64,000 bases of DNA from a bacterium (GCA_963675295.2 CAXXKJ010000002.1:128001-192000); one strand, 5' to 3'. Shown: positions 1-64,000, counted from the first letter of the stretch. Notes: a model not told the origin generated them from the letters alone. Numbers and translations: made by a program.

Positions 1-2
1 CC

Positions 3-584
3 GGCTTTCGCCAGGGCATCAAACAGGGGGGCAAGATCCCAATGCTCAGAGGTGGGATTGTCGGTATCCTGGCTAACAGTATCAGAATCAGTCGTTTCGC
101 CGGAACGATCCGGCGGCGTCTCGCTGTCTTTCGTTGAGTGCGACGAGTCCGGCTCCACCGGCGCCGACATTGGCGGATCGGGAGCCGTTGTGCTGTCACT
201 TCCTTCGCCGGGACGGAGCACGAGGAACGGTCCCTTCCCGCTCACAGTCTCCCCGTCTCGCACGAAGACCACGTCCAGCAACCGTTCCGGCTTGCGTTTC
301 TTCCACGCAAACTCGTGCGCGGAGCTGCGGGAGCCGTGCACCAGGCAGGCGACACCGTGCCGGGTCAACGCGTCCGCCGTCATCGCGATCGCCAACGTCA
401 ACCCCTGGCCGGAGATTTTGCCACGGTAGGTCGCCCGGGCCAGCGCAGCGGCGTCGATTGGCTCCACCGGCACGCCACGTCGGCTCAGTTCCAGCGCAAT
501 CTGCGGCACGATCGCGGAGTAGTCGAGTGCCTTCCCCGCCGTGCGCAACCACAGGGTGAAACCGGATGCGGTCGCGGCACTCAT
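3..584 (-). CDS. Hypothetical protein with a degenerate adenylyl-sulfate-kinase (CysC)-like N-terminus; runs off the window edge
   Basis: Not in the ORF track. ATG at 584 overlaps the upstream TGA (TGATG). Manual translation MSAATASGFTLWLRTAGKALDYSAIVPQIALELSRRGVPVEPID... stays open to the window start. It resembles the CysC pattern GFTLW...EL..RG..VE.LD but has no P-loop. Confidence 0.6.
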   Translation of the reverse strand, partial: MSAATASGFTLWLRTAGKALDYSAIVPQIALELSRRGVPVEPIDAAALARATYRGKISGQGLTLAIAMTADALTRHGVACLVHGSRSSAHEFAWKKRKPERLLDVVFVRDGETVSGKGPFLVLRPGEGSDSTTAPDPPMSAPVEPDSSHSTKDSETPPDRSGETTDSDTVSQDTDNPTSEHWDLAPLFDALAKA

Positions 585-1549
585 CAGACGAGACTCTCGC
601 CGCCGAGAACCTGCCGTCCGGACTCATCATACTTGAAGAAACCCTGGCCGGTTTTCACGCCGAGGTGGCCGGCACGGACCAGCTTGCGCAGCAACGGGCA
701 CGGGCGGTATTTCTGCTCGCCGGTTTCCCGGAACATCGCTTCCAGCCACGAATGGACTTCGTCCAGCCCCATCTGGTCGGCGAGGTGCAGCGGACCCTGC
801 ACGAAGTTGTAGCCGAGACGGATCGCGGTATCAATGCCTTCCGCGCTGGCGACGCCTTCCATCAAGGTGTGCATCGCCTCGTTCAGCATCGGCAGAATCA
901 CGCGAGTGGTGACATATCCCGGCGACTCGTAGACTTCGACCACGGTCTTACCGATACTCTCGGCGAAGCTCTTCGTGAATCGGAAGGTGGCGTCGCTGGT
1001 CTGCAGGCCGCGCACAATTTCCACCATGTGACGTTTCTGTACCGGGTGGAGGAAGTGCATGCCGATGAACTTTTCCGGGCGGATGGTTAATTCTGCCAGT
1101 TCCGTCACCGACAGCACGGAAGTGTTGGTCACAAACACGGCGTCCCGGCTGGCCATCGTGTCCAGCTGCTTGAACAGACTGGTTTTCGGCTCGATCTGAT
1201 CGGGGACCGCTTCGATGATCAGGCGGTAGCCTTCCAGCTCATCGAGGTTGGACGTTCCCTTGATCCGGCTCAGCACCGCGCGTTTATCTGATTCGGTCAT
1301 CCCCCAGCGCGCGATTTCCCGGTCGAGGTTGATGGCAAGTTGTTTCAGAGACGCGTCCAGGCTGACATCGTCCTTTTCCAGCAACAGGACTTCGAGCCCT
1401 TTCGCCGAGACCGCCTGCGCGATGCCGAGGCCCATGGTGCCGGCGCCAATGACGGCGATCCGGGTCAGTTGTTCTTCGTTTTCGCCTTCGGCCGGTTCCA
1501 ACGCGCCCTTGCTGCGTTCGAGAATGGATTGCAGTGTTTCGTCTGCCAT
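584..1549 (-). CDS. hbd: 3-hydroxybutyryl-CoA / 3-hydroxyacyl-CoA dehydrogenase
   Basis: VIGAGTMGLGIA Rossmann motif, IEAVP, TNTSVLS, GMHFLHP, PGYVTTR, GPLHLADQMGLD, GHLGVKTGQGFFKY. Start set at MADETL (1549); the ORF-track extension runs through repeats. Confidence 0.92.
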   Translation of the reverse strand: MADETLQSILERSKGALEPAEGENEEQLTRIAVIGAGTMGLGIAQAVSAKGLEVLLLEKDDVSLDASLKQLAINLDREIARWGMTESDKRAVLSRIKGTSNLDELEGYRLIIEAVPDQIEPKTSLFKQLDTMASRDAVFVTNTSVLSVTELAELTIRPEKFIGMHFLHPVQKRHMVEIVRGLQTSDATFRFTKSFAESIGKTVVEVYESPGYVTTRVILPMLNEAMHTLMEGVASAEGIDTAIRLGYNFVQGPLHLADQMGLDEVHSWLEAMFRETGEQKYRPCPLLRKLVRAGHLGVKTGQGFFKYDESGRQVLGGESLV

Positions 1550-1895
1550 GGTACTTCCTGTGTTGCTGCGCACGGTTGGTGCGCCGGGATTCACCCTGAC
1601 TGAGTGTCGTTTCGCATCCGCATCGGAGCGGATGCCTCGGTTCCGCCAAAAGTAACGAAGCCGGTGGCTTCGTCGCGTGGATACCGGAATCACGTTCGCC
1701 GCCGGGGGATGGGGCAATGGCGCGATCCGTTTTTTCCAGTCAACCCTTTGTGAAAGACAGAACACAGGGAAGGTACGACGCGCAGGCTTCGCTGAACACC
1801 TCCGGGCTCCGGGGTGCTGATCAATTCTGGACGAGAAATGCCACGGACTCAATCGGCCGTGGCATTGAATCGTACTCACGTATAAATATGCGACA

Positions 1896-2021
1896 TGCCC
1901 CAGACATAAATGTCTGGGATCATCGCAAGGCTCTTGTACGGGATCATGCCCCAGACATTGATGTCTGGGGTCATCGCAAGTTTCCAGTCCCGGGTCAACC
2001 CAGACATAAATGTCTGGGGCA
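1896..2021. repeat. Cluster of three REP-like palindromes (family A, TGCCCCAGACATWNATGTCTGGG)
   Basis: Copies at 1896-1918 and 1947-1970, plus an inverted copy at 1999-2021. Further copies at 3401-3423, 41185-41207, 61685-61706 and 61808-61830. Confidence 0.9.
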
Positions 2022-2082
2022 CATCTCAACCGTTGACCGGAGTCCGCAGGCCATTGCCCGCGATCCCAGCCCCGAGCCTGAC

Positions 2083-2505
2083 TTACTTCTGTTCGATCAG
2101 TTCCATCTCGCTGAAGTACTTGCTGATCTCGAGGATACCGTTCTCGACGGAGTCGCTGCCGTGGACGGTATTTTCGCCCTTGCTGCGCGCGTACAGTTTG
2201 CGGATCGTGCCCTCGTCCGCCTCGGCCGGATCGGTCGCGCCGATGACGGTCCGCCAGTGGTTGATGGCGTTGTCACGCTCGAGTGCGATCAGCACCACCG
2301 GGCCGCTGGACATGAACTCGCACAGTTCGCCGAAGAACGGGCGTTCCTTGTGGACAGCATAGAAATCTTCCGCGACGGCCTTGCTCAGGCGCGCGCGTTT
2401 CATGCCGAGGATGGTGAAGCCTTCCTGCTCGATGCGGTCGATCACCTTGCCGACGACCTTGCTCTGCACGCCGTCCGGCTTGATGATGCACAGTGTACGT
2501 TCCAT
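2083..2505 (-). CDS. ndk: Nucleoside-diphosphate kinase
   Basis: [41 protein letters not shown] (catalytic His); 140 aa. Confidence 0.98.
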
Positions 2506-2684
2506 GAATCCTGTTCCTGTTCGTATGGTTGTATCGTTAACGGTAAATCGCGTAACGTTCGTCCTGAAACGGACTTACCTCCGCCGAAATCTAGTTCTGC
2601 GACGGAGATGGCAAAAACGGGGACCGGAGTCCGGCCCCCGCGGATCTTACTTTTCACACTGTTGGCAGCTACGGCAAACCTGGT

Positions 2685-3206
2685 TTACTTCATCAGGTCC
2701 TTGACATCCTTCGCCGTCGCCTGCGTCGCGAACCGGACCGCGGACTGCACGTCCACCGTCGCGCCCTGCGACACCGACCAGTCGGTCGACTTGGCGCTGC
2801 CCTCTTCCCACAGGAAGCCGTCCGCCGCACGGATCAACTGGTAGCTGATGCGGGCATCGGTGCTCTGCGAAATGTCGCTCGCGCCTTGCTGGAAGGTGAC
2901 CGTCGCATTCAGCTTGACCAGCTTCGTCTCATCCATCGCGGTCGTCTGCAGTTCCCGCTGGCTGATGAATTTGACACCCTGATCGCGGAACGCCATCTCG
3001 AAATCGTTGACGATCATTTCCTTCAGGTCGGCCGTGCTCACCTGCGCAACACCCTGGGTGTAGGCCACGATATCCCCGACCACGACATGCGTCGGCATGT
3101 AGCCTTCTTCGGTGCGTTGCATCTTGCTGCCGGCGGCGCAGCCACCGATCACAAGCATCACGGCCAGCAGAACGACCAACGGGAAAACCGTCTTCGCCTG
3201 TTTCAT
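2685..3206 (-). CDS. Hypothetical lipoprotein
   Basis: Signal peptide with lipobox IGGC; GGAGG upstream; 173 aa. Confidence 0.75.
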   Translation of the reverse strand: MKQAKTVFPLVVLLAVMLVIGGCAAGSKMQRTEEGYMPTHVVVGDIVAYTQGVAQVSTADLKEMIVNDFEMAFRDQGVKFISQRELQTTAMDETKLVKLNATVTFQQGASDISQSTDARISYQLIRAADGFLWEEGSAKSTDWSVSQGATVDVQSAVRFATQATAKDVKDLMK

Positions 3207-3574
3207 CCTCGTCCCCCTCCATGTTGGTGGTTTGGGCGAAATTAGGCCGTGCGGGTGTTTGGATCAAGCCGCTCTCCGGTTCAAGGCCGCGAGGCCGTGA
3301 CCCCAGATAGCCTCAACCACGGATGGATTGAACCACGGAATACACGGACGACACGGAAACTAAGGAAGCCGATGCCCCAACTTTAGGGTGATGATCCAGA
3401 TGCCCACGACATTCATGTCGTGGCTGAAGGATATGGCTGATCGACGTCTTGCGATTTGACAACAAGGACGATCCGGGTGGCGCATCCGGGGTTGACGGCG
3501 TACCTTACTGTGACTGAACTGAGAGCGACAAATCGAACCGTACTAATTCAACCCACTCCGCCTGGAGAGACGCA

Positions 3575-5359
3575 ATGAAATCCAATCTGCCGCTGCTCGT
3601 CTGCTGTCTCGTCCTGCTGCTGACCGCCTCGCCCGCATTCGCCACCACCCATCATGTTCCGGCGGATTTCACCACCATCCAGTCCGGTCTGGATGCGTCC
3701 GCGCAAGGTGACACCGTCCTCGTGCAACCCGGCACCTACGTCGAGAACATCGTCTGGCCGCAAATCAACGGCATCAAGCTGATTGCAGCGGGTAATTTTG
3801 CGAACACGATCATCCGCGCGAATACCAACGCACGTGCCATCGCAATCAGCAGCAACGGGTTGATCGATACGGAAACACAAATCTGCGGCTTCACCATCAA
3901 AGAGGGTTCGAACGTCAGTCACGGCGCGGGGATCTACTGCGATGGATCCAGCCCCACGATTGTGTCATGCAAGATCACGGAGAATTCAACGGGATATACC
4001 GCTTACAGCAGCGGGGCTGGGCTTTACTGTGGATCTGACACTCATCACCTGATTCTGGATTGCGTGTTCCAGAACAACCAGGCGGGCGAGTCGGGCATGC
4101 ACGGAATGGGCGGAGGGATCTACTGTGCCTCCTCCTCAAATCCAACGATTGTCAACTGTTCATTTTACGGCAACAGCGCGGATGATGGTGGGGCGGTCTT
4201 TTACGGAGGCGAATCCAACCCGGAACTGCAGGATTGCAATTTCCAGGGAAACTTTGCTGAAAACGGTGGCGCAATTTACACGGTGAACCAATTTGGCACC
4301 GAAATCGTCGGCTGCACATTCGTGGCAAATCACGCAGGCGACGGCGGAGCGATCTACTGTTTTCAGTTTGGCCCTGCGATCATCAACTGCCAGTTTTCGT
4401 GGAACCATGCCGATCATGGTGGTGCCTTGTGTTTATTTGGATCTACGGAAGGAATTACGGACTGTACCTTCACCAACAACACCGCACAGCATCTTGGCGG
4501 CGGTATCGACATTTACGGTCCAGCAACAATCCGCAGGTGTGTCATCGCGGAGAATCAAGGTTCGCATGGCGGCGGAATCGCGCTACACGCTTCCGATACA
4601 CATATCGATTTCTGTACCATCCGCTACAACGAAGCCACGGGGGATAACGGTCTCGGTGCCGGGATCTATTTCTGGAACGATTCTCAGCATGGTTCTCGTC
4701 CGATACTCAGCAACAGCATCGTGTCAAATAACGACGGCGAAGGCGTTTATAGCAACGACAGCAGCACCTCGTTCGATCCGATGATCCGGTACTGCGATTT
4801 CCACGACAATGGTGACTTCGACTTTGCCGGATCAGGAATTGACTCAACCTGGGGTTTGTTGACCGGTGTCAACGCGAACGGCGATTCCTGCGACGTCTAC
4901 AACAACATCTTTCTCGATCCGCTGTACGTTGATCCGGATAACTACGATTTTCACCTGCAATCCGGTTCCCCCTGCATTGACGCCGGCGATCCTGACAGCC
5001 CGCTCGACCCGGACGATACCATCGCCGATATCGGCGCGTTCTACTTTGATCACAACGTCGGCGTGCTGGAGCATGAATCCACCACCCAACCAACGAAATG
5101 GGCCTTGCTCCCCGCCTATCCCAACCCGTTCAACGCGTCAACCACCATCCGTGTCACGCTGGCGCAACCATCCTCCCTCGATGTGCGTGTGATCAACACG
5201 GCTGGCCAGATTGTAGCCGATCTTGCGCACGGCCGCTACGCTTCCGGCGTGCACGAGTTCAGCTTCGACGCGTCCGCTCTTGCCAGCGGGATGTACTTTG
5301 TCCACGCCCGCGTGCCGGGCCGATTGAACACGACACGCAAGATGCTGCTGCTGCGTTGA
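3575..5359 (+). CDS. Secreted right-handed beta-helix (pectin-lyase-like, GGAIY repeats) protein with T9SS C-terminal domain
   Basis: Signal peptide, GDTVLVQPGTY, GGAIY/F..N repeats, DFHLQSGSPCIDAG, PNPFN...YFV...RKMLLLR. Confidence 0.88.
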   Translation: MKSNLPLLVCCLVLLLTASPAFATTHHVPADFTTIQSGLDASAQGDTVLVQPGTYVENIVWPQINGIKLIAAGNFANTIIRANTNARAIAISSNGLIDTETQICGFTIKEGSNVSHGAGIYCDGSSPTIVSCKITENSTGYTAYSSGAGLYCGSDTHHLILDCVFQNNQAGESGMHGMGGGIYCASSSNPTIVNCSFYGNSADDGGAVFYGGESNPELQDCNFQGNFAENGGAIYTVNQFGTEIVGCTFVANHAGDGGAIYCFQFGPAIINCQFSWNHADHGGALCLFGSTEGITDCTFTNNTAQHLGGGIDIYGPATIRRCVIAENQGSHGGGIALHASDTHIDFCTIRYNEATGDNGLGAGIYFWNDSQHGSRPILSNSIVSNNDGEGVYSNDSSTSFDPMIRYCDFHDNGDFDFAGSGIDSTWGLLTGVNANGDSCDVYNNIFLDPLYVDPDNYDFHLQSGSPCIDAGDPDSPLDPDDTIADIGAFYFDHNVGVLEHESTTQPTKWALLPAYPNPFNASTTIRVTLAQPSSLDVRVINTAGQIVADLAHGRYASGVHEFSFDASALASGMYFVHARVPGRLNTTRKMLLLR

Positions 5360-5486
5360 GCCGACCGGTCAACGTCGCGCCGAATGGCGGGAACTGTTGC
5401 CCACACAACGGCCACATCGTTTTAACTATCAGCAAACATGGACCGCTATCTTCCGTGTCTGTTTTGCAACTTTTTGCGGACTTTGC

Positions 5487-6293
5487 ATGAATGATGACAC
5501 CTTGACCTGGCTGTTCGCGTGGTTTGACGAGTACAGCGAACCCTACCGCCGCAGCGGCAACTCCACCCTCGCGAAGACCAGTGAGCTGAAGTATGAGCAC
5601 ACGTTGCATGTGGTCGACGAGATGGACCGTCTCACCTCCGCGCTCGGACTCGAGGACAACGAACGCCGGCTCGCACGGGTGATCGCCCTGTTCCACGATG
5701 TCGGCCGTTTCGAGCAGTTCAAGCGGTACAACACGCTGCTCGACCGCGTATCGGTGGACCATTCGGTGCTCGGGGTCGAGGTGCTGCGTGAGCATGACGT
5801 GCTGCGGAACCTGCCGGAAAATCGTGTCGAGCTGATCGAATCGAGCATCCTCGCGCACAACAAGCTGCGTATCCCGGACGAGTACCTCGGTGACCGGTTG
5901 CGGTTCGCGAAGATGATCCGGGACGCGGACAAGCTGGACATTTTGCGCGTCTTCGTGGACGTTGACAAGAACAACGACGAGGAGATGCTGCAGAAGGCGT
6001 ACATCGAGCTGGACAATTCGGACACGGTCAACGACGCCATCGAAGGCCATTTCGAACGGCGCGAGCTGGTGCTGATCGAGAAGCTGCGCAGCCGTCACGA
6101 CATGCGGCTGATGATGCTGTCGTGGGTGTTTGACCTGAATTTCGCGCACAGCCTGCGCCGTTTCCGTGACCGTGGCGATGCCGATTACCTGATGTTCCAG
6201 CTGCCGGAGGTGCCGATGGTTCGGCGGGTACGGCACATCATCCATGAGGTGCTGACCGATCCCGACCGCGCGTTGGCTGAACGAGCGGCGTGA
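5487..6293 (+). CDS. HD-domain phosphohydrolase
   Basis: KYEHT, ALFHDVGRFEQ, DHSVLG, AHN, IRDADKLDI motifs; start at ATG 5487. Confidence 0.88.
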   Translation: MNDDTLTWLFAWFDEYSEPYRRSGNSTLAKTSELKYEHTLHVVDEMDRLTSALGLEDNERRLARVIALFHDVGRFEQFKRYNTLLDRVSVDHSVLGVEVLREHDVLRNLPENRVELIESSILAHNKLRIPDEYLGDRLRFAKMIRDADKLDILRVFVDVDKNNDEEMLQKAYIELDNSDTVNDAIEGHFERRELVLIEKLRSRHDMRLMMLSWVFDLNFAHSLRRFRDRGDADYLMFQLPEVPMVRRVRHIIHEVLTDPDRALAERAA

Positions 6294-6295
6294 AG

Positions 6296-6369
6296 ATCGG
6301 TAATCGGTAATCGGTAATCGGTAATCGGTAATCGGTAATCGGTAATCGGTAATCGGTAATCGGTAATCG
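6296..6369. repeat. Perfect heptamer tandem repeat (ATCGGTA)x10
   Basis: Ten exact units at 6296-6365 plus a partial ATCG, immediately after the HD gene stop codon. Confidence 0.97.
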
Positions 6370-6383
6370 AAAAATAAAAACAG

Positions 6384-6408
6384 GCCCGTGTTTGCTTGCA
6401 AGCGCGGG
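6384..6408. repeat. REP-like palindrome, family C (GTGCCCGTGTNNGCTTGCNNACGCGG)
   Basis: Related copies at 23309-23334 (rc), 44427-44452, 46424-46449, 57894-57919, 59638-59663 and 61755-61780 (rc). Confidence 0.85.
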
Positions 6409-6594
6409 TTTGTCACATGTGGCGATGTTGCTCTTTTTTACTGGAAATCGGGGACACTTACTCCGTTAAGTGTCCCCGTTGCTCTCTTCTATTTCGTACT
6501 TCTACCTACTCCGTACTTCTTTCTGATTCCGCACTTCTTTTATGTCTTTTCCTGTCTTTTACTTCTTTTGCTTCTCCTGCGTCCGTTGCGTCTC

Positions 6595-8370
6595 TTACTT
6601 GACAAGAACCAGCTTCCGCATCGCCTTTTCCGGTCCGGCCTTCACCTGCAGAAAGTACACCCCGCTGGCGAGATCGGCTGGCGCCACGGTTAACGTGTGC
6701 GTCCCCGCCGAATAGCTGGCATTGGTGATCGCCGCCACCTGACGGCCGGTCGTGTCAAAAACGTGGACGCTCACCCGTTGCGCTTCCGGCAACGTAATGT
6801 CGAACCGCGCGTTGGCGTTGAACGGGTTCGGATACACCGCGCCCACCGCGAATTTCGTCGGCAGCGTAGCGTTGCGCTCGTCTGGCTCGTTTGCGGCGAA
6901 CTGCTGCGTGGTCCAGCCGGAAGGTGTCCACGTTGTCGAACCGTCCGCGCCCGCTGAGCTGATGACGGTGAAGCCGAAACTGTCGCTGATCAGGGGGTTC
7001 TGCAGTGTCTGCCCGATGTTGATCCGCCACTGGTAATTGCCCAGCGGCGCCATCGCGGGAATCGTCTGCGTCAGGTTGGTCGCGAGGATATCAGTCGTCG
7101 GCGTAAACGCGAGGTAGTACTGGTCGATCGGGCCGTAGGTGGACCCGTTCGGCAGGATGGCCTCGCTCCAGACCCAGCCGTTGACGGTCGTTTGCAGGTT
7201 TGAGACGATGTGTACATCATACTCGAACGATCCGCCCTGCGGCACGATCACCGGCGGATTGACCGGATTCACGCTCAACGTAACCGGATTCTGCGAACCG
7301 CCCGGCTGTTCCCACCATGAGATGTAGCCGTTTTCGTTGACCGCGATGATATCGAGGTCGCCGTCGGAGTCCATATCCGCCATCTGCACCGCGCGTCCGG
7401 TGCCGAAGTTGTTGATCAGGCTGTGCTGGGTGAAGGTACCGCCCTGGTTGATCCAGTAGCGCACTCCGAGCCACATGGACACGCCGGCGATGTCATCGTC
7501 CCCGTCGCCATCGAGGTCACCGGTGCACAGCTGCCACGCGTCCGGAAAGTTGCTCGAAATGATCTCGGTTTCGTAGGTCCCGTCCCCGTTCGGCATGAAC
7601 GCCAGGATCTGTCCGCCGTAGGAATCGGCGGCGATGATGTCTTCGTAGCCGTCCTGGTTGAGATCGGCGACATCCACCGCCGCGACGAACTGCTGGTTGT
7701 CGTCCACGACGAACTGCGGCCAGGTTCCGCCGCCAACATTTTCCCACCAGGTCACGTTATCCTCGCCACCGCCGGAACTGGCGGCGACATCGGGGAGGCC
7801 GTCCCCGCTGATATCGCCGATCGCGACACCGTGCGCGCCGGCGTATACCCCGTTAAGCAGGTGTTCCGTCCAGTCGGAGCCTGTATTTTCCCACCACGTC
7901 ACATCTCCGGCGGAGGCCGCCGCGCCCGCGACATCGAGCAGGCCGTCGTTGTTGATATCGGCGACATCGACCGCATACCCGCCGGTGAAGCCCCATTTGA
8001 TCGTGTGCTGCGTGAAACTGGCGTTGTCGTTTTCCCACCAGTTGACGTAGCCGGAATAGGACACGCCGACGATATCCGTGTCGCCGTCCTGATCGAGATC
8101 GACTGCGACCAGTTCCTTGCCATCGAAGCCTGGGGTGATCAGGTGATCCACCCACCCGTCCGGCGTGTTTTCATACCAGCGCAGATCGGTCGGTGAGACG
8201 ATTCCGCTCGATGATCCGGCGGCGTCCATGTCACCGTCGTTGTCAAAATCGCCAGCCGTCACCGCGAAGCCGCCCTCAAGCGTGGTCGTGATGTCGTGAC
8301 GTGTCCATTGCGCCTGCGCCGCCACGGTTACCAGCAGCAGCGCGCCAGCGATGATCCAATGCCTCTTCAC
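6595..8370 (-). CDS. FG-GAP/VCBS-repeat beta-propeller protein with pre-CTD module and T9SS CTD
   Basis: Signal peptide, repeated D.D.DGD.D and WWEN motifs, PNPFN CTD; GTG start with GGAGG RBS. Confidence 0.9.
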   Translation of the reverse strand: MKRHWIIAGALLLVTVAAQAQWTRHDITTTLEGGFAVTAGDFDNDGDMDAAGSSSGIVSPTDLRWYENTPDGWVDHLITPGFDGKELVAVDLDQDGDTDIVGVSYSGYVNWWENDNASFTQHTIKWGFTGGYAVDVADINNDGLLDVAGAAASAGDVTWWENTGSDWTEHLLNGVYAGAHGVAIGDISGDGLPDVAASSGGGEDNVTWWENVGGGTWPQFVVDDNQQFVAAVDVADLNQDGYEDIIAADSYGGQILAFMPNGDGTYETEIISSNFPDAWQLCTGDLDGDGDDDIAGVSMWLGVRYWINQGGTFTQHSLINNFGTGRAVQMADMDSDGDLDIIAVNENGYISWWEQPGGSQNPVTLSVNPVNPPVIVPQGGSFEYDVHIVSNLQTTVNGWVWSEAILPNGSTYGPIDQYYLAFTPTTDILATNLTQTIPAMAPLGNYQWRINIGQTLQNPLISDSFGFTVISSAGADGSTTWTPSGWTTQQFAANEPDERNATLPTKFAVGAVYPNPFNANARFDITLPEAQRVSVHVFDTTGRQVAAITNASYSAGTHTLTVAPADLASGVYFLQVKAGPEKAMRKLVLVK

Positions 8371-8540
8371 AATCCCCTCCCGATGTTCTGTATATGCTTA
8401 TAGATTCGGTGTATGTTTAGAATACCTAACTTTTGATGCGTGAACAAGCGTGCTGTTGTGTTGAAAAGATTGATTGGCTCGGGAGGGGGAGCGGAGTTGG
8501 ACCACATTACACGAATCATCCGTTCGCAGGATTTGCCCAG

Positions 8541-8569
8541 AAAAAAGCCACGGACGTCGCGCCCGTGGC
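8541..8569 (-). terminator. Intrinsic terminator hairpin after the FG-GAP gene at 8651
   Basis: GCCACGGG...TCCGTGGC stem followed by T6 on the minus strand; near-identical copy at 10676-10703. Confidence 0.7.
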
Positions 8570-8650
8570 CTGAAGTGTTTTGTCTGTTGCGTCAGTTACG
8601 TCAGTTACGTCAGTTGCATCTGTTGCGTCTGTGGCGTCGGTGGCTTTCTG

Positions 8651-10423
8651 TTACTTCACGAGAACCATCTTCCGCATCGCCTGTTCGCTGCCGGCGTTCA
8701 CCTGCAGGAAGTACACCCCGCTGGCGGAACTGCCGGGCTGCCATGTCAGCGTATGGTTGCCAGCGCTGTAGACACCGTTCGCCAGCTGCGTGACCAGCCG
8801 TCCGACGCTGTCATACACTCGCACGGTCACCTGCCGGGTTTCAGGCAGGGTGAACGAGACCTGCGTGCGTGCGTTGAAAGGATTCGGCCATGCTTCACCA
8901 ACGGCAAACGAGGACGGCAACGGCACCGTTTCGGACCCGGTATCACCGAGGAAGGTTGCGGCAGTCCAGCCGGACCCGGTCCAGTCGTACGATCCGGCTC
9001 CGTCGGTCGCCGCAGCGGTCACGGTGAAGGTGAACGAATCAGAGAAGATCGGGTTTTGCACGTTTTGACCGAGGTTCACCCGCCACTCGTACAGGCCTTC
9101 CGGCGCGTACGTGGGGATATCCTGGGTGAGGGTTGTGCTGATGTTGGTCGTGGGTGTGATCGGAAGAACCACGTGGTCGATTGGCCCGAACACTTGCCCA
9201 TTCGGCAGCTCAGCTTCGGTCCAGACATGCGCGCTGACCGTCATCTGGATGTGGGAAATGATGGAAACGGTGTAATCGAATGATCCGCCCTGCGGCACGA
9301 TCACCGGCGGACTAACCGGATCAGCGTAGAGCTCAACCAGCGGCGGCTCGCCCGTTCCCGGCTGTTCGAACCAGGAAACGGTTCCCGGAGATTCTGAGAC
9401 GGCCAGAATGTCGTCGTCGCCATCATCATCCATGTCGCCCATGAATACGGAACGGCCATTCCCGAAGTTGTTACTGACAACTGTTTGCGTAAAACTTCCG
9501 CCTTCATATTCCCAGTAGATGATCTGGTCATAGCGGGAACAACCCACAATGTCCATATCGTCATCATTGCCGACCGCGCCGATGTCAACGTTCCAGACTC
9601 CATCGAACGGATCTGATAGTATCGTGTTGAACGTGGCGTCCCCGTTATTCATCAGGCAGACCATCAGGTCGCCGGTGTAGACCGCAGCGGCGATATCGAG
9701 ATACCCGTCACCGTCGATATCATCCACAGCAACCGCGGCGACGTAATCCAACCCACCCGCGATTTCGGATTGCGTGAAGTTGCCACCGCCATCATTGTTG
9801 AACCAGACCACGTTGTCGTCACCGCCGGACGAGACAACGATATCGAGGGTGCCGTTGTTGTCCAGGTCACCAAGGTCGACACCGTGTGGGTTCAGTGGCG
9901 AAGTACTGATATCATGCCGGGTGTAGTCGGTACCCGTGTTTTCGAACCAGGACACCTGGCTCGGCGACCACGCGACCGCGACGATATCGAAGTCACTATC
10001 GCCGTCAATATCGCCCGCCGCAATGGCGTATCCGCCGCCGAAATCGGTGGTGATATCGTGCCGGGTAAAGGTGGCGTTATCGTTTTCCCACCACGTGACT
10101 TCCCCGGGTACATAGGACGTACCTGCGATGTCGAGATCGCCGTCCCCGTCGAAATCCTCGACAACAACGTCCTTCCCGCCGAAATTGCCGTCGATGAGGG
10201 AACTTGTCCATGAGCCACCCCCCTGGTTTTCAAACCAGCGGAGATCATCCGTCGTGCCATCTGCGCAGCCGACGATGTCAACGTCGCCATCGTTATCCAT
10301 GTCTCCCGCCGCGATCCCGTACCCACCGCTGAAACCGGTGTAGACATCGTGCTGCACCCATTGTGCCTGCGCAGCCATCGGCAGCAGCAGGAACAGGCAG
10401 AACACAGCCGTGATCCTGACCAT
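8651..10423 (-). CDS. FG-GAP-repeat protein with pre-CTD module and T9SS CTD (paralog of 6595)
   Basis: Signal peptide, DMDNDGDVD-type repeats, PNPFN CTD. Confidence 0.9.
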   Translation of the reverse strand: MVRITAVFCLFLLLPMAAQAQWVQHDVYTGFSGGYGIAAGDMDNDGDVDIVGCADGTTDDLRWFENQGGGSWTSSLIDGNFGGKDVVVEDFDGDGDLDIAGTSYVPGEVTWWENDNATFTRHDITTDFGGGYAIAAGDIDGDSDFDIVAVAWSPSQVSWFENTGTDYTRHDISTSPLNPHGVDLGDLDNNGTLDIVVSSGGDDNVVWFNNDGGGNFTQSEIAGGLDYVAAVAVDDIDGDGYLDIAAAVYTGDLMVCLMNNGDATFNTILSDPFDGVWNVDIGAVGNDDDMDIVGCSRYDQIIYWEYEGGSFTQTVVSNNFGNGRSVFMGDMDDDGDDDILAVSESPGTVSWFEQPGTGEPPLVELYADPVSPPVIVPQGGSFDYTVSIISHIQMTVSAHVWTEAELPNGQVFGPIDHVVLPITPTTNISTTLTQDIPTYAPEGLYEWRVNLGQNVQNPIFSDSFTFTVTAAATDGAGSYDWTGSGWTAATFLGDTGSETVPLPSSFAVGEAWPNPFNARTQVSFTLPETRQVTVRVYDSVGRLVTQLANGVYSAGNHTLTWQPGSSASGVYFLQVNAGSEQAMRKMVLVK

Positions 10424-10675
10424 AACTCCTCCCCTTGCTCGGTTTACGTCCAGCCGGTATTACAGACTGAATCTGCAATGAATCCATACGTCGCTTCCCG
10501 TTCTGCAAGGTGCAGTTGGCTGCGCGTGTGTTCAAGCTCTTGCTGGTAGTTGATCACGTTGAAACCGGCCTCGTGGAGTGACCTTCGCACTCAGCGTCCT
10601 CATCCCGCACGTGGGCAGTAACTCGGCTAGTCAATGGGTAGCCAACGGTCCGTGAACGGGCAATCAATGGCAGAG

Positions 10676-10703
10676 AAAAGGCCACGGACTCGCGCCCGTG
10701 GCC
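10676..10703 (-). terminator. Intrinsic terminator hairpin after the gene at 10766
   Basis: GGCCACGGG...TCCGTGGCC stem plus TTTT on the minus strand. Confidence 0.65.
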
Positions 10704-10765
10704 TGAGATGTTTTATCTGTTACGTCCTTTGCGTCTTTTGCATCCGTTGCGTCTTTTGCTTTCTG

Positions 10766-12604
10766 TTACTTCACCAGAACCAGCTTCCGCATCGCCTGTT
10801 CGGTGCCAACCTTCACCTGCAGGAAGTACACCCCGCTGGCGAGGGCGGTTGGCGCGATGGTCAACGTGTGCGTCCCCGCCGAGTAGCTGGCGTTGGTGAT
10901 TTCGGCCACCTGACGGCCGGTTGTGTCAAACACACGGGCGCTCACCTGTTGCGTTTCCGGCAACGTGATGTCAAACCGGGCGGTTGCGTTAAACGGATTC
11001 GGATACACCGCGCCCACCGCGAAACCGGTCGGCAGGGTGGATGTGGAAGATGCATCAACTGCCACGGCCGGCAGGTTCAGCTCTGTCACCGTCCATGCGT
11101 GGTCGCCGTTCTGTTCCGCACCGTTCCCGTCCGCCGCAGCACCCGCCTTAGTGAAGAAGTAAGCCTGGGACGACAGCTTGGCATTGTTCGCGGTCAGCAG
11201 GGACAGGCGGTGAACATACTCACCGGCCGGTGCGCCTGCGGGAATCATCTGCATGTGGTTCGGGAGGTCAATCATCTGCCCGGGGGCGAGCGTGTACTGG
11301 ATGTTGTCGAGCACGTACGAAGTGCCATTCGGCAGGATCGCGTCACGGCGGATACGTACCTGCCGCGCCTGGTTCGTCGGATTCTCGATCTGGACCGCGC
11401 TGTAGAGCGTGCCTCCGTTGGCGGGGATTTCCGTCGATCCCGAACCGGCGAAAGCGACCTGCGGCTGCGCATCCGGCTCGGGCCGGTTGAACACATGCAG
11501 CAACGCTTCATGCACATCATTCTCCTGGCCGAACAGATGCAGCGAGGCGTCCGTCTCATCGAAGGTCGCGCCGAAATAGTAGTACTGGGTGAACCCGTTC
11601 CCGAGGCTCGGCCCGAGGTAGCGCCACTGTTCGCTGCCGTACTGGTCGACCGAGATCACCGCCGGCTGGCTGGCGAGATCGCCGATGAGGTACACGTCCC
11701 CGTTGTCACCCGCGACGCCGGCAATGATCTTTTCGTCATCCACGCCGAGTACATCTTCCTCATAGGAGCGCACCCACAGCGGTTCGCCGCCGTCCGCGGG
11801 CAGACGTGCCGCCAGTGCCGCATGATCGAACTGGTACAGCCCGAGCTGGTTGTACCCGGCACCGTACCAGACACATCCGCCATCATCGGTGACAAATCCG
11901 CCGATGCACTGAGTCGGGGTATGGCTGAATCCATCCACCGACCGCCACCACAGCAGATCGCCCGCGCTGTCGACCTTGTACACCTGCACGAGATCGTACG
12001 ATACCGCCTGCTGCGCGCAGAAGACGTAGAAATTGCCGTTGCCATCCGCCTCAATACCGCCGAGGTACAGAATGCCGCCAGTCGGATCGTAGGTCTGTTC
12101 GAATTCGAGCATGCCATACTCGTCGAGGAAAGAGAGCTTGACCTGGTACGGGTAGTTGGTAATAGACGCCAGCACATACCCGCCATCATCCCGCAGCGCC
12201 ATTTCGAAACCCGGGTTGTCGACCTGGACTCGCCACAGTTCGCGGCCGAACCTGTCGGTGTGGACCAGCGGCGTGTTGTCGCCGTCCCCGTACCGGAAGC
12301 TGTAGCCGCCGTCTGGAGTGCGTAGCAGCGGGCTGAGCTCCGGGAAGTTCGCGCTCACCGGCGCATAGGGGTGTCGCAATTCCATGGTGCCGGATGCGTC
12401 CAGCTTCATCAGGCTGATTTCGCCATCACTGAACAATAGCGTGGTGTGGCCGCCGTCCTCGGTGGCGACAACCCCGCGGAAGCTGTCAAAATCACTGTCA
12501 TCATAGGTTCGCAGCCACATGTCCGCCGGTTGGGCATAGGTGGAGAAGGATAGTGTCAGCGTCAGAAGTAGTGCGCCCAGGGCAAATCCAGCAGTCCGTC
12601 TCAT
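10766..12604 (-). CDS. Secreted beta-propeller-like protein with pre-CTD module and T9SS CTD
   Basis: Signal peptide, K.D..G...W.R-type propeller repeats, PNPFN CTD. Confidence 0.85.
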   Translation of the reverse strand: MRRTAGFALGALLLTLTLSFSTYAQPADMWLRTYDDSDFDSFRGVVATEDGGHTTLLFSDGEISLMKLDASGTMELRHPYAPVSANFPELSPLLRTPDGGYSFRYGDGDNTPLVHTDRFGRELWRVQVDNPGFEMALRDDGGYVLASITNYPYQVKLSFLDEYGMLEFEQTYDPTGGILYLGGIEADGNGNFYVFCAQQAVSYDLVQVYKVDSAGDLLWWRSVDGFSHTPTQCIGGFVTDDGGCVWYGAGYNQLGLYQFDHAALAARLPADGGEPLWVRSYEEDVLGVDDEKIIAGVAGDNGDVYLIGDLASQPAVISVDQYGSEQWRYLGPSLGNGFTQYYYFGATFDETDASLHLFGQENDVHEALLHVFNRPEPDAQPQVAFAGSGSTEIPANGGTLYSAVQIENPTNQARQVRIRRDAILPNGTSYVLDNIQYTLAPGQMIDLPNHMQMIPAGAPAGEYVHRLSLLTANNAKLSSQAYFFTKAGAAADGNGAEQNGDHAWTVTELNLPAVAVDASSTSTLPTGFAVGAVYPNPFNATARFDITLPETQQVSARVFDTTGRQVAEITNASYSAGTHTLTIAPTALASGVYFLQVKVGTEQAMRKLVLVK

Positions 12605-12899
12605 GCTTGTCTCCTCGTGTCTTGAGCTGTGTGTTAGGGATTCCTAACCATGATGGCATACCGTTGCGCGGTTTGTGCGATTGTTTCAAACTGGTTCATG
12701 GAGTCCCACATCGGGGAGACGAGCAAAAACGCGGCCACGGCGAATAGTTAGGTTTTTCTAACCACTTGCCTAAGTTTATAGAATTGTACGAATTACGTTT
12801 ATGAATATTGAAAAGTCGCAAAAGGGATCCAGCGTATTTCCGCCAGATCCCTTTTCTACGTATGAAGCAATGCGCCAAGTACTTCGTTCTGATCGTGAA

Positions 12900-12973
12900 C
12901 TACGCCACGAAGAACGGCCGTATCGGCAGGGCGCGGTCGAGGGCTTCGTGCCCGTCCTCGGTGATCAGCACCA
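12900..12973 (-). repeat. Diverged copy of the last ~74 bp (including stop codon) of the M24 peptidase gene
   Basis: Matches 16587-16660 with 4 mismatches, all at third codon positions. Confidence 0.92.
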
Positions 12974-12995
12974 AGATCTACCTGCCATAAAGCCG

Positions 12996-14774
12996 TTACT
13001 TCAGATACACCAGTTTCCGGATTTCATGTTCAGATCCCGCACCAAATTGCAGGAAGTAGATTCCGGTGGCAAGTCCGTCCGTTTTGAAGGTCAATGCATG
13101 TCTGCCTGCCGAATACTTCCCATTGGCAAGATCTGCAACCTGCCGTCCAAGGCTGTCATACACCCGCGCTGTCACTTGCCGTGATTCTGGTAGCGTGAAT
13201 TCGATCCGAGTGTTTGCATTGAACGGGTTTGGAAAAACTTCATCAAGTTGAAACGCAATCGCTCCAGGTGACGTTTGCGCCGCATTTTTTGAATTGGTCA
13301 AACCGGTCCAGCCCGCAGATTTCCAATCAGGACTTAGCATTTCTGATTGACCTTCGGTGACAGTAAACATGAACAGGTCCGAATTGAAGGAATTCTGAGG
13401 AGTCTGCCCGATATTCACACGCCACAAATAGTATCCCAAAGACAATCCGTAAGGAATGGTCTGGCTGACATTTGTCACCAGAATATCCGCGTTAGCACAA
13501 AGGGGAACGTAGAGCTGATCAATGGGGCCGACCGAACATCCCGCCGGTAGAAAAACATCTGTCCACACAAAAGCGTTTACCGGATAATTCAAGTTTGAAA
13601 CGATATGAACATCGTAGTAGAATGATCCCCCCTGTGGTATATAGACTGGTGGATCATGAGGAGTAATTGTTATTTCTATCGGGTCTGGATAGCCTTGTCC
13701 AGGCTGTTCCCACCATGCCACCTCATTTGCATACTCAGAAACGGCAACGATATCTTGGTCATAATCTCCATCCATATCAATTGCAACGATACCACGTGAA
13801 TGATCCCAGATATCAATAAGAACGTGTTCGGTAAAAACACCGTCGTCATTTTCCCAGTATCGAATGCCGGTGTTGTACGACGTTACGAAGACATCAGGAT
13901 CTCCGTCTGATCCAATATCGCAGATACATAGATCCCACGGTCTGTAAAAGTCCGTACAAAGGTAAGTTACGTCGAAATTCCCGAAACCATCGTTTACAAA
14001 TAACAGCACGAGATTGTCAATGAAAACAGTAGCAAAGATATCATTGTCACCGTCCTTGTCATAGTCAGCGAGTTTAATTCCTGAAACATACTCCATTCCA
14101 TCCGCAACCAGATGATCTATCCAGGTACCGTCGCTGGTTCTTTCGAACCAATGCAAGCAGTCTTCGATTCCCGAACACACGGCGAAATCAGGGATCGCAT
14201 CACCATTTATATCACCAATCGCGACATCGTGTGGGGTTGAATAGTTGTCTGTAACAAGTCGGGGCTCAAATTCTCCCAAACCTTTATTTTCCCACCACAC
14301 CACAGCATCCCCATACCAGGCGGTGCAAACGAAGTCGGGCAATCCATCCCGGTTGAGATACCCACTGTCCATCGAACTGGCACCATAATACCTATAAGCA
14401 AGCTGGTGACGTTGAAAATTGCGTTCACCTGTGTTTTCCCACCAGCCGACATCGCTGGCCTCATAGGAACAACCAGCAAAATCAAGATCCCCGTCGAGGT
14501 CGAAGTCGGCGACAGTAAAATCTGATCCTCCACGTTCAATCTCAACAGTATATTCCACCCAACCATCTTCGATACCGTAGAAGCATAAAATGCCCTGGTC
14601 CATCTCCATCTGACCGACAATGACATCAACTCTTTGATCTTGATCGAAATCGCCAGCGGCTACGCCATAAGGGTCTTCAATGTCATCGCAAATATCATGA
14701 CGTACCCACTGGGCGCGAGTACATACAGGAATCAGCAACAAAATGCATGCGAGAATTATGAAAAATTGCTTCAT
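12996..14774 (-). CDS. FG-GAP-repeat protein with pre-CTD module and T9SS CTD; visibly AT-richer than its paralogs
   Basis: Same architecture as 6595 and 8651; PNPFN...RKLVYLK. Confidence 0.88.
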   Translation of the reverse strand: MKQFFIILACILLLIPVCTRAQWVRHDICDDIEDPYGVAAGDFDQDQRVDVIVGQMEMDQGILCFYGIEDGWVEYTVEIERGGSDFTVADFDLDGDLDFAGCSYEASDVGWWENTGERNFQRHQLAYRYYGASSMDSGYLNRDGLPDFVCTAWYGDAVVWWENKGLGEFEPRLVTDNYSTPHDVAIGDINGDAIPDFAVCSGIEDCLHWFERTSDGTWIDHLVADGMEYVSGIKLADYDKDGDNDIFATVFIDNLVLLFVNDGFGNFDVTYLCTDFYRPWDLCICDIGSDGDPDVFVTSYNTGIRYWENDDGVFTEHVLIDIWDHSRGIVAIDMDGDYDQDIVAVSEYANEVAWWEQPGQGYPDPIEITITPHDPPVYIPQGGSFYYDVHIVSNLNYPVNAFVWTDVFLPAGCSVGPIDQLYVPLCANADILVTNVSQTIPYGLSLGYYLWRVNIGQTPQNSFNSDLFMFTVTEGQSEMLSPDWKSAGWTGLTNSKNAAQTSPGAIAFQLDEVFPNPFNANTRIEFTLPESRQVTARVYDSLGRQVADLANGKYSAGRHALTFKTDGLATGIYFLQFGAGSEHEIRKLVYLK

Positions 14775-14916
14775 ACCTCATACCCCCCTGGATATCTGTA
14801 TGTCAATTCAGAAATATCCATCACATGTTTGTTTATGACCGCTATATTATCTACTTGAAAGTGCGGAAAATTTCTGTGGATAACAACAAACCCCTGTCAT
14901 TTAATGACAGGGGTTG

Positions 14917-16530
14917 CAGACTGCTGACAAACCCCGTCATTTGATGGGGTTTGTTTTGTATTCACACGGCACATCCTACTGGTTGGATTTGTGGTATAGT
15001 TGGCAGGTTGTGTTTGGTTCTTCGCTCGATTTTTCTATCGAGACCGTTGAGCGTGGTGCGCTGGGATAGAAGACCGGCTAAATAGGTCCATAGTCTTGAG
15101 ATAGAGGGGTGTTTCGCCATTGTCATGGCGATCTTCTTCATGTTCTGGCAGGCGGCGGACAGCAGGCATTGTTCACGTGCTCCGGCTATCGAGCGCAGCC
15201 GGGCATAGCGATGGCCATACAGTTGTTTGGCTTCGCCGAAGCTGCGTTCGACCGTCTCCCGTCGTCGCCGGTACGTGGCCCGTCCGCGTTCTGTCCGAGC
15301 GGTCGCGATCATCTTTTCACGGCTGGCCTGCCACACGTGCCGGGTGACCACCTTGCGGTGATTGGCGCTTTCGGTGCATTGCTGCAACAGGGGACAGAGG
15401 ACACAGCACGACGGGTCGGAAACATATTCCTGGTAGCCTTCACGTGTCGTCGTGCGATACGGTAGTGTCTGGCCGCCGGGACAGTGGTAGACATCCCCCA
15501 GCGAATCGTACACAAACAGTCGTTTTGCCAGCATTCCCTTCTTGCGTGTCGTACGTACCGAGCCGATCACGCCGTCGATCTTTCGATCCTCCAGCCCCTT
15601 GCAGATGGCGGCGGTATTGTAGCCGGCGTCGAGACCGACCCTTTCCACCGGGAAGTGGAATTTGCGAATCTGTGTGTCGAGACGCTCGAGGTAGGGGGTG
15701 CTGTCATGTACATTGCCGGGGGTGACATGCGTGTCGGTGATGATTCCGGCCTTGTTGTCTACGGTACGGTGGTCAAGGTAGAAAAAGCCCTGCGGCTTGC
15801 CGTCCCGGACCATGAAGCCGCTGTCCGGATCGGTGGTGCTGACCTTGATTTCCTTTGTCGCCGGCGGTGATGAATCGTCATTGTCACGTTTCTTCAGTGG
15901 CTTTTTGCCATGCGCCAGGCGATCCGCATCCACCGCCTCTTCCAGATCGGACAGATACGACTTCGTCGCCACTGTCACCTGCCGCTTCTTGAACTTCTTC
16001 TTGTTCGCGCTGGCTTTCAGGTGCGTCGAATCGGTGAACAAGACCCGGCCATCGACCAGGCCACGACGGATCGCCAGCAGCACGATCTCGTCGAAGATCT
16101 CCTGGAAGATGGTGCTTTCACGGAAACGGCGTCGTCGATTCTGGCTGATCGTGGACGCGTCCGGCACCTTGTCACGCAGATCCAGCCCGAGGAACCAGCG
16201 ATAGGCAACATTGACCTGGATCTCACGCACCAGCTGACGCTCGGACCGAATTCCGTACAGGTAACCGATGAACAACATCTTGAACAGAAGGACAGGGTCA
16301 ACAGCCGGACGGCCATTGTCGGCGCTGTAGAGATGCTTTACACGATCCCGGATAAACGAAAAATCAATTGCCGCATCAATCTTCCGCAAAAGATGATCGT
16401 CCGGGACCAAATCGTCAATGTAAATAAGCTCCGCTGCGCTTTGATGAGCTTTGGAAGTAGGTAGCATCTACAAAGATACAAAACAAATCCCCACAGGTCG
16501 AGAGCCCGTGGGGACTTTGTCAGCAGTCTG
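14917..16530. mobile_element. IS1182-family insertion sequence with 15-bp terminal inverted repeats and a 29-bp target duplication
   Basis: CAGACTGCTGACAAA at 14917-14931 and TTTGTCAGCAGTCTG at 16516-16530; flanking direct repeat AAACCCCTGTCATTTAATGACAGGGGTTG at 14888-14916 and 16531-16559. Confidence 0.93.
14962..16467 (-). CDS. IS1182-family DDE transposase
   Basis: LVPDDHLLRKID, GRPAVDP, GIRSERQL, DSTHLKA, TTDPDSG, LDAGY, YRRRRETVERSFGEAK. Confidence 0.95.
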   Translation of the reverse strand: MLPTSKAHQSAAELIYIDDLVPDDHLLRKIDAAIDFSFIRDRVKHLYSADNGRPAVDPVLLFKMLFIGYLYGIRSERQLVREIQVNVAYRWFLGLDLRDKVPDASTISQNRRRRFRESTIFQEIFDEIVLLAIRRGLVDGRVLFTDSTHLKASANKKKFKKRQVTVATKSYLSDLEEAVDADRLAHGKKPLKKRDNDDSSPPATKEIKVSTTDPDSGFMVRDGKPQGFFYLDHRTVDNKAGIITDTHVTPGNVHDSTPYLERLDTQIRKFHFPVERVGLDAGYNTAAICKGLEDRKIDGVIGSVRTTRKKGMLAKRLFVYDSLGDVYHCPGGQTLPYRTTTREGYQEYVSDPSCCVLCPLLQQCTESANHRKVVTRHVWQASREKMIATARTERGRATYRRRRETVERSFGEAKQLYGHRYARLRSIAGAREQCLLSAACQNMKKIAMTMAKHPSISRLWTYLAGLLSQRTTLNGLDRKIERRTKHNLPTIPQIQPVGCAV

Positions 16531-16586
16531 AAACCCCTGTCATTTAATGACAGGGGTTGCGGACTCGGGAGCAATATTGATACGAT

Positions 16587-17753
16587 CTACGCCACGAAGA
16601 ACGGCCGCATCGGCAGCGCACGGTCGAGGGCTTCGTGCCCGTCTTCGGTGATCAGCACCATGTTTTCGGTACGGTAGGCGCCGACGCCCTTTTCGTACAT
16701 GCCCGGTTCGTTGGTCACGATCATTCCCGGTTCAAGAACAATCGCCTGGCCGAACGGGATGCCGTAATCGTCCAACCCATCCGGAAGCTCGCTGACCTTC
16801 GGGAGTTCATGCACATACGCCCCGCCGGTGCCGTGGCCGGCGCCGTGGAAACGGGTGTCGATCCCGGCGGCCTTGACGCCGATCTGGTACGCCGCGCCAC
16901 CTTCGCTCGCCGGCAGACCGGGCAGCAACTGCGCCGCGACCATGTCGAACCATTTTTCCTGCAACATCCGCATGCCCTGGAACACCGGCGGAATCTCTTC
17001 GTAGCCGATGATGATCATCCGGGTCATGTCGGTGCAGACACCCTTGTAGATGAAGCCCCAGTCGACCAGCATCACATGCTCGCCCTTGAGCGGCTTGCCG
17101 GGACGGTCCATCTCCGGGTGCGGCGTGTCGGCGTCGGCGTCCATCGCCACCAGTGGATCGAACGATGCGCCTTCCGAGCCACGGCGCGCGCCTTCGGCCA
17201 GGAGTTCGTCCCGGAAGTCGATATCGGTTGCGGTGTCTTTGTGCTTCGGCAGCCAGTCGTTGACCATGTAGTTGAAGGTGCCGATGGCGATGTCGACTGC
17301 TTCACGGATCAGCTTCATCTCGAGGTCGCCCTTGATCATGCGCAGCCGGTCGAGCAGGCCGGACGGGGCCGAAATTGACTCCAGCTCAAGCATCGCGGGC
17401 AGTGCGTGGTACATGTCGATCGCGATGCCGGTGGTGTCGCAGACGAGGTGCTTCGCGCCGTCGGTGATGTTCTTCAGTTCCGGGTACAGGTGGACGTGTT
17501 CCTGGCCCCAGATGTACGCCTCCATGCCGGGGATTTCCGGGACACGGTTGGTGTAGCGTCCGTCGGTGACGAAATACGCCTTGTCCGGGCGGATCAACAG
17601 GCACGCGTCCTTCTGGAAATCGGCGGGAATGCCGGTCAGCCAGCCAACGTTGGCGTTTCCGGTCACCAGCATCGGGTTGCCGTTCTGATCGTTCTTCAAC
17701 ATCTCCTGGACGCGGGAGATTCTCTCCTGCAGCAGTTCGGTCGGGGCGGGCAT
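16587..17753 (-). CDS. Xaa-Pro aminopeptidase / M24B metallopeptidase
   Basis: Creatinase-N region (VTDGRY) and metal ligands in VDWG, TDMTR, HGAGHG, TNEPGMY, RTEN; GGAGG RBS before ATG 17753. Confidence 0.9.
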   Translation of the reverse strand: MPAPTELLQERISRVQEMLKNDQNGNPMLVTGNANVGWLTGIPADFQKDACLLIRPDKAYFVTDGRYTNRVPEIPGMEAYIWGQEHVHLYPELKNITDGAKHLVCDTTGIAIDMYHALPAMLELESISAPSGLLDRLRMIKGDLEMKLIREAVDIAIGTFNYMVNDWLPKHKDTATDIDFRDELLAEGARRGSEGASFDPLVAMDADADTPHPEMDRPGKPLKGEHVMLVDWGFIYKGVCTDMTRMIIIGYEEIPPVFQGMRMLQEKWFDMVAAQLLPGLPASEGGAAYQIGVKAAGIDTRFHGAGHGTGGAYVHELPKVSELPDGLDDYGIPFGQAIVLEPGMIVTNEPGMYEKGVGAYRTENMVLITEDGHEALDRALPMRPFFVA

Positions 17754-17883
17754 GTTCGTGAGCCTCCGTGGTTGGTAGCGTTTCGATCGTGGAAGATGTG
17801 AACGGGGTTTCACGCTCGCAAGTGGAGGAGGGCGGAGCAATTCGAGAGATGGGCGGCGCAGACCTGAACTGATCGGGATGTGT

Positions 17884-20031
17884 CTAGCGCAGCAGCACGA
17901 TCTTCTGTGTCTGATCTGTTGTCGGGTGGCCCGGGTTGTCTTGCAACCCGGGTGTCACCGTCGCCCGTACGAAATACACCCCACTCGCCTGACTGGACGC
18001 GTCGAAGACAAACTGGCGCACACCCGCCGGATACACACTCGATGCGAGCGTCGCTACCTGCTGACCCTGAATGTTGAGGACGGATACGTTCAGCTGCGCG
18101 GGTTGCGGCAGCGAGATGGTGATGGTTGTCGCGGCATTGAACGGGTTCGGGTGGGCTGGCAACAGTGACCATTGGGCCGGGAGAGCGTCCGCCGTGGCGA
18201 AATCGCCCTCGTTCACCCCCACATTCTGATCGAAATAGAACGCGCCGATGTCGGCGATGGTGCTGTCCGGGTCGAGCGGGCTAGTTGGATCGCCGCCGTC
18301 AATGCAGGGGGAATCAGGTTGGAGGTGGTAGTCCCCGTTGCCGGGATCGACGTACTGCGGATCGAGGAAGATGTTGTTGTAGATGTCGCAGGAATCGCCG
18401 TTGGCGTTGGTGGTGACAAGAACACCGAGATCCGGATCAATCGAATCCCCAACGAAATCACCCGCGCTGTTTCCGTAACTAGTACAGTAATGCAACGTTG
18501 GATGGCTCATTTCGTCTTCAACGTAGATTCCTTCCCCCTGGTTTGAGCTGAGAATCGTGTTCGTAAATATGGGATCAGAGTTCTCGCAGAATACTCCCGC
18601 GCCGTACCAGTTTCCGGTATTGCCAGATAGTGTGCTTTGAGCGAACTCGGGACCTGAACCCTCACTTGTATATAAACCGCCCCCCAGAAATGCCGTGTTG
18701 GACGCTACCACGCTGTGGTCGATCGTGGGATGTGAAGAGTTCAGGCAACTAATCCCTCCTCCGACATCGTACGATGTGTTATTGGTGATTGTACACCTGA
18801 TTATGTTTGGACTGGAATCATCATCACAGCAGATTCCAGCGCCATTCAGGCTTGAGTTTTCCGAGATTGTGCAATCGATAAGGTCGGGGCTTGCTCCATT
18901 ACAATAGATTCCGCCACCTCTATTCTGATCTCCATACACAGAGTTGCCAATGATCAGGCAGTCTGTCATTGTCATCTGCGTATTGATGAAACGGATTCCA
19001 CCACCGTATCTACCCGTATTATCACTTATCGTACACGAAGAAACCGTCGATGAACCCCCTTCAAAGAAAAACCCGGTTCCTTGGTTATCGCTGACAGTGC
19101 AATTACTAAAATCAACATTCGACGTCGTGCATACAATCGGATCTCTATGATTATCAGACAGAGTACAATTCATTACAACAGCGTTTGAAATTTCTAACCG
19201 TATCGATACTCCATAATTGTAGTAAAAGGTACAATCAACAATCTGTAGATCACTTCCATAAAAATAGATACCCGCAGCGTAGCTGGAAGAATTGCTGGCA
19301 AACGTGCAATGTGACACTTCAAGATTCGACGAGTCCCACCCATAGATAGCAGCGCCAAGTTCCCCAACATTTCCTTCAAACACGCAATCTGTAATGTTTT
19401 GGATGGATTCATCCCTGCAATAGATCGCTCCACCAACCACGGCAAAATTTCCAGAGAAAACACAATTCTGAATCGTTGGATTTGACGTTTCCCAGATATA
19501 CACCCCGCCACCGGCTCCTTCACTTCTATTATCAGCAATCCGGCAATGGATGATATGCGGGCTGGAGTCGTCCAGGTAAAGTCCTGTGCCGTTAGCGAAT
19601 TCTCCACCCCGATTTTCAGATATTCTGCAATGGCTTATCGTCGGGCTTGATTCAATGCATTTGATTCCGGCGCCATTCTGATACCAATACTCATGACCAC
19701 CGTTTTGAATGGTAAATCCACGTATCAGCGTCGTGGTATCGACTAACCCTTCACTCAATAGTAGAATCACTCGCCCTGCTTCGTTTCCATCAATGATTGT
19801 ATTGCTGCTGTCACCGGCAGCGATGAGTTTGATGCCGTTGACCTGGGGCCAGACGATGTTTTCGACGTAGGTGCCGGGTTGGACGAGGACGGTATCGCCG
19901 TTCGCGGACACATCCAGGCCGGCCTGGATCGTGGTGAAATCCGCGGGAACGTGATGCGTCGTAGCCAAAGCGTATGCGGGCAACAGGATCAGACACATGA
20001 TCCATGCGGCAAGATGACAGGCGCGTTTCAT
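17884..20031 (-). CDS. Secreted right-handed beta-helix protein with T9SS CTD (paralog of 3575)
   Basis: Start MKRACH at 20031 with GGAGG RBS; TTHHVPADFTTIQ N-terminus; GGGIYC repeats; PNPFN CTD. Confidence 0.88.
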   Translation of the reverse strand: MKRACHLAAWIMCLILLPAYALATTHHVPADFTTIQAGLDVSANGDTVLVQPGTYVENIVWPQVNGIKLIAAGDSSNTIIDGNEAGRVILLLSEGLVDTTTLIRGFTIQNGGHEYWYQNGAGIKCIESSPTISHCRISENRGGEFANGTGLYLDDSSPHIIHCRIADNRSEGAGGGVYIWETSNPTIQNCVFSGNFAVVGGAIYCRDESIQNITDCVFEGNVGELGAAIYGWDSSNLEVSHCTFASNSSSYAAGIYFYGSDLQIVDCTFYYNYGVSIRLEISNAVVMNCTLSDNHRDPIVCTTSNVDFSNCTVSDNQGTGFFFEGGSSTVSSCTISDNTGRYGGGIRFINTQMTMTDCLIIGNSVYGDQNRGGGIYCNGASPDLIDCTISENSSLNGAGICCDDDSSPNIIRCTITNNTSYDVGGGISCLNSSHPTIDHSVVASNTAFLGGGLYTSEGSGPEFAQSTLSGNTGNWYGAGVFCENSDPIFTNTILSSNQGEGIYVEDEMSHPTLHYCTSYGNSAGDFVGDSIDPDLGVLVTTNANGDSCDIYNNIFLDPQYVDPGNGDYHLQPDSPCIDGGDPTSPLDPDSTIADIGAFYFDQNVGVNEGDFATADALPAQWSLLPAHPNPFNAATTITISLPQPAQLNVSVLNIQGQQVATLASSVYPAGVRQFVFDASSQASGVYFVRATVTPGLQDNPGHPTTDQTQKIVLLR

Positions 20032-20137
20032 TGATCCCTCCAGGGGATGATTCAAATCATAATCCAGATTTAGTCTATAACCTAACGGGCGGCGCGTGTC
20101 CTGGCAAGAGGTCAATCCATCTTTACCGAATCCCCGT

Positions 20138-20197
20138 CTATTCCTGCCCCGCCAGCCAGCTGACCCAGCGGTACCACTCGAGCTCACACGTATCCAC
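20138..20197 (-). repeat. Diverged copy of the last ~60 bp (including stop codon) of the adenosine deaminase gene
   Basis: Matches 20765-20824; 5 of 6 mismatches are at third codon positions. Confidence 0.88.
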
Positions 20198-20276
20198 TGG
20201 CATTGGCGAGCGAAAGATGCGATCTTGAACAACTGAACAAATGGTACCTGTAGCCGTTACGGATGGACGTCCAGCC

Positions 20277-20735
20277 ATGGCAGCCGAGCAACCCGAACAA
20301 CGTTCCGAGATGTTGATTTATCAGACCGAAGACGGCCAGACACGAATCGGTGTGCGGCTTGCGGACGAATCCGTGTGGTTGACGCAAGCGGCGATGGCCG
20401 AGCTGTTTCAGACGACCGTGGCCAACATCAACATCCACATTCGGAACATTTTCGAGGAAAAGGAGCTGGACGAAGAAGCAACGATTAAGGATTACTTAAT
20501 AGTTCAACGTGAGGGTTAGCGTGATGTCGCCAGGCAGGTGAAGCATTACAACCTGGACATGATTCTTGCGGTCGGCTACCGTGTCCGGTCTCATGTGGGC
20601 ACCCAGTTCCGCCGTTGGGCGACCGAACGGTTGCGCGAATACATCGTCAAGGGGTTCACGATGGACGATGAGCGGCTGAAGGAAGGCCGCAACCTGGGCG
20701 CGGATTATTTCGACGAACTGCTCGAGCGTATCCGA
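20277..20735 (+). pseudogene. Virulence RhuM-family protein pseudogene (in-frame TAG and 3' truncation)
   Basis: LIYQTEDG..., VWLTQAAMAELF, YNLDMILAVGYRVRS, QFRRWAT, GFTMDDERLK, DYFDELLERIR. TAG at 20517-20519 is in frame with the downstream ORF, and similarity stops after LERIR. Confidence 0.88.
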
Positions 20736-20764
20736 TTTGCAGCAAGACTACGCGAACACACACC

Positions 20765-22270
20765 CTACTCTTGCCCCGCCAGCCAGCTGACCCAGCGGTA
20801 CCAGTCGAGCTCCCACGCGTCCACCGCCGCCGCGCGATCCTGTTCGTTGTAGCCTGAATATTCGTACGAATCGAGGATCATCTGCTTGATGTCGGCGAGG
20901 CTCAGGTCCCACGCGCTGGTCGCCGCGACCCAGTCGTAGACCCAGCGGTAGCGCATCATGCCGGGATCGTCCGGGCTGAGCACAATCGGGATGCCACGCG
21001 CGAGGTATTCCACCGCTGGGTGGTTGCGCAGATCGACAACATACCCCAGCGCCTGGTTCGAGATCGGGCAGATTTCGATCGCGATGTCCTGCCGTAGTGC
21101 GCGGTCCATCAGTTCCGGGTGACGCCACATTCCGTAGCCGTGCCCGATCCGTTTCGCGTGCAGCAGGATGGCGTCGTAGAGGTTTGCGTTGTCGAGCCGG
21201 TTGGATTCGCCGGAGTGGATGCACGGCCGCAGCTCGACCCCGAGACTGTCGGCGTAGCGGTGCGCGGCGAGGATTGGCTCGATGAAATCGTAATTGGTCG
21301 CGGCCTTGTCTTCCTCGCTGACGAGATCATAGCCCACAATCAAGTCCGGATACTGCTGCTTCAAATCGACGACGGTGTGCAGGTAATCACGCACGGTGTC
21401 TTCATCATTCCAGCGGGTGATCGCGCCGACCAGCTTGATGTCGAAATTCGGGTGATCCACCCGGATCGAATCGCGCACCTCCATCCAGAACTCGATCACA
21501 CCCTGCGGCGTGCGAGTGGACCCGTCGGCGTTCCGTGCCGCGCCGATGTAAGTGTGAAACTCAACCAGCTGCACATGCTGTTCGGCCAATTCGCGGCAGG
21601 TGTTCATCATGTGCCGCCGCCAGATGGTTGGCTCGGACGCCAGGTTCCACATGCGCGAGAAGTTGTTCTCGAAATGGTCCCAGATATCGCCGTTGTCGTA
21701 ATCCTCGAGGCCGAGGGTGATCGACTCGAGCACGCTGCGGTCGAACGCGTCCACATCTTCCGCCGCCGCGCGCAGATCAACCGCACGCGCCCACTGCGGT
21801 CCGGGCGAGGTGTCGGTCCAGCGCAGCGACCCGTTCGGCAGCCACAGACTGTCCGGGCCCTGGTAGATGTAGACGTGCGGATCGTATGTCGCCTCCAGCA
21901 GCAGGTCAAACGACCCGGTCGCGGAGGGGTGAACGTGCAACATCGCACCCTTCGGCAGCAGCTCCATCACGTTCAGCAGCGGGCTGGCGTCGTACGCTTC
22001 CCGGACTTCGTGGAACCGGTGCGCAGGCGGGTATTGCCACGTTGGCAGGCTGAGCCACTCGGCTTTCATCCGTTGCAGCACACGGTCAGCCGCGCGCTCG
22101 GCTTCGTTCAGCTCGAGCTCGGCGGAACGTCGCCGGGAACGGTCGAGGTCGATCAGAGCCTCGCGGGCGGCGTCGTAGTCGGATCGCTCCAACGGGACCG
22201 GGGTCGATGCGTCAGCCGTTCCGGCCAGCAGGACCGCCAGAAGTGGCAGCAGCAAGCGTATCTTGCGCAT
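20765..22270 (-). CDS. Secreted adenosine deaminase, ADA2/ADGF-like
   Basis: Signal peptide; PKGAMLHVH, GYDLVSEED, HSGES, RIGHG, EICPISNQALGYVVDLRNHP, SPDDPG. Confidence 0.88.
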   Translation of the reverse strand: MRKIRLLLPLLAVLLAGTADASTPVPLERSDYDAAREALIDLDRSRRRSAELELNEAERAADRVLQRMKAEWLSLPTWQYPPAHRFHEVREAYDASPLLNVMELLPKGAMLHVHPSATGSFDLLLEATYDPHVYIYQGPDSLWLPNGSLRWTDTSPGPQWARAVDLRAAAEDVDAFDRSVLESITLGLEDYDNGDIWDHFENNFSRMWNLASEPTIWRRHMMNTCRELAEQHVQLVEFHTYIGAARNADGSTRTPQGVIEFWMEVRDSIRVDHPNFDIKLVGAITRWNDEDTVRDYLHTVVDLKQQYPDLIVGYDLVSEEDKAATNYDFIEPILAAHRYADSLGVELRPCIHSGESNRLDNANLYDAILLHAKRIGHGYGMWRHPELMDRALRQDIAIEICPISNQALGYVVDLRNHPAVEYLARGIPIVLSPDDPGMMRYRWVYDWVAATSAWDLSLADIKQMILDSYEYSGYNEQDRAAAVDAWELDWYRWVSWLAGQE

Positions 22271-22429
22271 GGTGTTCTCCAGAATCGAGGTGTCGTGAAA
22301 GAAAACCGGCTCCGAATCCCGGTCCAAGACGCCGAAGACGTGAATCAGATGGGCCGGAGCCCTGTTGCGTCCCGGGGGCAAACGTTATCTTGCCGCAACC
22401 TCGCCGCAGTTCAGGCGTGATCCTGAAGG

Positions 22430-24760
22430 ATGGAAACGGTTCAACACGGCAGCGCTCAGATAATCATGGACAAGATTTCCGCCTCACCACCGGCCCACTC
22501 GCCGTCCGCCGCCCCTTGGCTGCGGATCGTGGGGTATGCCGCGGCGGCGGTGGTGTTCGTGCTGTTGCGATGGACACACATCGAAGCGATGCTGATCAGC
22601 CCCGTCGCGCAAATCCCGATCATCGACTCGAAATACTACCTCGAATGGGGTATGCGGATCGCGTCCGGCCTGGGCCTCGGCGTCCATCCCTTTTTCATGA
22701 GCCCGCTGTACCCGTTGTTCATTTCGCTGGCGGGTTCCATCGGGGACGGCTTCACCGCCAGCACGCTGCACCTGCAACTGCTGCTGTCGCTGGGCACAAT
22801 GCTGCTGATCGGGCGGTTCACGTCGAAAAGGGTCAACCATCCCCTCGCCGGACCGTTCGCGGCACTGCTGTTCTCGTTGTATGCTCCGGCGGTTTACTTC
22901 GACGGCGCGTTGATTTCCGCCAGCCTGATCTTGTTCCTGACCATGGTCGCATTGACGTTGCTGGAACCGCCCACCTCCTTTAGCCACGGACTAAAGTCCG
23001 TGGTAAGTGGCCTATCAAAGCACGGGGGAAGCGACAACGGAGACCCGTCCGGTTCTGCCCCTGCTGCCAATACGACGGCTGCTTCTGCTGCCAATACGAC
23101 GGCTGCCTCTGCTGCCAACGCTATTATTACCACGGACTTTAGTCCGTGGCGTCTGGGTTGGTGGCGGATTGCGGGCGCAGGTGTGGCGATCGGGTTGAGT
23201 GCACTAGCCCGGCCGAACGCGCTGATACTGCTGCCGGCGTTCGGGTTGCTGTTTCTCTGGTGGGCGTGGCGCGGAAAACACACCGACGATCGTCAGCGGG
23301 CGGATCATCCGCGTCCGCAAGCGGACACGGGCACGTCATCACTGTCCGTTCTTTCGTACAGACGGGCCGTGCTGTGGTTCGTCATTCTGACTGCGGCGAC
23401 GGTCGCCGTCATCTTCCCGGCGATGCTGCGGAACGTGCGGCTCGGGGGCGAGTTCAGCCTGACGACCTCCTCCGCCGGGATGAACTTCTTCGTCGGCAAC
23501 CACGAACAGTCGATCGGGTTATACACCGAGGTGCCGTGGTTGCTGAGCGCGGAGCCGGCGGACGAAGCCGAGGGCTACCGTCAGGAGGCGATGCGCCGCA
23601 CCGGCCAGCCGTTGACCGACCTCGCGGCGTCACGGTACTGGTTCGGCGAGGCGTTGGAATGGATTGTGCACAACCCGCTCGACTGGCTCGCGCTGGAAGC
23701 GAAGAAGCTGGCGTGGTTTTTCCATAACGAAGAGCCGCCGAATAACGTCAGCTTCTATGGCGTCGCCGAGTATTCACCGGTGCTCCGTGCGCTCGGCTGG
23801 TTCCGCTTCGGGGTACTGTTCGCGTTCGCACTGCCGGCGCTGCTGTTCTTCGGTGGCTGGCGCATGCACCTGCCGCGGGTGCTGGTTCTGGCGTACCTCG
23901 TGGCCAACCTGCTGTTTTTCGTCGCCGGCGAATACCGCTACCCGATTGTCGGCGTGCTGATCCCGCTTGCAGTGATGACGATCTTCCGCATTGCGGGCTG
24001 GATCCGTGCTCGTGACCCGATCCCCGCGCTGCGTACCGGGATCCTCGTGCTGGTGCTGATCCTGGTGACACACATCCCATACACGACCATGCGCACCATC
24101 GCCTCGAGCGAAACCGATTACTTCAACTGGGGATCGGTGTCATACGCGAACGGTGACCTTACAAATGCGTCCCTGCTCTTCTCTGCCGCGTTGGCTGAAC
24201 GGCCGGGTTGGGAAGAGGCGCACCTGCAACTGGCGTTCGTGTTCCGCGACATGGGGCTGCACGACATGGCGGAGCAGGAGTTTTCTGCCGCCGGGGTGAC
24301 AGAGTCCGATCTCGAACAACTGGCGGCCCAGGACGAGATGGCCGAACAGTGGTTCGGGATCGCAACGCTTGACACCATGAGCGCGGACGCCCTCGCCGCC
24401 CTCGCCGCGCAGTTCAACATTCTCGACCGGCATAATGCGGCCTACAGCGCGGCGACCCGCGCGTTGGAGAAAGATTCGACCAACGCCCGCGCGGCTTTTG
24501 AACAGGCTTTCGCGCAAGAGAACAGGGGACGGGTGCATGCTGCGATTGAGATGTATGAACGGTTGGAGGTCAAACGGCGGAACGATCCGATGATTCCATA
24601 CCGGATCGCGTGGTGCTACTACGTTCTCGGCCAGGGCACAAAAGCACAGCAATCGCTGGCGCGTGCACGATCAAAAACGCAGCAGCTCCCGCCGGGCGAG
24701 TATCGCGACGCCTGGTTGAAAAAAGTGGATGAGGCCGTGTTGACGCTGGGGAATTACTAG
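22430..24760 (+). CDS. GT-C fold (PMT/ArnT-like, GT39) membrane glycosyltransferase with C-terminal TPR repeats; carries in-frame palindrome insertions
   Basis: DSKYY, PFFMSPLYP, LARPN, GMNFFVGN, EYRYP, many TM segments and TPR-like tail; start could be ATG 22466. Confidence 0.8.
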   Translation: METVQHGSAQIIMDKISASPPAHSPSAAPWLRIVGYAAAAVVFVLLRWTHIEAMLISPVAQIPIIDSKYYLEWGMRIASGLGLGVHPFFMSPLYPLFISLAGSIGDGFTASTLHLQLLLSLGTMLLIGRFTSKRVNHPLAGPFAALLFSLYAPAVYFDGALISASLILFLTMVALTLLEPPTSFSHGLKSVVSGLSKHGGSDNGDPSGSAPAANTTAASAANTTAASAANAIITTDFSPWRLGWWRIAGAGVAIGLSALARPNALILLPAFGLLFLWWAWRGKHTDDRQRADHPRPQADTGTSSLSVLSYRRAVLWFVILTAATVAVIFPAMLRNVRLGGEFSLTTSSAGMNFFVGNHEQSIGLYTEVPWLLSAEPADEAEGYRQEAMRRTGQPLTDLAASRYWFGEALEWIVHNPLDWLALEAKKLAWFFHNEEPPNNVSFYGVAEYSPVLRALGWFRFGVLFAFALPALLFFGGWRMHLPRVLVLAYLVANLLFFVAGEYRYPIVGVLIPLAVMTIFRIAGWIRARDPIPALRTGILVLVLILVTHIPYTTMRTIASSETDYFNWGSVSYANGDLTNASLLFSAALAERPGWEEAHLQLAFVFRDMGLHDMAEQEFSAAGVTESDLEQLAAQDEMAEQWFGIATLDTMSADALAALAAQFNILDRHNAAYSAATRALEKDSTNARAAFEQAFAQENRGRVHAAIEMYERLEVKRRNDPMIPYRIAWCYYVLGQGTKAQQSLARARSKTQQLPPGEYRDAWLKKVDEAVLTLGNY
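22984..23149. repeat. Inverted pair of family B palindromes (CCACGGACTAAAGTCCGTGG) enclosing a 24-bp tandem repeat, inside a CDS
   Basis: Copies at 22984-23003 and 23130-23149; intergenic relatives at 43284-43303, 46541-46560 and 63563-63582. Confidence 0.9.
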
Positions 24761-24769
24761 CGGGACCGC

Positions 24770-26293
24770 TTACTCACCGTCTTTGTCACTTTTCGACTCA
24801 GACGGGCGATCTGTTTTCTCCGATCCACCCAGTTCCTCGTGAAGATCAAGGATTTTCATCCCTGCCGCATAGTCGATTGCTTTCAACTCACGCAGCTGGT
24901 GCGTTTTATCGACCAGTTCACGGATGCGCTTGATGTGAGTGAAGATTTTGTTGACGTGCTGCCGTGCGTCCGGATTCTCCGTCGTCTGCATCGCCAGCAT
25001 TTCGGTGGCGACACGGATCACCGCCAGCGGAGTGTTGAATTCGTGAGACAGCGTCGCGCCGAGCCGGTTGATTGTTTCCAGTTCCTCAATTCGGCGCTGG
25101 CGTTGTTCTTCCTCGATTCGTGCGCGCAGGTCGTGCATCACCACCATCAGCCGCACCACGTTGCCAATGCTGATCGTGCTCAGGTTGATTTCGGCGGGGA
25201 ATTCGGTGCCATCCGGCAGTAGGTGCGTCCATTCGAAGCGGTGGAACCCGTTCTTGTAGGCCTTTTCAACCATCTCGTACGCTTTTTCCTCGGAACGACG
25301 ACCGTCCGGCTGGAATTCCGGCGAATACTCGCCGGGGTGATGACCGATCATCTCTTCCTTGGTCCGCGCATACATCTTCTCCGTCGCCGGGTTGCAGTCG
25401 ATGATCCCGTGTTCGTCGATGATCATGAACGGGTACGGAGTCTGCTCGAACATCAGCCGGAAGGTTTCTTCCGTCGCCGCGCGTTCGGTAATGTCGCTGA
25501 CGACACCGATTCGCCGGACAACCTTGCCGGTGTTATCCTTTTCCGGTTCGACTCGATGCAGAATCAGCCGCTGGGCGCCGTCCGGACGGCGAATCCGCAG
25601 CTTCAGCTCGTAGGATTTGCCCTCCTCAATCGACATGCGCTCGTGCTTAACGAACTCTTCCTGGTCGGCGGGATGCACCAGCCCGAGCCGTACATCCTTG
25701 TCCGGCACGATTTCCACCGGCTCGAAGCCGAAGATGCGGTACAATTGATCCGACCAGACGAAGTGATCCTGGCCCGGTTCATGTTCCCAGCTGCCAACAT
25801 TGGCGACGCGTTCCGCCTTGGACAGCATTTGCCGGTAGCGGTTCAGCTCGAGCGTGCGTTCGAGGACAACGTCTTTCAGTGGACGGCGGGGCATGTTGCG
25901 CATCTTGCGCTTGAGACGTACGAGCAGAAATGCGCTGGCGCCAACCAGCATCAGGAACAGCAGGAAGAAAGCGAGATCGCCGTACACCCCTTCCAGGTCA
26001 GCGGCGAGCTGGATGGAGGAATTGGTTTCGGGTGCGGGCAGGCGCAGCCGGGCTGTGAGTTTGCCGAGGATGCCCAGTTGGATTGGTAAGGTGGCCAGGG
26101 TCCAGAGCGCGGATCGTAATAAACGGTTCAGAGTGTTCCCGTCAGTGCATGTCTGCCTGTTGGTGGCCCCCGAAAATACTGTCCACATAACGATCTCCCA
26201 CGGTTGCCCGTAGTATACGCCATGGAACGGACATGGGGAAAGTAATGAGAATTGCATTGAGCTTGCACTCATGCCTCTCCCGATTGTAACCAC
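24770..26293 (-). CDS. Membrane PAS/PAC sensor ending in a HisKA dimerization domain, with no HATPase domain; start uncertain
   Basis: TM helices; GSWE...WSDQLYRIFG; two PAS domains; TLSHEFNTPLAVI; stop codon ~70 aa later with no N/G1/G2 boxes. Confidence 0.8.
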   Translation of the reverse strand: MVTIGRGMSASSMQFSLLSPCPFHGVYYGQPWEIVMWTVFSGATNRQTCTDGNTLNRLLRSALWTLATLPIQLGILGKLTARLRLPAPETNSSIQLAADLEGVYGDLAFFLLFLMLVGASAFLLVRLKRKMRNMPRRPLKDVVLERTLELNRYRQMLSKAERVANVGSWEHEPGQDHFVWSDQLYRIFGFEPVEIVPDKDVRLGLVHPADQEEFVKHERMSIEEGKSYELKLRIRRPDGAQRLILHRVEPEKDNTGKVVRRIGVVSDITERAATEETFRLMFEQTPYPFMIIDEHGIIDCNPATEKMYARTKEEMIGHHPGEYSPEFQPDGRRSEEKAYEMVEKAYKNGFHRFEWTHLLPDGTEFPAEINLSTISIGNVVRLMVVMHDLRARIEEEQRQRRIEELETINRLGATLSHEFNTPLAVIRVATEMLAMQTTENPDARQHVNKIFTHIKRIRELVDKTHQLRELKAIDYAAGMKILDLHEELGGSEKTDRPSESKSDKDGE

Positions 26294-26369
26294 GGGTGGC
26301 TTTTCACTGTCCTTGATTTAGCCCCTCGCATTCGGTGTGGGTGCGCTCCGTCAATTCCTGGACCTGCCT

Positions 26370-28634
26370 ATGCGCCATGTATCGACTGGTTTGTTGTTGT
26401 TCGTTCTGTTGGTTACTGCAGCGGTTGCCGGAGCCCGTTCCACTGAATCACCCCTGCCGGATCCACACGAACTACCGTACCGCATTCCACTCCTCCAGGG
26501 CGAGGTGTCAGCCGATGGCGTGTTGGACGAATCCGTCTGGTCGGACGCTCTGGTGATGAAGCTGGAATACGAAGTCCGCCCGGGCGAAAATGTTCCGCCG
26601 CCGGTGGAAACCGAAGTGTTGCTCGCGTACGGTGAGTCGGACCTGTTCGTCGCGTTCAAGGCGTACGATCCCAACCCCGGCGAGATTCGCGCACGGATGC
26701 GTGACCGCGACGAAATCGGTTCGGACGACTGGGTCGCGATCAACCTCGACACGTTCAATGATGCCCGCCAATCGTTCCTGTTGATGTGCAACCCGTTCGG
26801 CGTCCAGTCCGATTTCACCGAAGTAACCGGCGGCGGCGGGTCGGAATGGGACACAATCTGGGACAGCGGCGGCCGGATTCACGACTGGGGCTACGCGGTC
26901 GAAATGGTGATCCCGTTCAGCTCGCTGCGGTTCCAGCGCAGTGCGGAAGACCAGATCTGGGGCGTCGACGCGATCCGTTCCTACCCGCGGAACGTACGCC
27001 ACCACATCGGCCTCTTTCCCCGTGACCGCGACAACAACTGCTACCTCTGCCAGGCGACGAAAATCGTCGGCTTCGCCGGTGCCGACCCGGGCCGCAGCAT
27101 TGAGATTGATCCGACCATCTCCGGTATTGTCGCACAGCAACGCGAGGACAGCGATTACGGTCCCTTCGACGACGGCGACCACGACCTGAACGCCGGCTTC
27201 ACCGCCCGCTGGGGCATTACGCCGAACATCACGCTGGCGTCCACGTACAACCCGGACTTCTCGCAGATCGAATCGGACGTCTTCCAACTTGATGTCAACA
27301 CCCGTTGGGCGTTGTTCTACCCGGAACGGCGGCCCTTCTTCCTCGAGGGCAACGATTTCTTCAGCTCCCATGACCGGCTGGTGTACACGCGTACTGTCGC
27401 CGACCCGATCTGGGGCGCGAAGATCACCGGCAAGGAAGGGGCAAACGGAATCGGGGTTTTCGTCGCGCAGGATGAGTATACATCGATGCTGTTCCCTTCT
27501 TCGGAGGGATCGGAAATCGAATCGCTGGAACGCAACAGCATGACGGGCGTCGTTCGTTACAAGCGGGATGTGGGCGAATCATCGTATATCGGGGCGACGG
27601 TGACGGACCGCGAATCAATGAACGATCCGAACGGGGAACATTACGGCAACCGTGTCGGCAGCCTCGACGCCACCATCGACATCAACCAGAACAACCGGCT
27701 CAAGCTGCAACTGATGAACAGCTGGACCGAATACCCGGCCAACATACAGGAGAATTACGAACAGGACGCGTCCATCAGCGGCGAGGGTACGCGTGCGGTC
27801 TACATCCACGACACCCGCAGCTGGGACTCCTGGGCCTATTCGGTGCGCCGCCATCCGGATTTTCGTGCGGACGCCGGGTTCATCAACATGACCGACGCCG
27901 CCACCTACGGCTCCGGCACCGATTATACGTTCTACAGCGACGCTGACAACTGGTACAGCAGCATCGGGATCGGATCGGAAGCCGAAGTCACCAGCACCTA
28001 CGATCACAGCCGGCCGCTCGAACGGCAGATCAACGGGTATCTCTGGGGCAACGGTCCGATGCAGTCGTGGGTCAATTTCTGGGGCGAGTTCGAACGCACC
28101 TGGTACGAAGGCGACGAATACATCACCGACAGCATGTGGTTGAGTGGCGGCTTCTTTCCGCATCCGAACCTGTACACCGACCTTGGCTTCGGTTTAGGCA
28201 AGGATATCGACTACAGCAACAACCGGCCCGGCGTCTTCTGGGAAATCGAATCTGAGATTCAGTGGCTTGCGGGCCGGAACCTGCGAATCGACCTGAGCCA
28301 TACGTACAACCAGCTGGAAACCCGGCCGGGCCGGCTCTACGCGGCGAACATCAGCCGCATCCGCTGCGTCTACCAGTTCAATCGCCGCATGTTCGTACGC
28401 GCAATTGTGCAGAACGTGCATTACGATTTCAACAAATCCGTGTATGATGACCCGGATGACGTCGACGATGTCTACCAGCGCATCGCCTCGCAGTTGTTGT
28501 TCAGCTACACAGTAAACCCGCAAACCGTTATCTATATCGGGTATTCGGACAACATTCGCGCGTATGATAACAACCCGTTGGCGCAAACGGATCGCGTCTT
28601 CTTCTTCAAGCTCGGTTACGCCTGGGTGCTGTGA
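26370..28634 (+). CDS. CBM9-like / DUF5916 outer-membrane beta-barrel protein
   Basis: Signal peptide, DGVLDE..W, LDTFND, NPFGVQ, NPDFSQIESD, YPERRPFFLEG, C-terminal FFKLGYAW. Confidence 0.82.
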   Translation: MRHVSTGLLLFVLLVTAAVAGARSTESPLPDPHELPYRIPLLQGEVSADGVLDESVWSDALVMKLEYEVRPGENVPPPVETEVLLAYGESDLFVAFKAYDPNPGEIRARMRDRDEIGSDDWVAINLDTFNDARQSFLLMCNPFGVQSDFTEVTGGGGSEWDTIWDSGGRIHDWGYAVEMVIPFSSLRFQRSAEDQIWGVDAIRSYPRNVRHHIGLFPRDRDNNCYLCQATKIVGFAGADPGRSIEIDPTISGIVAQQREDSDYGPFDDGDHDLNAGFTARWGITPNITLASTYNPDFSQIESDVFQLDVNTRWALFYPERRPFFLEGNDFFSSHDRLVYTRTVADPIWGAKITGKEGANGIGVFVAQDEYTSMLFPSSEGSEIESLERNSMTGVVRYKRDVGESSYIGATVTDRESMNDPNGEHYGNRVGSLDATIDINQNNRLKLQLMNSWTEYPANIQENYEQDASISGEGTRAVYIHDTRSWDSWAYSVRRHPDFRADAGFINMTDAATYGSGTDYTFYSDADNWYSSIGIGSEAEVTSTYDHSRPLERQINGYLWGNGPMQSWVNFWGEFERTWYEGDEYITDSMWLSGGFFPHPNLYTDLGFGLGKDIDYSNNRPGVFWEIESEIQWLAGRNLRIDLSHTYNQLETRPGRLYAANISRIRCVYQFNRRMFVRAIVQNVHYDFNKSVYDDPDDVDDVYQRIASQLLFSYTVNPQTVIYIGYSDNIRAYDNNPLAQTDRVFFFKLGYAWVL

Positions 28635-29219
28635 CGATATTCGCGTCGTTCTCTCGCCCGGCGGCGAAATGACTGCACCCCCTGTCGCAAAAAATGCACG
28701 ATCGAAATCCGTGAGAATCGTCACGGATCGGCTGAAGCCCCCGTATGACGGGGGTTCAAGGCGAAAAACCGTGCCAGCCTTGCAGACGACGCTGCACATT
28801 CTGCACAGACAGCCCCGCCAGAACCGAGAGAAATCGGCCCTTCTGCAAATTTTCTCCAGAAGCCTGCACTGCTTGCATGGACCCGCCTTGGATTTTCGGT
28901 GTTTTTCCCTGACATCCGTTTGTTGAGAGCGCTCTCCTGAAGATATTCGTGCCGCGAACTCCGCTCCGCCGCCCGGATACGCGACCATTCCCGAAATATC
29001 CCAACCTGAGAAGCCGGATCTGGCCTTGAACTTGCTTTTGCATGGTGTGGATACAGGGCAGTACGGTGGAATAGTCTGGGACACACGCCCGCGTGCACCG
29101 CGTAGTTGATGGAGTTGCTGGCTGCACGGACAATGACGCCCTCGCTGGAGGTGGGAGACCAGCAGGTCGGTCACGGACGTGGCGTCACGGATCACTCGCC
29201 TGAAAGGAGGGTCGGTTCC

Positions 29220-29432
29220 ATGACACTGCGACCTCAGGAGTACCGGCGGCGAATCCGCATGGTTCGTGGCCGGAGTGGCACGAATGGAGGAACGTGCGTC
29301 ACCTGCGGCAAGCAGACGAGTTGGCGGTCGGTCAACAATCGCTGCCGCACCTGTGAGATGGACGACGTCAAGACTCGAACGCCGATGTGGGTCGAGCGTG
29401 AGATTCTGATGGCGACGACCAACACGGATTGA
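29220..29432 (+). CDS. Small (70 aa) putative zinc-ribbon protein
   Basis: AAGGAGG at 29204-29210 before the ATG; CVTC and CRTC pairs; hairpin with T-tail at 29489-29520. Confidence 0.55.
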   Translation: MTLRPQEYRRRIRMVRGRSGTNGGTCVTCGKQTSWRSVNNRCRTCEMDDVKTRTPMWVEREILMATTNTD

Positions 29433-29488
29433 TGTTGAGCCGGTGACACACCCAATGTGAAATGTACCTCCCGAGTGTGTTGTCTGTA

Positions 29489-29520
29489 CCCCGTACGTTC
29501 CCGCGTGCGGGGCGTTTTTT
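29489..29520 (+). terminator. Intrinsic terminator
   Basis: CCCCGTACG-TTCCCG-CGTGCGGGG followed by a T-run. Confidence 0.6.
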
Positions 29521-29669
29521 GTCCGTTCCCGCCGAGCCCCGGAGACGGTCATTCCACCCGAGGCGCACCCGCCTGGAGTCCCTACTTTTGCGCCAGACTC
29601 AGATGTGTTCATGTTAGCCGGGAAACCCGTCACGTCAACCGGCGTGCAACGGGCAGGAGGAATTTACTG

Positions 29670-30485
29670 ATGAAACGTCGCCTGTCATTCATTTCACCGC
29701 TGCTGGCCATGCTGCTGTTTGTCGCCGCCTGTTCCCAGGTCGCGTTGACCGGACGCAACCAGCTCACGATGATCCCGGAATCGCAGCTCAACGCGATGAG
29801 CTTCAGCGAGTACGATAATCTGCTCAGCGAATACGAAGTCGAGGAGGGCACGCCGGACGCGAAGCTGGTGAAAACCGTCGGGGTACGCATCAAGAACGCG
29901 GTCGAGAAGTATTTCGCCGACGAAGGCATGAGCGACCAGCTGGACGGCTATGAGTGGGAAGTGAATCTGCTGGTGGACGACGAAACAGTCAACGCGTTCT
30001 GCATGCCCGGCGGCAAGGTCGGCGTCTTTACCGGCATGATGGACATCGCAGAAACGCCCGGCCAGCTGGCGACCGTGATGGGACATGAGGTTGCGCACGC
30101 CATCGCACACCATGGCAACGAACGCATGAGCCAGCAGCTGATTACGTCGCTGGGTGGTGTCGCCCTTGCCGTTGCGTTGCGTGACAAGCCGCAGGAAACC
30201 CAGATGATTGCGCTGGCGGCGTTCGGTCTCGGCACGCAGATCGGCATCCTGCTCCCCTACAGCCGGACCCATGAATCCGAAGCGGACCACCTCGGCCTGA
30301 TCTTCATGGCGATGGCCGGCTACGATCCGCATGAGGCTGTCGACTTCTGGGAGAACATGGCGGCGATGGGCGGCGCGGCCCCGCCGGAATGGCTGAGCAC
30401 GCACCCGTCGCACGAAACCCGCATCGAGAACCTCAACGAGTGGATGCCGGAAGCGATGCAATATTACCAGAATAGCAACAATTAA
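29670..30485 (+). CDS. M48 family (YfgC/LoiP-like) zinc metalloprotease lipoprotein
   Basis: Lipobox VAAC, NAFCMPGGK, GHEVAH, YSRTHESEAD, LSTHPS; AGGAGG RBS. Confidence 0.93.
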   Translation: MKRRLSFISPLLAMLLFVAACSQVALTGRNQLTMIPESQLNAMSFSEYDNLLSEYEVEEGTPDAKLVKTVGVRIKNAVEKYFADEGMSDQLDGYEWEVNLLVDDETVNAFCMPGGKVGVFTGMMDIAETPGQLATVMGHEVAHAIAHHGNERMSQQLITSLGGVALAVALRDKPQETQMIALAAFGLGTQIGILLPYSRTHESEADHLGLIFMAMAGYDPHEAVDFWENMAAMGGAAPPEWLSTHPSHETRIENLNEWMPEAMQYYQNSNN

Positions 30486-30918
30486 CCCAATCGGAATGGT
30501 CCTGGGCGGACGTTAAGCGCCTGATAAATCAGAAAAACGCCAAATAAACTTCTTTTGCAGCGGCGCTCAGCTTTGGGCTCGACAGGTGGCTCCAGTCTTG
30601 CTCTCAAAAAAGTGGTCTCCACCGGAGACTGCGCCAAAGCGCTCAGCTTGTGAAACACATCGCAAAACCGGGTAATAACCAGCGATTATCAGCTTTATCC
30701 TACATCGTTATCGATTGTATTGGAGCTGCCGAAACCGCAGACGACCGCTTTCAAACAATACACTCCAACTTCCCCCCGTTGTACCTTGCTTTACCGGCTG
30801 TTTTTGTACGACAATTGTCTGGTGTCCAGGTTTGACTTGGACAATGGATTCTATCCGGCGTTCCGGGTACGCGGCGAATCCAAGGAGCTGCTACTGTTCG
30901 ACTGCGATGGAGATGGAC

Positions 30919-32283
30919 ATGAAATCACTGAACCTCGTGATCTCGGGGACAGTGAATGACATCTTGCGCCCGGTGTTGGATGACCTGCACAAGCAGGGCT
31001 GTTCGATTCAATCCGTGGAGACAGGCAAGAACGTGACGTTGGATTCGTCCACGGACGCGATTCTGATTCCTGTTTCTTCGGGGACAGTCGGCGAGTTGCA
31101 CAAGCGCCAGTTGTTTGAACGTTCCCGGTTTGCCCGTGTCCTGATGTTTACCGACGACGATGCGATCGACATGCTCGATCCGATCTCGGTTGGTGCTCAG
31201 GCGATGGTTTTTCCTCCGTTTCATCCTGCCGCCGTCTTGAACGCAATCGAGACCGCGATTCGTATCCAGGGCCAGCAGTCCACGCTCGAAGAATCCCTCG
31301 CCCATTACATGGAAAGCCACAAGCACCTTGGCGAAGCGATCCTGCTGACCGACAAGGCGGGGCTGGTGCTGTTTGCCAACGACTGGGCGAAGACCTTGCT
31401 CGGCGTCTCGGACGTTGATCTCAACGGGCAACACGTTGCGGACGTTTTTCCGATTGATGACGAAGACCTCGAGAACCCGCTCGAGGATCTGGCCGACCAG
31501 GTGGGCGAAGGCAGCCAGCTTGTTCCACCGACACGTGCAACGATCCGAGGCGCGGACGGGCAAGCGAAGGAAGTGCTGTTCCAGGTCAAGACCATCGGGG
31601 ACGAAAAAGCTCCTGACGGCATGCTGTTGATCTTTCACGAATACCGTCTGCGGAAAAAGCCGAAGCAGGTGGTGACGTTAAAGGAAGGCGACAAATCATC
31701 ACCGGTGCGTAATGGGGATGGCAGCGACGACGACATGCGCGTTGTCCGTATCCAGACCTTCGGCGAGTTCCAGATCAGCATTGACGACGAGGTCATCGAC
31801 GTTCACCGCTGGAGATCAAAGAAGGCGCTGGATGCCTTGTGCCTGCTGTTGCATTCGTATGGTAAGCCGGTGCAGAAGGACATCCTGATCGACTTTCTCT
31901 GGCCGGACGCTGACGGCGCCACTGGCAACCGCCGTTTGCTGAACGTGATCAGCGAGCTGCGTAAATACCTCGAACCGAACGCAAAAAGATATTCCCGCAA
32001 TAATTTCATCCGTCACGAATCCGGGATGTACCGTCTCAGCTTCGAGGACAATGTGTACCTCGACGCCGCGCTCTTCCGTGATCTGATCCGTCAGGGTGAT
32101 TATCACTGGGGTGTTGGTGAGTTCCGGATGGCGCGCACGTATTACCAGGAAGCATTGCAACACAAGTTTGGTGTGTTCATGCCCCGCTATATGAACTCTC
32201 CATTATTTGACGAGGCTCGGGAGTACTACGAGGAAACCGAGGAGCGAATCCGTCAACGACTCGGTTTCGAGTCGGAGCGCTAG
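30919..32283 (+). CDS. Transcriptional regulator: degenerate receiver + PAS + OmpR-type wHTH + truncated BTAD (SARP-like)
   Basis: EAILLTDKAG..FAN (PAS), IQTFGEF, WRSKKALD, LIDFLWP, ISELRKYLEP. Confidence 0.82.
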   Translation: MKSLNLVISGTVNDILRPVLDDLHKQGCSIQSVETGKNVTLDSSTDAILIPVSSGTVGELHKRQLFERSRFARVLMFTDDDAIDMLDPISVGAQAMVFPPFHPAAVLNAIETAIRIQGQQSTLEESLAHYMESHKHLGEAILLTDKAGLVLFANDWAKTLLGVSDVDLNGQHVADVFPIDDEDLENPLEDLADQVGEGSQLVPPTRATIRGADGQAKEVLFQVKTIGDEKAPDGMLLIFHEYRLRKKPKQVVTLKEGDKSSPVRNGDGSDDDMRVVRIQTFGEFQISIDDEVIDVHRWRSKKALDALCLLLHSYGKPVQKDILIDFLWPDADGATGNRRLLNVISELRKYLEPNAKRYSRNNFIRHESGMYRLSFEDNVYLDAALFRDLIRQGDYHWGVGEFRMARTYYQEALQHKFGVFMPRYMNSPLFDEAREYYEETEERIRQRLGFESER

Positions 32284-32638
32284 CCTAACTGGCGTGAAAC
32301 ATGGCTCTTACAAACCCTTAATACGTCATCCGGGACTGAGAATTTCCCTCGGCTGAGTGATTGAAGGAGTCGTGTAATACATCCGTCTAACCGCTTGTCG
32401 TACCATAGTCTTGCAGGAAGCGAAGAATTCAGAGTTTGTCGAACATACTGCGATGACAAACAACAGAATTTGGTGTTTTGGGCGGTTTCTTGTTTTACGG
32501 TCGCTTTGAGGGAGCATGACCGTGAGAAATCCGTCAGAAACGAATTGAGGGTACTGTAAGGGGAGTTTCGGGATGGATTGTGGGGAGTCCACATCCTGAA
32601 AACGTGAGAAACAAGTTCTCCGCAGCCGGAATGGGTAT

Positions 32639-33376
32639 ATGAGGCAGAAGAACACCGTTGAACCACAGGGCACCGCGACAGCACCGCCCGGCGTAAGCAG
32701 CATGTTGAAGCCTTCTCGTAAGGTTGACATCCTGTTGCGTCGTATCGACCACATGGCCGAAGCGTGCCTGATCGTCGACCCGGATGGCCGCATTGTGACT
32801 GCGAACAGCGAGGCCGGTCGAATCTTTCAGATCAATCCGGACAAGCTGCTCGATAAGCGGGTAACGGATTATCTGCTGGTCAACGATGATCAATTGTTGA
32901 TGCCGGACGAGCAGTTGCTGATGGACGACTACGGGTACCCGCTCATCGTCGCCATGCGTTCCGATCATTCCTTCTTCCTCGCGCAGCTGCGTGGGGTCCG
33001 GATCATGATCAATGAGGTCGAGCGTGTATTCCTGATGATCGGGGATGCCAGCCTTGCTGCCCAGCGGGATGAGGAGCGTGTCCACAAGATTCAGCAGGAA
33101 TCGGTAAACGTGATTTTGAACACCCTGGCGCATGAGATCAACAACCCGTTGATGATTATCCAGGCGATTGCCGATTCGATGCGGCTCGGGTTCATCAGCG
33201 AAAGCAGCCGTGATCGCAGCTTGCGTCAGATCATCGAGCAGGTCCGTCGGATCAATTCGGCGTTGGAAGAGCTGCGTAAGAATCCGGAGCTACAGGAAGT
33301 GACGTATCACGGCAAGGCGAACGTCTACAAGCTGGATTCGAAGCAGAAGCCTCCATCAACAGACGACCAGGGGTAG
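32639..33376 (+). CDS. PAS + HisKA-only protein with no ATPase domain
   Basis: EACLIVDPDGRIVTAN; TLAHEINNPLMII; ends ~70 aa later. Confidence 0.8.
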   Translation: MRQKNTVEPQGTATAPPGVSSMLKPSRKVDILLRRIDHMAEACLIVDPDGRIVTANSEAGRIFQINPDKLLDKRVTDYLLVNDDQLLMPDEQLLMDDYGYPLIVAMRSDHSFFLAQLRGVRIMINEVERVFLMIGDASLAAQRDEERVHKIQQESVNVILNTLAHEINNPLMIIQAIADSMRLGFISESSRDRSLRQIIEQVRRINSALEELRKNPELQEVTYHGKANVYKLDSKQKPPSTDDQG

Positions 33377-33773
33377 CACAGACAAATACAGGTTACAGGG
33401 TTTGGTAGTACCCGGGCAGACGGATCGCGAGTTGGTTGCGGTCCGTCTTTTCTCTTGCTCGGCATGGCGGTGAGATCACTACGGCCGCGGGATTCATCCC
33501 GTGCTGTCATTCTCTGGCAATGGGTAAAAGCTGGAGAACTGACGAAGGGTACCGGGCAGGTCATTCTGATGCCGGGTTCGTTTACGGCAGAAGAAGGTCC
33601 CGTTTCGCGACAGGTCAACCGGAAACGCAGCCAGGTCAGAACTGGATCTTTCTCTCGCCTCTTCGTTCCATTCTGCAGGACGCATGCATCAACCAGACGC
33701 TTGCCGCTAAACGCAGAAACCACGTTCCGGGAACGTGGTTTCTATATGGATCTGGAAGGTCTGATCGAGTCGT

Positions 33774-34457
33774 TTACAACTGAGGTAGTATCCGTTGTGC
33801 CAGTGTCAAGCGGTAATACCCTTCATCCGCCATCAGCGGCATCAGGCTGGAAACCCTCAGTTGTACAACATGATCGCCTGGAGCAATCGGGATGTGGAAG
33901 CCATAGTTGTTCTGGGAGTGCAGTGGACGCCACGGCCCTCCGTCTACCCGGATTTCCCAATCCAGTTCGAGGCTGTCGATGGCTTCCTCGCCGCCGTAGA
34001 GGTTGTGCACGTAGGTCAATTCATCGAGCACATCGAGTTCACCGTCTGCGTTGTACAGGTTCCAGACCATCGGATGATTGGTGTAGAACGTGCCCGTCAG
34101 CACCGCCTGCAACGGATCATCCGATCCGACACGGTGCCACTGGTAGTTGGTCCAATCCAGCTGGTACGACATCTCGATCTCGGGGTCTGGAGTGTCAATT
34201 TCCTCGTCGGTTTTGTTTTCACCTTCCAGGTAGAAGCCCGCCCGGTTCAGACCGAAGGGGCTGTCATTGGTGATCATGCTCGATGACAAGCCGCGTTCCT
34301 CAATCGGCTGAGCGGTACGTGTCGGCCGCTTCTCCGGCGCACTGGACTGGCTTTTGGAGGAGGAAGAAGGCTGAGCCCCGACGTTTACCGTGACAAACAG
34401 CAGCATCACGGCAAGCATCAGCAGCGCTGATAATCGTAAGCGATTTCGATATCTCAT
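33774..34457 (-). CDS. Secreted hypothetical protein, putative minor pilin-like subunit (paralog of 36317)
   Basis: Signal peptide; shares TNYQWHRVG..GT...N and DH..Q...EGYY.L...P.L motifs with 36317. Confidence 0.6.
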   Translation of the reverse strand: MRYRNRLRLSALLMLAVMLLFVTVNVGAQPSSSSKSQSSAPEKRPTRTAQPIEERGLSSSMITNDSPFGLNRAGFYLEGENKTDEEIDTPDPEIEMSYQLDWTNYQWHRVGSDDPLQAVLTGTFYTNHPMVWNLYNADGELDVLDELTYVHNLYGGEEAIDSLELDWEIRVDGGPWRPLHSQNNYGFHIPIAPGDHVVQLRVSSLMPLMADEGYYRLTLAQRILPQL

Positions 34458-34479
34458 GTTCTATCCTTTATCACCCGTT

Positions 34480-36114
34480 TTACAAGGTGAAAACGCGTGC
34501 TTTCAGATACGTCGGCTCTTCGCTGTCATACGCGACACGAACCACCGCGCGATACTTCCCGGATGGAATACCGGGAAGACTCAGGCGGAATGCACGGTCT
34601 GAGTTGGGCATAATGACCGCTTCATGTCCTCCGAATACAGGTGTATCGGTGAACAGATCATAGACGCCTGGAGCGACTTCCTTTTCGATAACGATATTGC
34701 CATCGGCGTAGCAGTACCGGGATCCGGAATTATGAACAATAAAGGAGAAATCGCAGTAGTCCTCTTCACCGTCTGTGCGTGTTTCTATGTATACGCTGTC
34801 GATTTCGACTGCAACCTTGCCGGCATCCGGTCCCTTGAGAATCATCAGCTGTGTGCGAATCCCGCGGAATTGGTCCAGCAGCTCCGGATCCACGCCTTCC
34901 GGAATAAAGGTGATGGCACCGTAGAATTCGCCATCTACGGCATCTTCCGGTGTGTGAACCTTCGCCTTCACCGACGTCGACCGTTTCGGCAACAGGACAA
35001 TGTCGGTGTCAAGGATTTCAATCCAGTCGGTGCAGGAACGGTTGTGCGGCGGCAGCACGTTGCTGAACTTCGAATAGCCGCTCGGATCGATAAACCATTC
35101 CAATAGTTCTGGATGCAGCTTGATCGTATCATTGGAAACGTTTTGCAGATTGATGGCGAGATAGCTGTCGCCACCCGGGCTCAAGTTGCGTTGCAGGATT
35201 TTTTCCCGCAGACGGAACCGGGGCATTGCCGCTTTCAGCAATGCTTCGGTACCCTCAGCGGTTTCGTTGAAACGAACCTTTCCCTCGCGGATGGAGAATG
35301 GCAGGTTTTCGGTAATCGTCCGGCCTTCCCGTGTCCGCAGGTTGAAGCTCATCAGGTAGTAGCCATCGACCAGCGAGCCTCCGCCACTGGCACGGAAATT
35401 CCGTGTCCTTCCGGGAAGGATATAGCCCTGGCCACTTTCGAGGGGAACGGTTTCCAGCCGCACGCCGGCCGAACTCCACAGCGTGAAATCGCCACGTGCC
35501 GTGGTATGCACCAGGCCCTCGTTGCGAATACCGAGCAGAACCTCCCAGCCCGCGGTTTCCGCGAGGACGTTGTTCTGCAGTTCCGCCTCTTGACCATTCG
35601 GATACACAATCAGTGTGTCAGGATAAAGTACCGCTTCGTTTCGTCCGGATTGCACCACCGGCATCAGTACAGTTCCAGCCTGGCTCAGGATTTTGAAGCC
35701 GGCACCACCGTCTTCCAGATCAATCTGACGTTCATTGACATTGACCAGGAACATCGCGTAATAGGCACCTTGTGCATCACGGGGTGCTTCCACTGTGCCC
35801 GTGATCTCAACCCGTTGCATTGGTCCAACCACAGCTTCCACCGGATCCAGCGTGATCCAATCCGCACAGCCACGATCATAGGTGGAATCGGACGCGTACG
35901 GACGTCCTTCTTCCGTGATGTCCATGTTCTTGACAAGGAACTGGATCGATTCGGTCTCATCGCCGTCATTGATCGCGGTAATCGTGAATGTCGCCTGCTT
36001 GCCGCGATAGACTGGGATTTCCTGCACTGGTGGGCTCAGCACAATACTGGCCTGGGCCAAACCGGCAGCCAGAAGAAGCGTGAAGAGGACCAATGTGGAC
36101 AGACGGCGGATCAT
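34480..36114 (-). CDS. Secreted, internally duplicated fimbrial-chaperone-like (PapD/DUF916-like) Ig-fold protein
   Basis: Signal peptide; two repeats each with C.DWI, P.DA..G..Y and N.G...G motifs. Confidence 0.65.
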   Translation of the reverse strand: MIRRLSTLVLFTLLLAAGLAQASIVLSPPVQEIPVYRGKQATFTITAINDGDETESIQFLVKNMDITEEGRPYASDSTYDRGCADWITLDPVEAVVGPMQRVEITGTVEAPRDAQGAYYAMFLVNVNERQIDLEDGGAGFKILSQAGTVLMPVVQSGRNEAVLYPDTLIVYPNGQEAELQNNVLAETAGWEVLLGIRNEGLVHTTARGDFTLWSSAGVRLETVPLESGQGYILPGRTRNFRASGGGSLVDGYYLMSFNLRTREGRTITENLPFSIREGKVRFNETAEGTEALLKAAMPRFRLREKILQRNLSPGGDSYLAINLQNVSNDTIKLHPELLEWFIDPSGYSKFSNVLPPHNRSCTDWIEILDTDIVLLPKRSTSVKAKVHTPEDAVDGEFYGAITFIPEGVDPELLDQFRGIRTQLMILKGPDAGKVAVEIDSVYIETRTDGEEDYCDFSFIVHNSGSRYCYADGNIVIEKEVAPGVYDLFTDTPVFGGHEAVIMPNSDRAFRLSLPGIPSGKYRAVVRVAYDSEEPTYLKARVFTL

Positions 36115-36258
36115 TGTGCTTCCTCGGTGTAGGGTTGCGGGTGCCTGGTTTTAGTGAAGTTGTTTACAAAGCTACGAAAAGAAATATCAGAAAACAACGA
36201 ACATACTCTATAAAATTCGGTTTGTGTGCGCTATACGTGTAAGAATTATTAGGATTGC

Positions 36259-36296
36259 AAAAAGTGGTCCCAATCGGCCGGGCTCCGATTGGGACC
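36259..36296 (-). terminator. Strong intrinsic terminator directly after the putative major subunit gene
   Basis: 12-bp perfect stem GGTCCCAATCGG/CCGATTGGGACC followed by ACTTTTT on the minus strand. Confidence 0.8.
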
Positions 36297-36316
36297 TTGT
36301 AGTACGTCAGAGGAAC

Positions 36317-37009
36317 TTAGAGTTCCGGAACCGGGCAGCCGGCGATTTCCAGGCTGTAGTACCCATCGTCGATGTGGTACGGCAGGAAGAATTCACCCTT
36401 GAACTGGAACCAGTGGTCGCACTTCGCGATGACAAAGCCAATACCGTCATCATCCGGATTCATGAACTCGGTCCACGCGGGGTTACCAGCACCCGGAACG
36501 AGGCCATCACCGTAACGACCGTACCAGGTCAACGGGATGTCGCCACCACCACCATACATACCACCACGGAACACGAGCTCTTCAAAGCCATCGGCACCCG
36601 GGGTCAGGCCAACCCAGTTGGTCTGGTTCGAGCGGACGGTACCTTCAATGATGAATTCGACGGTTTCGTCGGCGTTACCAATGCGGTGGAATTCATAGTG
36701 CGTGTGCGCGTAGGTCTCGATCATGTGCAGTTCAACCCACAGCTCGATCAGGATCGGCGCGTAGCTGATGATCTGGTGACCACCCATGCCGTCGTAGTTG
36801 AAGTTGTTGACGTAGTCGCCATCGGTCGGATTCCACAGGCAGAGACCGGAATTGAAGCTACCAGTCGCACGGTCCCAGTTGTTCGGGTTTTCACCCCAAC
36901 CAGCGCCATAGATACCGTAAGCCGGCGGCGGATCAGCCTGAACGGCCGTCACGGCCAGACCAGAAATCGCAAACAAAGCAACAAAAAGGGTAAGCGCGAG
37001 CTTCTTCAT
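36317..37009 (-). CDS. Secreted hypothetical protein, putative major pilin-like subunit
   Basis: GGAGG RBS, signal peptide MKKLALT...VQA, C-terminal DGYYSLEI strand, own terminator. Confidence 0.6.
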   Translation of the reverse strand: MKKLALTLFVALFAISGLAVTAVQADPPPAYGIYGAGWGENPNNWDRATGSFNSGLCLWNPTDGDYVNNFNYDGMGGHQIISYAPILIELWVELHMIETYAHTHYEFHRIGNADETVEFIIEGTVRSNQTNWVGLTPGADGFEELVFRGGMYGGGGDIPLTWYGRYGDGLVPGAGNPAWTEFMNPDDDGIGFVIAKCDHWFQFKGEFFLPYHIDDGYYSLEIAGCPVPEL

Positions 37010-37349
37010 CGTACACATCCTCCAAAATAGCACCTATATTGGTGCATGTTCTGCCGGCACGTTTTCCCGAACGTGTTCGGCATGTTCCCTAGCCGTCCAG
37101 GTAAGCCTTCCCAAGCAAAGCCTGGACGGTTTTGCAATTGCCCCAGGGGGGCCCTTTTGCGGGTGTGGGATGACCCGGAACACATAAGACGATCCCACTA
37201 TCCCATTGAGAAAGATCTTTGGCTTTTTCTTTGTTTCCCGTGAATTTGGGCTTCAGAGTCAGAATGTTGTACCACGAATGTCTCTGATATCACCGGTTCG
37301 GAGCCCTTGTTTTTACACGGTTTTCGCTAAGATTTTGTGCGCACTGCAA

Positions 37350-38933
37350 TTACACGATGTGCGGAGTCACAAAAATCACGACTTCAGACTCACGTACCGA
37401 CTCCGCCGTGTACCGGAACAGGTAGCCGAGGAAAGGAATACTGCCGAGCAATGGGATCTTCCGTTCCTCACTTTCCTCGATTTCCAGGCTGAGTCCACCA
37501 ATGGTGAAGGTTTCGCCGTCTACGACACGGACCGTGGTCTCTGCACTTCGTGTATTGATCCGCGGAAGTCCATCGCTGTCCTGGCCGACCACATCACCCA
37601 CCTGGGGGAAGACATACATCGTGATCGTGTCGTCCCCTTCCGCAACGAAAGGCGTGATGTTGAGCTGGATGCCTGAACTGATGGATTGCAGCGTGTTGTA
37701 TGCGAAACTTTGTGCGCCTGAGGTCTGCGCCTGGAACCATTCTTCCCGTACCAGCTTGATACCGGCCGGGTGGCCGTTCATCGCCGTGATCCGCGGATTT
37801 GCACGGATTTGTGCATCTCCGCTCTGCAGCAACGTTTGCAGCGTGGCGTTGATGTCGAGAATATTCCCCGCGATGTCCGCACCGAGATCCGTCATCGTAA
37901 ATTCAAAGGCCGGATTGTCAATGCCCGGTGAACCCGCCGAGAACTGCCGGGCGCTTTCTTCGGACCGGTTGGCCGCCGACCAGTCGATGCCGAGCTGTAG
38001 CGACCCTTCGTGGCTGATTTCCGCGACAATCACATCGATGCTGATCTGCACAGGCGCCTTGTCCATCTCTTTCAGGTCGCTTTCGATGCGTTCCAGGATC
38101 ATCGACGGGGCGGTGATCACCACCGCGTTCCCAGAACGGCTGGCCTTGACATATGGGTTGAAGAATTCAGAAACCGTCAACACGGCCTCGTTGGCCAGAA
38201 TGTTCGCCAACGGTACAATCCGGGTTTCGGACAACAGGGCAAACGCCGGATCTTGCGTGCTGATGCTGCCGACGAAATACTTGCCGCCACGTTCACGGAA
38301 CGCATACCCCAACGGAAGCAGGATCGACTCCAGCACTTCTTCCAACGGTTGGTCGATGGCGTCATACGTGACCAGGCCTTCCAGCCCGCCGCCGTACAGA
38401 ATCGGCACGCCGGCTTCCATCGACAAGTCGGACAACACGACACGCAGGTCACTTTCAAAGAAGGAGTTGGTGATCCGCGGCTGATCGTCCTCCATGGACA
38501 AATCTGCGTCCACAGCAGCGCCGGCAGCCGGTTCATCAGTCTCCTCATACGCCGGGGCGTCCTCACGGATCGCGCGCTGCCAACCCTTCAGCCGCCACAC
38601 CTTGCTGCTGTCCTTTTCCGTTCTCGCCCAGCGGAAGGATTCCTGAATCGCATCGCCGGCAGCGTCCGCGTCACTCATATAAAGGTGAGCTTCCGCGAGC
38701 ATCAGGGTGAGGTCAAATCGTGCCGGGGATGGGTCCATCTTGGACAGCGCGTCGTTGAGATAGGACACAGCTTCAGAATACCGTTCGGATTTCAACATGT
38801 CGTGCGCGAACGATTTGCTGAGCTGCTGCTGGTGGTTCCGGGTTTCATCGCGTGCAAAACCAGGAACAGCCGTGGCGAGAACAAGCACCATAAGGCACAT
38901 GATCAGGGGGTTTTTCGACTTGTTCCAGTCCAT
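37350..38933 (-). CDS. Outer-membrane secretin (GspD/PilQ superfamily) with TPR-like N-terminus
   Basis: D.APVQISIDVIVAEI, LGIDW, ANPRITAMNG, GIQLNITP, INTRSAET, GETFTIGGL, KIPLLGSIPFLGYLF, EVVIFVTPHIV. Confidence 0.92.
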   Translation of the reverse strand: MDWNKSKNPLIMCLMVLVLATAVPGFARDETRNHQQQLSKSFAHDMLKSERYSEAVSYLNDALSKMDPSPARFDLTLMLAEAHLYMSDADAAGDAIQESFRWARTEKDSSKVWRLKGWQRAIREDAPAYEETDEPAAGAAVDADLSMEDDQPRITNSFFESDLRVVLSDLSMEAGVPILYGGGLEGLVTYDAIDQPLEEVLESILLPLGYAFRERGGKYFVGSISTQDPAFALLSETRIVPLANILANEAVLTVSEFFNPYVKASRSGNAVVITAPSMILERIESDLKEMDKAPVQISIDVIVAEISHEGSLQLGIDWSAANRSEESARQFSAGSPGIDNPAFEFTMTDLGADIAGNILDINATLQTLLQSGDAQIRANPRITAMNGHPAGIKLVREEWFQAQTSGAQSFAYNTLQSISSGIQLNITPFVAEGDDTITMYVFPQVGDVVGQDSDGLPRINTRSAETTVRVVDGETFTIGGLSLEIEESEERKIPLLGSIPFLGYLFRYTAESVRESEVVIFVTPHIV

Positions 38934-39709
38934 TGTCCTTCTCTCCGTGAATGACGATGGGTGTTGCGTCATCGTTTGTTCGCTCTGTTTCCACCGATGA
39001 GGATCTTCTCATCAGGTTGCGCCCTGTGGAAACAAATTCTCCGAGTTCCGCTCGTAATCGCTTTTTCAAGTATCGCCTGTCTGATGATCAGACGGGCTGA
39101 TTGGGAAATTCGCGATTTCTGCGTGCCATGGTACCGGATTGGGTTAGACCATTGTACTACAAAAACGCCGAATTCCCCGACAAGAGTCCAAAACACCCAT
39201 AAAGCTCTAAAAATAACTGGGAGTTACGATTTGCTTTCTCTGGAGACAATACGCGAAAAACGCCGATATCGGTCAAGCGTTGTCAGAACACAAAGTTTGA
39301 AAACGTTTAGAATCCGGCTTGGAGAGGAGAGGTAGGTGAGGTACTAGCATTGTGCTAGCGACTCAAAATTAGTATACTCTCATCAGAATTTTAACTAATT
39401 CGCCGCGTTTACTCCGGCAGTATCAGTATTCGGAGGATATGGGTTTGTAAAAGAGAGGCGCGAGAGCTCGGGTAAGGTGTGTAGACACAACCAGATAACA
39501 CCATTTCGCTGTTTTGTGGTTTCATCAATCTTTAAAAAAAGCTTGACTACGAAAAAAGCTCGACCGTATTTTCCGCGCAGACGTGTTAATCCTCAATAAG
39601 CGAAATGTTTGAGACAACTCTCCGGAACCCTTAATGAAACTCCACGGGCGCGGAGCTTCAGGGCAAAACGGGTGAAGATCACGGTTTCCGGTGTACGATG
39701 GAGGGTGTG

Positions 39710-41095
39710 ATGGAAACACTGAATCTCGGTGTGTTTGGAATGGATTGTGCGAAGCATCCCCAGCTCGTGGATCAGCTCGAGCAGGCGGGATGCCGTGTTA
39801 TTTGTTTGCCGGAAGTTCGAAAGAATCCGCTCGAGCAGTTGAATCACGTTCGACCCGATGCCGCACTCTACCTTTATAATGAGGACACCCTGAGCGAGGC
39901 GCCGAATGTGTTGAGTGGCGCCCCGGCGAATGCGTCTGTCCCCTGGGTGGTGCTTGTTGAGGACGAAAAGTCGGTCAACCAACTCCCCGCCCATTCCCTC
40001 AACGCGCACGGCATGTTGTTCTACCCGTTCCAGGCCAAGCAGATCTTTGCGATGGTTGAGCTGGCGATTCACTTGCACCGTCAGGAGCGGGTGAAGGACG
40101 TCATGCTCTCTCATTATGTAGAGAGTCTGCGGAATGTGAATGAGGCCGTGTTGTTGTCGGATCCGTTGGGACGCGTGCTGTTTGTCAACGAAAAAGCGTT
40201 GCGTCTGACCGGGTATGAAGACGCGTCCAACCGTCGTGTCGAGCAGGTGTTCAAGCTCGAGGACAATGGCAAACTGGACGTTGAGCACCCGGTGATCCAC
40301 TCGATGCAGCAATCGAACAACGGGCACGGCTCCCACCGCACGAACCTCGTCAACCGCAAGCAGGACTCGGTTCCGATCCAGTACCAGGTGAAGCGGATTG
40401 AACGCGGCGACAGCGTGCTCGGCGCGTGTGTCCTGTTCCACGAAATCCAGGCTCGTGCGACGGAAGACCCGCAGATCAGCCTGCAGGACTCGACCACGGA
40501 TGACGCCGCGCAGCTGGTGGTGGACAAGGTCAAGCGTGCCCGTCCAGACGAAGACAAGTCGGTTCGGATTCAGGTGCGCACGTTCGGCGAGTTCACGTTG
40601 ATTGTGGACGGCGACCGGATCGAGACGAACAAGTGGCGGTCGAAGAAAGCGCTGGACGTATTTTCCTACCTGTTGCTGCATTACGGCCAGCCGGTGCACA
40701 AGGAAGTGTTGATCGACTTCCTGTGGCCGAACCTGGATACGCACACTGGCAACCGCCGGTTGTTGAACGCCGTCTCGGAATTGCGCAAGTATCTCGAGCC
40801 GGACGCGAAGCGTTATTCCCGCAACAGTTTCGTCCGTCACGAGTCGGGCGTTTACCGTCTCGATTTCGGCGAGAACGTGTACATCGACACACTGGTCTTC
40901 CGCGAATTGGTGCGCAACGGCGATTACCAATGGGCAACCGGCCAGAAGCGGTTGGCGCGGACCTTCTACCTCGAAGCCTTGCAGCACAAGGACGGCCAGT
41001 TCTTGCCGCGCTACCTGTATGAGCGTGAATTTGAAGAGGCTCGTGAGCAGTACGATATCACCGAGGAACGCATTCGTTCGCGGATCGAGGAGTAG
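39710..41095 (+). CDS. Transcriptional regulator: degenerate receiver + PAS + wHTH + truncated BTAD (paralog of 30919)
   Basis: EAVLLSDPLG..FVN, VRTFGEF, WRSKKALD, LIDFLWP, SELRKYLEP; start at 39698 or 39710. Confidence 0.82.
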   Translation: METLNLGVFGMDCAKHPQLVDQLEQAGCRVICLPEVRKNPLEQLNHVRPDAALYLYNEDTLSEAPNVLSGAPANASVPWVVLVEDEKSVNQLPAHSLNAHGMLFYPFQAKQIFAMVELAIHLHRQERVKDVMLSHYVESLRNVNEAVLLSDPLGRVLFVNEKALRLTGYEDASNRRVEQVFKLEDNGKLDVEHPVIHSMQQSNNGHGSHRTNLVNRKQDSVPIQYQVKRIERGDSVLGACVLFHEIQARATEDPQISLQDSTTDDAAQLVVDKVKRARPDEDKSVRIQVRTFGEFTLIVDGDRIETNKWRSKKALDVFSYLLLHYGQPVHKEVLIDFLWPNLDTHTGNRRLLNAVSELRKYLEPDAKRYSRNSFVRHESGVYRLDFGENVYIDTLVFRELVRNGDYQWATGQKRLARTFYLEALQHKDGQFLPRYLYEREFEEAREQYDITEERIRSRIEE

Positions 41096-41513
41096 CCGGA
41101 CACCATCCGGTAGCTATCAGCACAATCGTGTTGTGCGCTATAGTTTAAAGTGAACGGTCGCCGCCTGGCGGCCGTTTCGTTTTGTGCCCCAGACATTCAT
41201 GTCTGGGATCACCCCCCTCGTGTGTGCCCGTGTCAACTTGCATGTGCCCCGGATGGCTTCGCCAGCCGGGATTATCCGAGGGTCAAGTATTCGGGGGACA
41301 TGTGAACAGATCGGTGTCGAGGATTCAACGTGATGCCGCCGGATCGACCATCGTCTGAACAGTGGACATCAGCAGGTCAAGCCGTTCACATGTCCCCGAT
41401 CAATCCGCGGTAGCGAACCGAAGCTCCCGCGGGCATCGAGACGCGAATCTTGTCCCGTTCCCGCTCCGCGCCTATGTTACCAGTACACGGTCAGAAAAAC
41501 CCTGAGCCGATCA

Positions 41514-43232
41514 ATGACACACGCACCGTCCGGATTGACCCTCATCCCCTCGCGAAATCGTGGCTCCTCCGCGTTTGGTTCTGTACTTGCATTCGCGTTC
41601 CTGCTTGTCCTGCTGACGGTCATTCCGCTGAGTTCGCACGCTGAATGGACCAGCGAGGGTGTCATCTTCAACAACGGTGATTTCGTCAACTACTTCGAGG
41701 CGGTCCCGTGTCCGGCGGGCGGGATGTGGTTCGTCTGGGCGGAGAATTACGACTGGGATACCACCGAGATCTACGCGCAACGGATCACGGAAGAGGGCGA
41801 TCTGGTCTTTCCCGAACCGCTAACTCCTCACGACGAAGCGCTGGATGGGGATATCATAGCCGGCGCATTGCCAGGAGAAGATGGGTCGCTTCTACTTGTT
41901 TACGCCCGGATTGATACGGACGGTGTTACCCGCTTGTTTGTTCAGCGATTTGCATTGGACGGAACCCGGCTTCACGATGGATTCGGACAGTACGCATCCG
42001 ATCCAGACAATCAATCAACCATCTATTTCTGGGGGATTGGGGCAAGAACAGACGACAATGGTGGCTGCTGGACACTGTTCGATCAACACGGAGCGCTGTA
42101 CTTGAACGGATGGAACACAGATGGAACACAGAAGCTGGATGAAAATCTGGAGATTTCCGTTAACACTTCGGATAACGACAGCCGGTTGATCCCTGATGGT
42201 GCTGGCGGTGTGATTCACATGGAGGTAAGGCCTCCTGAAGATCCTTACCCGGATCAGCCAGACATCTATATGCAGCGGTACAATTATGATGGAAGCACAC
42301 AGTTTCCCGAACCTCTGCTGGTTAACGAGGACGGAGGTGATCTAATCGACGATCGCGATTATCTGGTGATGGATGCGCAGAATGATGGCGTGTTTCTGTT
42401 GACGGAAAATCACTGGCAGTACTACGACAGTGCTTTCAATCCATTATGGCCAGAAGTTGTGGATCCGTATGTTGGCAGTTTGGATGGATCAGTTTTATCC
42501 CCACCAGTAGTATTTCAAGATAATACCGTTGTTCAAGCATTAAGTGGACATAGTACTGGGAATGGGATGATGTTAATTCATGCGGATGGAACAATAGATA
42601 ACTCTACTGTCTATCCTATTCCATTATTTCAAATAAGTGCAGTGCGTGATTTGAAGTTAAATTCTGATAATCATCTTGTTACGCAAATATGTTTAGATGT
42701 AGATAGTGAGCATGAACAATACTATATTGTGATTTTCGATTCACTTGGAAATGAAGTACATGATCGTGTTCAGATATTTCCGGAACCACGCGATTGGATA
42801 TCACCACATTTTGACTGGATTAAGCGTTTTGATGATGTATCATTTTTGACGATGCATCTTTATAATGAATATTGGCGCTTATGGAGATTTGATGAGCTCA
42901 CTGGCGCGATTTACGGTAGACCTGATGCGGTTTCCGAATCGGGATCGCAGTCGCTCCCTCAATCCTTTTCGATCACGTCGGTCTATCCGAACCCGTTCAA
43001 TTCCGCCTGCACAATCCAGATCGACGTATCACGCCCCACCGCGCTGTCCTTCGCCGTGTATGATATCCTCGGGGCGCTGGTTCACGAAGAGAGCATTGGC
43101 GAAACAGCTGCCGGAATGCACACGATTCACTGGGCCCCGGTCCCGGATCACGCGTCCGGCCTGTATTTCGTTCGACTCCAGGATGGGGCAGCGGGACTCA
43201 CGCAAACGCGCAAGATCGTGTTAATCAAATGA
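41514..43232 (+). CDS. Secreted protein with PDGAGG-type repeats and T9SS CTD
   Basis: Signal peptide, IYAQRI/IYMQRY and PDGAGG motifs, PNPFN...RKIVLIK. Confidence 0.82.
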   Translation: MTHAPSGLTLIPSRNRGSSAFGSVLAFAFLLVLLTVIPLSSHAEWTSEGVIFNNGDFVNYFEAVPCPAGGMWFVWAENYDWDTTEIYAQRITEEGDLVFPEPLTPHDEALDGDIIAGALPGEDGSLLLVYARIDTDGVTRLFVQRFALDGTRLHDGFGQYASDPDNQSTIYFWGIGARTDDNGGCWTLFDQHGALYLNGWNTDGTQKLDENLEISVNTSDNDSRLIPDGAGGVIHMEVRPPEDPYPDQPDIYMQRYNYDGSTQFPEPLLVNEDGGDLIDDRDYLVMDAQNDGVFLLTENHWQYYDSAFNPLWPEVVDPYVGSLDGSVLSPPVVFQDNTVVQALSGHSTGNGMMLIHADGTIDNSTVYPIPLFQISAVRDLKLNSDNHLVTQICLDVDSEHEQYYIVIFDSLGNEVHDRVQIFPEPRDWISPHFDWIKRFDDVSFLTMHLYNEYWRLWRFDELTGAIYGRPDAVSESGSQSLPQSFSITSVYPNPFNSACTIQIDVSRPTALSFAVYDILGALVHEESIGETAAGMHTIHWAPVPDHASGLYFVRLQDGAAGLTQTRKIVLIK

Positions 43233-43501
43233 TGTGGTGTTGTCGTTGTATCCCGCCATGCCCCGATGCCGTGATCCTATTTACCGCGGACTTAAGTCCG
43301 TGGTAAGCTGCAAGGATTCGATCGACCGCTGACCGTAGCCCGACGCCCGCAATCCTTATCCCACAGCCAGCAATCTTCAGCCCGTTGACCGCGGTCCGCA
43401 GTCCGCAGTCCATTGTCCGCAGCCCGGTCCACTGTTGCCCCCACCGGTTCCCGCCAATACATTCCTATCCGATTCCACCCATCACCAACCTTGAGCGTGC
43501 C

Positions 43502-44386
43502 ATGAAGGGCATCATCCTCGCCGGCGGCAGCGGATCGCGTCTGTTCCCGGCGACACGCAGCATTGTCAAGCAGCTCCTGCCGATCTACGACAAGCCGATG
43601 ATTTACTACCCGTTGTCGGCGTTGATGCTGGCGAACATCCGTGAGGTGCTGATCATCTCGACGCCAGAGGACACTGACCGCTTCCGTGCGTTGTTCGGGG
43701 ACGGGTCCGACTACGGCATGCGCTTCGAGTACATCGTGCAGCCCAGCCCGGACGGCCTCGCGCAGGCATTTCTGCTCGGAGAGGAGTTCCTCGACGGCGA
43801 CGACGCGGTACTCGTGCTCGGCGACAACATCTTCTACGGTCACGGGTTGGTCGAAACGCTGGTCCGTGCGCGGAAACGGGTCGAGGAAGACCGTCGCTCG
43901 GTGGTGTTCGGCTACGCGGTGCAGGACCCGCAACGGTACGGCGTGGTTGAGTTTGACAAGACTGGCCGTGTGTTGTCAATTGAGGAGAAGCCGTCCGATC
44001 CGAAGAGCAATTACGCCGTCGTCGGTCTGTATTTCTACACGAATGACGTGGTTCAGGTGGCGAAGCAGGTGAAGCCGTCCGCGCGCGGCGAGCTGGAGAT
44101 CACCAGCGTCAACCAGGCGTACCTCGACAAGGACAAGCTGGATGTCGAACTGCTCGGACGCGGGTATGCGTGGCTCGACACTGGCACGCATGAAAGCCTG
44201 CTCGAGGCGTCGTTGTTTGTCCAGACGATCGAGAAGCGGCAGGGGATGAAGATCTCGTGCATCGAGGAAATCGCGTATCGCAAGGGGTATATCGACGTTG
44301 ACCAGTTGCGCGCGTTGGCGGCCCCGATGGCGAAGAACGAGTACGGGCAGTATTTGTTGCGTCTCGCGGATGGGAAGCTGGTGTAG
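43502..44386 (+). CDS. rfbA: Glucose-1-phosphate thymidylyltransferase
   Basis: [66 protein letters not shown]. Confidence 0.97.
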
Positions 44387-44653
44387 GCAAGCGACTGTGC
44401 AGTACTTCGTGCCCGTTGAATCCAACGTGCCCGTGTTTGCTTGCAAACGCGGCCGTGATTCGAACGGCCCGAAGTGTTCGTGCCCGTGTCAAAAAACTTG
44501 CTGACTCGGCCCCGACAAAACCACAAAACGCCCCCGGTCAATGGACTGGGGACGTTCTGCGTTCAGGGGAAGAAAGCGAACTACGCTCTACTGCTATGGA
44601 TCAAACACTTCCAGGATATTCAAATTCGTTATACGGTGCATTGTCCGTCACCG

Positions 44654-44839
44654 TTATGACTTACGGCATGTGCTGATACCGAACGGCAGGTACAGCGGGC
44701 ACCAGCGAATTAATGCCGTCGCCAGCGGAATGATGCCAATCGCACCCCACCAGCTCTTGAAGTAGATGCCGATCCCGATGATCAGCACTCCCAGCACAAT
44801 TCGGATAATCCTGTCCGCACTGCCTATGTTGGCGTTCAT
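44654..44839 (-). CDS. DUF2892 / YgaP-like small membrane protein
   Basis: NIGSADRIIRIVLG...WCPLYLPFGISTC; GGAG RBS. Confidence 0.85.
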   Translation of the reverse strand: MNANIGSADRIIRIVLGVLIIGIGIYFKSWWGAIGIIPLATALIRWCPLYLPFGISTCRKS

Positions 44840-45289
44840 CGTTCCACTCCTCCAGGGGGATGTTGCCTGCCCTTTGGATGCACGACGTGGCAAAAGGTGA
44901 CAGCGTATGGTCTCCCCGGAGAGTTCGGGACACCTGACATTTCCGTGACACTCAATGACGCCGGGGCCTGTATACTAATCCCTGTCTGGTGTTCCAGACA
45001 CGAATTCGTTTCACACGGTGAGGTCGATGTTCCCCCGCATCGTCGTCACAAACATCCTGACGCTCATGTCGAGCGTGTATTGCCTTTTTCTCTCCCAAGC
45101 CGTGTCAAGTGTGGGGACGACCGCCAGCCCCCTGAACGGTCGTCCCCCTGACCGGCACTCCCGTCGCGCACACCTTTTTCACCTGGACCGCTTGTCCCCG
45201 GCTACTGTCACGTACGGCTGTTTCCTGCGGCAGTCCGGCGTTCTGCATCGTAGATTCCAGCGTCAAACCGGTGAAGGTTCAGGGAAACG

Positions 45290-46396
45290 ATGACCCCGTT
45301 TTGGAAAAAGATCCGTCCCCGCAGTCGGCTTCTGTTGTTCCTCTTTCTATCGACGTTCATCGCGGCGCAGGTGAGCTGGTGGGTGATCTACCAGGTGCGT
45401 ACCGCCGAACGGGTCGAAACGTTGCAGCACGAGGTATGGGATCGGGAAATTCGTGTCGCGGACCGTCTGATCGCACGGCACGAAGCGGTCACGGACAGCA
45501 TGGCGGCGCTGCTGAGTACGCTGTTCGAGGATCTGGAATACAGCCATGATCTGAACGGCGTAATTGTGAAGCAGGAGGCCCGTGAACGGCTGGCGTCAGA
45601 AACGACAGACGTCGCCCGCATGTTCGCGATGGAGAGCATGACGTTCCTCGTCATCATCCTCGCCGGGATGATTTACATGTACGTGACGTTGCGGCGGGAG
45701 ATCCAGGTCGAACGGCAGTATGCCAACTTCCTGTCCGCGGTGACCCACGAGCTGCGCAGCCCGATCGCGGCGATGCGGCTGCTGATGGAATCTCTGCAGG
45801 GGGACCTGACCCCGGACCAGCGCGACCGAGTCCTGCTCAACATGAACCGCAGCCTCGACCGTTTGCACGGCCTGATCGACCGTTTGCTGACCACCCGTGA
45901 ATTTGTCGGCCAACGGCGGCCGTTACGGGCGCTGAATGTGGTCGACCTCGGCGAACACACCCGCCGTGTGATTGACGAACTGTACGCGCACCATCCCGTC
46001 GCCGCCGGACGTCTGCAGGTCACAGTCGCCCCGTCCCTGCCGGCCCGGATCCACAGCGGGCACTGGGGAATTCTGGTCAGCAATCTCGTCGACAACGCGT
46101 TGAAGTATTCGGACAGCGAACAGCCGGTGCGGGTGGATGTGTCGCGAAAGGGGTCACGCGTGGTGTTGACCGTGGCCGACATGGGCGAGGGCTTTTCGCA
46201 CTCGGAACGGCAACGGATTTTCAAGCGTTTCTACCGTATTGGCGAGGAAGACACCCGCACCGCCGAAGGCAGCGGATTGGGGCTGTATCTCGTGCGCGAG
46301 ATCGCGCATTCATTCCGGGGTGATGTGCATGCGCACAGCGACGGTCCCAACAAGGGCGCGACATTCACCGTGCGCGTCCCGCTGGCGAAGGACTAG
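45290..46396 (+). CDS. Two-component sensor histidine kinase
   Basis: Two TM helices, VTHELRSP, NLVDNALKYS, DMGEG, FKRFYR, GSGLGL. Confidence 0.93.
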   Translation: MTPFWKKIRPRSRLLLFLFLSTFIAAQVSWWVIYQVRTAERVETLQHEVWDREIRVADRLIARHEAVTDSMAALLSTLFEDLEYSHDLNGVIVKQEARERLASETTDVARMFAMESMTFLVIILAGMIYMYVTLRREIQVERQYANFLSAVTHELRSPIAAMRLLMESLQGDLTPDQRDRVLLNMNRSLDRLHGLIDRLLTTREFVGQRRPLRALNVVDLGEHTRRVIDELYAHHPVAAGRLQVTVAPSLPARIHSGHWGILVSNLVDNALKYSDSEQPVRVDVSRKGSRVVLTVADMGEGFSHSERQRIFKRFYRIGEEDTRTAEGSGLGLYLVREIAHSFRGDVHAHSDGPNKGATFTVRVPLAKD

Positions 46397-46607
46397 CCTC
46401 AAAGTGTGTGCCCGTGTCAGGATGTGCCCGTGTCAGCTCGCTGACGCGGACCAACCAGAACTTGAATGGGTGGTGGAGATCTTGCCCGTGTTGGCTCTGA
46501 CAACGCGGGTCATCCCAGACAGAACTGCCTGGTGCATGTTCCATGGACTTAGGTCCATGGAACTGAGGTGTTCGAGAGACGAAAGACGAGAGACCAGAGA
46601 CGATCAC

Positions 46608-47300
46608 ATGTCCCAGCGAATCCTGATAGTCGAAGACGAAGAGGCGATTGCCCTCGGGTTGCAGTTGAACCTTGAGCGGGACGGGTTTATCACCGAACTC
46701 GCGGTGGACGGCGAGGTGGCGCTATCGTTGATTGAGTCGTGGCAGCCCGACCTGGTGCTGCTCGATGTGATGCTGCCGAAGCTGAGCGGGTTCGATGTCT
46801 GCGACCGGGTGCGGAAAAGCGGCAACCGTGTCCCGATCCTGTTTGTCACCGCGAAGGACATGGTCGGCGACCGGGTCAAAGGGCTCGAACTCGGCGGGGA
46901 CGACTACATCACGAAACCGTTCTCGATGGATGAACTCCGCTTGCGCATTCGTGCGATGCTGCGCCGTCAGCAGTGGTACGAGAGCACCCCGGAACAGGGT
47001 GACGTAGTCGAATTCGGCGGCAACAAGGTCGATCTGTCGGCGTATCGTGCGACCACGCGGGACGGTGTCGTCACGATGACGCAGAAAGAGACCATGGTCC
47101 TCAAGCTGCTGATCGAGAACGAGGGCCGGGTGATCGACCGTGGCACGATTCTGAACCGGGTCTGGGGCGAGGAGATGTATCCCAGCGCGCGCACGGTGGA
47201 CAACATCATCCTCAACCTGCGCCGCCGTTTCGAGGTCGACCCGAAGAATCCGAAACACATCTTCACGCACTACGGCGCGGGGTATTCCTTCCAACGGTAG
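46608..47300 (+). CDS. OmpR-family response regulator
   Basis: ILIVEDE, LLDVMLP, VTAKD, DDYITKPF, RTVDN, YGAGYSF. Confidence 0.95.
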   Translation: MSQRILIVEDEEAIALGLQLNLERDGFITELAVDGEVALSLIESWQPDLVLLDVMLPKLSGFDVCDRVRKSGNRVPILFVTAKDMVGDRVKGLELGGDDYITKPFSMDELRLRIRAMLRRQQWYESTPEQGDVVEFGGNKVDLSAYRATTRDGVVTMTQKETMVLKLLIENEGRVIDRGTILNRVWGEEMYPSARTVDNIILNLRRRFEVDPKNPKHIFTHYGAGYSFQR

Positions 47301-47301
47301 A

Positions 47302-49404
47302 CTATTTCAACACAACCAGCTTGCGGAATTGAGTCTGCGTCCCGGTGTGCAGTTGCACGAAATAGATGCCACTTGCCAGCTCGGACGCATCGAACGTCAG
47401 CGTATGCAAACCAGCCGGGTATTCGCCTTCCACGATTCGCGCAACTTCCCGCCCGACCGTGTTGAACACCGCCACCTCCAGGTTCGCATGATCGGGTAGC
47501 GTGATCACAACCGACGTCCGCGCGTTGCACGGGTTCGGGCTCACACTCATCTCGAGCTTGTTGGCGTTTACGTTCTCCACGCCGGCATCTGATGCTTCCG
47601 GATTCAGAGGCGGAACAAGGCCGCTTCGCGGATACCAGTCGGTGGGAGTGAGTGCATCTGGATCGATCGCGGCCACTGTGTTACCCGGCTGCTTCGCGAA
47701 CTGGAAGCTGTCGGTGTCGATGATCAAATCCGGGTGCATGCCGATGTGCATGATGTGCTGGTACACCCCTGCGGGCGCATACCCGGGCACAAACTGGGCG
47801 AACGGCAGGCTTGGCTGGTAGACACCTTGCGGTCCCAGTTGGATTCTGGTACTCATGACCGGGCCGATCACGTTTCCGTTCGGCAGCTCGACATCCGCCC
47901 AGAGCTGGCCGCTGACAGGGTATTCCGTCGGATTGACTACTCGTACCCAGTACCAGTACCCACCGCCCGCCGGCGGGACAACCAAGGACGGTTGGAAGGG
48001 TGTGATGGTCAACGTTGGCAGTGACGTGATCACGAAGGGTGCGTCGCTGAAATCCTGATACGGTTGGCCGACAACCTGAAGGCGAATCAGATATTGGTCA
48101 TCAAGAATAAGGTCGTCGGGGATAGTCCACTCGTAGATGCCGTCGTTCTCTGTCGATTCGACAATCACCCGTTCCAAGTTGCCATCGAGGAACAGTTCGA
48201 TACGGACGTCATCGTCGATCGTGGAATTCCAGACGATATTTCGTGTGGTACCTGTTCGCAACACTTCGCCACCATTGGGGAATGCGACACGAAGTTCATC
48301 CGCGCCCCCGTTCAGACATTCAAAGAGATACACAAAACCATTATGGTAGCTATGGTAATACTGTACCGGTATAATCACGTCATAGTCGGAATCGCCATCA
48401 ATATCTAAAGCACTCGAGTCCCATATATTATCAGAATACCAGGGAGACATCCAAATTGTGTGTTCATTCCACGAACCACCGACCCCATCTTCGTTTTGAT
48501 AAAATGTCAGCCTTCGGTCACCTACAGCAATAATATCAATATCATGGTCATTATCAATATCGGCTACACTTGTCCGTCTTTTTTCTGAATCAGCATCGAC
48601 ACTATAATGTATCATATTCAGGCCATTTCCACTCGAATTATTCCACCAGGCGACTTCACCTCCAGTAGTGCAAGTAACAATATCAATATTTCCATCGCGA
48701 TTAATATCAGCAGCCGAAGGCGAACCTGCACCTGAAGGAAAATCTCCTGCGCTATGTTGGTTCCAGGAATTTCCGTTCACATCATTTTCCAGCCAATAGA
48801 GATTGATATAGTTCTCTTGATAGACAATATCACCATCTCCATCATCATCTATATCAATGACCAATGGTGAATCTATTGCATTTTGATCATCAACAACAGG
48901 ATGTTCTGTCCATTGCGTTCCCAAACCATTGATATTTTCATACCAATATATACCCACAAAGGCACTAGCAACGATATCCATATCTCCATCGTTATCTATA
49001 TCATATGTATCACAACCCAACCACCCATATATTGAACTAACAGTTATTTGATGACTAACCCATTGATTCATAGTGCCCGTGTTTTCAAACCAATACTGAA
49101 CTATACTTTCAATTTCGCAGGCAATAACATCGAGATCACCGTCATTATCAAGGTCAGCCAATTCAACGCTCCAGTATTCTTCTTCGTCTATTAAATATTC
49201 ATCCCAGAACTGACCATCGTTGCTGTTGATGTAGGTTCGAAGATATCCGCTCAACACAATATCAGGATCTCCATCGAGATCCAGATCACCCGTAGCAATA
49301 TCTATCGCATAGCTGAAATCGTCGATCGTTCTTTGTTCCCAGGACGGTTGTGCAATCGCAGCAATCGGCAGGCAGACCAGCAAAACGAGGCAGAACCAAC
49401 GCAT
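47302..49404 (-). CDS. FG-GAP-repeat protein with Ig-like domain, pre-CTD module and T9SS CTD
   Basis: Signal peptide MRWFCL, DLDNDGDLD repeats, PNGGE motif, PNPCN CTD. Confidence 0.87.
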   Translation of the reverse strand: MRWFCLVLLVCLPIAAIAQPSWEQRTIDDFSYAIDIATGDLDLDGDPDIVLSGYLRTYINSNDGQFWDEYLIDEEEYWSVELADLDNDGDLDVIACEIESIVQYWFENTGTMNQWVSHQITVSSIYGWLGCDTYDIDNDGDMDIVASAFVGIYWYENINGLGTQWTEHPVVDDQNAIDSPLVIDIDDDGDGDIVYQENYINLYWLENDVNGNSWNQHSAGDFPSGAGSPSAADINRDGNIDIVTCTTGGEVAWWNNSSGNGLNMIHYSVDADSEKRRTSVADIDNDHDIDIIAVGDRRLTFYQNEDGVGGSWNEHTIWMSPWYSDNIWDSSALDIDGDSDYDVIIPVQYYHSYHNGFVYLFECLNGGADELRVAFPNGGEVLRTGTTRNIVWNSTIDDDVRIELFLDGNLERVIVESTENDGIYEWTIPDDLILDDQYLIRLQVVGQPYQDFSDAPFVITSLPTLTITPFQPSLVVPPAGGGYWYWVRVVNPTEYPVSGQLWADVELPNGNVIGPVMSTRIQLGPQGVYQPSLPFAQFVPGYAPAGVYQHIMHIGMHPDLIIDTDSFQFAKQPGNTVAAIDPDALTPTDWYPRSGLVPPLNPEASDAGVENVNANKLEMSVSPNPCNARTSVVITLPDHANLEVAVFNTVGREVARIVEGEYPAGLHTLTFDASELASGIYFVQLHTGTQTQFRKLVVLK

Positions 49405-49490
49405 CGGACTTTCCCCCAGAAATTCCATTTGACAAACAAAGATAAGGCAATCGGGGCGGGAAAACTCGCAGGCAGGCAAATCCGGGTATT

Positions 49491-52400
49491 TTATTTCACC
49501 ACCACGACTTTCCTGACTGTCGGCGCAAACCCATCGGCTTGCACACGCAGTAGAAAAACTCCGCTCGCCAGCCCGGGCGCGGGTGTCCAGGTGACACGTC
49601 GCGATCCGGCGTTCTGCATCCAGACGCGCTGGTCCACCTGCCGTCCGAGGATGTCGTAGACCGTGAGCGACACTTCGCCGGAGTGAGGCACGGTCACCGT
49701 CAGCACCGTCGCGGCGTTGCACGGATTCGGCGAGGGCGCGGTGACATCAAACATGGCCGGTTGTCCGACGCCGGGGTCGTCCGCAGCGACGGACGTCACC
49801 CGCAGCGTGAATGGAATCTCCAGCGGCTGCCCGCCGAGCGGAAAGAACAGGTAGATGGTGGCCTCGTAGTCGTCGGCGTCAAGTTCGTCGGACTCGGCGT
49901 GCACCGCGACCGATTCCGTCGAATTCGCCGTCATGTAGCCGAATTGCGGGTCGAAGGTCAGGTAGGGCACCGTCCAACGGATGCGGTGCAACTGCACCCG
50001 GTAGCCTGCCACATCCTCGCGCATCGTTGCGAAATAGCGGAAGTCCACCCCCTGTTGCAGCCCGGTGAACACCGCCGCGCCCGAGGTTGCGAGCGGTTCG
50101 TTGGGGTACAGCTCGTGCGTGTCATCGCTTAAAGCGCCCGTATCCGGGTGCACGAACCGGACCTGCGGAGCATTCTGGCCGTCGTTGACCAGCAGCACCA
50201 GCGATGTGCGGTCTTCGCGGCCCGCGTCCCACGCCAGCCCGCTTACCGGCAGTCCGCTGGCGAAGGGTCCATAAGTTTGCCCGAAGTTCAGGTCCCACGC
50301 ACGGATATCCCCGTCTTCCGTCGCGCACCAGAACCAATCGCTGTCGGTCTGTTTCGTGATCCAGCGATAATCCGCGCCAACGTCGGAAATGCTGCCCACC
50401 ACCTGCCCGCCGGTGGTGAACAGGGTAATCTGTCCGTTGTCGATGGACGCCAGGTTCGTTCCGTCGTTGGTCAGGCCGTACAGTGGTTGTGGGCCGCTTC
50501 GTGGCTGAGCGTATCCACCGATCTGGAATCCGTTGTCGTCGAACACGTACACCCAGTGGTCGTCCGGCTGGTTGTCCCAGAGGACATAGAACCGGCCGTC
50601 GAGGAAGGTCAGGCCACGTACCTCGCCGCCGTCCGGCAAGGGCGGATCGACGAAGTTGTGCAGCTCGTACGGCGTCACCGGACTCACCCCTTCCGGTTCC
50701 GCCCGGATCAGATAGTTCAGCGCACCGTCGAACGAGCTGATGGTGAAATTGCTGTCCGCATTCGCCCCGATGTAGGTAAACAGGTTCAGCGAATCGATCG
50801 CGACAGACGCGACATACGGCGACAGCGCCGCGTCCAGCGTGGTGACCGTTTCCCATTCGATCAACGCATTCGTTTCCTCGCCACGGTAGCCTGTCGCTGA
50901 GATGGTCACCGGCCACTCGCCAATCGGGATGCCGGGGATTTCGTACTCTCCGGACGCATTGCTTTCGCCGGAGTAAAACTCGCCGGCGTCCACTTCGACC
51001 GTCGCGTTTGGAATCGGATCGCCCGACAGGTCGTCGGTGATTGTGCCGGCCAGCGTGCCGGTTTCGACGAGGAAGCCCTTCACCGCAAACGCGTGATAGA
51101 CTATCGAACGGTATTGCCCGCCATAGAGGTCGTCCTCGGCCTGCAACATCCCCTGCGCGGCGGTTTCCGGGTCGATGCCCGGCGTCAGGTAGTACATCGA
51201 TTGTGCGACGATGTCGTCCGCGACGTCCGGCTCCAGCTGGCCACGCATGATCCACAGCGAATTTGCCCAGATCGTGCCGTTGTCGTAGAGATTGTCCGCC
51301 CAATCGTCCGGATAGGTGCGGGAGGTGGTCATCACGCGTCCGTCCCAGAACGAGTTGTGCCCGTCCCAGTTGTACACCCAGTTGTCGCGGAAATCGCTGG
51401 TCCGAGCGGACAGGGTAGCTGCCCAGTAATCGCACAGGCCTTCCGCGATCGAACGCACATCAACGCCCCAGAGGTCGCCGCCAACCGCGTCATGGTGCAA
51501 CGCGTGGCCGTATTCGTGACGGAGAACATCCGCGTCTTCCGCGTCATCCACCCCGCCCTCGCCGAAGCCGAGCCGGTTGAACTCCGGCGAATAGTAAGAC
51601 AGATCCTGCCCGTTCGCGGCGTGCGCATCCACCGGGATCGGGGCGTCTTGCAGGTTGGTGAAGCCGAGTCCGCGCAGATGCCGCTGCATCCCGTCGATGT
51701 GGGCGTACGCACAGACATCCTCGAACCCGGACTGGCTGCGGGTGAAGGTGAAACCGTTCAATGTCGCGGAGGATACCGGAGTGACAGTCGGCGGTTCGAA
51801 GTCGACGATCTCGACGTACGGCCCTTCCAGCCAATACACGTTGTCGTGGAAGCTGATGTCGCGCAACAGGGTGGGCACTCGTTCGGCGGTCAATTCTGGC
51901 GTGTCGGCATCGTTGTTGTCGGTGAAGCCGGGGTCGTCGTAAGTCGCTTCCGCGGTGGTCAATGGGTCCGGATCGAACACCAGCCCCTCGCCGTGCTCGA
52001 ACGCCATCCGGTTGTCGAGGGCGAGGACGCTGCCGTCAAACGCATCGACCACCACTTCCCAGTCGCCCAACGGGTCAAGGCTGGAATGATGCACCACCCA
52101 GGCCGGTCTGGTGGCTGAGTTGACCGGATCGACGTACAGCATCAACTCCGCGCGGGGTTGGGCCCGGCGGGACAGTCCGCCGATGGTTGTGGCTGCGATG
52201 CGGCGGGCCTCGTTGACGGACAGGGTGGCGTCGACACGCGGCCTGTGATCCACCGGCCGGACCGAGCTGCTCGTGGCGGTGATCAGGCCGTCCCGGTTGA
52301 GATGGACCCGCACTTCACCGCGGTAAACGGGGATATTGTCAACGACTTGCCGGAAGGTGACGTGCGTCCCACCCCGGCTCTCACGGATGGCGTCCAACTC

Positions 52401-52655
52401 AAGCGCCGCGACCACATCCCGCCCGCCAAACCGGTCGGCGTTCCGGGTCAGGTAACTGCGCGCGGCGGATTCCGGAGAACGCACGGACACGCGTTCGTTA
52501 ATGCCGAACCACGCTCGGGTGCTGGGTTGCGCGGCAGACGGGGCTTGCAGCGCCAGCAGGTCGGACGGTTGCGTCGCGAGCTGCGGGTTCGCCGCTGAGG
52601 CTGTCCCGGCGAACAGAACGACGCCGAAAAGCAGGCTGATCGGGATGAATTTCAT
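49491..52655 (-). CDS. Secreted M36/M4-type zinc metalloprotease (FTP/PepSY prodomain, carboxypeptidase-regulatory-like domain, T9SS CTD)
   Basis: HVTFRQ...IPV, VDAFDG, GEGGVDDAEDADVLRHEYGH, IAEGLCDY, GTITD..G.PI..ATV, PNPCN CTD. Confidence 0.87.
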   Translation of the reverse strand: MKFIPISLLFGVVLFAGTASAANPQLATQPSDLLALQAPSAAQPSTRAWFGINERVSVRSPESAARSYLTRNADRFGGRDVVAALELDAIRESRGGTHVTFRQVVDNIPVYRGEVRVHLNRDGLITATSSSVRPVDHRPRVDATLSVNEARRIAATTIGGLSRRAQPRAELMLYVDPVNSATRPAWVVHHSSLDPLGDWEVVVDAFDGSVLALDNRMAFEHGEGLVFDPDPLTTAEATYDDPGFTDNNDADTPELTAERVPTLLRDISFHDNVYWLEGPYVEIVDFEPPTVTPVSSATLNGFTFTRSQSGFEDVCAYAHIDGMQRHLRGLGFTNLQDAPIPVDAHAANGQDLSYYSPEFNRLGFGEGGVDDAEDADVLRHEYGHALHHDAVGGDLWGVDVRSIAEGLCDYWAATLSARTSDFRDNWVYNWDGHNSFWDGRVMTTSRTYPDDWADNLYDNGTIWANSLWIMRGQLEPDVADDIVAQSMYYLTPGIDPETAAQGMLQAEDDLYGGQYRSIVYHAFAVKGFLVETGTLAGTITDDLSGDPIPNATVEVDAGEFYSGESNASGEYEIPGIPIGEWPVTISATGYRGEETNALIEWETVTTLDAALSPYVASVAIDSLNLFTYIGANADSNFTISSFDGALNYLIRAEPEGVSPVTPYELHNFVDPPLPDGGEVRGLTFLDGRFYVLWDNQPDDHWVYVFDDNGFQIGGYAQPRSGPQPLYGLTNDGTNLASIDNGQITLFTTGGQVVGSISDVGADYRWITKQTDSDWFWCATEDGDIRAWDLNFGQTYGPFASGLPVSGLAWDAGREDRTSLVLLVNDGQNAPQVRFVHPDTGALSDDTHELYPNEPLATSGAAVFTGLQQGVDFRYFATMREDVAGYRVQLHRIRWTVPYLTFDPQFGYMTANSTESVAVHAESDELDADDYEATIYLFFPLGGQPLEIPFTLRVTSVAADDPGVGQPAMFDVTAPSPNPCNAATVLTVTVPHSGEVSLTVYDILGRQVDQRVWMQNAGSRRVTWTPAPGLASGVFLLRVQADGFAPTVRKVVVVK

Positions 52656-52793
52656 GCTGGGTTTCCTGTCCGCTGCATACTGTAACTTAGCACACACACG
52701 GCCAGATCGCGAGGTTTGATTGCGTTTTTCGCAGGGTGGCATGGGTCATGATACAACCGATGGCCCGGGTTTCATCGTCTCAGCCGACGTGGA

Positions 52794-53417
52794 TCAGAAA
52801 ATCTTTGCCCACTCGACGTACCCGTTCTCGTCCTTCGCCATTTCCTTCCAACCGAGGCCGCTGAGGATTTTGTTCACCGGCGCGTTGGTCTCGTGCACCG
52901 TGCCACGGATCGCCTTGTATTTGCCGGAGTTTTCGGTGGTTGTGCTGAACGCGGTGTAGATCTTCTTGCCGACACGTTTCCCACGCGCCTTGTCCGACAC
53001 ACCCGCGCCAACGTAGGACATCGTCGGGGCCGGGTAGTGAATATCTGGCGCGCTGGCGGGCTTTTTGTACAACCCCAGCGCGACCTTGATCCGCACCGTG
53101 ACGTTGTGCAGCACGTCCTTGTTCGCCCAGAGCCACGGACGTGGCAGCAGCGACCAGAACACGGTCCAGAACATGGCGCGATTCATCTGCTTCTGGTAGC
53201 CGAGCACCGCACCGACGCCGAACCCGAGCACGTCCTTGCCTTCCACCGCCGCAAACGCCAGCCCGTTGTCATAGTTCATGAACCAGCGCAGGAATTGACG
53301 CGCGTACGCCCGCCCCATTTTCCCTGACGGACGGTCATGAAACGCCTGCAGGTACACATCGACCAACCCCTCGATGTGTTCTTCCCGCATCGGCACGACG
53401 GTCACTTCTTCCGGCAT
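52794..53417 (-). CDS. GNAT-family N-acetyltransferase
   Basis: GVSDKARGKRVG motif A; V..TN..V...L..LGW motif B. Confidence 0.8.
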   Translation of the reverse strand: MPEEVTVVPMREEHIEGLVDVYLQAFHDRPSGKMGRAYARQFLRWFMNYDNGLAFAAVEGKDVLGFGVGAVLGYQKQMNRAMFWTVFWSLLPRPWLWANKDVLHNVTVRIKVALGLYKKPASAPDIHYPAPTMSYVGAGVSDKARGKRVGKKIYTAFSTTTENSGKYKAIRGTVHETNAPVNKILSGLGWKEMAKDENGYVEWAKIF

Positions 53418-53588
53418 ATCGTTCTCTTTCGTCTTGCCCGTGTTGGCTTCGACAACGCGGTTTCCGCACAAGGTGTTCACCCTCGCCCGCTCGCAACGAA
53501 AAATGCCACGGACAGATGCCCGTGGCAACAGGAACAATCGGAAACATGCTTCACTGCGGTCATGCGAACAGCGAACCCGTGTTCGTCG

Positions 53589-54710
53589 TTACCCCATCAA
53601 CTTGTCCGGGTTCAGTCCTTCGAACGCCGGGTGGACAAACAGGCCGTCCTTGCGGATCAGTTCGCCGTCGATGTGGATTTCGCCGCCGCCGTATTCCGGG
53701 GTCTGGATCTGGACCAGGTCCCAGTGGACCGCGGAACGGTTGCCGTTGTCGGTGTCATCGTACGCGTTGCCCGGCGTGAAGTGGAACGAGCCCATGATCT
53801 TTTCGTCGAACAGGATTTCGTCCATTGCGAACGTGATCGCCGGGTTGCAGCCGAGCGCGAATTCGCCGATGTAGCGCGCGCCTTCGTCCGTGTCGAAGAT
53901 CTCGTTGACCCGCTTGGTATCGTTCGCAGTCGCCTTGATGATCTTCCCGTTTTCGAAGGTCAGCTCGACGTCCTTGAACGTGAAGCCGTGGTAGCTGGAC
54001 GGCGTGTTGTAGCGGATGGTTCCGTTCACGCTGTCCCGCACCGGGCACGAATAGACTTCACCGTCCGGGATGTTGCGCAGGCCGTCGCACTTGACCGCGC
54101 CGATGCCCTTGATCGAGAATTTGAGGTCGGTGCCGGGGCCGGTGATGTGGACCTGGTCAGCGTTCCGCAGGAACTCCGCCGCCGGATCCATCGCCGCCGA
54201 CATCTTTTTGTAGTCCACGCTCGCGGTGACGTTGAAGTAGTATTCCTCGAACGCTTCGGTGCTCATGTTCGCCATCATCGCCATCGCCGGCGTCGGGTAA
54301 CGCAGCACGACCCACTTGGTGTTCGGGACACGCTCGTTCGCGTGCACCGGCTGGAACACTTCGGTGCCCCACAGCGCGTTCTTGTCGCCCGGCAGGTCGC
54401 TCAGTTCCTTCGTATTGGTCACGCCACGCACACCGATGAAGGCGTCCATGTTCTTCATCCGGTGCAGTTCGCTGTCCTGGATCGCGGCGAGGGATTCCTT
54501 CGACGCGCCCATCAGGATCGAACGCAGCAGCTTGTTGTGCTTCAGCTCGAGCAGCGGGTAGCCTTTGGCGCGGTAGACCGCCTTGACGATGGCATCGATG
54601 AATTCAATCGGGGTGTCGTAGCACTCGATGAGCACTTTTTCGCCGGGCTGAACATCGCAGGAATAGGTGACGAGCAGGTCGGCAAGCTTGTCATGACGCG
54701 CGTCGTGCAT
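53589..54710 (-). CDS. Aminopeptidase, M29 (AmpS/AmpT) family
   Basis: NIPDGEVY, GARYIGEFALG, ILFDEKIMGSFHFTPG, NRSAVHWD. Confidence 0.93.
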   Translation of the reverse strand: MHDARHDKLADLLVTYSCDVQPGEKVLIECYDTPIEFIDAIVKAVYRAKGYPLLELKHNKLLRSILMGASKESLAAIQDSELHRMKNMDAFIGVRGVTNTKELSDLPGDKNALWGTEVFQPVHANERVPNTKWVVLRYPTPAMAMMANMSTEAFEEYYFNVTASVDYKKMSAAMDPAAEFLRNADQVHITGPGTDLKFSIKGIGAVKCDGLRNIPDGEVYSCPVRDSVNGTIRYNTPSSYHGFTFKDVELTFENGKIIKATANDTKRVNEIFDTDEGARYIGEFALGCNPAITFAMDEILFDEKIMGSFHFTPGNAYDDTDNGNRSAVHWDLVQIQTPEYGGGEIHIDGELIRKDGLFVHPAFEGLNPDKLMG

Positions 54711-54958
54711 GATCCTTCCTTCCGTGGGTATGGTTCGTTGTGATGTGGGAGTTTCGGAACGTACGTGCGGCGAACGAAAAAGGCAAACCGGGACTCACTC
54801 TGAGCCCGGCGGTTCGCGGATTTGTCACCATACCGGCCGTCACCCGTTCACCTCCAGATCACACGTCCCGGTCTCCGGAGAGTCGTGTGTCTCCGCTCAC
54901 CCTGCTGTATGTTTGGTACTCCTAACATACGGAACACGTTTTTTAATCCGGAGATAGC

Positions 54959-56035
54959 ATGCGGTATTTGACCTTGAGACGGTTCACTTTGCCTGTGGCG
55001 GCCCTGCTGCTGGCAGGTTTGATGGGTTGCAGTGACGATTCCTCGACCAATCCCGACGACGTTCAAGCTGATTTTGACCTTTCGGTCAGCCAATTAACCT
55101 TCCCTGACGGTCTGTCTGACGCGTTCTTCACCATCCAGAGCGTATCCGGCGACACGCTCGCGTGGTCGATCACCGAATTTGAGTCGTGGCTGATGGTCTC
55201 GCCGACCCAAGGCAGCGCCTCCGCTGAGCCGGATACCGTGTTCGTGACGGTCGACCGTGGCGGCCTCACGCCCGGCGAGTACGATAGCAGCATCAAGGTG
55301 GCCAGCGAAAATGGCGGCGATCAAAGCATCGCGGTGCAATTGCAGGTTCCGATCGCGCCCATCCTGTTTGTTGATCCGCAGGCCATTGATATCGCGGTGA
55401 ACTACAACGGCGCGTTGCTCACGATCCAGAACACCGGCGGTGACTCGCTGCACTGGTTCCTGACGAACCGTCAGCCATGGTTGATCACAAGTCCTTTCAT
55501 GGGGACGTCAACTGGCGAAATCGACAGCGTGGTCCTGGGCGTCGATCGTGGCGTCATGCATTCCGGGTTGTACGCCGACACGGTCTTTGTCAACACCTCG
55601 GACGGGCACAAGGACACGATTCGTGTCACCATGGAAGTGCCGCGGGAATTGGCGTCACGGATAGTCTACTGGACCAACGAGGTGGTCGAGGAAGACCATT
55701 ACCGGTACAGCAACGGCCAGAGCAACCCGCGTGACACCAGACCGCAGGCTCACCTCGAACTGACAGACTGGCCCGGCGATTACGGTCTCGAGATCTTCGT
55801 GATGAACTCCTACAATTTCGACCGCTACCAGGACCGGGAATCATTTGACGTCTACTGGCACCAGTCTGTGTATTCCGAGGGGACGTACAACTTCACCGGT
55901 AGCACCGTCATCCCGCACGGCACCATCGTCTATGTGGTCGTGGACAACACCGATTATGGCTGGGACGATACCGACTTCGATTTCTCCAACGACAAGGCGT
56001 ATTTCAACCTCAGTGTTGATCTGCAACCGGAATGA
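54959..56035 (+). CDS. Lipoprotein with two BACON-like Ig domains
   Basis: Lipobox LMGC; repeated L.W....WL..SP..G...V.VDR..G.Y. Confidence 0.78.
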   Translation: MRYLTLRRFTLPVAALLLAGLMGCSDDSSTNPDDVQADFDLSVSQLTFPDGLSDAFFTIQSVSGDTLAWSITEFESWLMVSPTQGSASAEPDTVFVTVDRGGLTPGEYDSSIKVASENGGDQSIAVQLQVPIAPILFVDPQAIDIAVNYNGALLTIQNTGGDSLHWFLTNRQPWLITSPFMGTSTGEIDSVVLGVDRGVMHSGLYADTVFVNTSDGHKDTIRVTMEVPRELASRIVYWTNEVVEEDHYRYSNGQSNPRDTRPQAHLELTDWPGDYGLEIFVMNSYNFDRYQDRESFDVYWHQSVYSEGTYNFTGSTVIPHGTIVYVVVDNTDYGWDDTDFDFSNDKAYFNLSVDLQPE

Positions 56036-56325
56036 CAGCGCTGGCGAAACAACGGTTTTTGAGGTACTGAAACGCATCCAAACCCCGGTCCGTGAGCTCG
56101 GGGTTTGGTCATTTGGTGGGAAGCTGAGAGACATGGCGAGGGGAATGTCGTGGGATCGTGCGAGTCTGGTGCCTTTCTTCGGCTCAGTAAAAATTGAGGA
56201 TTATCCACGAGCGCGCAGCTTTTGGGTTCTTGGTTTTATACATTACAAGGCTTAGCCCCCCTCGGGCAAAATTGATGAATCAACAGGCGCGCCAGTTCCA
56301 GCCGGCGTGACAATCGGGAGGCGTG

Positions 56326-57882
56326 ATGAAGCGGATGGTAGCGGTTGTTCTGTTCTGTGCGGCGTTTGCGGGGTTGCTGCCGGCACAGGCGCAAGTCAGC
56401 ATCAACCAGGGCAATGTGCCGATGACCCCTGGCGATACGTTTGAATACCTGTCAGAAAGCGATGTGACCGTCGACCTCGGCAATCCGGGTGCGAACCAGG
56501 TGTGGGATTTCACCCAGACCACCGCGCCGTCGGTGCAGACCGAGGAGATCGTCAACCCGGCGGACTCGCCATACTACACCATGTTTCCGGATGCCAACCG
56601 TGTCACGTTCGGCCCGATCCCGTTCGGCCTGTCAGACGGCACCGCGTGGCGCTACGACACCGTTTCGGCGGACCAGTGGACGGTGACCGGTGTCGCGACC
56701 TACATCCAGGAGCTGGGCGGCGAATTGCCGTTGCCGTTGAACATCCCGCTGATGCCGTTGCCGCTGAATTACGGTGACGACTGGTCGCTTGACTTCTACT
56801 ATGAGATCACACTTGACGTTGACGATATTCCGTACCCGATCCCGGTGTTCGAGGAAATCCGCATCGAGATCACCATCGGCGGCAGCAACGATTGCGATGG
56901 TTGGGGTACGGTCCTGGTGCCGGGTGGTGAGATCGACGCTTTGCGTGTCTATTCGCAGATTGGCGGCTACGCTGACGCCATCGGGATTTACTACCTCTTC
57001 GGCACCATCCCGATCGAAGTCCCGATCGGCCGTGTTTTCGAACTGCAAGCCTCCCAAGCCTATTCCTGGTATGCGCCGGACTATGGCGAAGTGGCGTTTG
57101 CCGTTTCACAGGCAGGCGAACCAGATCCGAACTTCACCGACGCCTCGGTCCTGCGTCGCATTAACCTCGGCGACACCCCAGCGACGTTGACGCTGGACGC
57201 CGAACCGTTGAACGCTCCGGTCGAAATCCCGGCTCAGGGTGGCACCTTCCACTGGAGCCTCGCGATCCAGTCGACGTACACCACCAACCTCACCGGCAAC
57301 ATCTGGACCACCGCGACGCTGCCGAATGGGAACGACTATTTCGTGCAGAACGTGCCGGTCAATTTGCCGCCGAACGCCGACATCTTTGTCCCGAACTTGA
57401 GCCAGGCGGTGCCAGGAATGGCCCCGGCGGGCATGTACTCCTTTAACGTCTACGGTGGCCTCTACCCGAATGTCGTGCTCGGTCAGGATTCGTTCGGCTT
57501 CAGTAAGCTCGCGACCGGCACTGATGCGACCTGGACACCGGACTGGTCGGCCAGCGGTCTCGAACAGTTGACGGATCGCGGTCTGGCATCCGAGGATACG
57601 TCCCCGGCGAGCCCGCGTGACTTTGCCCTCGGCGCGGCCTACCCGAACCCGTTCAACCCGACGACCACGCTCAGCCTGACGTTGCCGCAAGCCGCGCGGG
57701 TGGATGTTGTCGTCTTTGATGCGCTCGGCCGTCAGGTGGCAACTGTCGCGCAGGGTACCTACGCCGCCGGTCAGCATGACTTGACGGTGGACGGTCGCGG
57801 TCTGGCGAGCGGTGTCTACTTCGTGCACGCCTCCGTGCCGGGTCAGCTGAACCAGGTGCAGAAGATCGTGCTGATGAAGTAG
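56326..57882 (+). CDS. Secreted protein with pre-CTD module and T9SS CTD
   Basis: GGAGG RBS, signal peptide, GANQVWDF, DGWGTV..P, PNPFN...QKIVLMK. Confidence 0.85.
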   Translation: MKRMVAVVLFCAAFAGLLPAQAQVSINQGNVPMTPGDTFEYLSESDVTVDLGNPGANQVWDFTQTTAPSVQTEEIVNPADSPYYTMFPDANRVTFGPIPFGLSDGTAWRYDTVSADQWTVTGVATYIQELGGELPLPLNIPLMPLPLNYGDDWSLDFYYEITLDVDDIPYPIPVFEEIRIEITIGGSNDCDGWGTVLVPGGEIDALRVYSQIGGYADAIGIYYLFGTIPIEVPIGRVFELQASQAYSWYAPDYGEVAFAVSQAGEPDPNFTDASVLRRINLGDTPATLTLDAEPLNAPVEIPAQGGTFHWSLAIQSTYTTNLTGNIWTTATLPNGNDYFVQNVPVNLPPNADIFVPNLSQAVPGMAPAGMYSFNVYGGLYPNVVLGQDSFGFSKLATGTDATWTPDWSASGLEQLTDRGLASEDTSPASPRDFALGAAYPNPFNPTTTLSLTLPQAARVDVVVFDALGRQVATVAQGTYAAGQHDLTVDGRGLASGVYFVHASVPGQLNQVQKIVLMK

Positions 57883-58159
57883 TTCCACTGATCGTGCCCG
57901 TGTCAGCTTGCTGACGCGGACGCGGGTTAATCAGACGTTTCAACAAGTTCTCGGGGGTACGTGCTCCACACGTACCCCCGGGCATACAACGGTCAAACAT
58001 CCGTACGTACTTTGTTCTAAGAACGAACAAACAAGCCGTGATGAATTCGTTCACCGTCCCCGAAACAGGGTCTATCCCGTTTCCTCGAACCAAGCCGAAG
58101 TTGTTTACCGGCAAGACAAACGGCTGTTTCAATCGATTGTTTCGTTTTTGGTGAGTTTC

Positions 58160-59632
58160 ATGAACAGAACACTGCCCGCTTTGATCCTGCTCGCTGTGAT
58201 GCTTTTGATTCCGTTCACTTCCACTCAAGCTCAGAACTGGCATGTGGAGCTCGCGACGCCGTGGACCGCGTTGCAGCAGAACAATTCCGGCTGGACCGGC
58301 GCGGACGGCATCTGGTCGGTCCCGCTCAACGGCGACGAGCGTCCGGGCGCCTACCAGTACACGAACACCTTCGTGATTTACAGCGACACCATCATCGGCG
58401 AGGTCGACAGCTCCGGCATCCGTCAGTCGGAAGGCATTGCGAGAAACACGTTCTGCTTCCTGCCGCCGGGTCCGCCGAGCCTGGAGACTGCGACGTTCTA
58501 CTACGAACGCGACAACCAGAACAACCTGCGCGGCGTCTTCATGCCGACCACGCAGCACGCGCAGCCAGGGGAATACTACTGGCCGGGCGACGGCATCGCG
58601 CTCGGAAATTACTTGTACTTCACCGTCAACCGGATGTACGACGACAACAACTGGTTCTACCGCGCTGGCATCTCGATGTTGCGGATTCCGCTCGATACGC
58701 GGCCGCCATTCGACGATGACGTGCAGCAGGTGGAGGTGCCATTGTGGGCCCCGGCAACCGCCGACCGTGGCGAACTCAGCTTCACGTCCGGTTTCTTCCC
58801 GAACACCGTGCGTGCCGGTGCACCATTTCCCGATGGGTACATTTACGTGTACGGCCTCGAGGAAATCCCGTTCAACAAATATCTGCTGGTCGCGCGTGTG
58901 CCGGAGGATCAGTTCCTCAACATGCAGGCGTGGCGGTTCTGGGCCGGTCCGGATCAGGGCTGGGTTCCGGAGATGGAGGCGTCGGTGACGGTGACGGATC
59001 GCGTGTCCAGCGAGCTGAGCGTGTCGCCGTTGGCGGACGGCCGTTACATCCTTGTCTTCCAGCTCGATACGTTGGGCGATTACGTCGCCGTGCGCCTGGC
59101 ACCGACACCGGTTGGACCGTGGGGTGATTTCCACCAGATCTACTATTGTCCGCAAACCGATTCGTTGAACGGGGATGTCTACCCGTACAACGCCAAGGCG
59201 CACCCGCACCTCAGTGACGAAGGTGAGCTGTTGATCAGCTACAATGTCGGCGGTGGCAATTTCTTCCAGTACTTCACCTACGCCGACATCTACCGGCCAC
59301 GTTTCATCCGGCTGATCCTTGACGACGGCATCCTCAACAACCCGGGCGCGGAACGTGGGTCGGTGGTGACCTTGAATCCCGCGCCGCTGATCGCGCCGAA
59401 CCCGTTCAACGCGATGGCGACGGTCAACCTGACGTTGCCGCAGGCGTCGAACGTGTCCGTCGCGGTGTATGATGTGATGGGACGCCTGGTCGAGCAGTTG
59501 CACGACGGCTACCTGCCTGCGGGCGAACAGACGTTGTCGCTGGACGCCGGCCAGTTCGCATCAGGAACGTATTTTCTCCGCGTTGACGGCGCCGATGCCC
59601 TTCCACCGCGGAAATTCACTGTGGTGAAGTAG
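58160..59632 (+). CDS. DUF4185/DUF5005-like beta-propeller protein with T9SS CTD
   Basis: Signal peptide, GWTGADG, SDT, YYWPGDG, YNAKAHP, LLISYN, YRPRF, then PNPFN CTD. Confidence 0.8.
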   Translation: MNRTLPALILLAVMLLIPFTSTQAQNWHVELATPWTALQQNNSGWTGADGIWSVPLNGDERPGAYQYTNTFVIYSDTIIGEVDSSGIRQSEGIARNTFCFLPPGPPSLETATFYYERDNQNNLRGVFMPTTQHAQPGEYYWPGDGIALGNYLYFTVNRMYDDNNWFYRAGISMLRIPLDTRPPFDDDVQQVEVPLWAPATADRGELSFTSGFFPNTVRAGAPFPDGYIYVYGLEEIPFNKYLLVARVPEDQFLNMQAWRFWAGPDQGWVPEMEASVTVTDRVSSELSVSPLADGRYILVFQLDTLGDYVAVRLAPTPVGPWGDFHQIYYCPQTDSLNGDVYPYNAKAHPHLSDEGELLISYNVGGGNFFQYFTYADIYRPRFIRLILDDGILNNPGAERGSVVTLNPAPLIAPNPFNAMATVNLTLPQASNVSVAVYDVMGRLVEQLHDGYLPAGEQTLSLDAGQFASGTYFLRVDGADALPPRKFTVVK

Positions 59633-59726
59633 CAGAAGTGCCCGTGTCCGCTTGCGGACGCGGATCAACTGCGCGTCATCCTGAGAGTTGCGCTTGCCCG
59701 CCTCCGGCGAAAAGGATGGCGCATTT

Positions 59727-59800
59727 GTCAGTCGTCAGTCGTCAGTCATCAGTTGTCAGTGGTCTTTAGCTCACAGCTCATAGCTCACGGCTCACAGCTC
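59727..59800. repeat. Two adjacent degenerate heptamer tandem repeats (GTCAGTC)n and (AGCTCAC)n
   Basis: gtcagtcgtcagtcgtcagtcatcagttgtcagt and agctcacagctcatagctcacggctcacagctc. Confidence 0.8.
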
Positions 59801-59860
59801 GACCTGACCGTTTGCCCTGACGTGCTTGCACGCCGGGATCATCCATAGAGAGGACCAACG

Positions 59861-61033
59861 ATGAATCGACTTGCCCCCTTTGCACTGCTGGCGTTGTTGC
59901 TTGCCGCGACGGTTTCCCCGTCCTACGCACAGAACTGGACTGTCGAGGAAGCGCCCGAATGGACCGCGATGCTCGACCAGACCACCGGCTGGACCGGTGC
60001 GGACGGCATCTATTCCATCCCGGTCGATGGGAATGACCAGATCGGCGCATGGCACGACAACCAGACCCTGTTCATTTTCAGCGACACCTTCATCGGTGAT
60101 GTGGACGGGATCGGTCAACGTCTCGACGGCACCACCATGGTCAATAACACGATGGCGTATCTCGCGCCGGGCGTACTCAATCCCGACAGCATCCGTTTCC
60201 TCTATCGTCACCCGAACAGCAACCCGGAATCGATGTTCCTGCCGGACACGCCGAACAGTGATCCGGACGAATACTACTGGTTTACAGACGGCATTTCACT
60301 CGAAAGCGGCGTCTACCTGATAGCCCACCGGATGCGTCCCGGTGGCGGCCTCGGCTTCGCCCGTGACGGCGTCTCGATGGTCCGCATTCCGCCGGGATCG
60401 ACGTTGCCGTTCACCAATTACCAGCAGTACGAGCTGCCATTTTTTGCCGACGCGAACGACGATCACGGCGACATTTCCTTCGGCAACGCGATCATGGCGA
60501 ACACGGTGCGTGCTGGCGCACCGAATCCGGACGGGTACATTTACATCTATGGCCTCGACGAAGTCCCGTTTGACAAGCACATGCTGGTGGCCCGGGTGCC
60601 GGAAAACCAATTCCCGTTCTACAACCAGTGGCGTTTCTGGGATGGCCAGAACTGGGTGCCGGACTTTTTGCAGGCCGCGCATGTGACCAACCGGGTATCG
60701 TCGGAACACAGCGTCACACCATTGCCGGACGGCCGCTTCATCATGGTCTTCACCGTCGACACCATCACGCGGACGATCGGCTTCCGTGTCGGACCATCCC
60801 CTCGTGGACCGTGGAGTATCATCCACCCGATCTACACCAGCACCGTGCCGGACGAATTCCCGGACGCAGACGTCTGGTGCTACAACGCGAAAGCACACCC
60901 GAGCTTGTCCGAACCGGGCGAGCTGCTGATCAGCTACAACCTGAACTGCGTCGACTTCTGGGATCATTTCCAGTATGCGGACATCTACCGGCCACGGTTC
61001 ATCCGTCTGATCTACACCGGCGATCGGTTCTGA
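59861..61033 (+). CDS. DUF4185/DUF5005-like secreted protein without CTD (paralog of 58160)
   Basis: Same GWTGADG, YNAKAHP and YRPRFIRLI motifs; stops before any CTD. Confidence 0.82.
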   Translation: MNRLAPFALLALLLAATVSPSYAQNWTVEEAPEWTAMLDQTTGWTGADGIYSIPVDGNDQIGAWHDNQTLFIFSDTFIGDVDGIGQRLDGTTMVNNTMAYLAPGVLNPDSIRFLYRHPNSNPESMFLPDTPNSDPDEYYWFTDGISLESGVYLIAHRMRPGGGLGFARDGVSMVRIPPGSTLPFTNYQQYELPFFADANDDHGDISFGNAIMANTVRAGAPNPDGYIYIYGLDEVPFDKHMLVARVPENQFPFYNQWRFWDGQNWVPDFLQAAHVTNRVSSEHSVTPLPDGRFIMVFTVDTITRTIGFRVGPSPRGPWSIIHPIYTSTVPDEFPDADVWCYNAKAHPSLSEPGELLISYNLNCVDFWDHFQYADIYRPRFIRLIYTGDRF

Positions 61034-61327
61034 GCCACAGCGGGTATCCATTGTGACGGCAGGTGACGCACGCCCCACGTTGAGTTCGCACATCATCCCA
61101 CCGCGCTTCGGCGCGGTTTTTCTCTCAGTACGATGTTGGATATTGACAACACGCCTAAAACACCCTATCTTTGCCCTCCCGGGTGATCCACACCCGCGCC
61201 ACAAGGCCACATCTCAGTAGCCGCTGCAATTCAGCCAACCATCCGCAACCATCATCTGTTCGAAAAACGACTCAGACGTTTCGCCACTCGTTGTCCTAAC
61301 CCAACCCTCCCCAACTGGAGACTCACC

Positions 61328-61660
61328 ATGATCGCCACTTCTGTCCGGCGGGCACCCCAGACGCTGCCTGCGCTCGTTGTCACGCTGCTGCTCACCACCG
61401 CGCCGTTGTTCGCCGGCCCACCCGAGTATGTCTTCCTCACACCATCCCAATGGTCCAGCGCCGAACCTGTCGCCACCTGGGCCATTCCGCGCAGCTCGCT
61501 GGCGGGGGACACGTTGTGCGTCAAACCCACCGGCGACGGCCTCACCGACTCCCTGCAGACTGTTCTGCTCGGTCTCGGCATCAGCAACACGGAACTCGCC
61601 GACCTCGCCACCGCCCGCGCACGAATCGCCAGCACCACCTGGCAGGAGGCAGTCCAATGA
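61328..61660 (+). CDS. Small secreted hypothetical protein
   Basis: GGAG RBS, signal peptide; its stop overlaps the next ATG (ATGA). Confidence 0.6.
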   Translation: MIATSVRRAPQTLPALVVTLLLTTAPLFAGPPEYVFLTPSQWSSAEPVATWAIPRSSLAGDTLCVKPTGDGLTDSLQTVLLGLGISNTELADLATARARIASTTWQEAVQ

Positions 61661-63504
61661 AACCCTTCCGCCTTCGCATCCACCTGCCCCAGACATTCAT
61701 GTCTGGAATTTTGCGCCCGTTGCTCGTCCTCGCAGGGAATTCCAGTCGTTTCATCCGCGTTTGCAAGCAAACACGGGCACAAGCCAACATGCCCCTCAAC
61801 GGCATCATGCCCCGGACATTCATGTCTGGGCTGATCCGCCTCTGCAAGTCTATTAACACGGGCACGTCCCACAGGTTCCTCCGGTCCGTCCCCCTCACAC
61901 GCACTGCGCGCATCAACCGCGCCTACGACCTCGCCATCGCCGCCACACTCGCGTTGACATTGCTGCTGGTCGCGGCGTTGCCGGCGTCACCATCCACCCT
62001 GACCGTCGACCCTTCCGCCACAGCCCTGTTGGCTTTTGACAACATCGACGAATATGCCGCGTTGACTGGACGTGATCCCGCGCGTGTGATCGGACTATGG
62101 GTCGCCCGTGCGGACAGCTTCCAGGCGCTCGGCCGGTCATCCACCGACCTTCGTGCGAGCCTCGCCGGGGGCGCGTGGGGTATCCGTGGCGGCGTGACTG
62201 GCGGATCGGCATACGGCCGCCAGTATGACGGCGTCACCGACTTCGACCAGCTCGGCGCGGCGGCGTCCGACTCCACCGAGATGCGGGACGGCGTGTTGTA
62301 CGAAATTCTGTTCCGTTCCACATCCTCGGCGTCCAGCCTGATGCTCACAACCGGCCTGACGCACGGGTTTTTCCTCTACAACGGACTGTTCCGGGTGCGC
62401 ATCAACGCGACGTATGTCGTGACGGACGGTTCCACCGGCGAGTACAGCGACGGGCAGTGGCATCTCGCCCGTGCGTTCATCACCGCCGATTCGGTCAAGG
62501 CGGTGGTCGACGATAACCCGCCGGAAAATGTCGCCCACAGCCTGCCGCTCAGCGATCCCAGCTACGCGACCACCTTCGGCGCTCACCCGAACGGCACCTT
62601 CCCGTTCAACGGCGCGATCGAATCCATCGCGGTGCTTGATTATGCTGGGTTTGATCCGTACCAGGTGGATCTGGACGGCTACTGGGATGTGCTCGCGCCG
62701 CACCTGGACAACGCAGCCGCGTTCGCCGGTCCGCAGGCGGCGCTGGATTTCATCGGCGCAACGCTTGACGGGGACGAACCGGACACGGTCCATTTCCAGC
62801 CTGGTGTCTACGCGCAGCCGTTGACGATCTGGTCGGACGACGTTGTGCTGCTCGGGCATGACCGTCCGCACCGGGTGGTGATCGACGGTTCCCCCCTGGC
62901 AACCGGCACGGCGGTGCTGACACTGGATGGCGCGGCGGGTTCGCAGCTGCACACGTTGACCATCGCCCACGGTCCCACCGCGTTGCGCAGCAAGAATGGT
63001 TCGAGCGGTATCGCGCGGAATGTGGTCATCAGCGGCAACAACCTCGCGATGGAGAGTTCGTCCAACACATCCACCGATACGTTGCGCCTGATCCACTGCA
63101 CGCTGGACGGCAACAAGTACGGCTTGTACGCCAAGTCGCCGGATTACGGACGGGTGCGGATCGCGAACAGCTGCCTCACCTGGACCTCCGAGCTGGCGGT
63201 TGTCGGTTCGCCTCCGGCGGGGATCATCACGGTCGGTTCGTTGCTGGCGTGGGCAAATGTCGGCACGGTGTCCGGGGATGTGTTGTCCGCGCCGCCGATG
63301 TATCTCAACCGGTCAGCGCTTGAATACAGCCTGCAGAGCGCGTCGCCCGCGATCAACGCTGGCAATCCGGTGTACGGGTATGACAACGACGGATCCCCGC
63401 CGGATCTAGGCGCCTACAGCGGGTCGTGGAACTCCGCCGGCGGCAACGTGTTCGAGCAGGGTTGGTCGCGTCCCGCCTGGTCCCGCACCCGCTGGTCACG
63501 GTAG
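61657..63504 (+). CDS. Secreted LamG-like + beta-helix protein; N-terminal region contains REP-like palindromes in frame
   Basis: AGGAGG at 61644-61649 and ATGA coupling; SDGQWH and FNGAIE (LamG), DTVHFQPGVY, YSLQSASPAINAG...DLGAY. Confidence 0.72.
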   Translation: MKPFRLRIHLPQTFMSGILRPLLVLAGNSSRFIRVCKQTRAQANMPLNGIMPRTFMSGLIRLCKSINTGTSHRFLRSVPLTRTARINRAYDLAIAATLALTLLLVAALPASPSTLTVDPSATALLAFDNIDEYAALTGRDPARVIGLWVARADSFQALGRSSTDLRASLAGGAWGIRGGVTGGSAYGRQYDGVTDFDQLGAAASDSTEMRDGVLYEILFRSTSSASSLMLTTGLTHGFFLYNGLFRVRINATYVVTDGSTGEYSDGQWHLARAFITADSVKAVVDDNPPENVAHSLPLSDPSYATTFGAHPNGTFPFNGAIESIAVLDYAGFDPYQVDLDGYWDVLAPHLDNAAAFAGPQAALDFIGATLDGDEPDTVHFQPGVYAQPLTIWSDDVVLLGHDRPHRVVIDGSPLATGTAVLTLDGAAGSQLHTLTIAHGPTALRSKNGSSGIARNVVISGNNLAMESSSNTSTDTLRLIHCTLDGNKYGLYAKSPDYGRVRIANSCLTWTSELAVVGSPPAGIITVGSLLAWANVGTVSGDVLSAPPMYLNRSALEYSLQSASPAINAGNPVYGYDNDGSPPDLGAYSGSWNSAGGNVFEQGWSRPAWSRTRWSR

Positions 63505-63763
63505 GTCGCATACAGGGGACACTTTGTCCCCAAAGTGTCCCCAACGTATGTCCACGCTGGTGCCACGGGCTTTAGTCCGTGGCATCTTTTGCTATAGCCC
63601 ACTGACCCATAGCCCAATAGCCAATGGGCCACAGCCTACCGCCTGTCAACCCGCCGCCCGTAGCCCGTAGTCCGCAGCCCTTCTGTTCAAGCATCCTGCC
63701 TGTTGTACGTGTATCTTACCGTTTTTGCGGGAACCTGTTGCGCCCGGACCCGGGGTACCATCG

Positions 63764-64000
63764 ATGCCGTTCCAGATCCTGATTGTCGACCACGACGAAA
63801 GCGCTGCGTCCGAGCTCGCGGACTTGTTCATCGAGTCCGGCGCGGAGGCATCCGTCGTGTTGGCTGGCGAGCAGGCGTGGACCATTGCGTCCGCCGGGCA
63901 GTGCGACGTGTTCATCTGCAACACGAACCTCACCGGCGACATTGGCGGCAAGCAGTTGATCCAACGCGTGCTGGCGGAGCTTCCCGGGTTGCCGGTGGTG
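63764..64000 (+). CDS. Response-regulator receiver-domain protein, atypical, partial at window edge
   Basis: Manual translation MPFQILIVDHDESAASELADLF...CDVFICNTNLTGDIGGKQLIQRVLAELPGLPVV; Asn at the usual phospho-Asp position. Confidence 0.72.
   Translation, partial: MPFQILIVDHDESAASELADLFIESGAEASVVLAGEQAWTIASAGQCDVFICNTNLTGDIGGKQLIQRVLAELPGLPVV

Follow-up and report, generated by a model that had tools for sequence, protein, structure and literature searches.

A secretin, a tandem chaperone-like protein and two paralogous small secreted proteins encoded together in a Zixibacteria-type bacterium: a possible route to surface fibres

Secretins normally operate together with inner-membrane motors. 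Chaperone-usher pili leave the cell through an usher. In Gram-positive bacteria, WxL-interacting proteins (WxLIPs) were shown to be pilus chaperones in an October 2026 preprint (10.64898/2026.10.17.759780); structures 9i1y and 9i25 and an article in Protein Sci 2023 (PMC10599100) are further sources on WxL proteins and WxLIPs. According to the available part of the preprint, the Elr system of Enterococcus faecalis comprises the WxLIP chaperone ElrE and the WxL pilins ElrD and ElrC. ElrE (DUF916/DUF3324) primes and nucleates donor-strand polymerisation of the WxL pilins, and recognition of a C-terminal strand is described for ElrD as well as for chaperone-usher pilins (10.64898/2026.10.17.759780). 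The same text reports a C-terminal membrane helix in 96.7% of WxL chaperones, and its authors state that the system is confined to Bacillota and has no secretion pore to thread (10.64898/2026.10.17.759780). Pam pili of CPR bacteria are built with the pilins PamA and PamB and the chaperones PamC and PamD, as given in the accessible portion of PMC13278184. Here, we describe a gene set that resembles these systems in part and includes a secretin.

The four genes and their surroundings

The window, i.e. the whole 64-kb stretch of DNA that was analysed (C2:128001-192000 of the genome), stems from an uncultured sediment bacterium, a diderm of Zixibacteria type, whose genome is 92.8% complete. It harbors four co-oriented genes on the minus strand, which encode a secretin and secreted proteins of 230, 544 and 227 aa (Table 1). 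Inspection of the N termini by eye revealed, in all four products, a basic n-region followed by a hydrophobic core and a site of the A-x-A type. As stated in the initial annotation, the signal peptides are of the Sec type; they are not class III. AF2 models contained N-terminal helices at residues 2-17 of the 544-aa protein and residues 2-19 of the P3-type protein.

Table 1. Coordinates of the features discussed, counted from the first nucleotide of the window
Feature	Position	Strand	Remarks
Second PAS + winged-helix regulator	30715..32283	+	Pfam; other flank
P1-type small secreted protein	33774..34457	-	227 aa; P3-type paralogue
Tandem chaperone-like protein	34480..36114	-	544 aa; Sec signal peptide; two units, ~22-280 and 297-544
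Terminator-like hairpin	36266..36296	-	12-bp stem, 8 G-C pairs, then T-run
P3-type small secreted protein	36317..37009	-	230 aa; candidate major subunit
Secretin	37350..38972	-	TPR-like N-terminal region, STN/N0-like domain, one Secretin_N, C-terminal secretin domain
PAS + winged-helix (Trans_reg_C) regulator	39698..41095	+	Pfam; divergent from secretin

The secretin had been called a clear one, and its C-terminal domain indeed matched Pfam Secretin (PF00263) with an E value of 4.3e-41. Weak Pfam matches were obtained for Secretin_N (6.6e-5), TPR_19 (0.0053) and STN (0.043). The start is probably located at 38933 (MDWNKSK...), the position given in the initial annotation, which yields a better signal peptide than the start at 38972. 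Comparison with the NCBIfam secretin subfamilies GspD, PilQ, MshL, SctC, HofQ and PilN resulted in scores far under the curated cut-offs throughout (GspD, 150.9 versus 351; MshL, 149.3 versus 250; PilQ, 127.1 versus 284). The genome encodes a total of four secretins, one of them with a type IV pilus (T4P) set at C2:2059273. The secretin from the window is 51 and 32% identical to those of two other cassettes in the genome, as compared with 25.5% for the T4P-linked secretin.

The hairpin lies between the P3-type and chaperone-like genes, 20 nt past the stop codon of the former, and is a candidate attenuator setting subunit excess. A similar hairpin followed by a T-run was present at most 80 nt from the stop in 9 of the 14 P3-type genes examined, and each of these beat 30/30 shuffles. 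One to three P3-type copies occur per locus. Wherever a P1-type gene is present, it comes immediately after the chaperone-like gene, separated from it by 22 nt in this locus and by 7-46 nt in the others that have one. The product of the gene divergent from the secretin is a candidate local regulator whose link to the cassette is weak; homologues adjoin the cassette in loci L037, L042, L043 and L050. Its paralogue at the other flank (E 3.7e-97) is also weakly linked to the cassette.

The chaperone-like protein and the small secreted proteins

The 544-aa protein was previously read as two chaperone-like repeats. Its halves align with each other (BLASTP E 2e-5), and the AF2 model (pLDDT 85.1) exhibits two units of two beta-sandwich domains each, i.e. 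four domains in total. Residues 311-403 matched Pfam WxLIP_PGBD/DUF916 (PF06030) with 27.1 bits, just under the cut-off of 27.3, and the protein reached 29.1 bits in a six-frame search of the genome. PF06030 was the commonest family match among the chaperone-like proteins and was found in 11/18 members at E<=0.01 (best value, 6.3e-10). The family profile aligned with EfmWxLIP1 (9i25_C) over aa 34-161 with an E value of 0.004. At E<=0.01, sequence searches revealed DUF3324 (PF11797) in none of the 18 members; the structural alignment to the two-domain WxLIP chain spans 228 of 251 residues. PapD_N (PF00345) was matched neither in the genome nor in the 18 family members. A C-terminal membrane helix is absent from the 544-aa protein, which ends with ...YLKARVFTL and a beta-strand at residues 536-543.

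Structural comparison of the AF2 model by VIA-align was consistent with the kinship to DUF916. The C-unit superposed on the Enterococcus WxL-interacting protein 9i25_C with a Z score of 18.1 (228 residues aligned, rmsd 4.7). The N-unit (residues 22-273) matched chaperone-usher chaperones with Z scores of 11.5-13.3 over ~176-199 aligned residues, namely YadV (13.3, 189 aligned), CfaA (13.1), CsuC (13.0), FimC (12.6), Caf1M (12.6) and PapD (11.6), with SafB falling in the same range. In each unit, both domains superposed together on whole chaperones, and as modelled the N-unit possesses the L-shaped, two-domain periplasmic chaperone fold known from the chaperone-usher pathway. The initial annotation had made its proposal depend on similarity to PapD or DUF916, and both kinds were found. 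The N-unit also displays a long beta-hairpin, the second strand of which carries a conserved alternating hydrophobic pattern, QAxVVLLxTV. In the profile alignment, this hairpin occupies the position of the WxLIP hairpin, which is the donor strand in ElrE according to the available preprint text (10.64898/2026.10.17.759780). Because DUF916/DUF3324 proteins are reported there as proven donor-strand chaperones of WxL pili, "chaperone" is a fair word for the 544-aa protein.

The P1- and P3-type proteins are paralogous, as had been noted (phmmer E 1e-8 to 2.5e-9). In the P3 type, a PPPAxGG..GWGxNPxxW motif is conserved immediately C-terminal to the signal peptide, and the C-terminal beta-sandwich is followed by a fixed end, ...DGYYxLxxxGCPxPxL. 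The P1 type starts with a Ser/Pro/Glu-rich stretch, continues with the shared beta-sandwich and ends with ...GYYRLTLAQRILPQL. In the alignment, 25 of 27 members of the small-protein family have the same end column, ...PxL. By analogy, this fixed end recalls the C-terminal strand recognition of ElrD and chaperone-usher pilins. Pfam and NCBIfam searches with the two proteins returned no family at E<=1; specifically, none of the WxL, SCPU and fimbrial Pfam families matched. A genome-wide search at E<=0.1 did not reveal the WxL domain (PF13731), and LPxTG is absent from both proteins. They represent a rare, unannotated family.

The small proteins model as beta-sandwiches and not as the enzymes that the earlier proposal had named as telling against it. 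The AF2 model of the P3 type had a pLDDT of 93.0; from residue 31, its first 65 mature residues scored 94-96 and, in this monomer model, formed no free extension. Residues 93-230 matched donor-strand pilins with Z scores of 6-8 (CsuA/B, 7.7; CsuE and PsaA, 7.8; FimG, 6.8-7.2), a weak and non-specific range that the tool calls common. Such pilins accounted for 25 of the top 50 rows in structure matching without Foldseek and predominated in Foldseek's weak list, and the best single match (Z 8.1) was the N-terminal sandwich of a glycosidase. The pilin likeness seen in the models is thus weak. The nearest named ESM Atlas clusters were DUF4402, WxL and SCPU with scores of 0.86-0.89 and are therefore leads only, including the WxL cluster (0.89), 19% of whose members carry WxL. 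A 40-residue family motif recurs as tandem repeats in two giant proteins, which fits an ordinary, complete Ig-like domain.

Recurrence of the gene set and position of motor genes

The gene set was found in 25 Zixibacteria-type loci. The secretin gene is located beside the chaperone-like gene in 22 of them, the remaining 3 being cut by contig ends, and P1/P3-type genes occur in 21. Because it recurs in 25 loci, the arrangement is far beyond chance. The genome under study contains three cassettes, in which all 3 chaperone-like genes adjoin a secretin gene. All four genes of the P1/P3 family and all six of a second small family are inside cassettes; locus C contains an array of six small paralogues.

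No ATPase, platform protein, class III prepilin or usher is encoded within the 64-kb window, so that the absence stated in the initial annotation is true for its whole length. T2SSE, T2SSF, usher, PapD and prepilin genes were not present among 94 flanking ORFs of 16 loci, and PilB, PilT, PilC and the prepilins of the genome had no match among 889 ORFs of the 25 loci. Conserved linkage and loci free of an usher or T2SS/T4P core were what the initial annotation had asked for, and this is what the 25 loci exhibit. In the genome, T2SSE, T2SSF and N_methyl prepilins are restricted to C2:2.049-2.068 Mb, ~1.9 Mb from the window, with PF07963 prepilins at C2:2049001 and C2:2050746 only. One set of PilB, PilT and PilC is present, i.e. 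a single type IV pilus motor set. No usher (PF00577) match above the Pfam cut-off was obtained in this 92.8% complete genome; the sole match (21.1 bits versus 27.1) lies inside a 2258-aa frame elsewhere. T2SSE ATPases occur in 79/79 genomes of the phylum, and therefore a motor might act in trans despite the lack of a linked one.

A possible route to surface fibres and its relation to known systems

The four-gene set may be an undescribed route to surface fibres; literature searches did not retrieve a description of a system combining a secretin with a doubled chaperone-like protein. The best reading, to which we assign a probability of about one half, is a diderm counterpart of the WxL pilus-chaperone system with the secretin as exit, the four genes being a self-contained envelope module of this Zixibacteria-type bacterium. 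Sec would carry all four products across the inner membrane. The 544-aa protein would act in the periplasm as a soluble chaperone composed of a fused pair of WxLIP/PapD-type units and would capture the small beta-sandwich proteins, probably recognizing them via the fixed C-terminal strand. The P3-type protein would serve as the abundant subunit, and its P1-type paralogue as a minor one made in step with the chaperone. Subunits would be passed on at the secretin, which would take the place of the usher in the outer membrane. Most likely, a thin fibre would result, elongated by strand complementation from subunit to subunit and pushed through the pore by folding energy rather than by an ATPase. 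The analysis shows the genes and their linkage, the secretin, the chaperone-type fold with its DUF916 kinship, the lack of a linked motor and the terminator-like hairpin behind the P3-type gene. We infer that the chaperone binds the subunits, that these polymerise and leave through the secretin, what supplies the energy and which subunit is major or minor, and with this the core of the initial annotation, namely that chaperone-bound subunits are exported or polymerised through a secretin. That hybrid reading gained from the chaperone kinship and the linkage; its pilin-like subunits fared less well, with Z scores of 6-8.

Export might also proceed without a fibre. The secretin would then release or display the small proteins, e.g. 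lectin-like or matrix proteins, as monomers or small oligomers, and the 544-aa protein would be no more than a periplasmic holdase or targeting factor. The linkage is equally compatible with this idea; moreover, the best structural match is an accessory sandwich of a carbohydrate enzyme (Z 8.1), the P3-type monomer model appears complete and confident, and the family motif recurs in giant surface proteins with tandem repeats. Against it stands the layout of the genes, an abundant one with a terminator-like hairpin behind it and a minor paralogue tied to that of the chaperone, which is the layout of pilus operons. The six-paralogue array of locus C also resembles pilin gene arrays. Furthermore, all experimentally characterised chaperone-usher chaperones and ElrE serve polymerising subunits according to the available preprint text (10.64898/2026.10.17.759780), and we regard export without a fibre as unlikely.

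It is quite improbable that the role of the 544-aa protein is structural and not that of a chaperone, with its multiple Ig domains serving either as a periplasmic scaffold or cage beneath the secretin or as an adhesin that is itself the cargo. A tandem fused form is unprecedented among known chaperones, fn3_5 and Big_14 were found in 9/18 and 3/18 family members, respectively, and the top Foldseek rows for the whole model were multi-Ig/ASH-domain proteins. These rows were poor (TM 0.04-0.28, rmsd 19-54 A), whereas the units superposed whole on WxLIP and chaperone-usher chaperones; in addition, PF06030 prevailed among the family matches, and the P1-type gene follows the 544-aa gene closely wherever it is present. 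Very doubtful, finally, is the idea that the distant T4P machinery uses the secretin as an additional port in the outer membrane and that the neighbouring genes encode accessory or unrelated envelope proteins. The dependence of other secretins on inner-membrane motors, the ubiquity of T2SSE in the phylum and the PilB, PilT and PilC set of the genome would agree with such a port. Yet the T4P set comes with a secretin of its own close by, the cassette signal peptides are of the Sec type with N_methyl prepilins confined to the T4P region, and a single motor would need to be shared by three such secretins. In 22/22 untruncated loci the secretin gene is linked to the chaperone-like gene, and in none to a motor gene.

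A diderm counterpart of the WxL system would combine traits of several known machineries. With the secretins of T2SS (GspD), T4P (PilQ, MshL), Tad (RcpA), T3SS (SctC) and filamentous phage (pIV), the cassette shares the C-terminal secretin domain, an N0/STN-like domain and one Secretin_N; unlike in those systems, no ATPase, platform protein, pseudopilin or prepilin is linked, no subfamily cut-off is reached and a TPR-like region is fused N-terminally. Pam pili likewise employ PapD/FimC-like chaperones, encoded with donor-strand pilins, and do not belong to the classical chaperone-usher pathway (PMC13278184). Their chaperones are anchored in the membrane by a C-terminal helix, their hosts have no outer membrane and a secretin plays no part, the word "secretin" occurring 0 times in the available text (PMC13278184).

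From chaperone-usher pili (Fim, Pap, Caf1, Csu, CFA/I), the gene set differs by the secretin as outer-membrane part, the doubling of the chaperone in one chain, the absence of an usher from locus and genome and the missing PapD_N sequence match. Common to both are the two-domain periplasmic chaperone fold (Z 11.5-13.3), small Sec-exported subunits with an Ig-like sandwich closest to, albeit weakly (Z 6-8), chaperone-usher pilins, the lack of an ATP-driven motor and a hairpin 3' of the abundant subunit gene. Unlike in WxL/Elr systems, the host is a diderm, a secretin is linked, the chaperone-like protein is a fused, soluble tandem with no C-terminal membrane helix and no DUF3324 detectable by sequence, and the small proteins show neither a WxL Pfam match nor LPxTG. 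As in WxL/Elr, no ATPase is present in the gene set, the partner is a DUF916-type two-domain protein, its gene adjoins those of paralogous small Sec-exported beta-sandwich proteins and the C terminus of the subunits is strongly constrained.

The Four-gene Cassette, Its Surroundings, and the Secretins of the Genome

All four co-oriented genes described in the initial annotation were found as open reading frames on the minus strand (see the table), separated by 340, 202, and 22 nt. They encode a secretin, a candidate major subunit (P3-type), a 544-residue chaperone-like protein, and a paralogue of the subunit directly downstream of it (P1-type). The Sec-type signal peptides ascribed to them were recognized by eye at all four N termini, and the AF2 models of the 544-residue and P3-type proteins contained N-terminal helices. 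The secretin matched Pfam Secretin (E 4.3e-41), with weak matches to Secretin_N, STN, and TPR, and stayed under every secretin subfamily cut-off in an NCBIfam profile search. The genome (4.8 Mb in two contigs, 92.8% complete) encodes four secretins. One lies within the sole type IV pilus region, which also encodes PilB, PilT, and PilC along with two prepilins; the remaining three each adjoin a homologue of the 544-residue protein. The two long intergenic gaps of the cassette showed no ORF for a small lipoprotein.

Coordinates of the cassette and of neighboring or related features (unprefixed positions, window, which is G000:C2:128001-192000; G000:C2, contig CAXXKJ010000002.1)
Feature	Position	Strand	Length (aa)
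Secretin (probable start 38933)	37350-38972	-	540
P3-type protein	36317-37009	-	230
Chaperone-like protein	34480-36114	-	544
P1-type protein	33774-34457	-	227
PAS-HisKA protein	24770-26293	-	507
Sigma-54 consensus, one mismatch	30587-30602	+
PAS-HisKA protein	32639-33376	+	245
T9SS-type cargo, Por_Secre_tail alone	41514-43232	+
HisKA-HATPase kinase and OmpR-type response regulator	45290-47300
T9SS-type cargo, FG-GAP repeats and Por_Secre_tail	47302-49722	-
T9SS-type cargo, fungalysin(M36)-like peptidase and CarboxypepD_reg	49491-52742	-	1083
Second cassette (L035:8050-13030)	G000:C2:659052-663891
Type IV pilus region	G000:C2:2.049-2.068 Mb
Third cassette (L036, about 4650-11773)	G000:C2:3702646-3709742
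D5_N/DUF5906 gene near a related cassette (G026:C45)	L038:3415-6477

A 12-bp G+C-rich hairpin followed by a T-run lies 20 nt past the P3-type stop codon. Such elements occurred within 80 nt of the stop in 9 of 14 P3-type genes, each beating all 30 shuffles, and P1-type genes begin 7-46 nt behind the chaperone-like gene. Rfam returned nothing at E ≤ 1 for window positions 33000-40000, and a sigma-54 promoter consensus pattern had no site in the cassette. One near-match lies ~110 nt upstream of a PAS/winged-helix regulator gene at 30715; it may be due to chance, since the window holds 5 such matches against 2.1 expected. This regulator family is found beside the cassette twice in the window and in 4 other loci. 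Two neighboring PAS-HisKA proteins lack an HATPase_c match and may represent histidine kinases that are truncated or split; a full HisKA-HATPase kinase with an OmpR-type response regulator is encoded farther along. Three T9SS-type cargo proteins are also encoded near the cassette, and T9SS-tailed proteins stand beside it in 6 further loci (L035, L040, L041, L045, L048, and L049), which may only reflect their abundance in the phylum. The predicted T9SS C-terminal sorting domains are consistent with membership in the FCB group. We discarded a filamentous-phage origin of the cassette; the window flanks showed no genes of phage type.

Folds of the Chaperone-like and Small Secreted Proteins

The claim that the 544-residue protein consists of two chaperone-like repeats was borne out by its duplicated halves, DUF916 kinship, and WxLIP/chaperone-usher-type fold. 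The internal duplication was detectable between the halves. Residues 311-403 scored 27.1 bits against Pfam WxLIP_PGBD (DUF916; cut-off 27.3), and the six-frame genome search gave 29.1 bits; 11 of 18 family members matched this profile at E ≤ 0.01. The family profile reached the WxL-interacting protein (WxLIP) of E. faecium (9i25, 9i1y) at E 0.004 via the N-terminal unit. In the AF2 model (pLDDT 85.1; four beta-sandwich domains), residues 297-544 superimposed on WxLIP with Z 18.1 (228/251 residues aligned, rmsd 4.7; VIA-align), and residues 22-273 on the entire chaperones YadV, CfaA, CsuC, SafB, FimC, Caf1M, and PapD with Z 11.5-13.3. The N-terminal unit retains a long hairpin, the second strand of which shows a conserved alternating hydrophobic pattern. 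Neither sequence nor model contains a C-terminal membrane helix. No match to the protein was found by tblastn among 72,556 plasmids.

P1-type and P3-type proteins are paralogues with a common C-terminal domain. The family ends in ...DGYYxLxxxxCPxPxL or ...VPQL, with the same final column in 25 of 27 aligned sequences. P3-type proteins carry a conserved PPPAxGG..GWGxNPxxW immediately past the signal peptide (Trp in 15/15). No Pfam or NCBIfam family matched either type, and a PDB sequence search with two small-protein profiles gave nothing under E 0.09. This is a small family, with 214 representative clusters at E ≤ 1e-3 among 1.84 billion. The relatives whose source names were seen were all annotated "hypothetical protein" and came from Zixibacteria, KSB1, or unclassified bacteria. 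Word-index protein searches returned few relatives (4, 5, and 24 matches, query included).

The P3-type protein was modeled with pLDDT 93.0. No Foldseek match reached E ≤ 1e-3, and the weak matches were mostly donor-strand pilins (FimF, CfaB, PapE, Caf1, CsuA/B, TasA-like, and an archaeal bundling pilin). A second fold search, by a method other than Foldseek, placed a glycosidase N-terminal sandwich first (Z 8.1) and CsuA/B next (7.7), with donor-strand pilins in 25 of the best 50 rows, and a repeat search agreed. The WxL chain of 9i25 was not among the fold matches listed, which carries no weight either way. The closest named ESM Atlas neighbors, DUF4402, WxL, and SCPU (scores 0.86-0.89), are leads only. 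Because such Z values lie in a common range, we read the fold as an Ig-like sandwich, pilin-like at best. Of the pilin-like subunits originally claimed, the Ig-like sandwich and the paralogous pair stood, but the likeness to pilins was weak.

Related Cassettes in the Genome and the Phylum

The second cassette, L035, is a complete paralogous copy in identical order (identities: secretin 51%, P3-type 40%, chaperone-like 46%, P1-type 27%) with its own terminator-like hairpin 3' of the P3-type gene. In the third, L036, six paralogous secreted ORFs of 150-178 aa with near-identical signal peptides directly precede a chaperone-like gene and the gene for a TPR-STN secretin. They share an N-terminal strand DVxLTIxPYAxV and a C-terminal end GTLTVTV, and had no Pfam match; a pair of small ORFs in L050 is related to them. 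The P1/P3 profile hit the six ORFs in hmmsearch (E 8.5e-5 to 8e-3), but homology was rejected because hhalign aligned the signal peptides only. In this genome, all members of the chaperone-like, P1/P3, and six-ORF families lie within cassettes.

In the phylum, the 544-residue protein was matched at E ≤ 1e-5 in 21 of 79 species genomes, spread over 19 of 55 genera. A related-locus search with a 10-row alignment yielded only close relatives within the phylum, 8 loci from genomes and 6 from metagenomes. Outside the phylum, ESM Atlas gave leads to clusters of similar length in Planctomycetota. The complete set comprised 25 loci: 3 from this genome, 14 spread over the genomes of 13 other species, 2 from further genome contigs, and 6 from metagenome contigs. 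Linkage to a secretin was kept in 22 of them, and the other three (L039, L068, and L070) are cut off by the end of the contig at that point. The gene order itself was variable: secretin-P3-chaperone-P1 was commonest, and P3-chaperone-P1-secretin and chaperone-secretin also occurred. P1/P3-type genes were present in 21 loci; other small secreted ORFs replaced them in L036, L048, L049, and L050. In L038, from the same genus, a D5_N/DUF5906 primase-helicase-like gene lies ~800 bp from the cassette. Phages and integrative elements carry genes of this type. This neighbor, the patchy distribution, and the multiple copies per genome are a hint of possible horizontal movement of the cassette.

Alternative Readings and Comparison with Known Systems

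The best-supported account, with a probability of about 0.5, is that of a motor-less module in which a chaperone and a secretin together serve small beta-sandwich subunits, which most likely form fibers. The asserted absence of usher, ATPase, platform, and prepilin from the window was confirmed, and it extended to the other loci: Pfam searches for T2SSE, T2SSF, usher, PapD, and prepilin found none among 94 flanking ORFs of 16 loci and none in the window flanks. The genome's PilB, PilT, PilC, and prepilins matched none of 889 ORFs from the 25 loci, and its PilQ matched the 22 cassette secretins only. Genome-wide, no usher scored above the cut-off and PapD_N was absent, but the type IV pilus set is present. 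T2SSE moreover occurs somewhere in 79 of 79 genomes of the phylum, which counts against the motor-less argument. That the cassette secretin is served in trans by the type IV pilus motor is the least probable of the readings.

Two findings count against pilin-like subunits. The N-terminal 65 mature residues of the P3-type protein are a confident, packed part of the model, and a 40-residue motif of the P1/P3 family, W-E-[IV]-S-x-DGG ... P-x-G-D-H-T-[FY]-Q-[FL]-R, recurs in tandem in two giant proteins, 4 times in P0153 (1081 aa) and up to 17 times in P0156 (5876 aa). Export of the small proteins as monomers is rather unlikely. A structural rather than chaperone role for the 544-residue protein is quite improbable; Foldseek ranked multi-Ig ciliary proteins at the top with very poor TM-scores, and the best target TM-score among the matches listed belonged to WxLIP (0.52-0.58).

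We tentatively propose a distinct diderm pilus route, a "chaperone-secretin pathway" as envisaged in the initial annotation, although it is somewhat less likely than not. A fused double WxLIP/PapD-type chaperone would hold two subunits side by side and, with no usher involved, would catalyze donor-strand exchange. The fiber, as it grew, would open and thread the secretin on folding energy alone, without an ATPase. A single core of chaperone and secretin would handle more than one subunit family, and in the proposed pathway the P1/P3 type of two cassettes and the six-paralogue array of the third would be two such families. If this is true, secretin gates can be made to open by a growing fiber or by cargo that a chaperone delivers, the WxL-type chaperone system has deep diderm relatives, and uncultured sediment phyla possess an unrecognized surface-fiber system. 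The cassette is a four-gene unit testable by heterologous expression.

To our knowledge, every secretin described so far forms the outer-membrane end of a machine driven by a motor (T2SS, type IV pili, T3SS, and filamentous phage), and diderm donor-strand fibers are known only with ushers. No description of a secretin linked to a WxLIP/PapD-type chaperone was found in full-text literature accessible without subscription; the word "secretin" is absent from the Elr preprint (10.64898/2026.10.17.759780), the Pam preprint (PMC13278184), and the 2023 WxLIP paper (PMC10599100). The Pam preprint describes pili of CPR bacteria with membrane-anchored PapD-like chaperones (PMC13278184). According to the October 2026 Elr preprint, the E. 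faecalis elr WxL cluster produces a pilus in which ElrD polymerizes by N-terminal donor-strand exchange, and the WxL-type chaperone system is Bacillota-confined and pore-less (10.64898/2026.10.17.759780). The chaperone of that pilus, ElrE, is there described as DUF916/DUF3324 with a membrane helix (10.64898/2026.10.17.759780), whereas the 544-residue protein of the window has no such helix at its C terminus.
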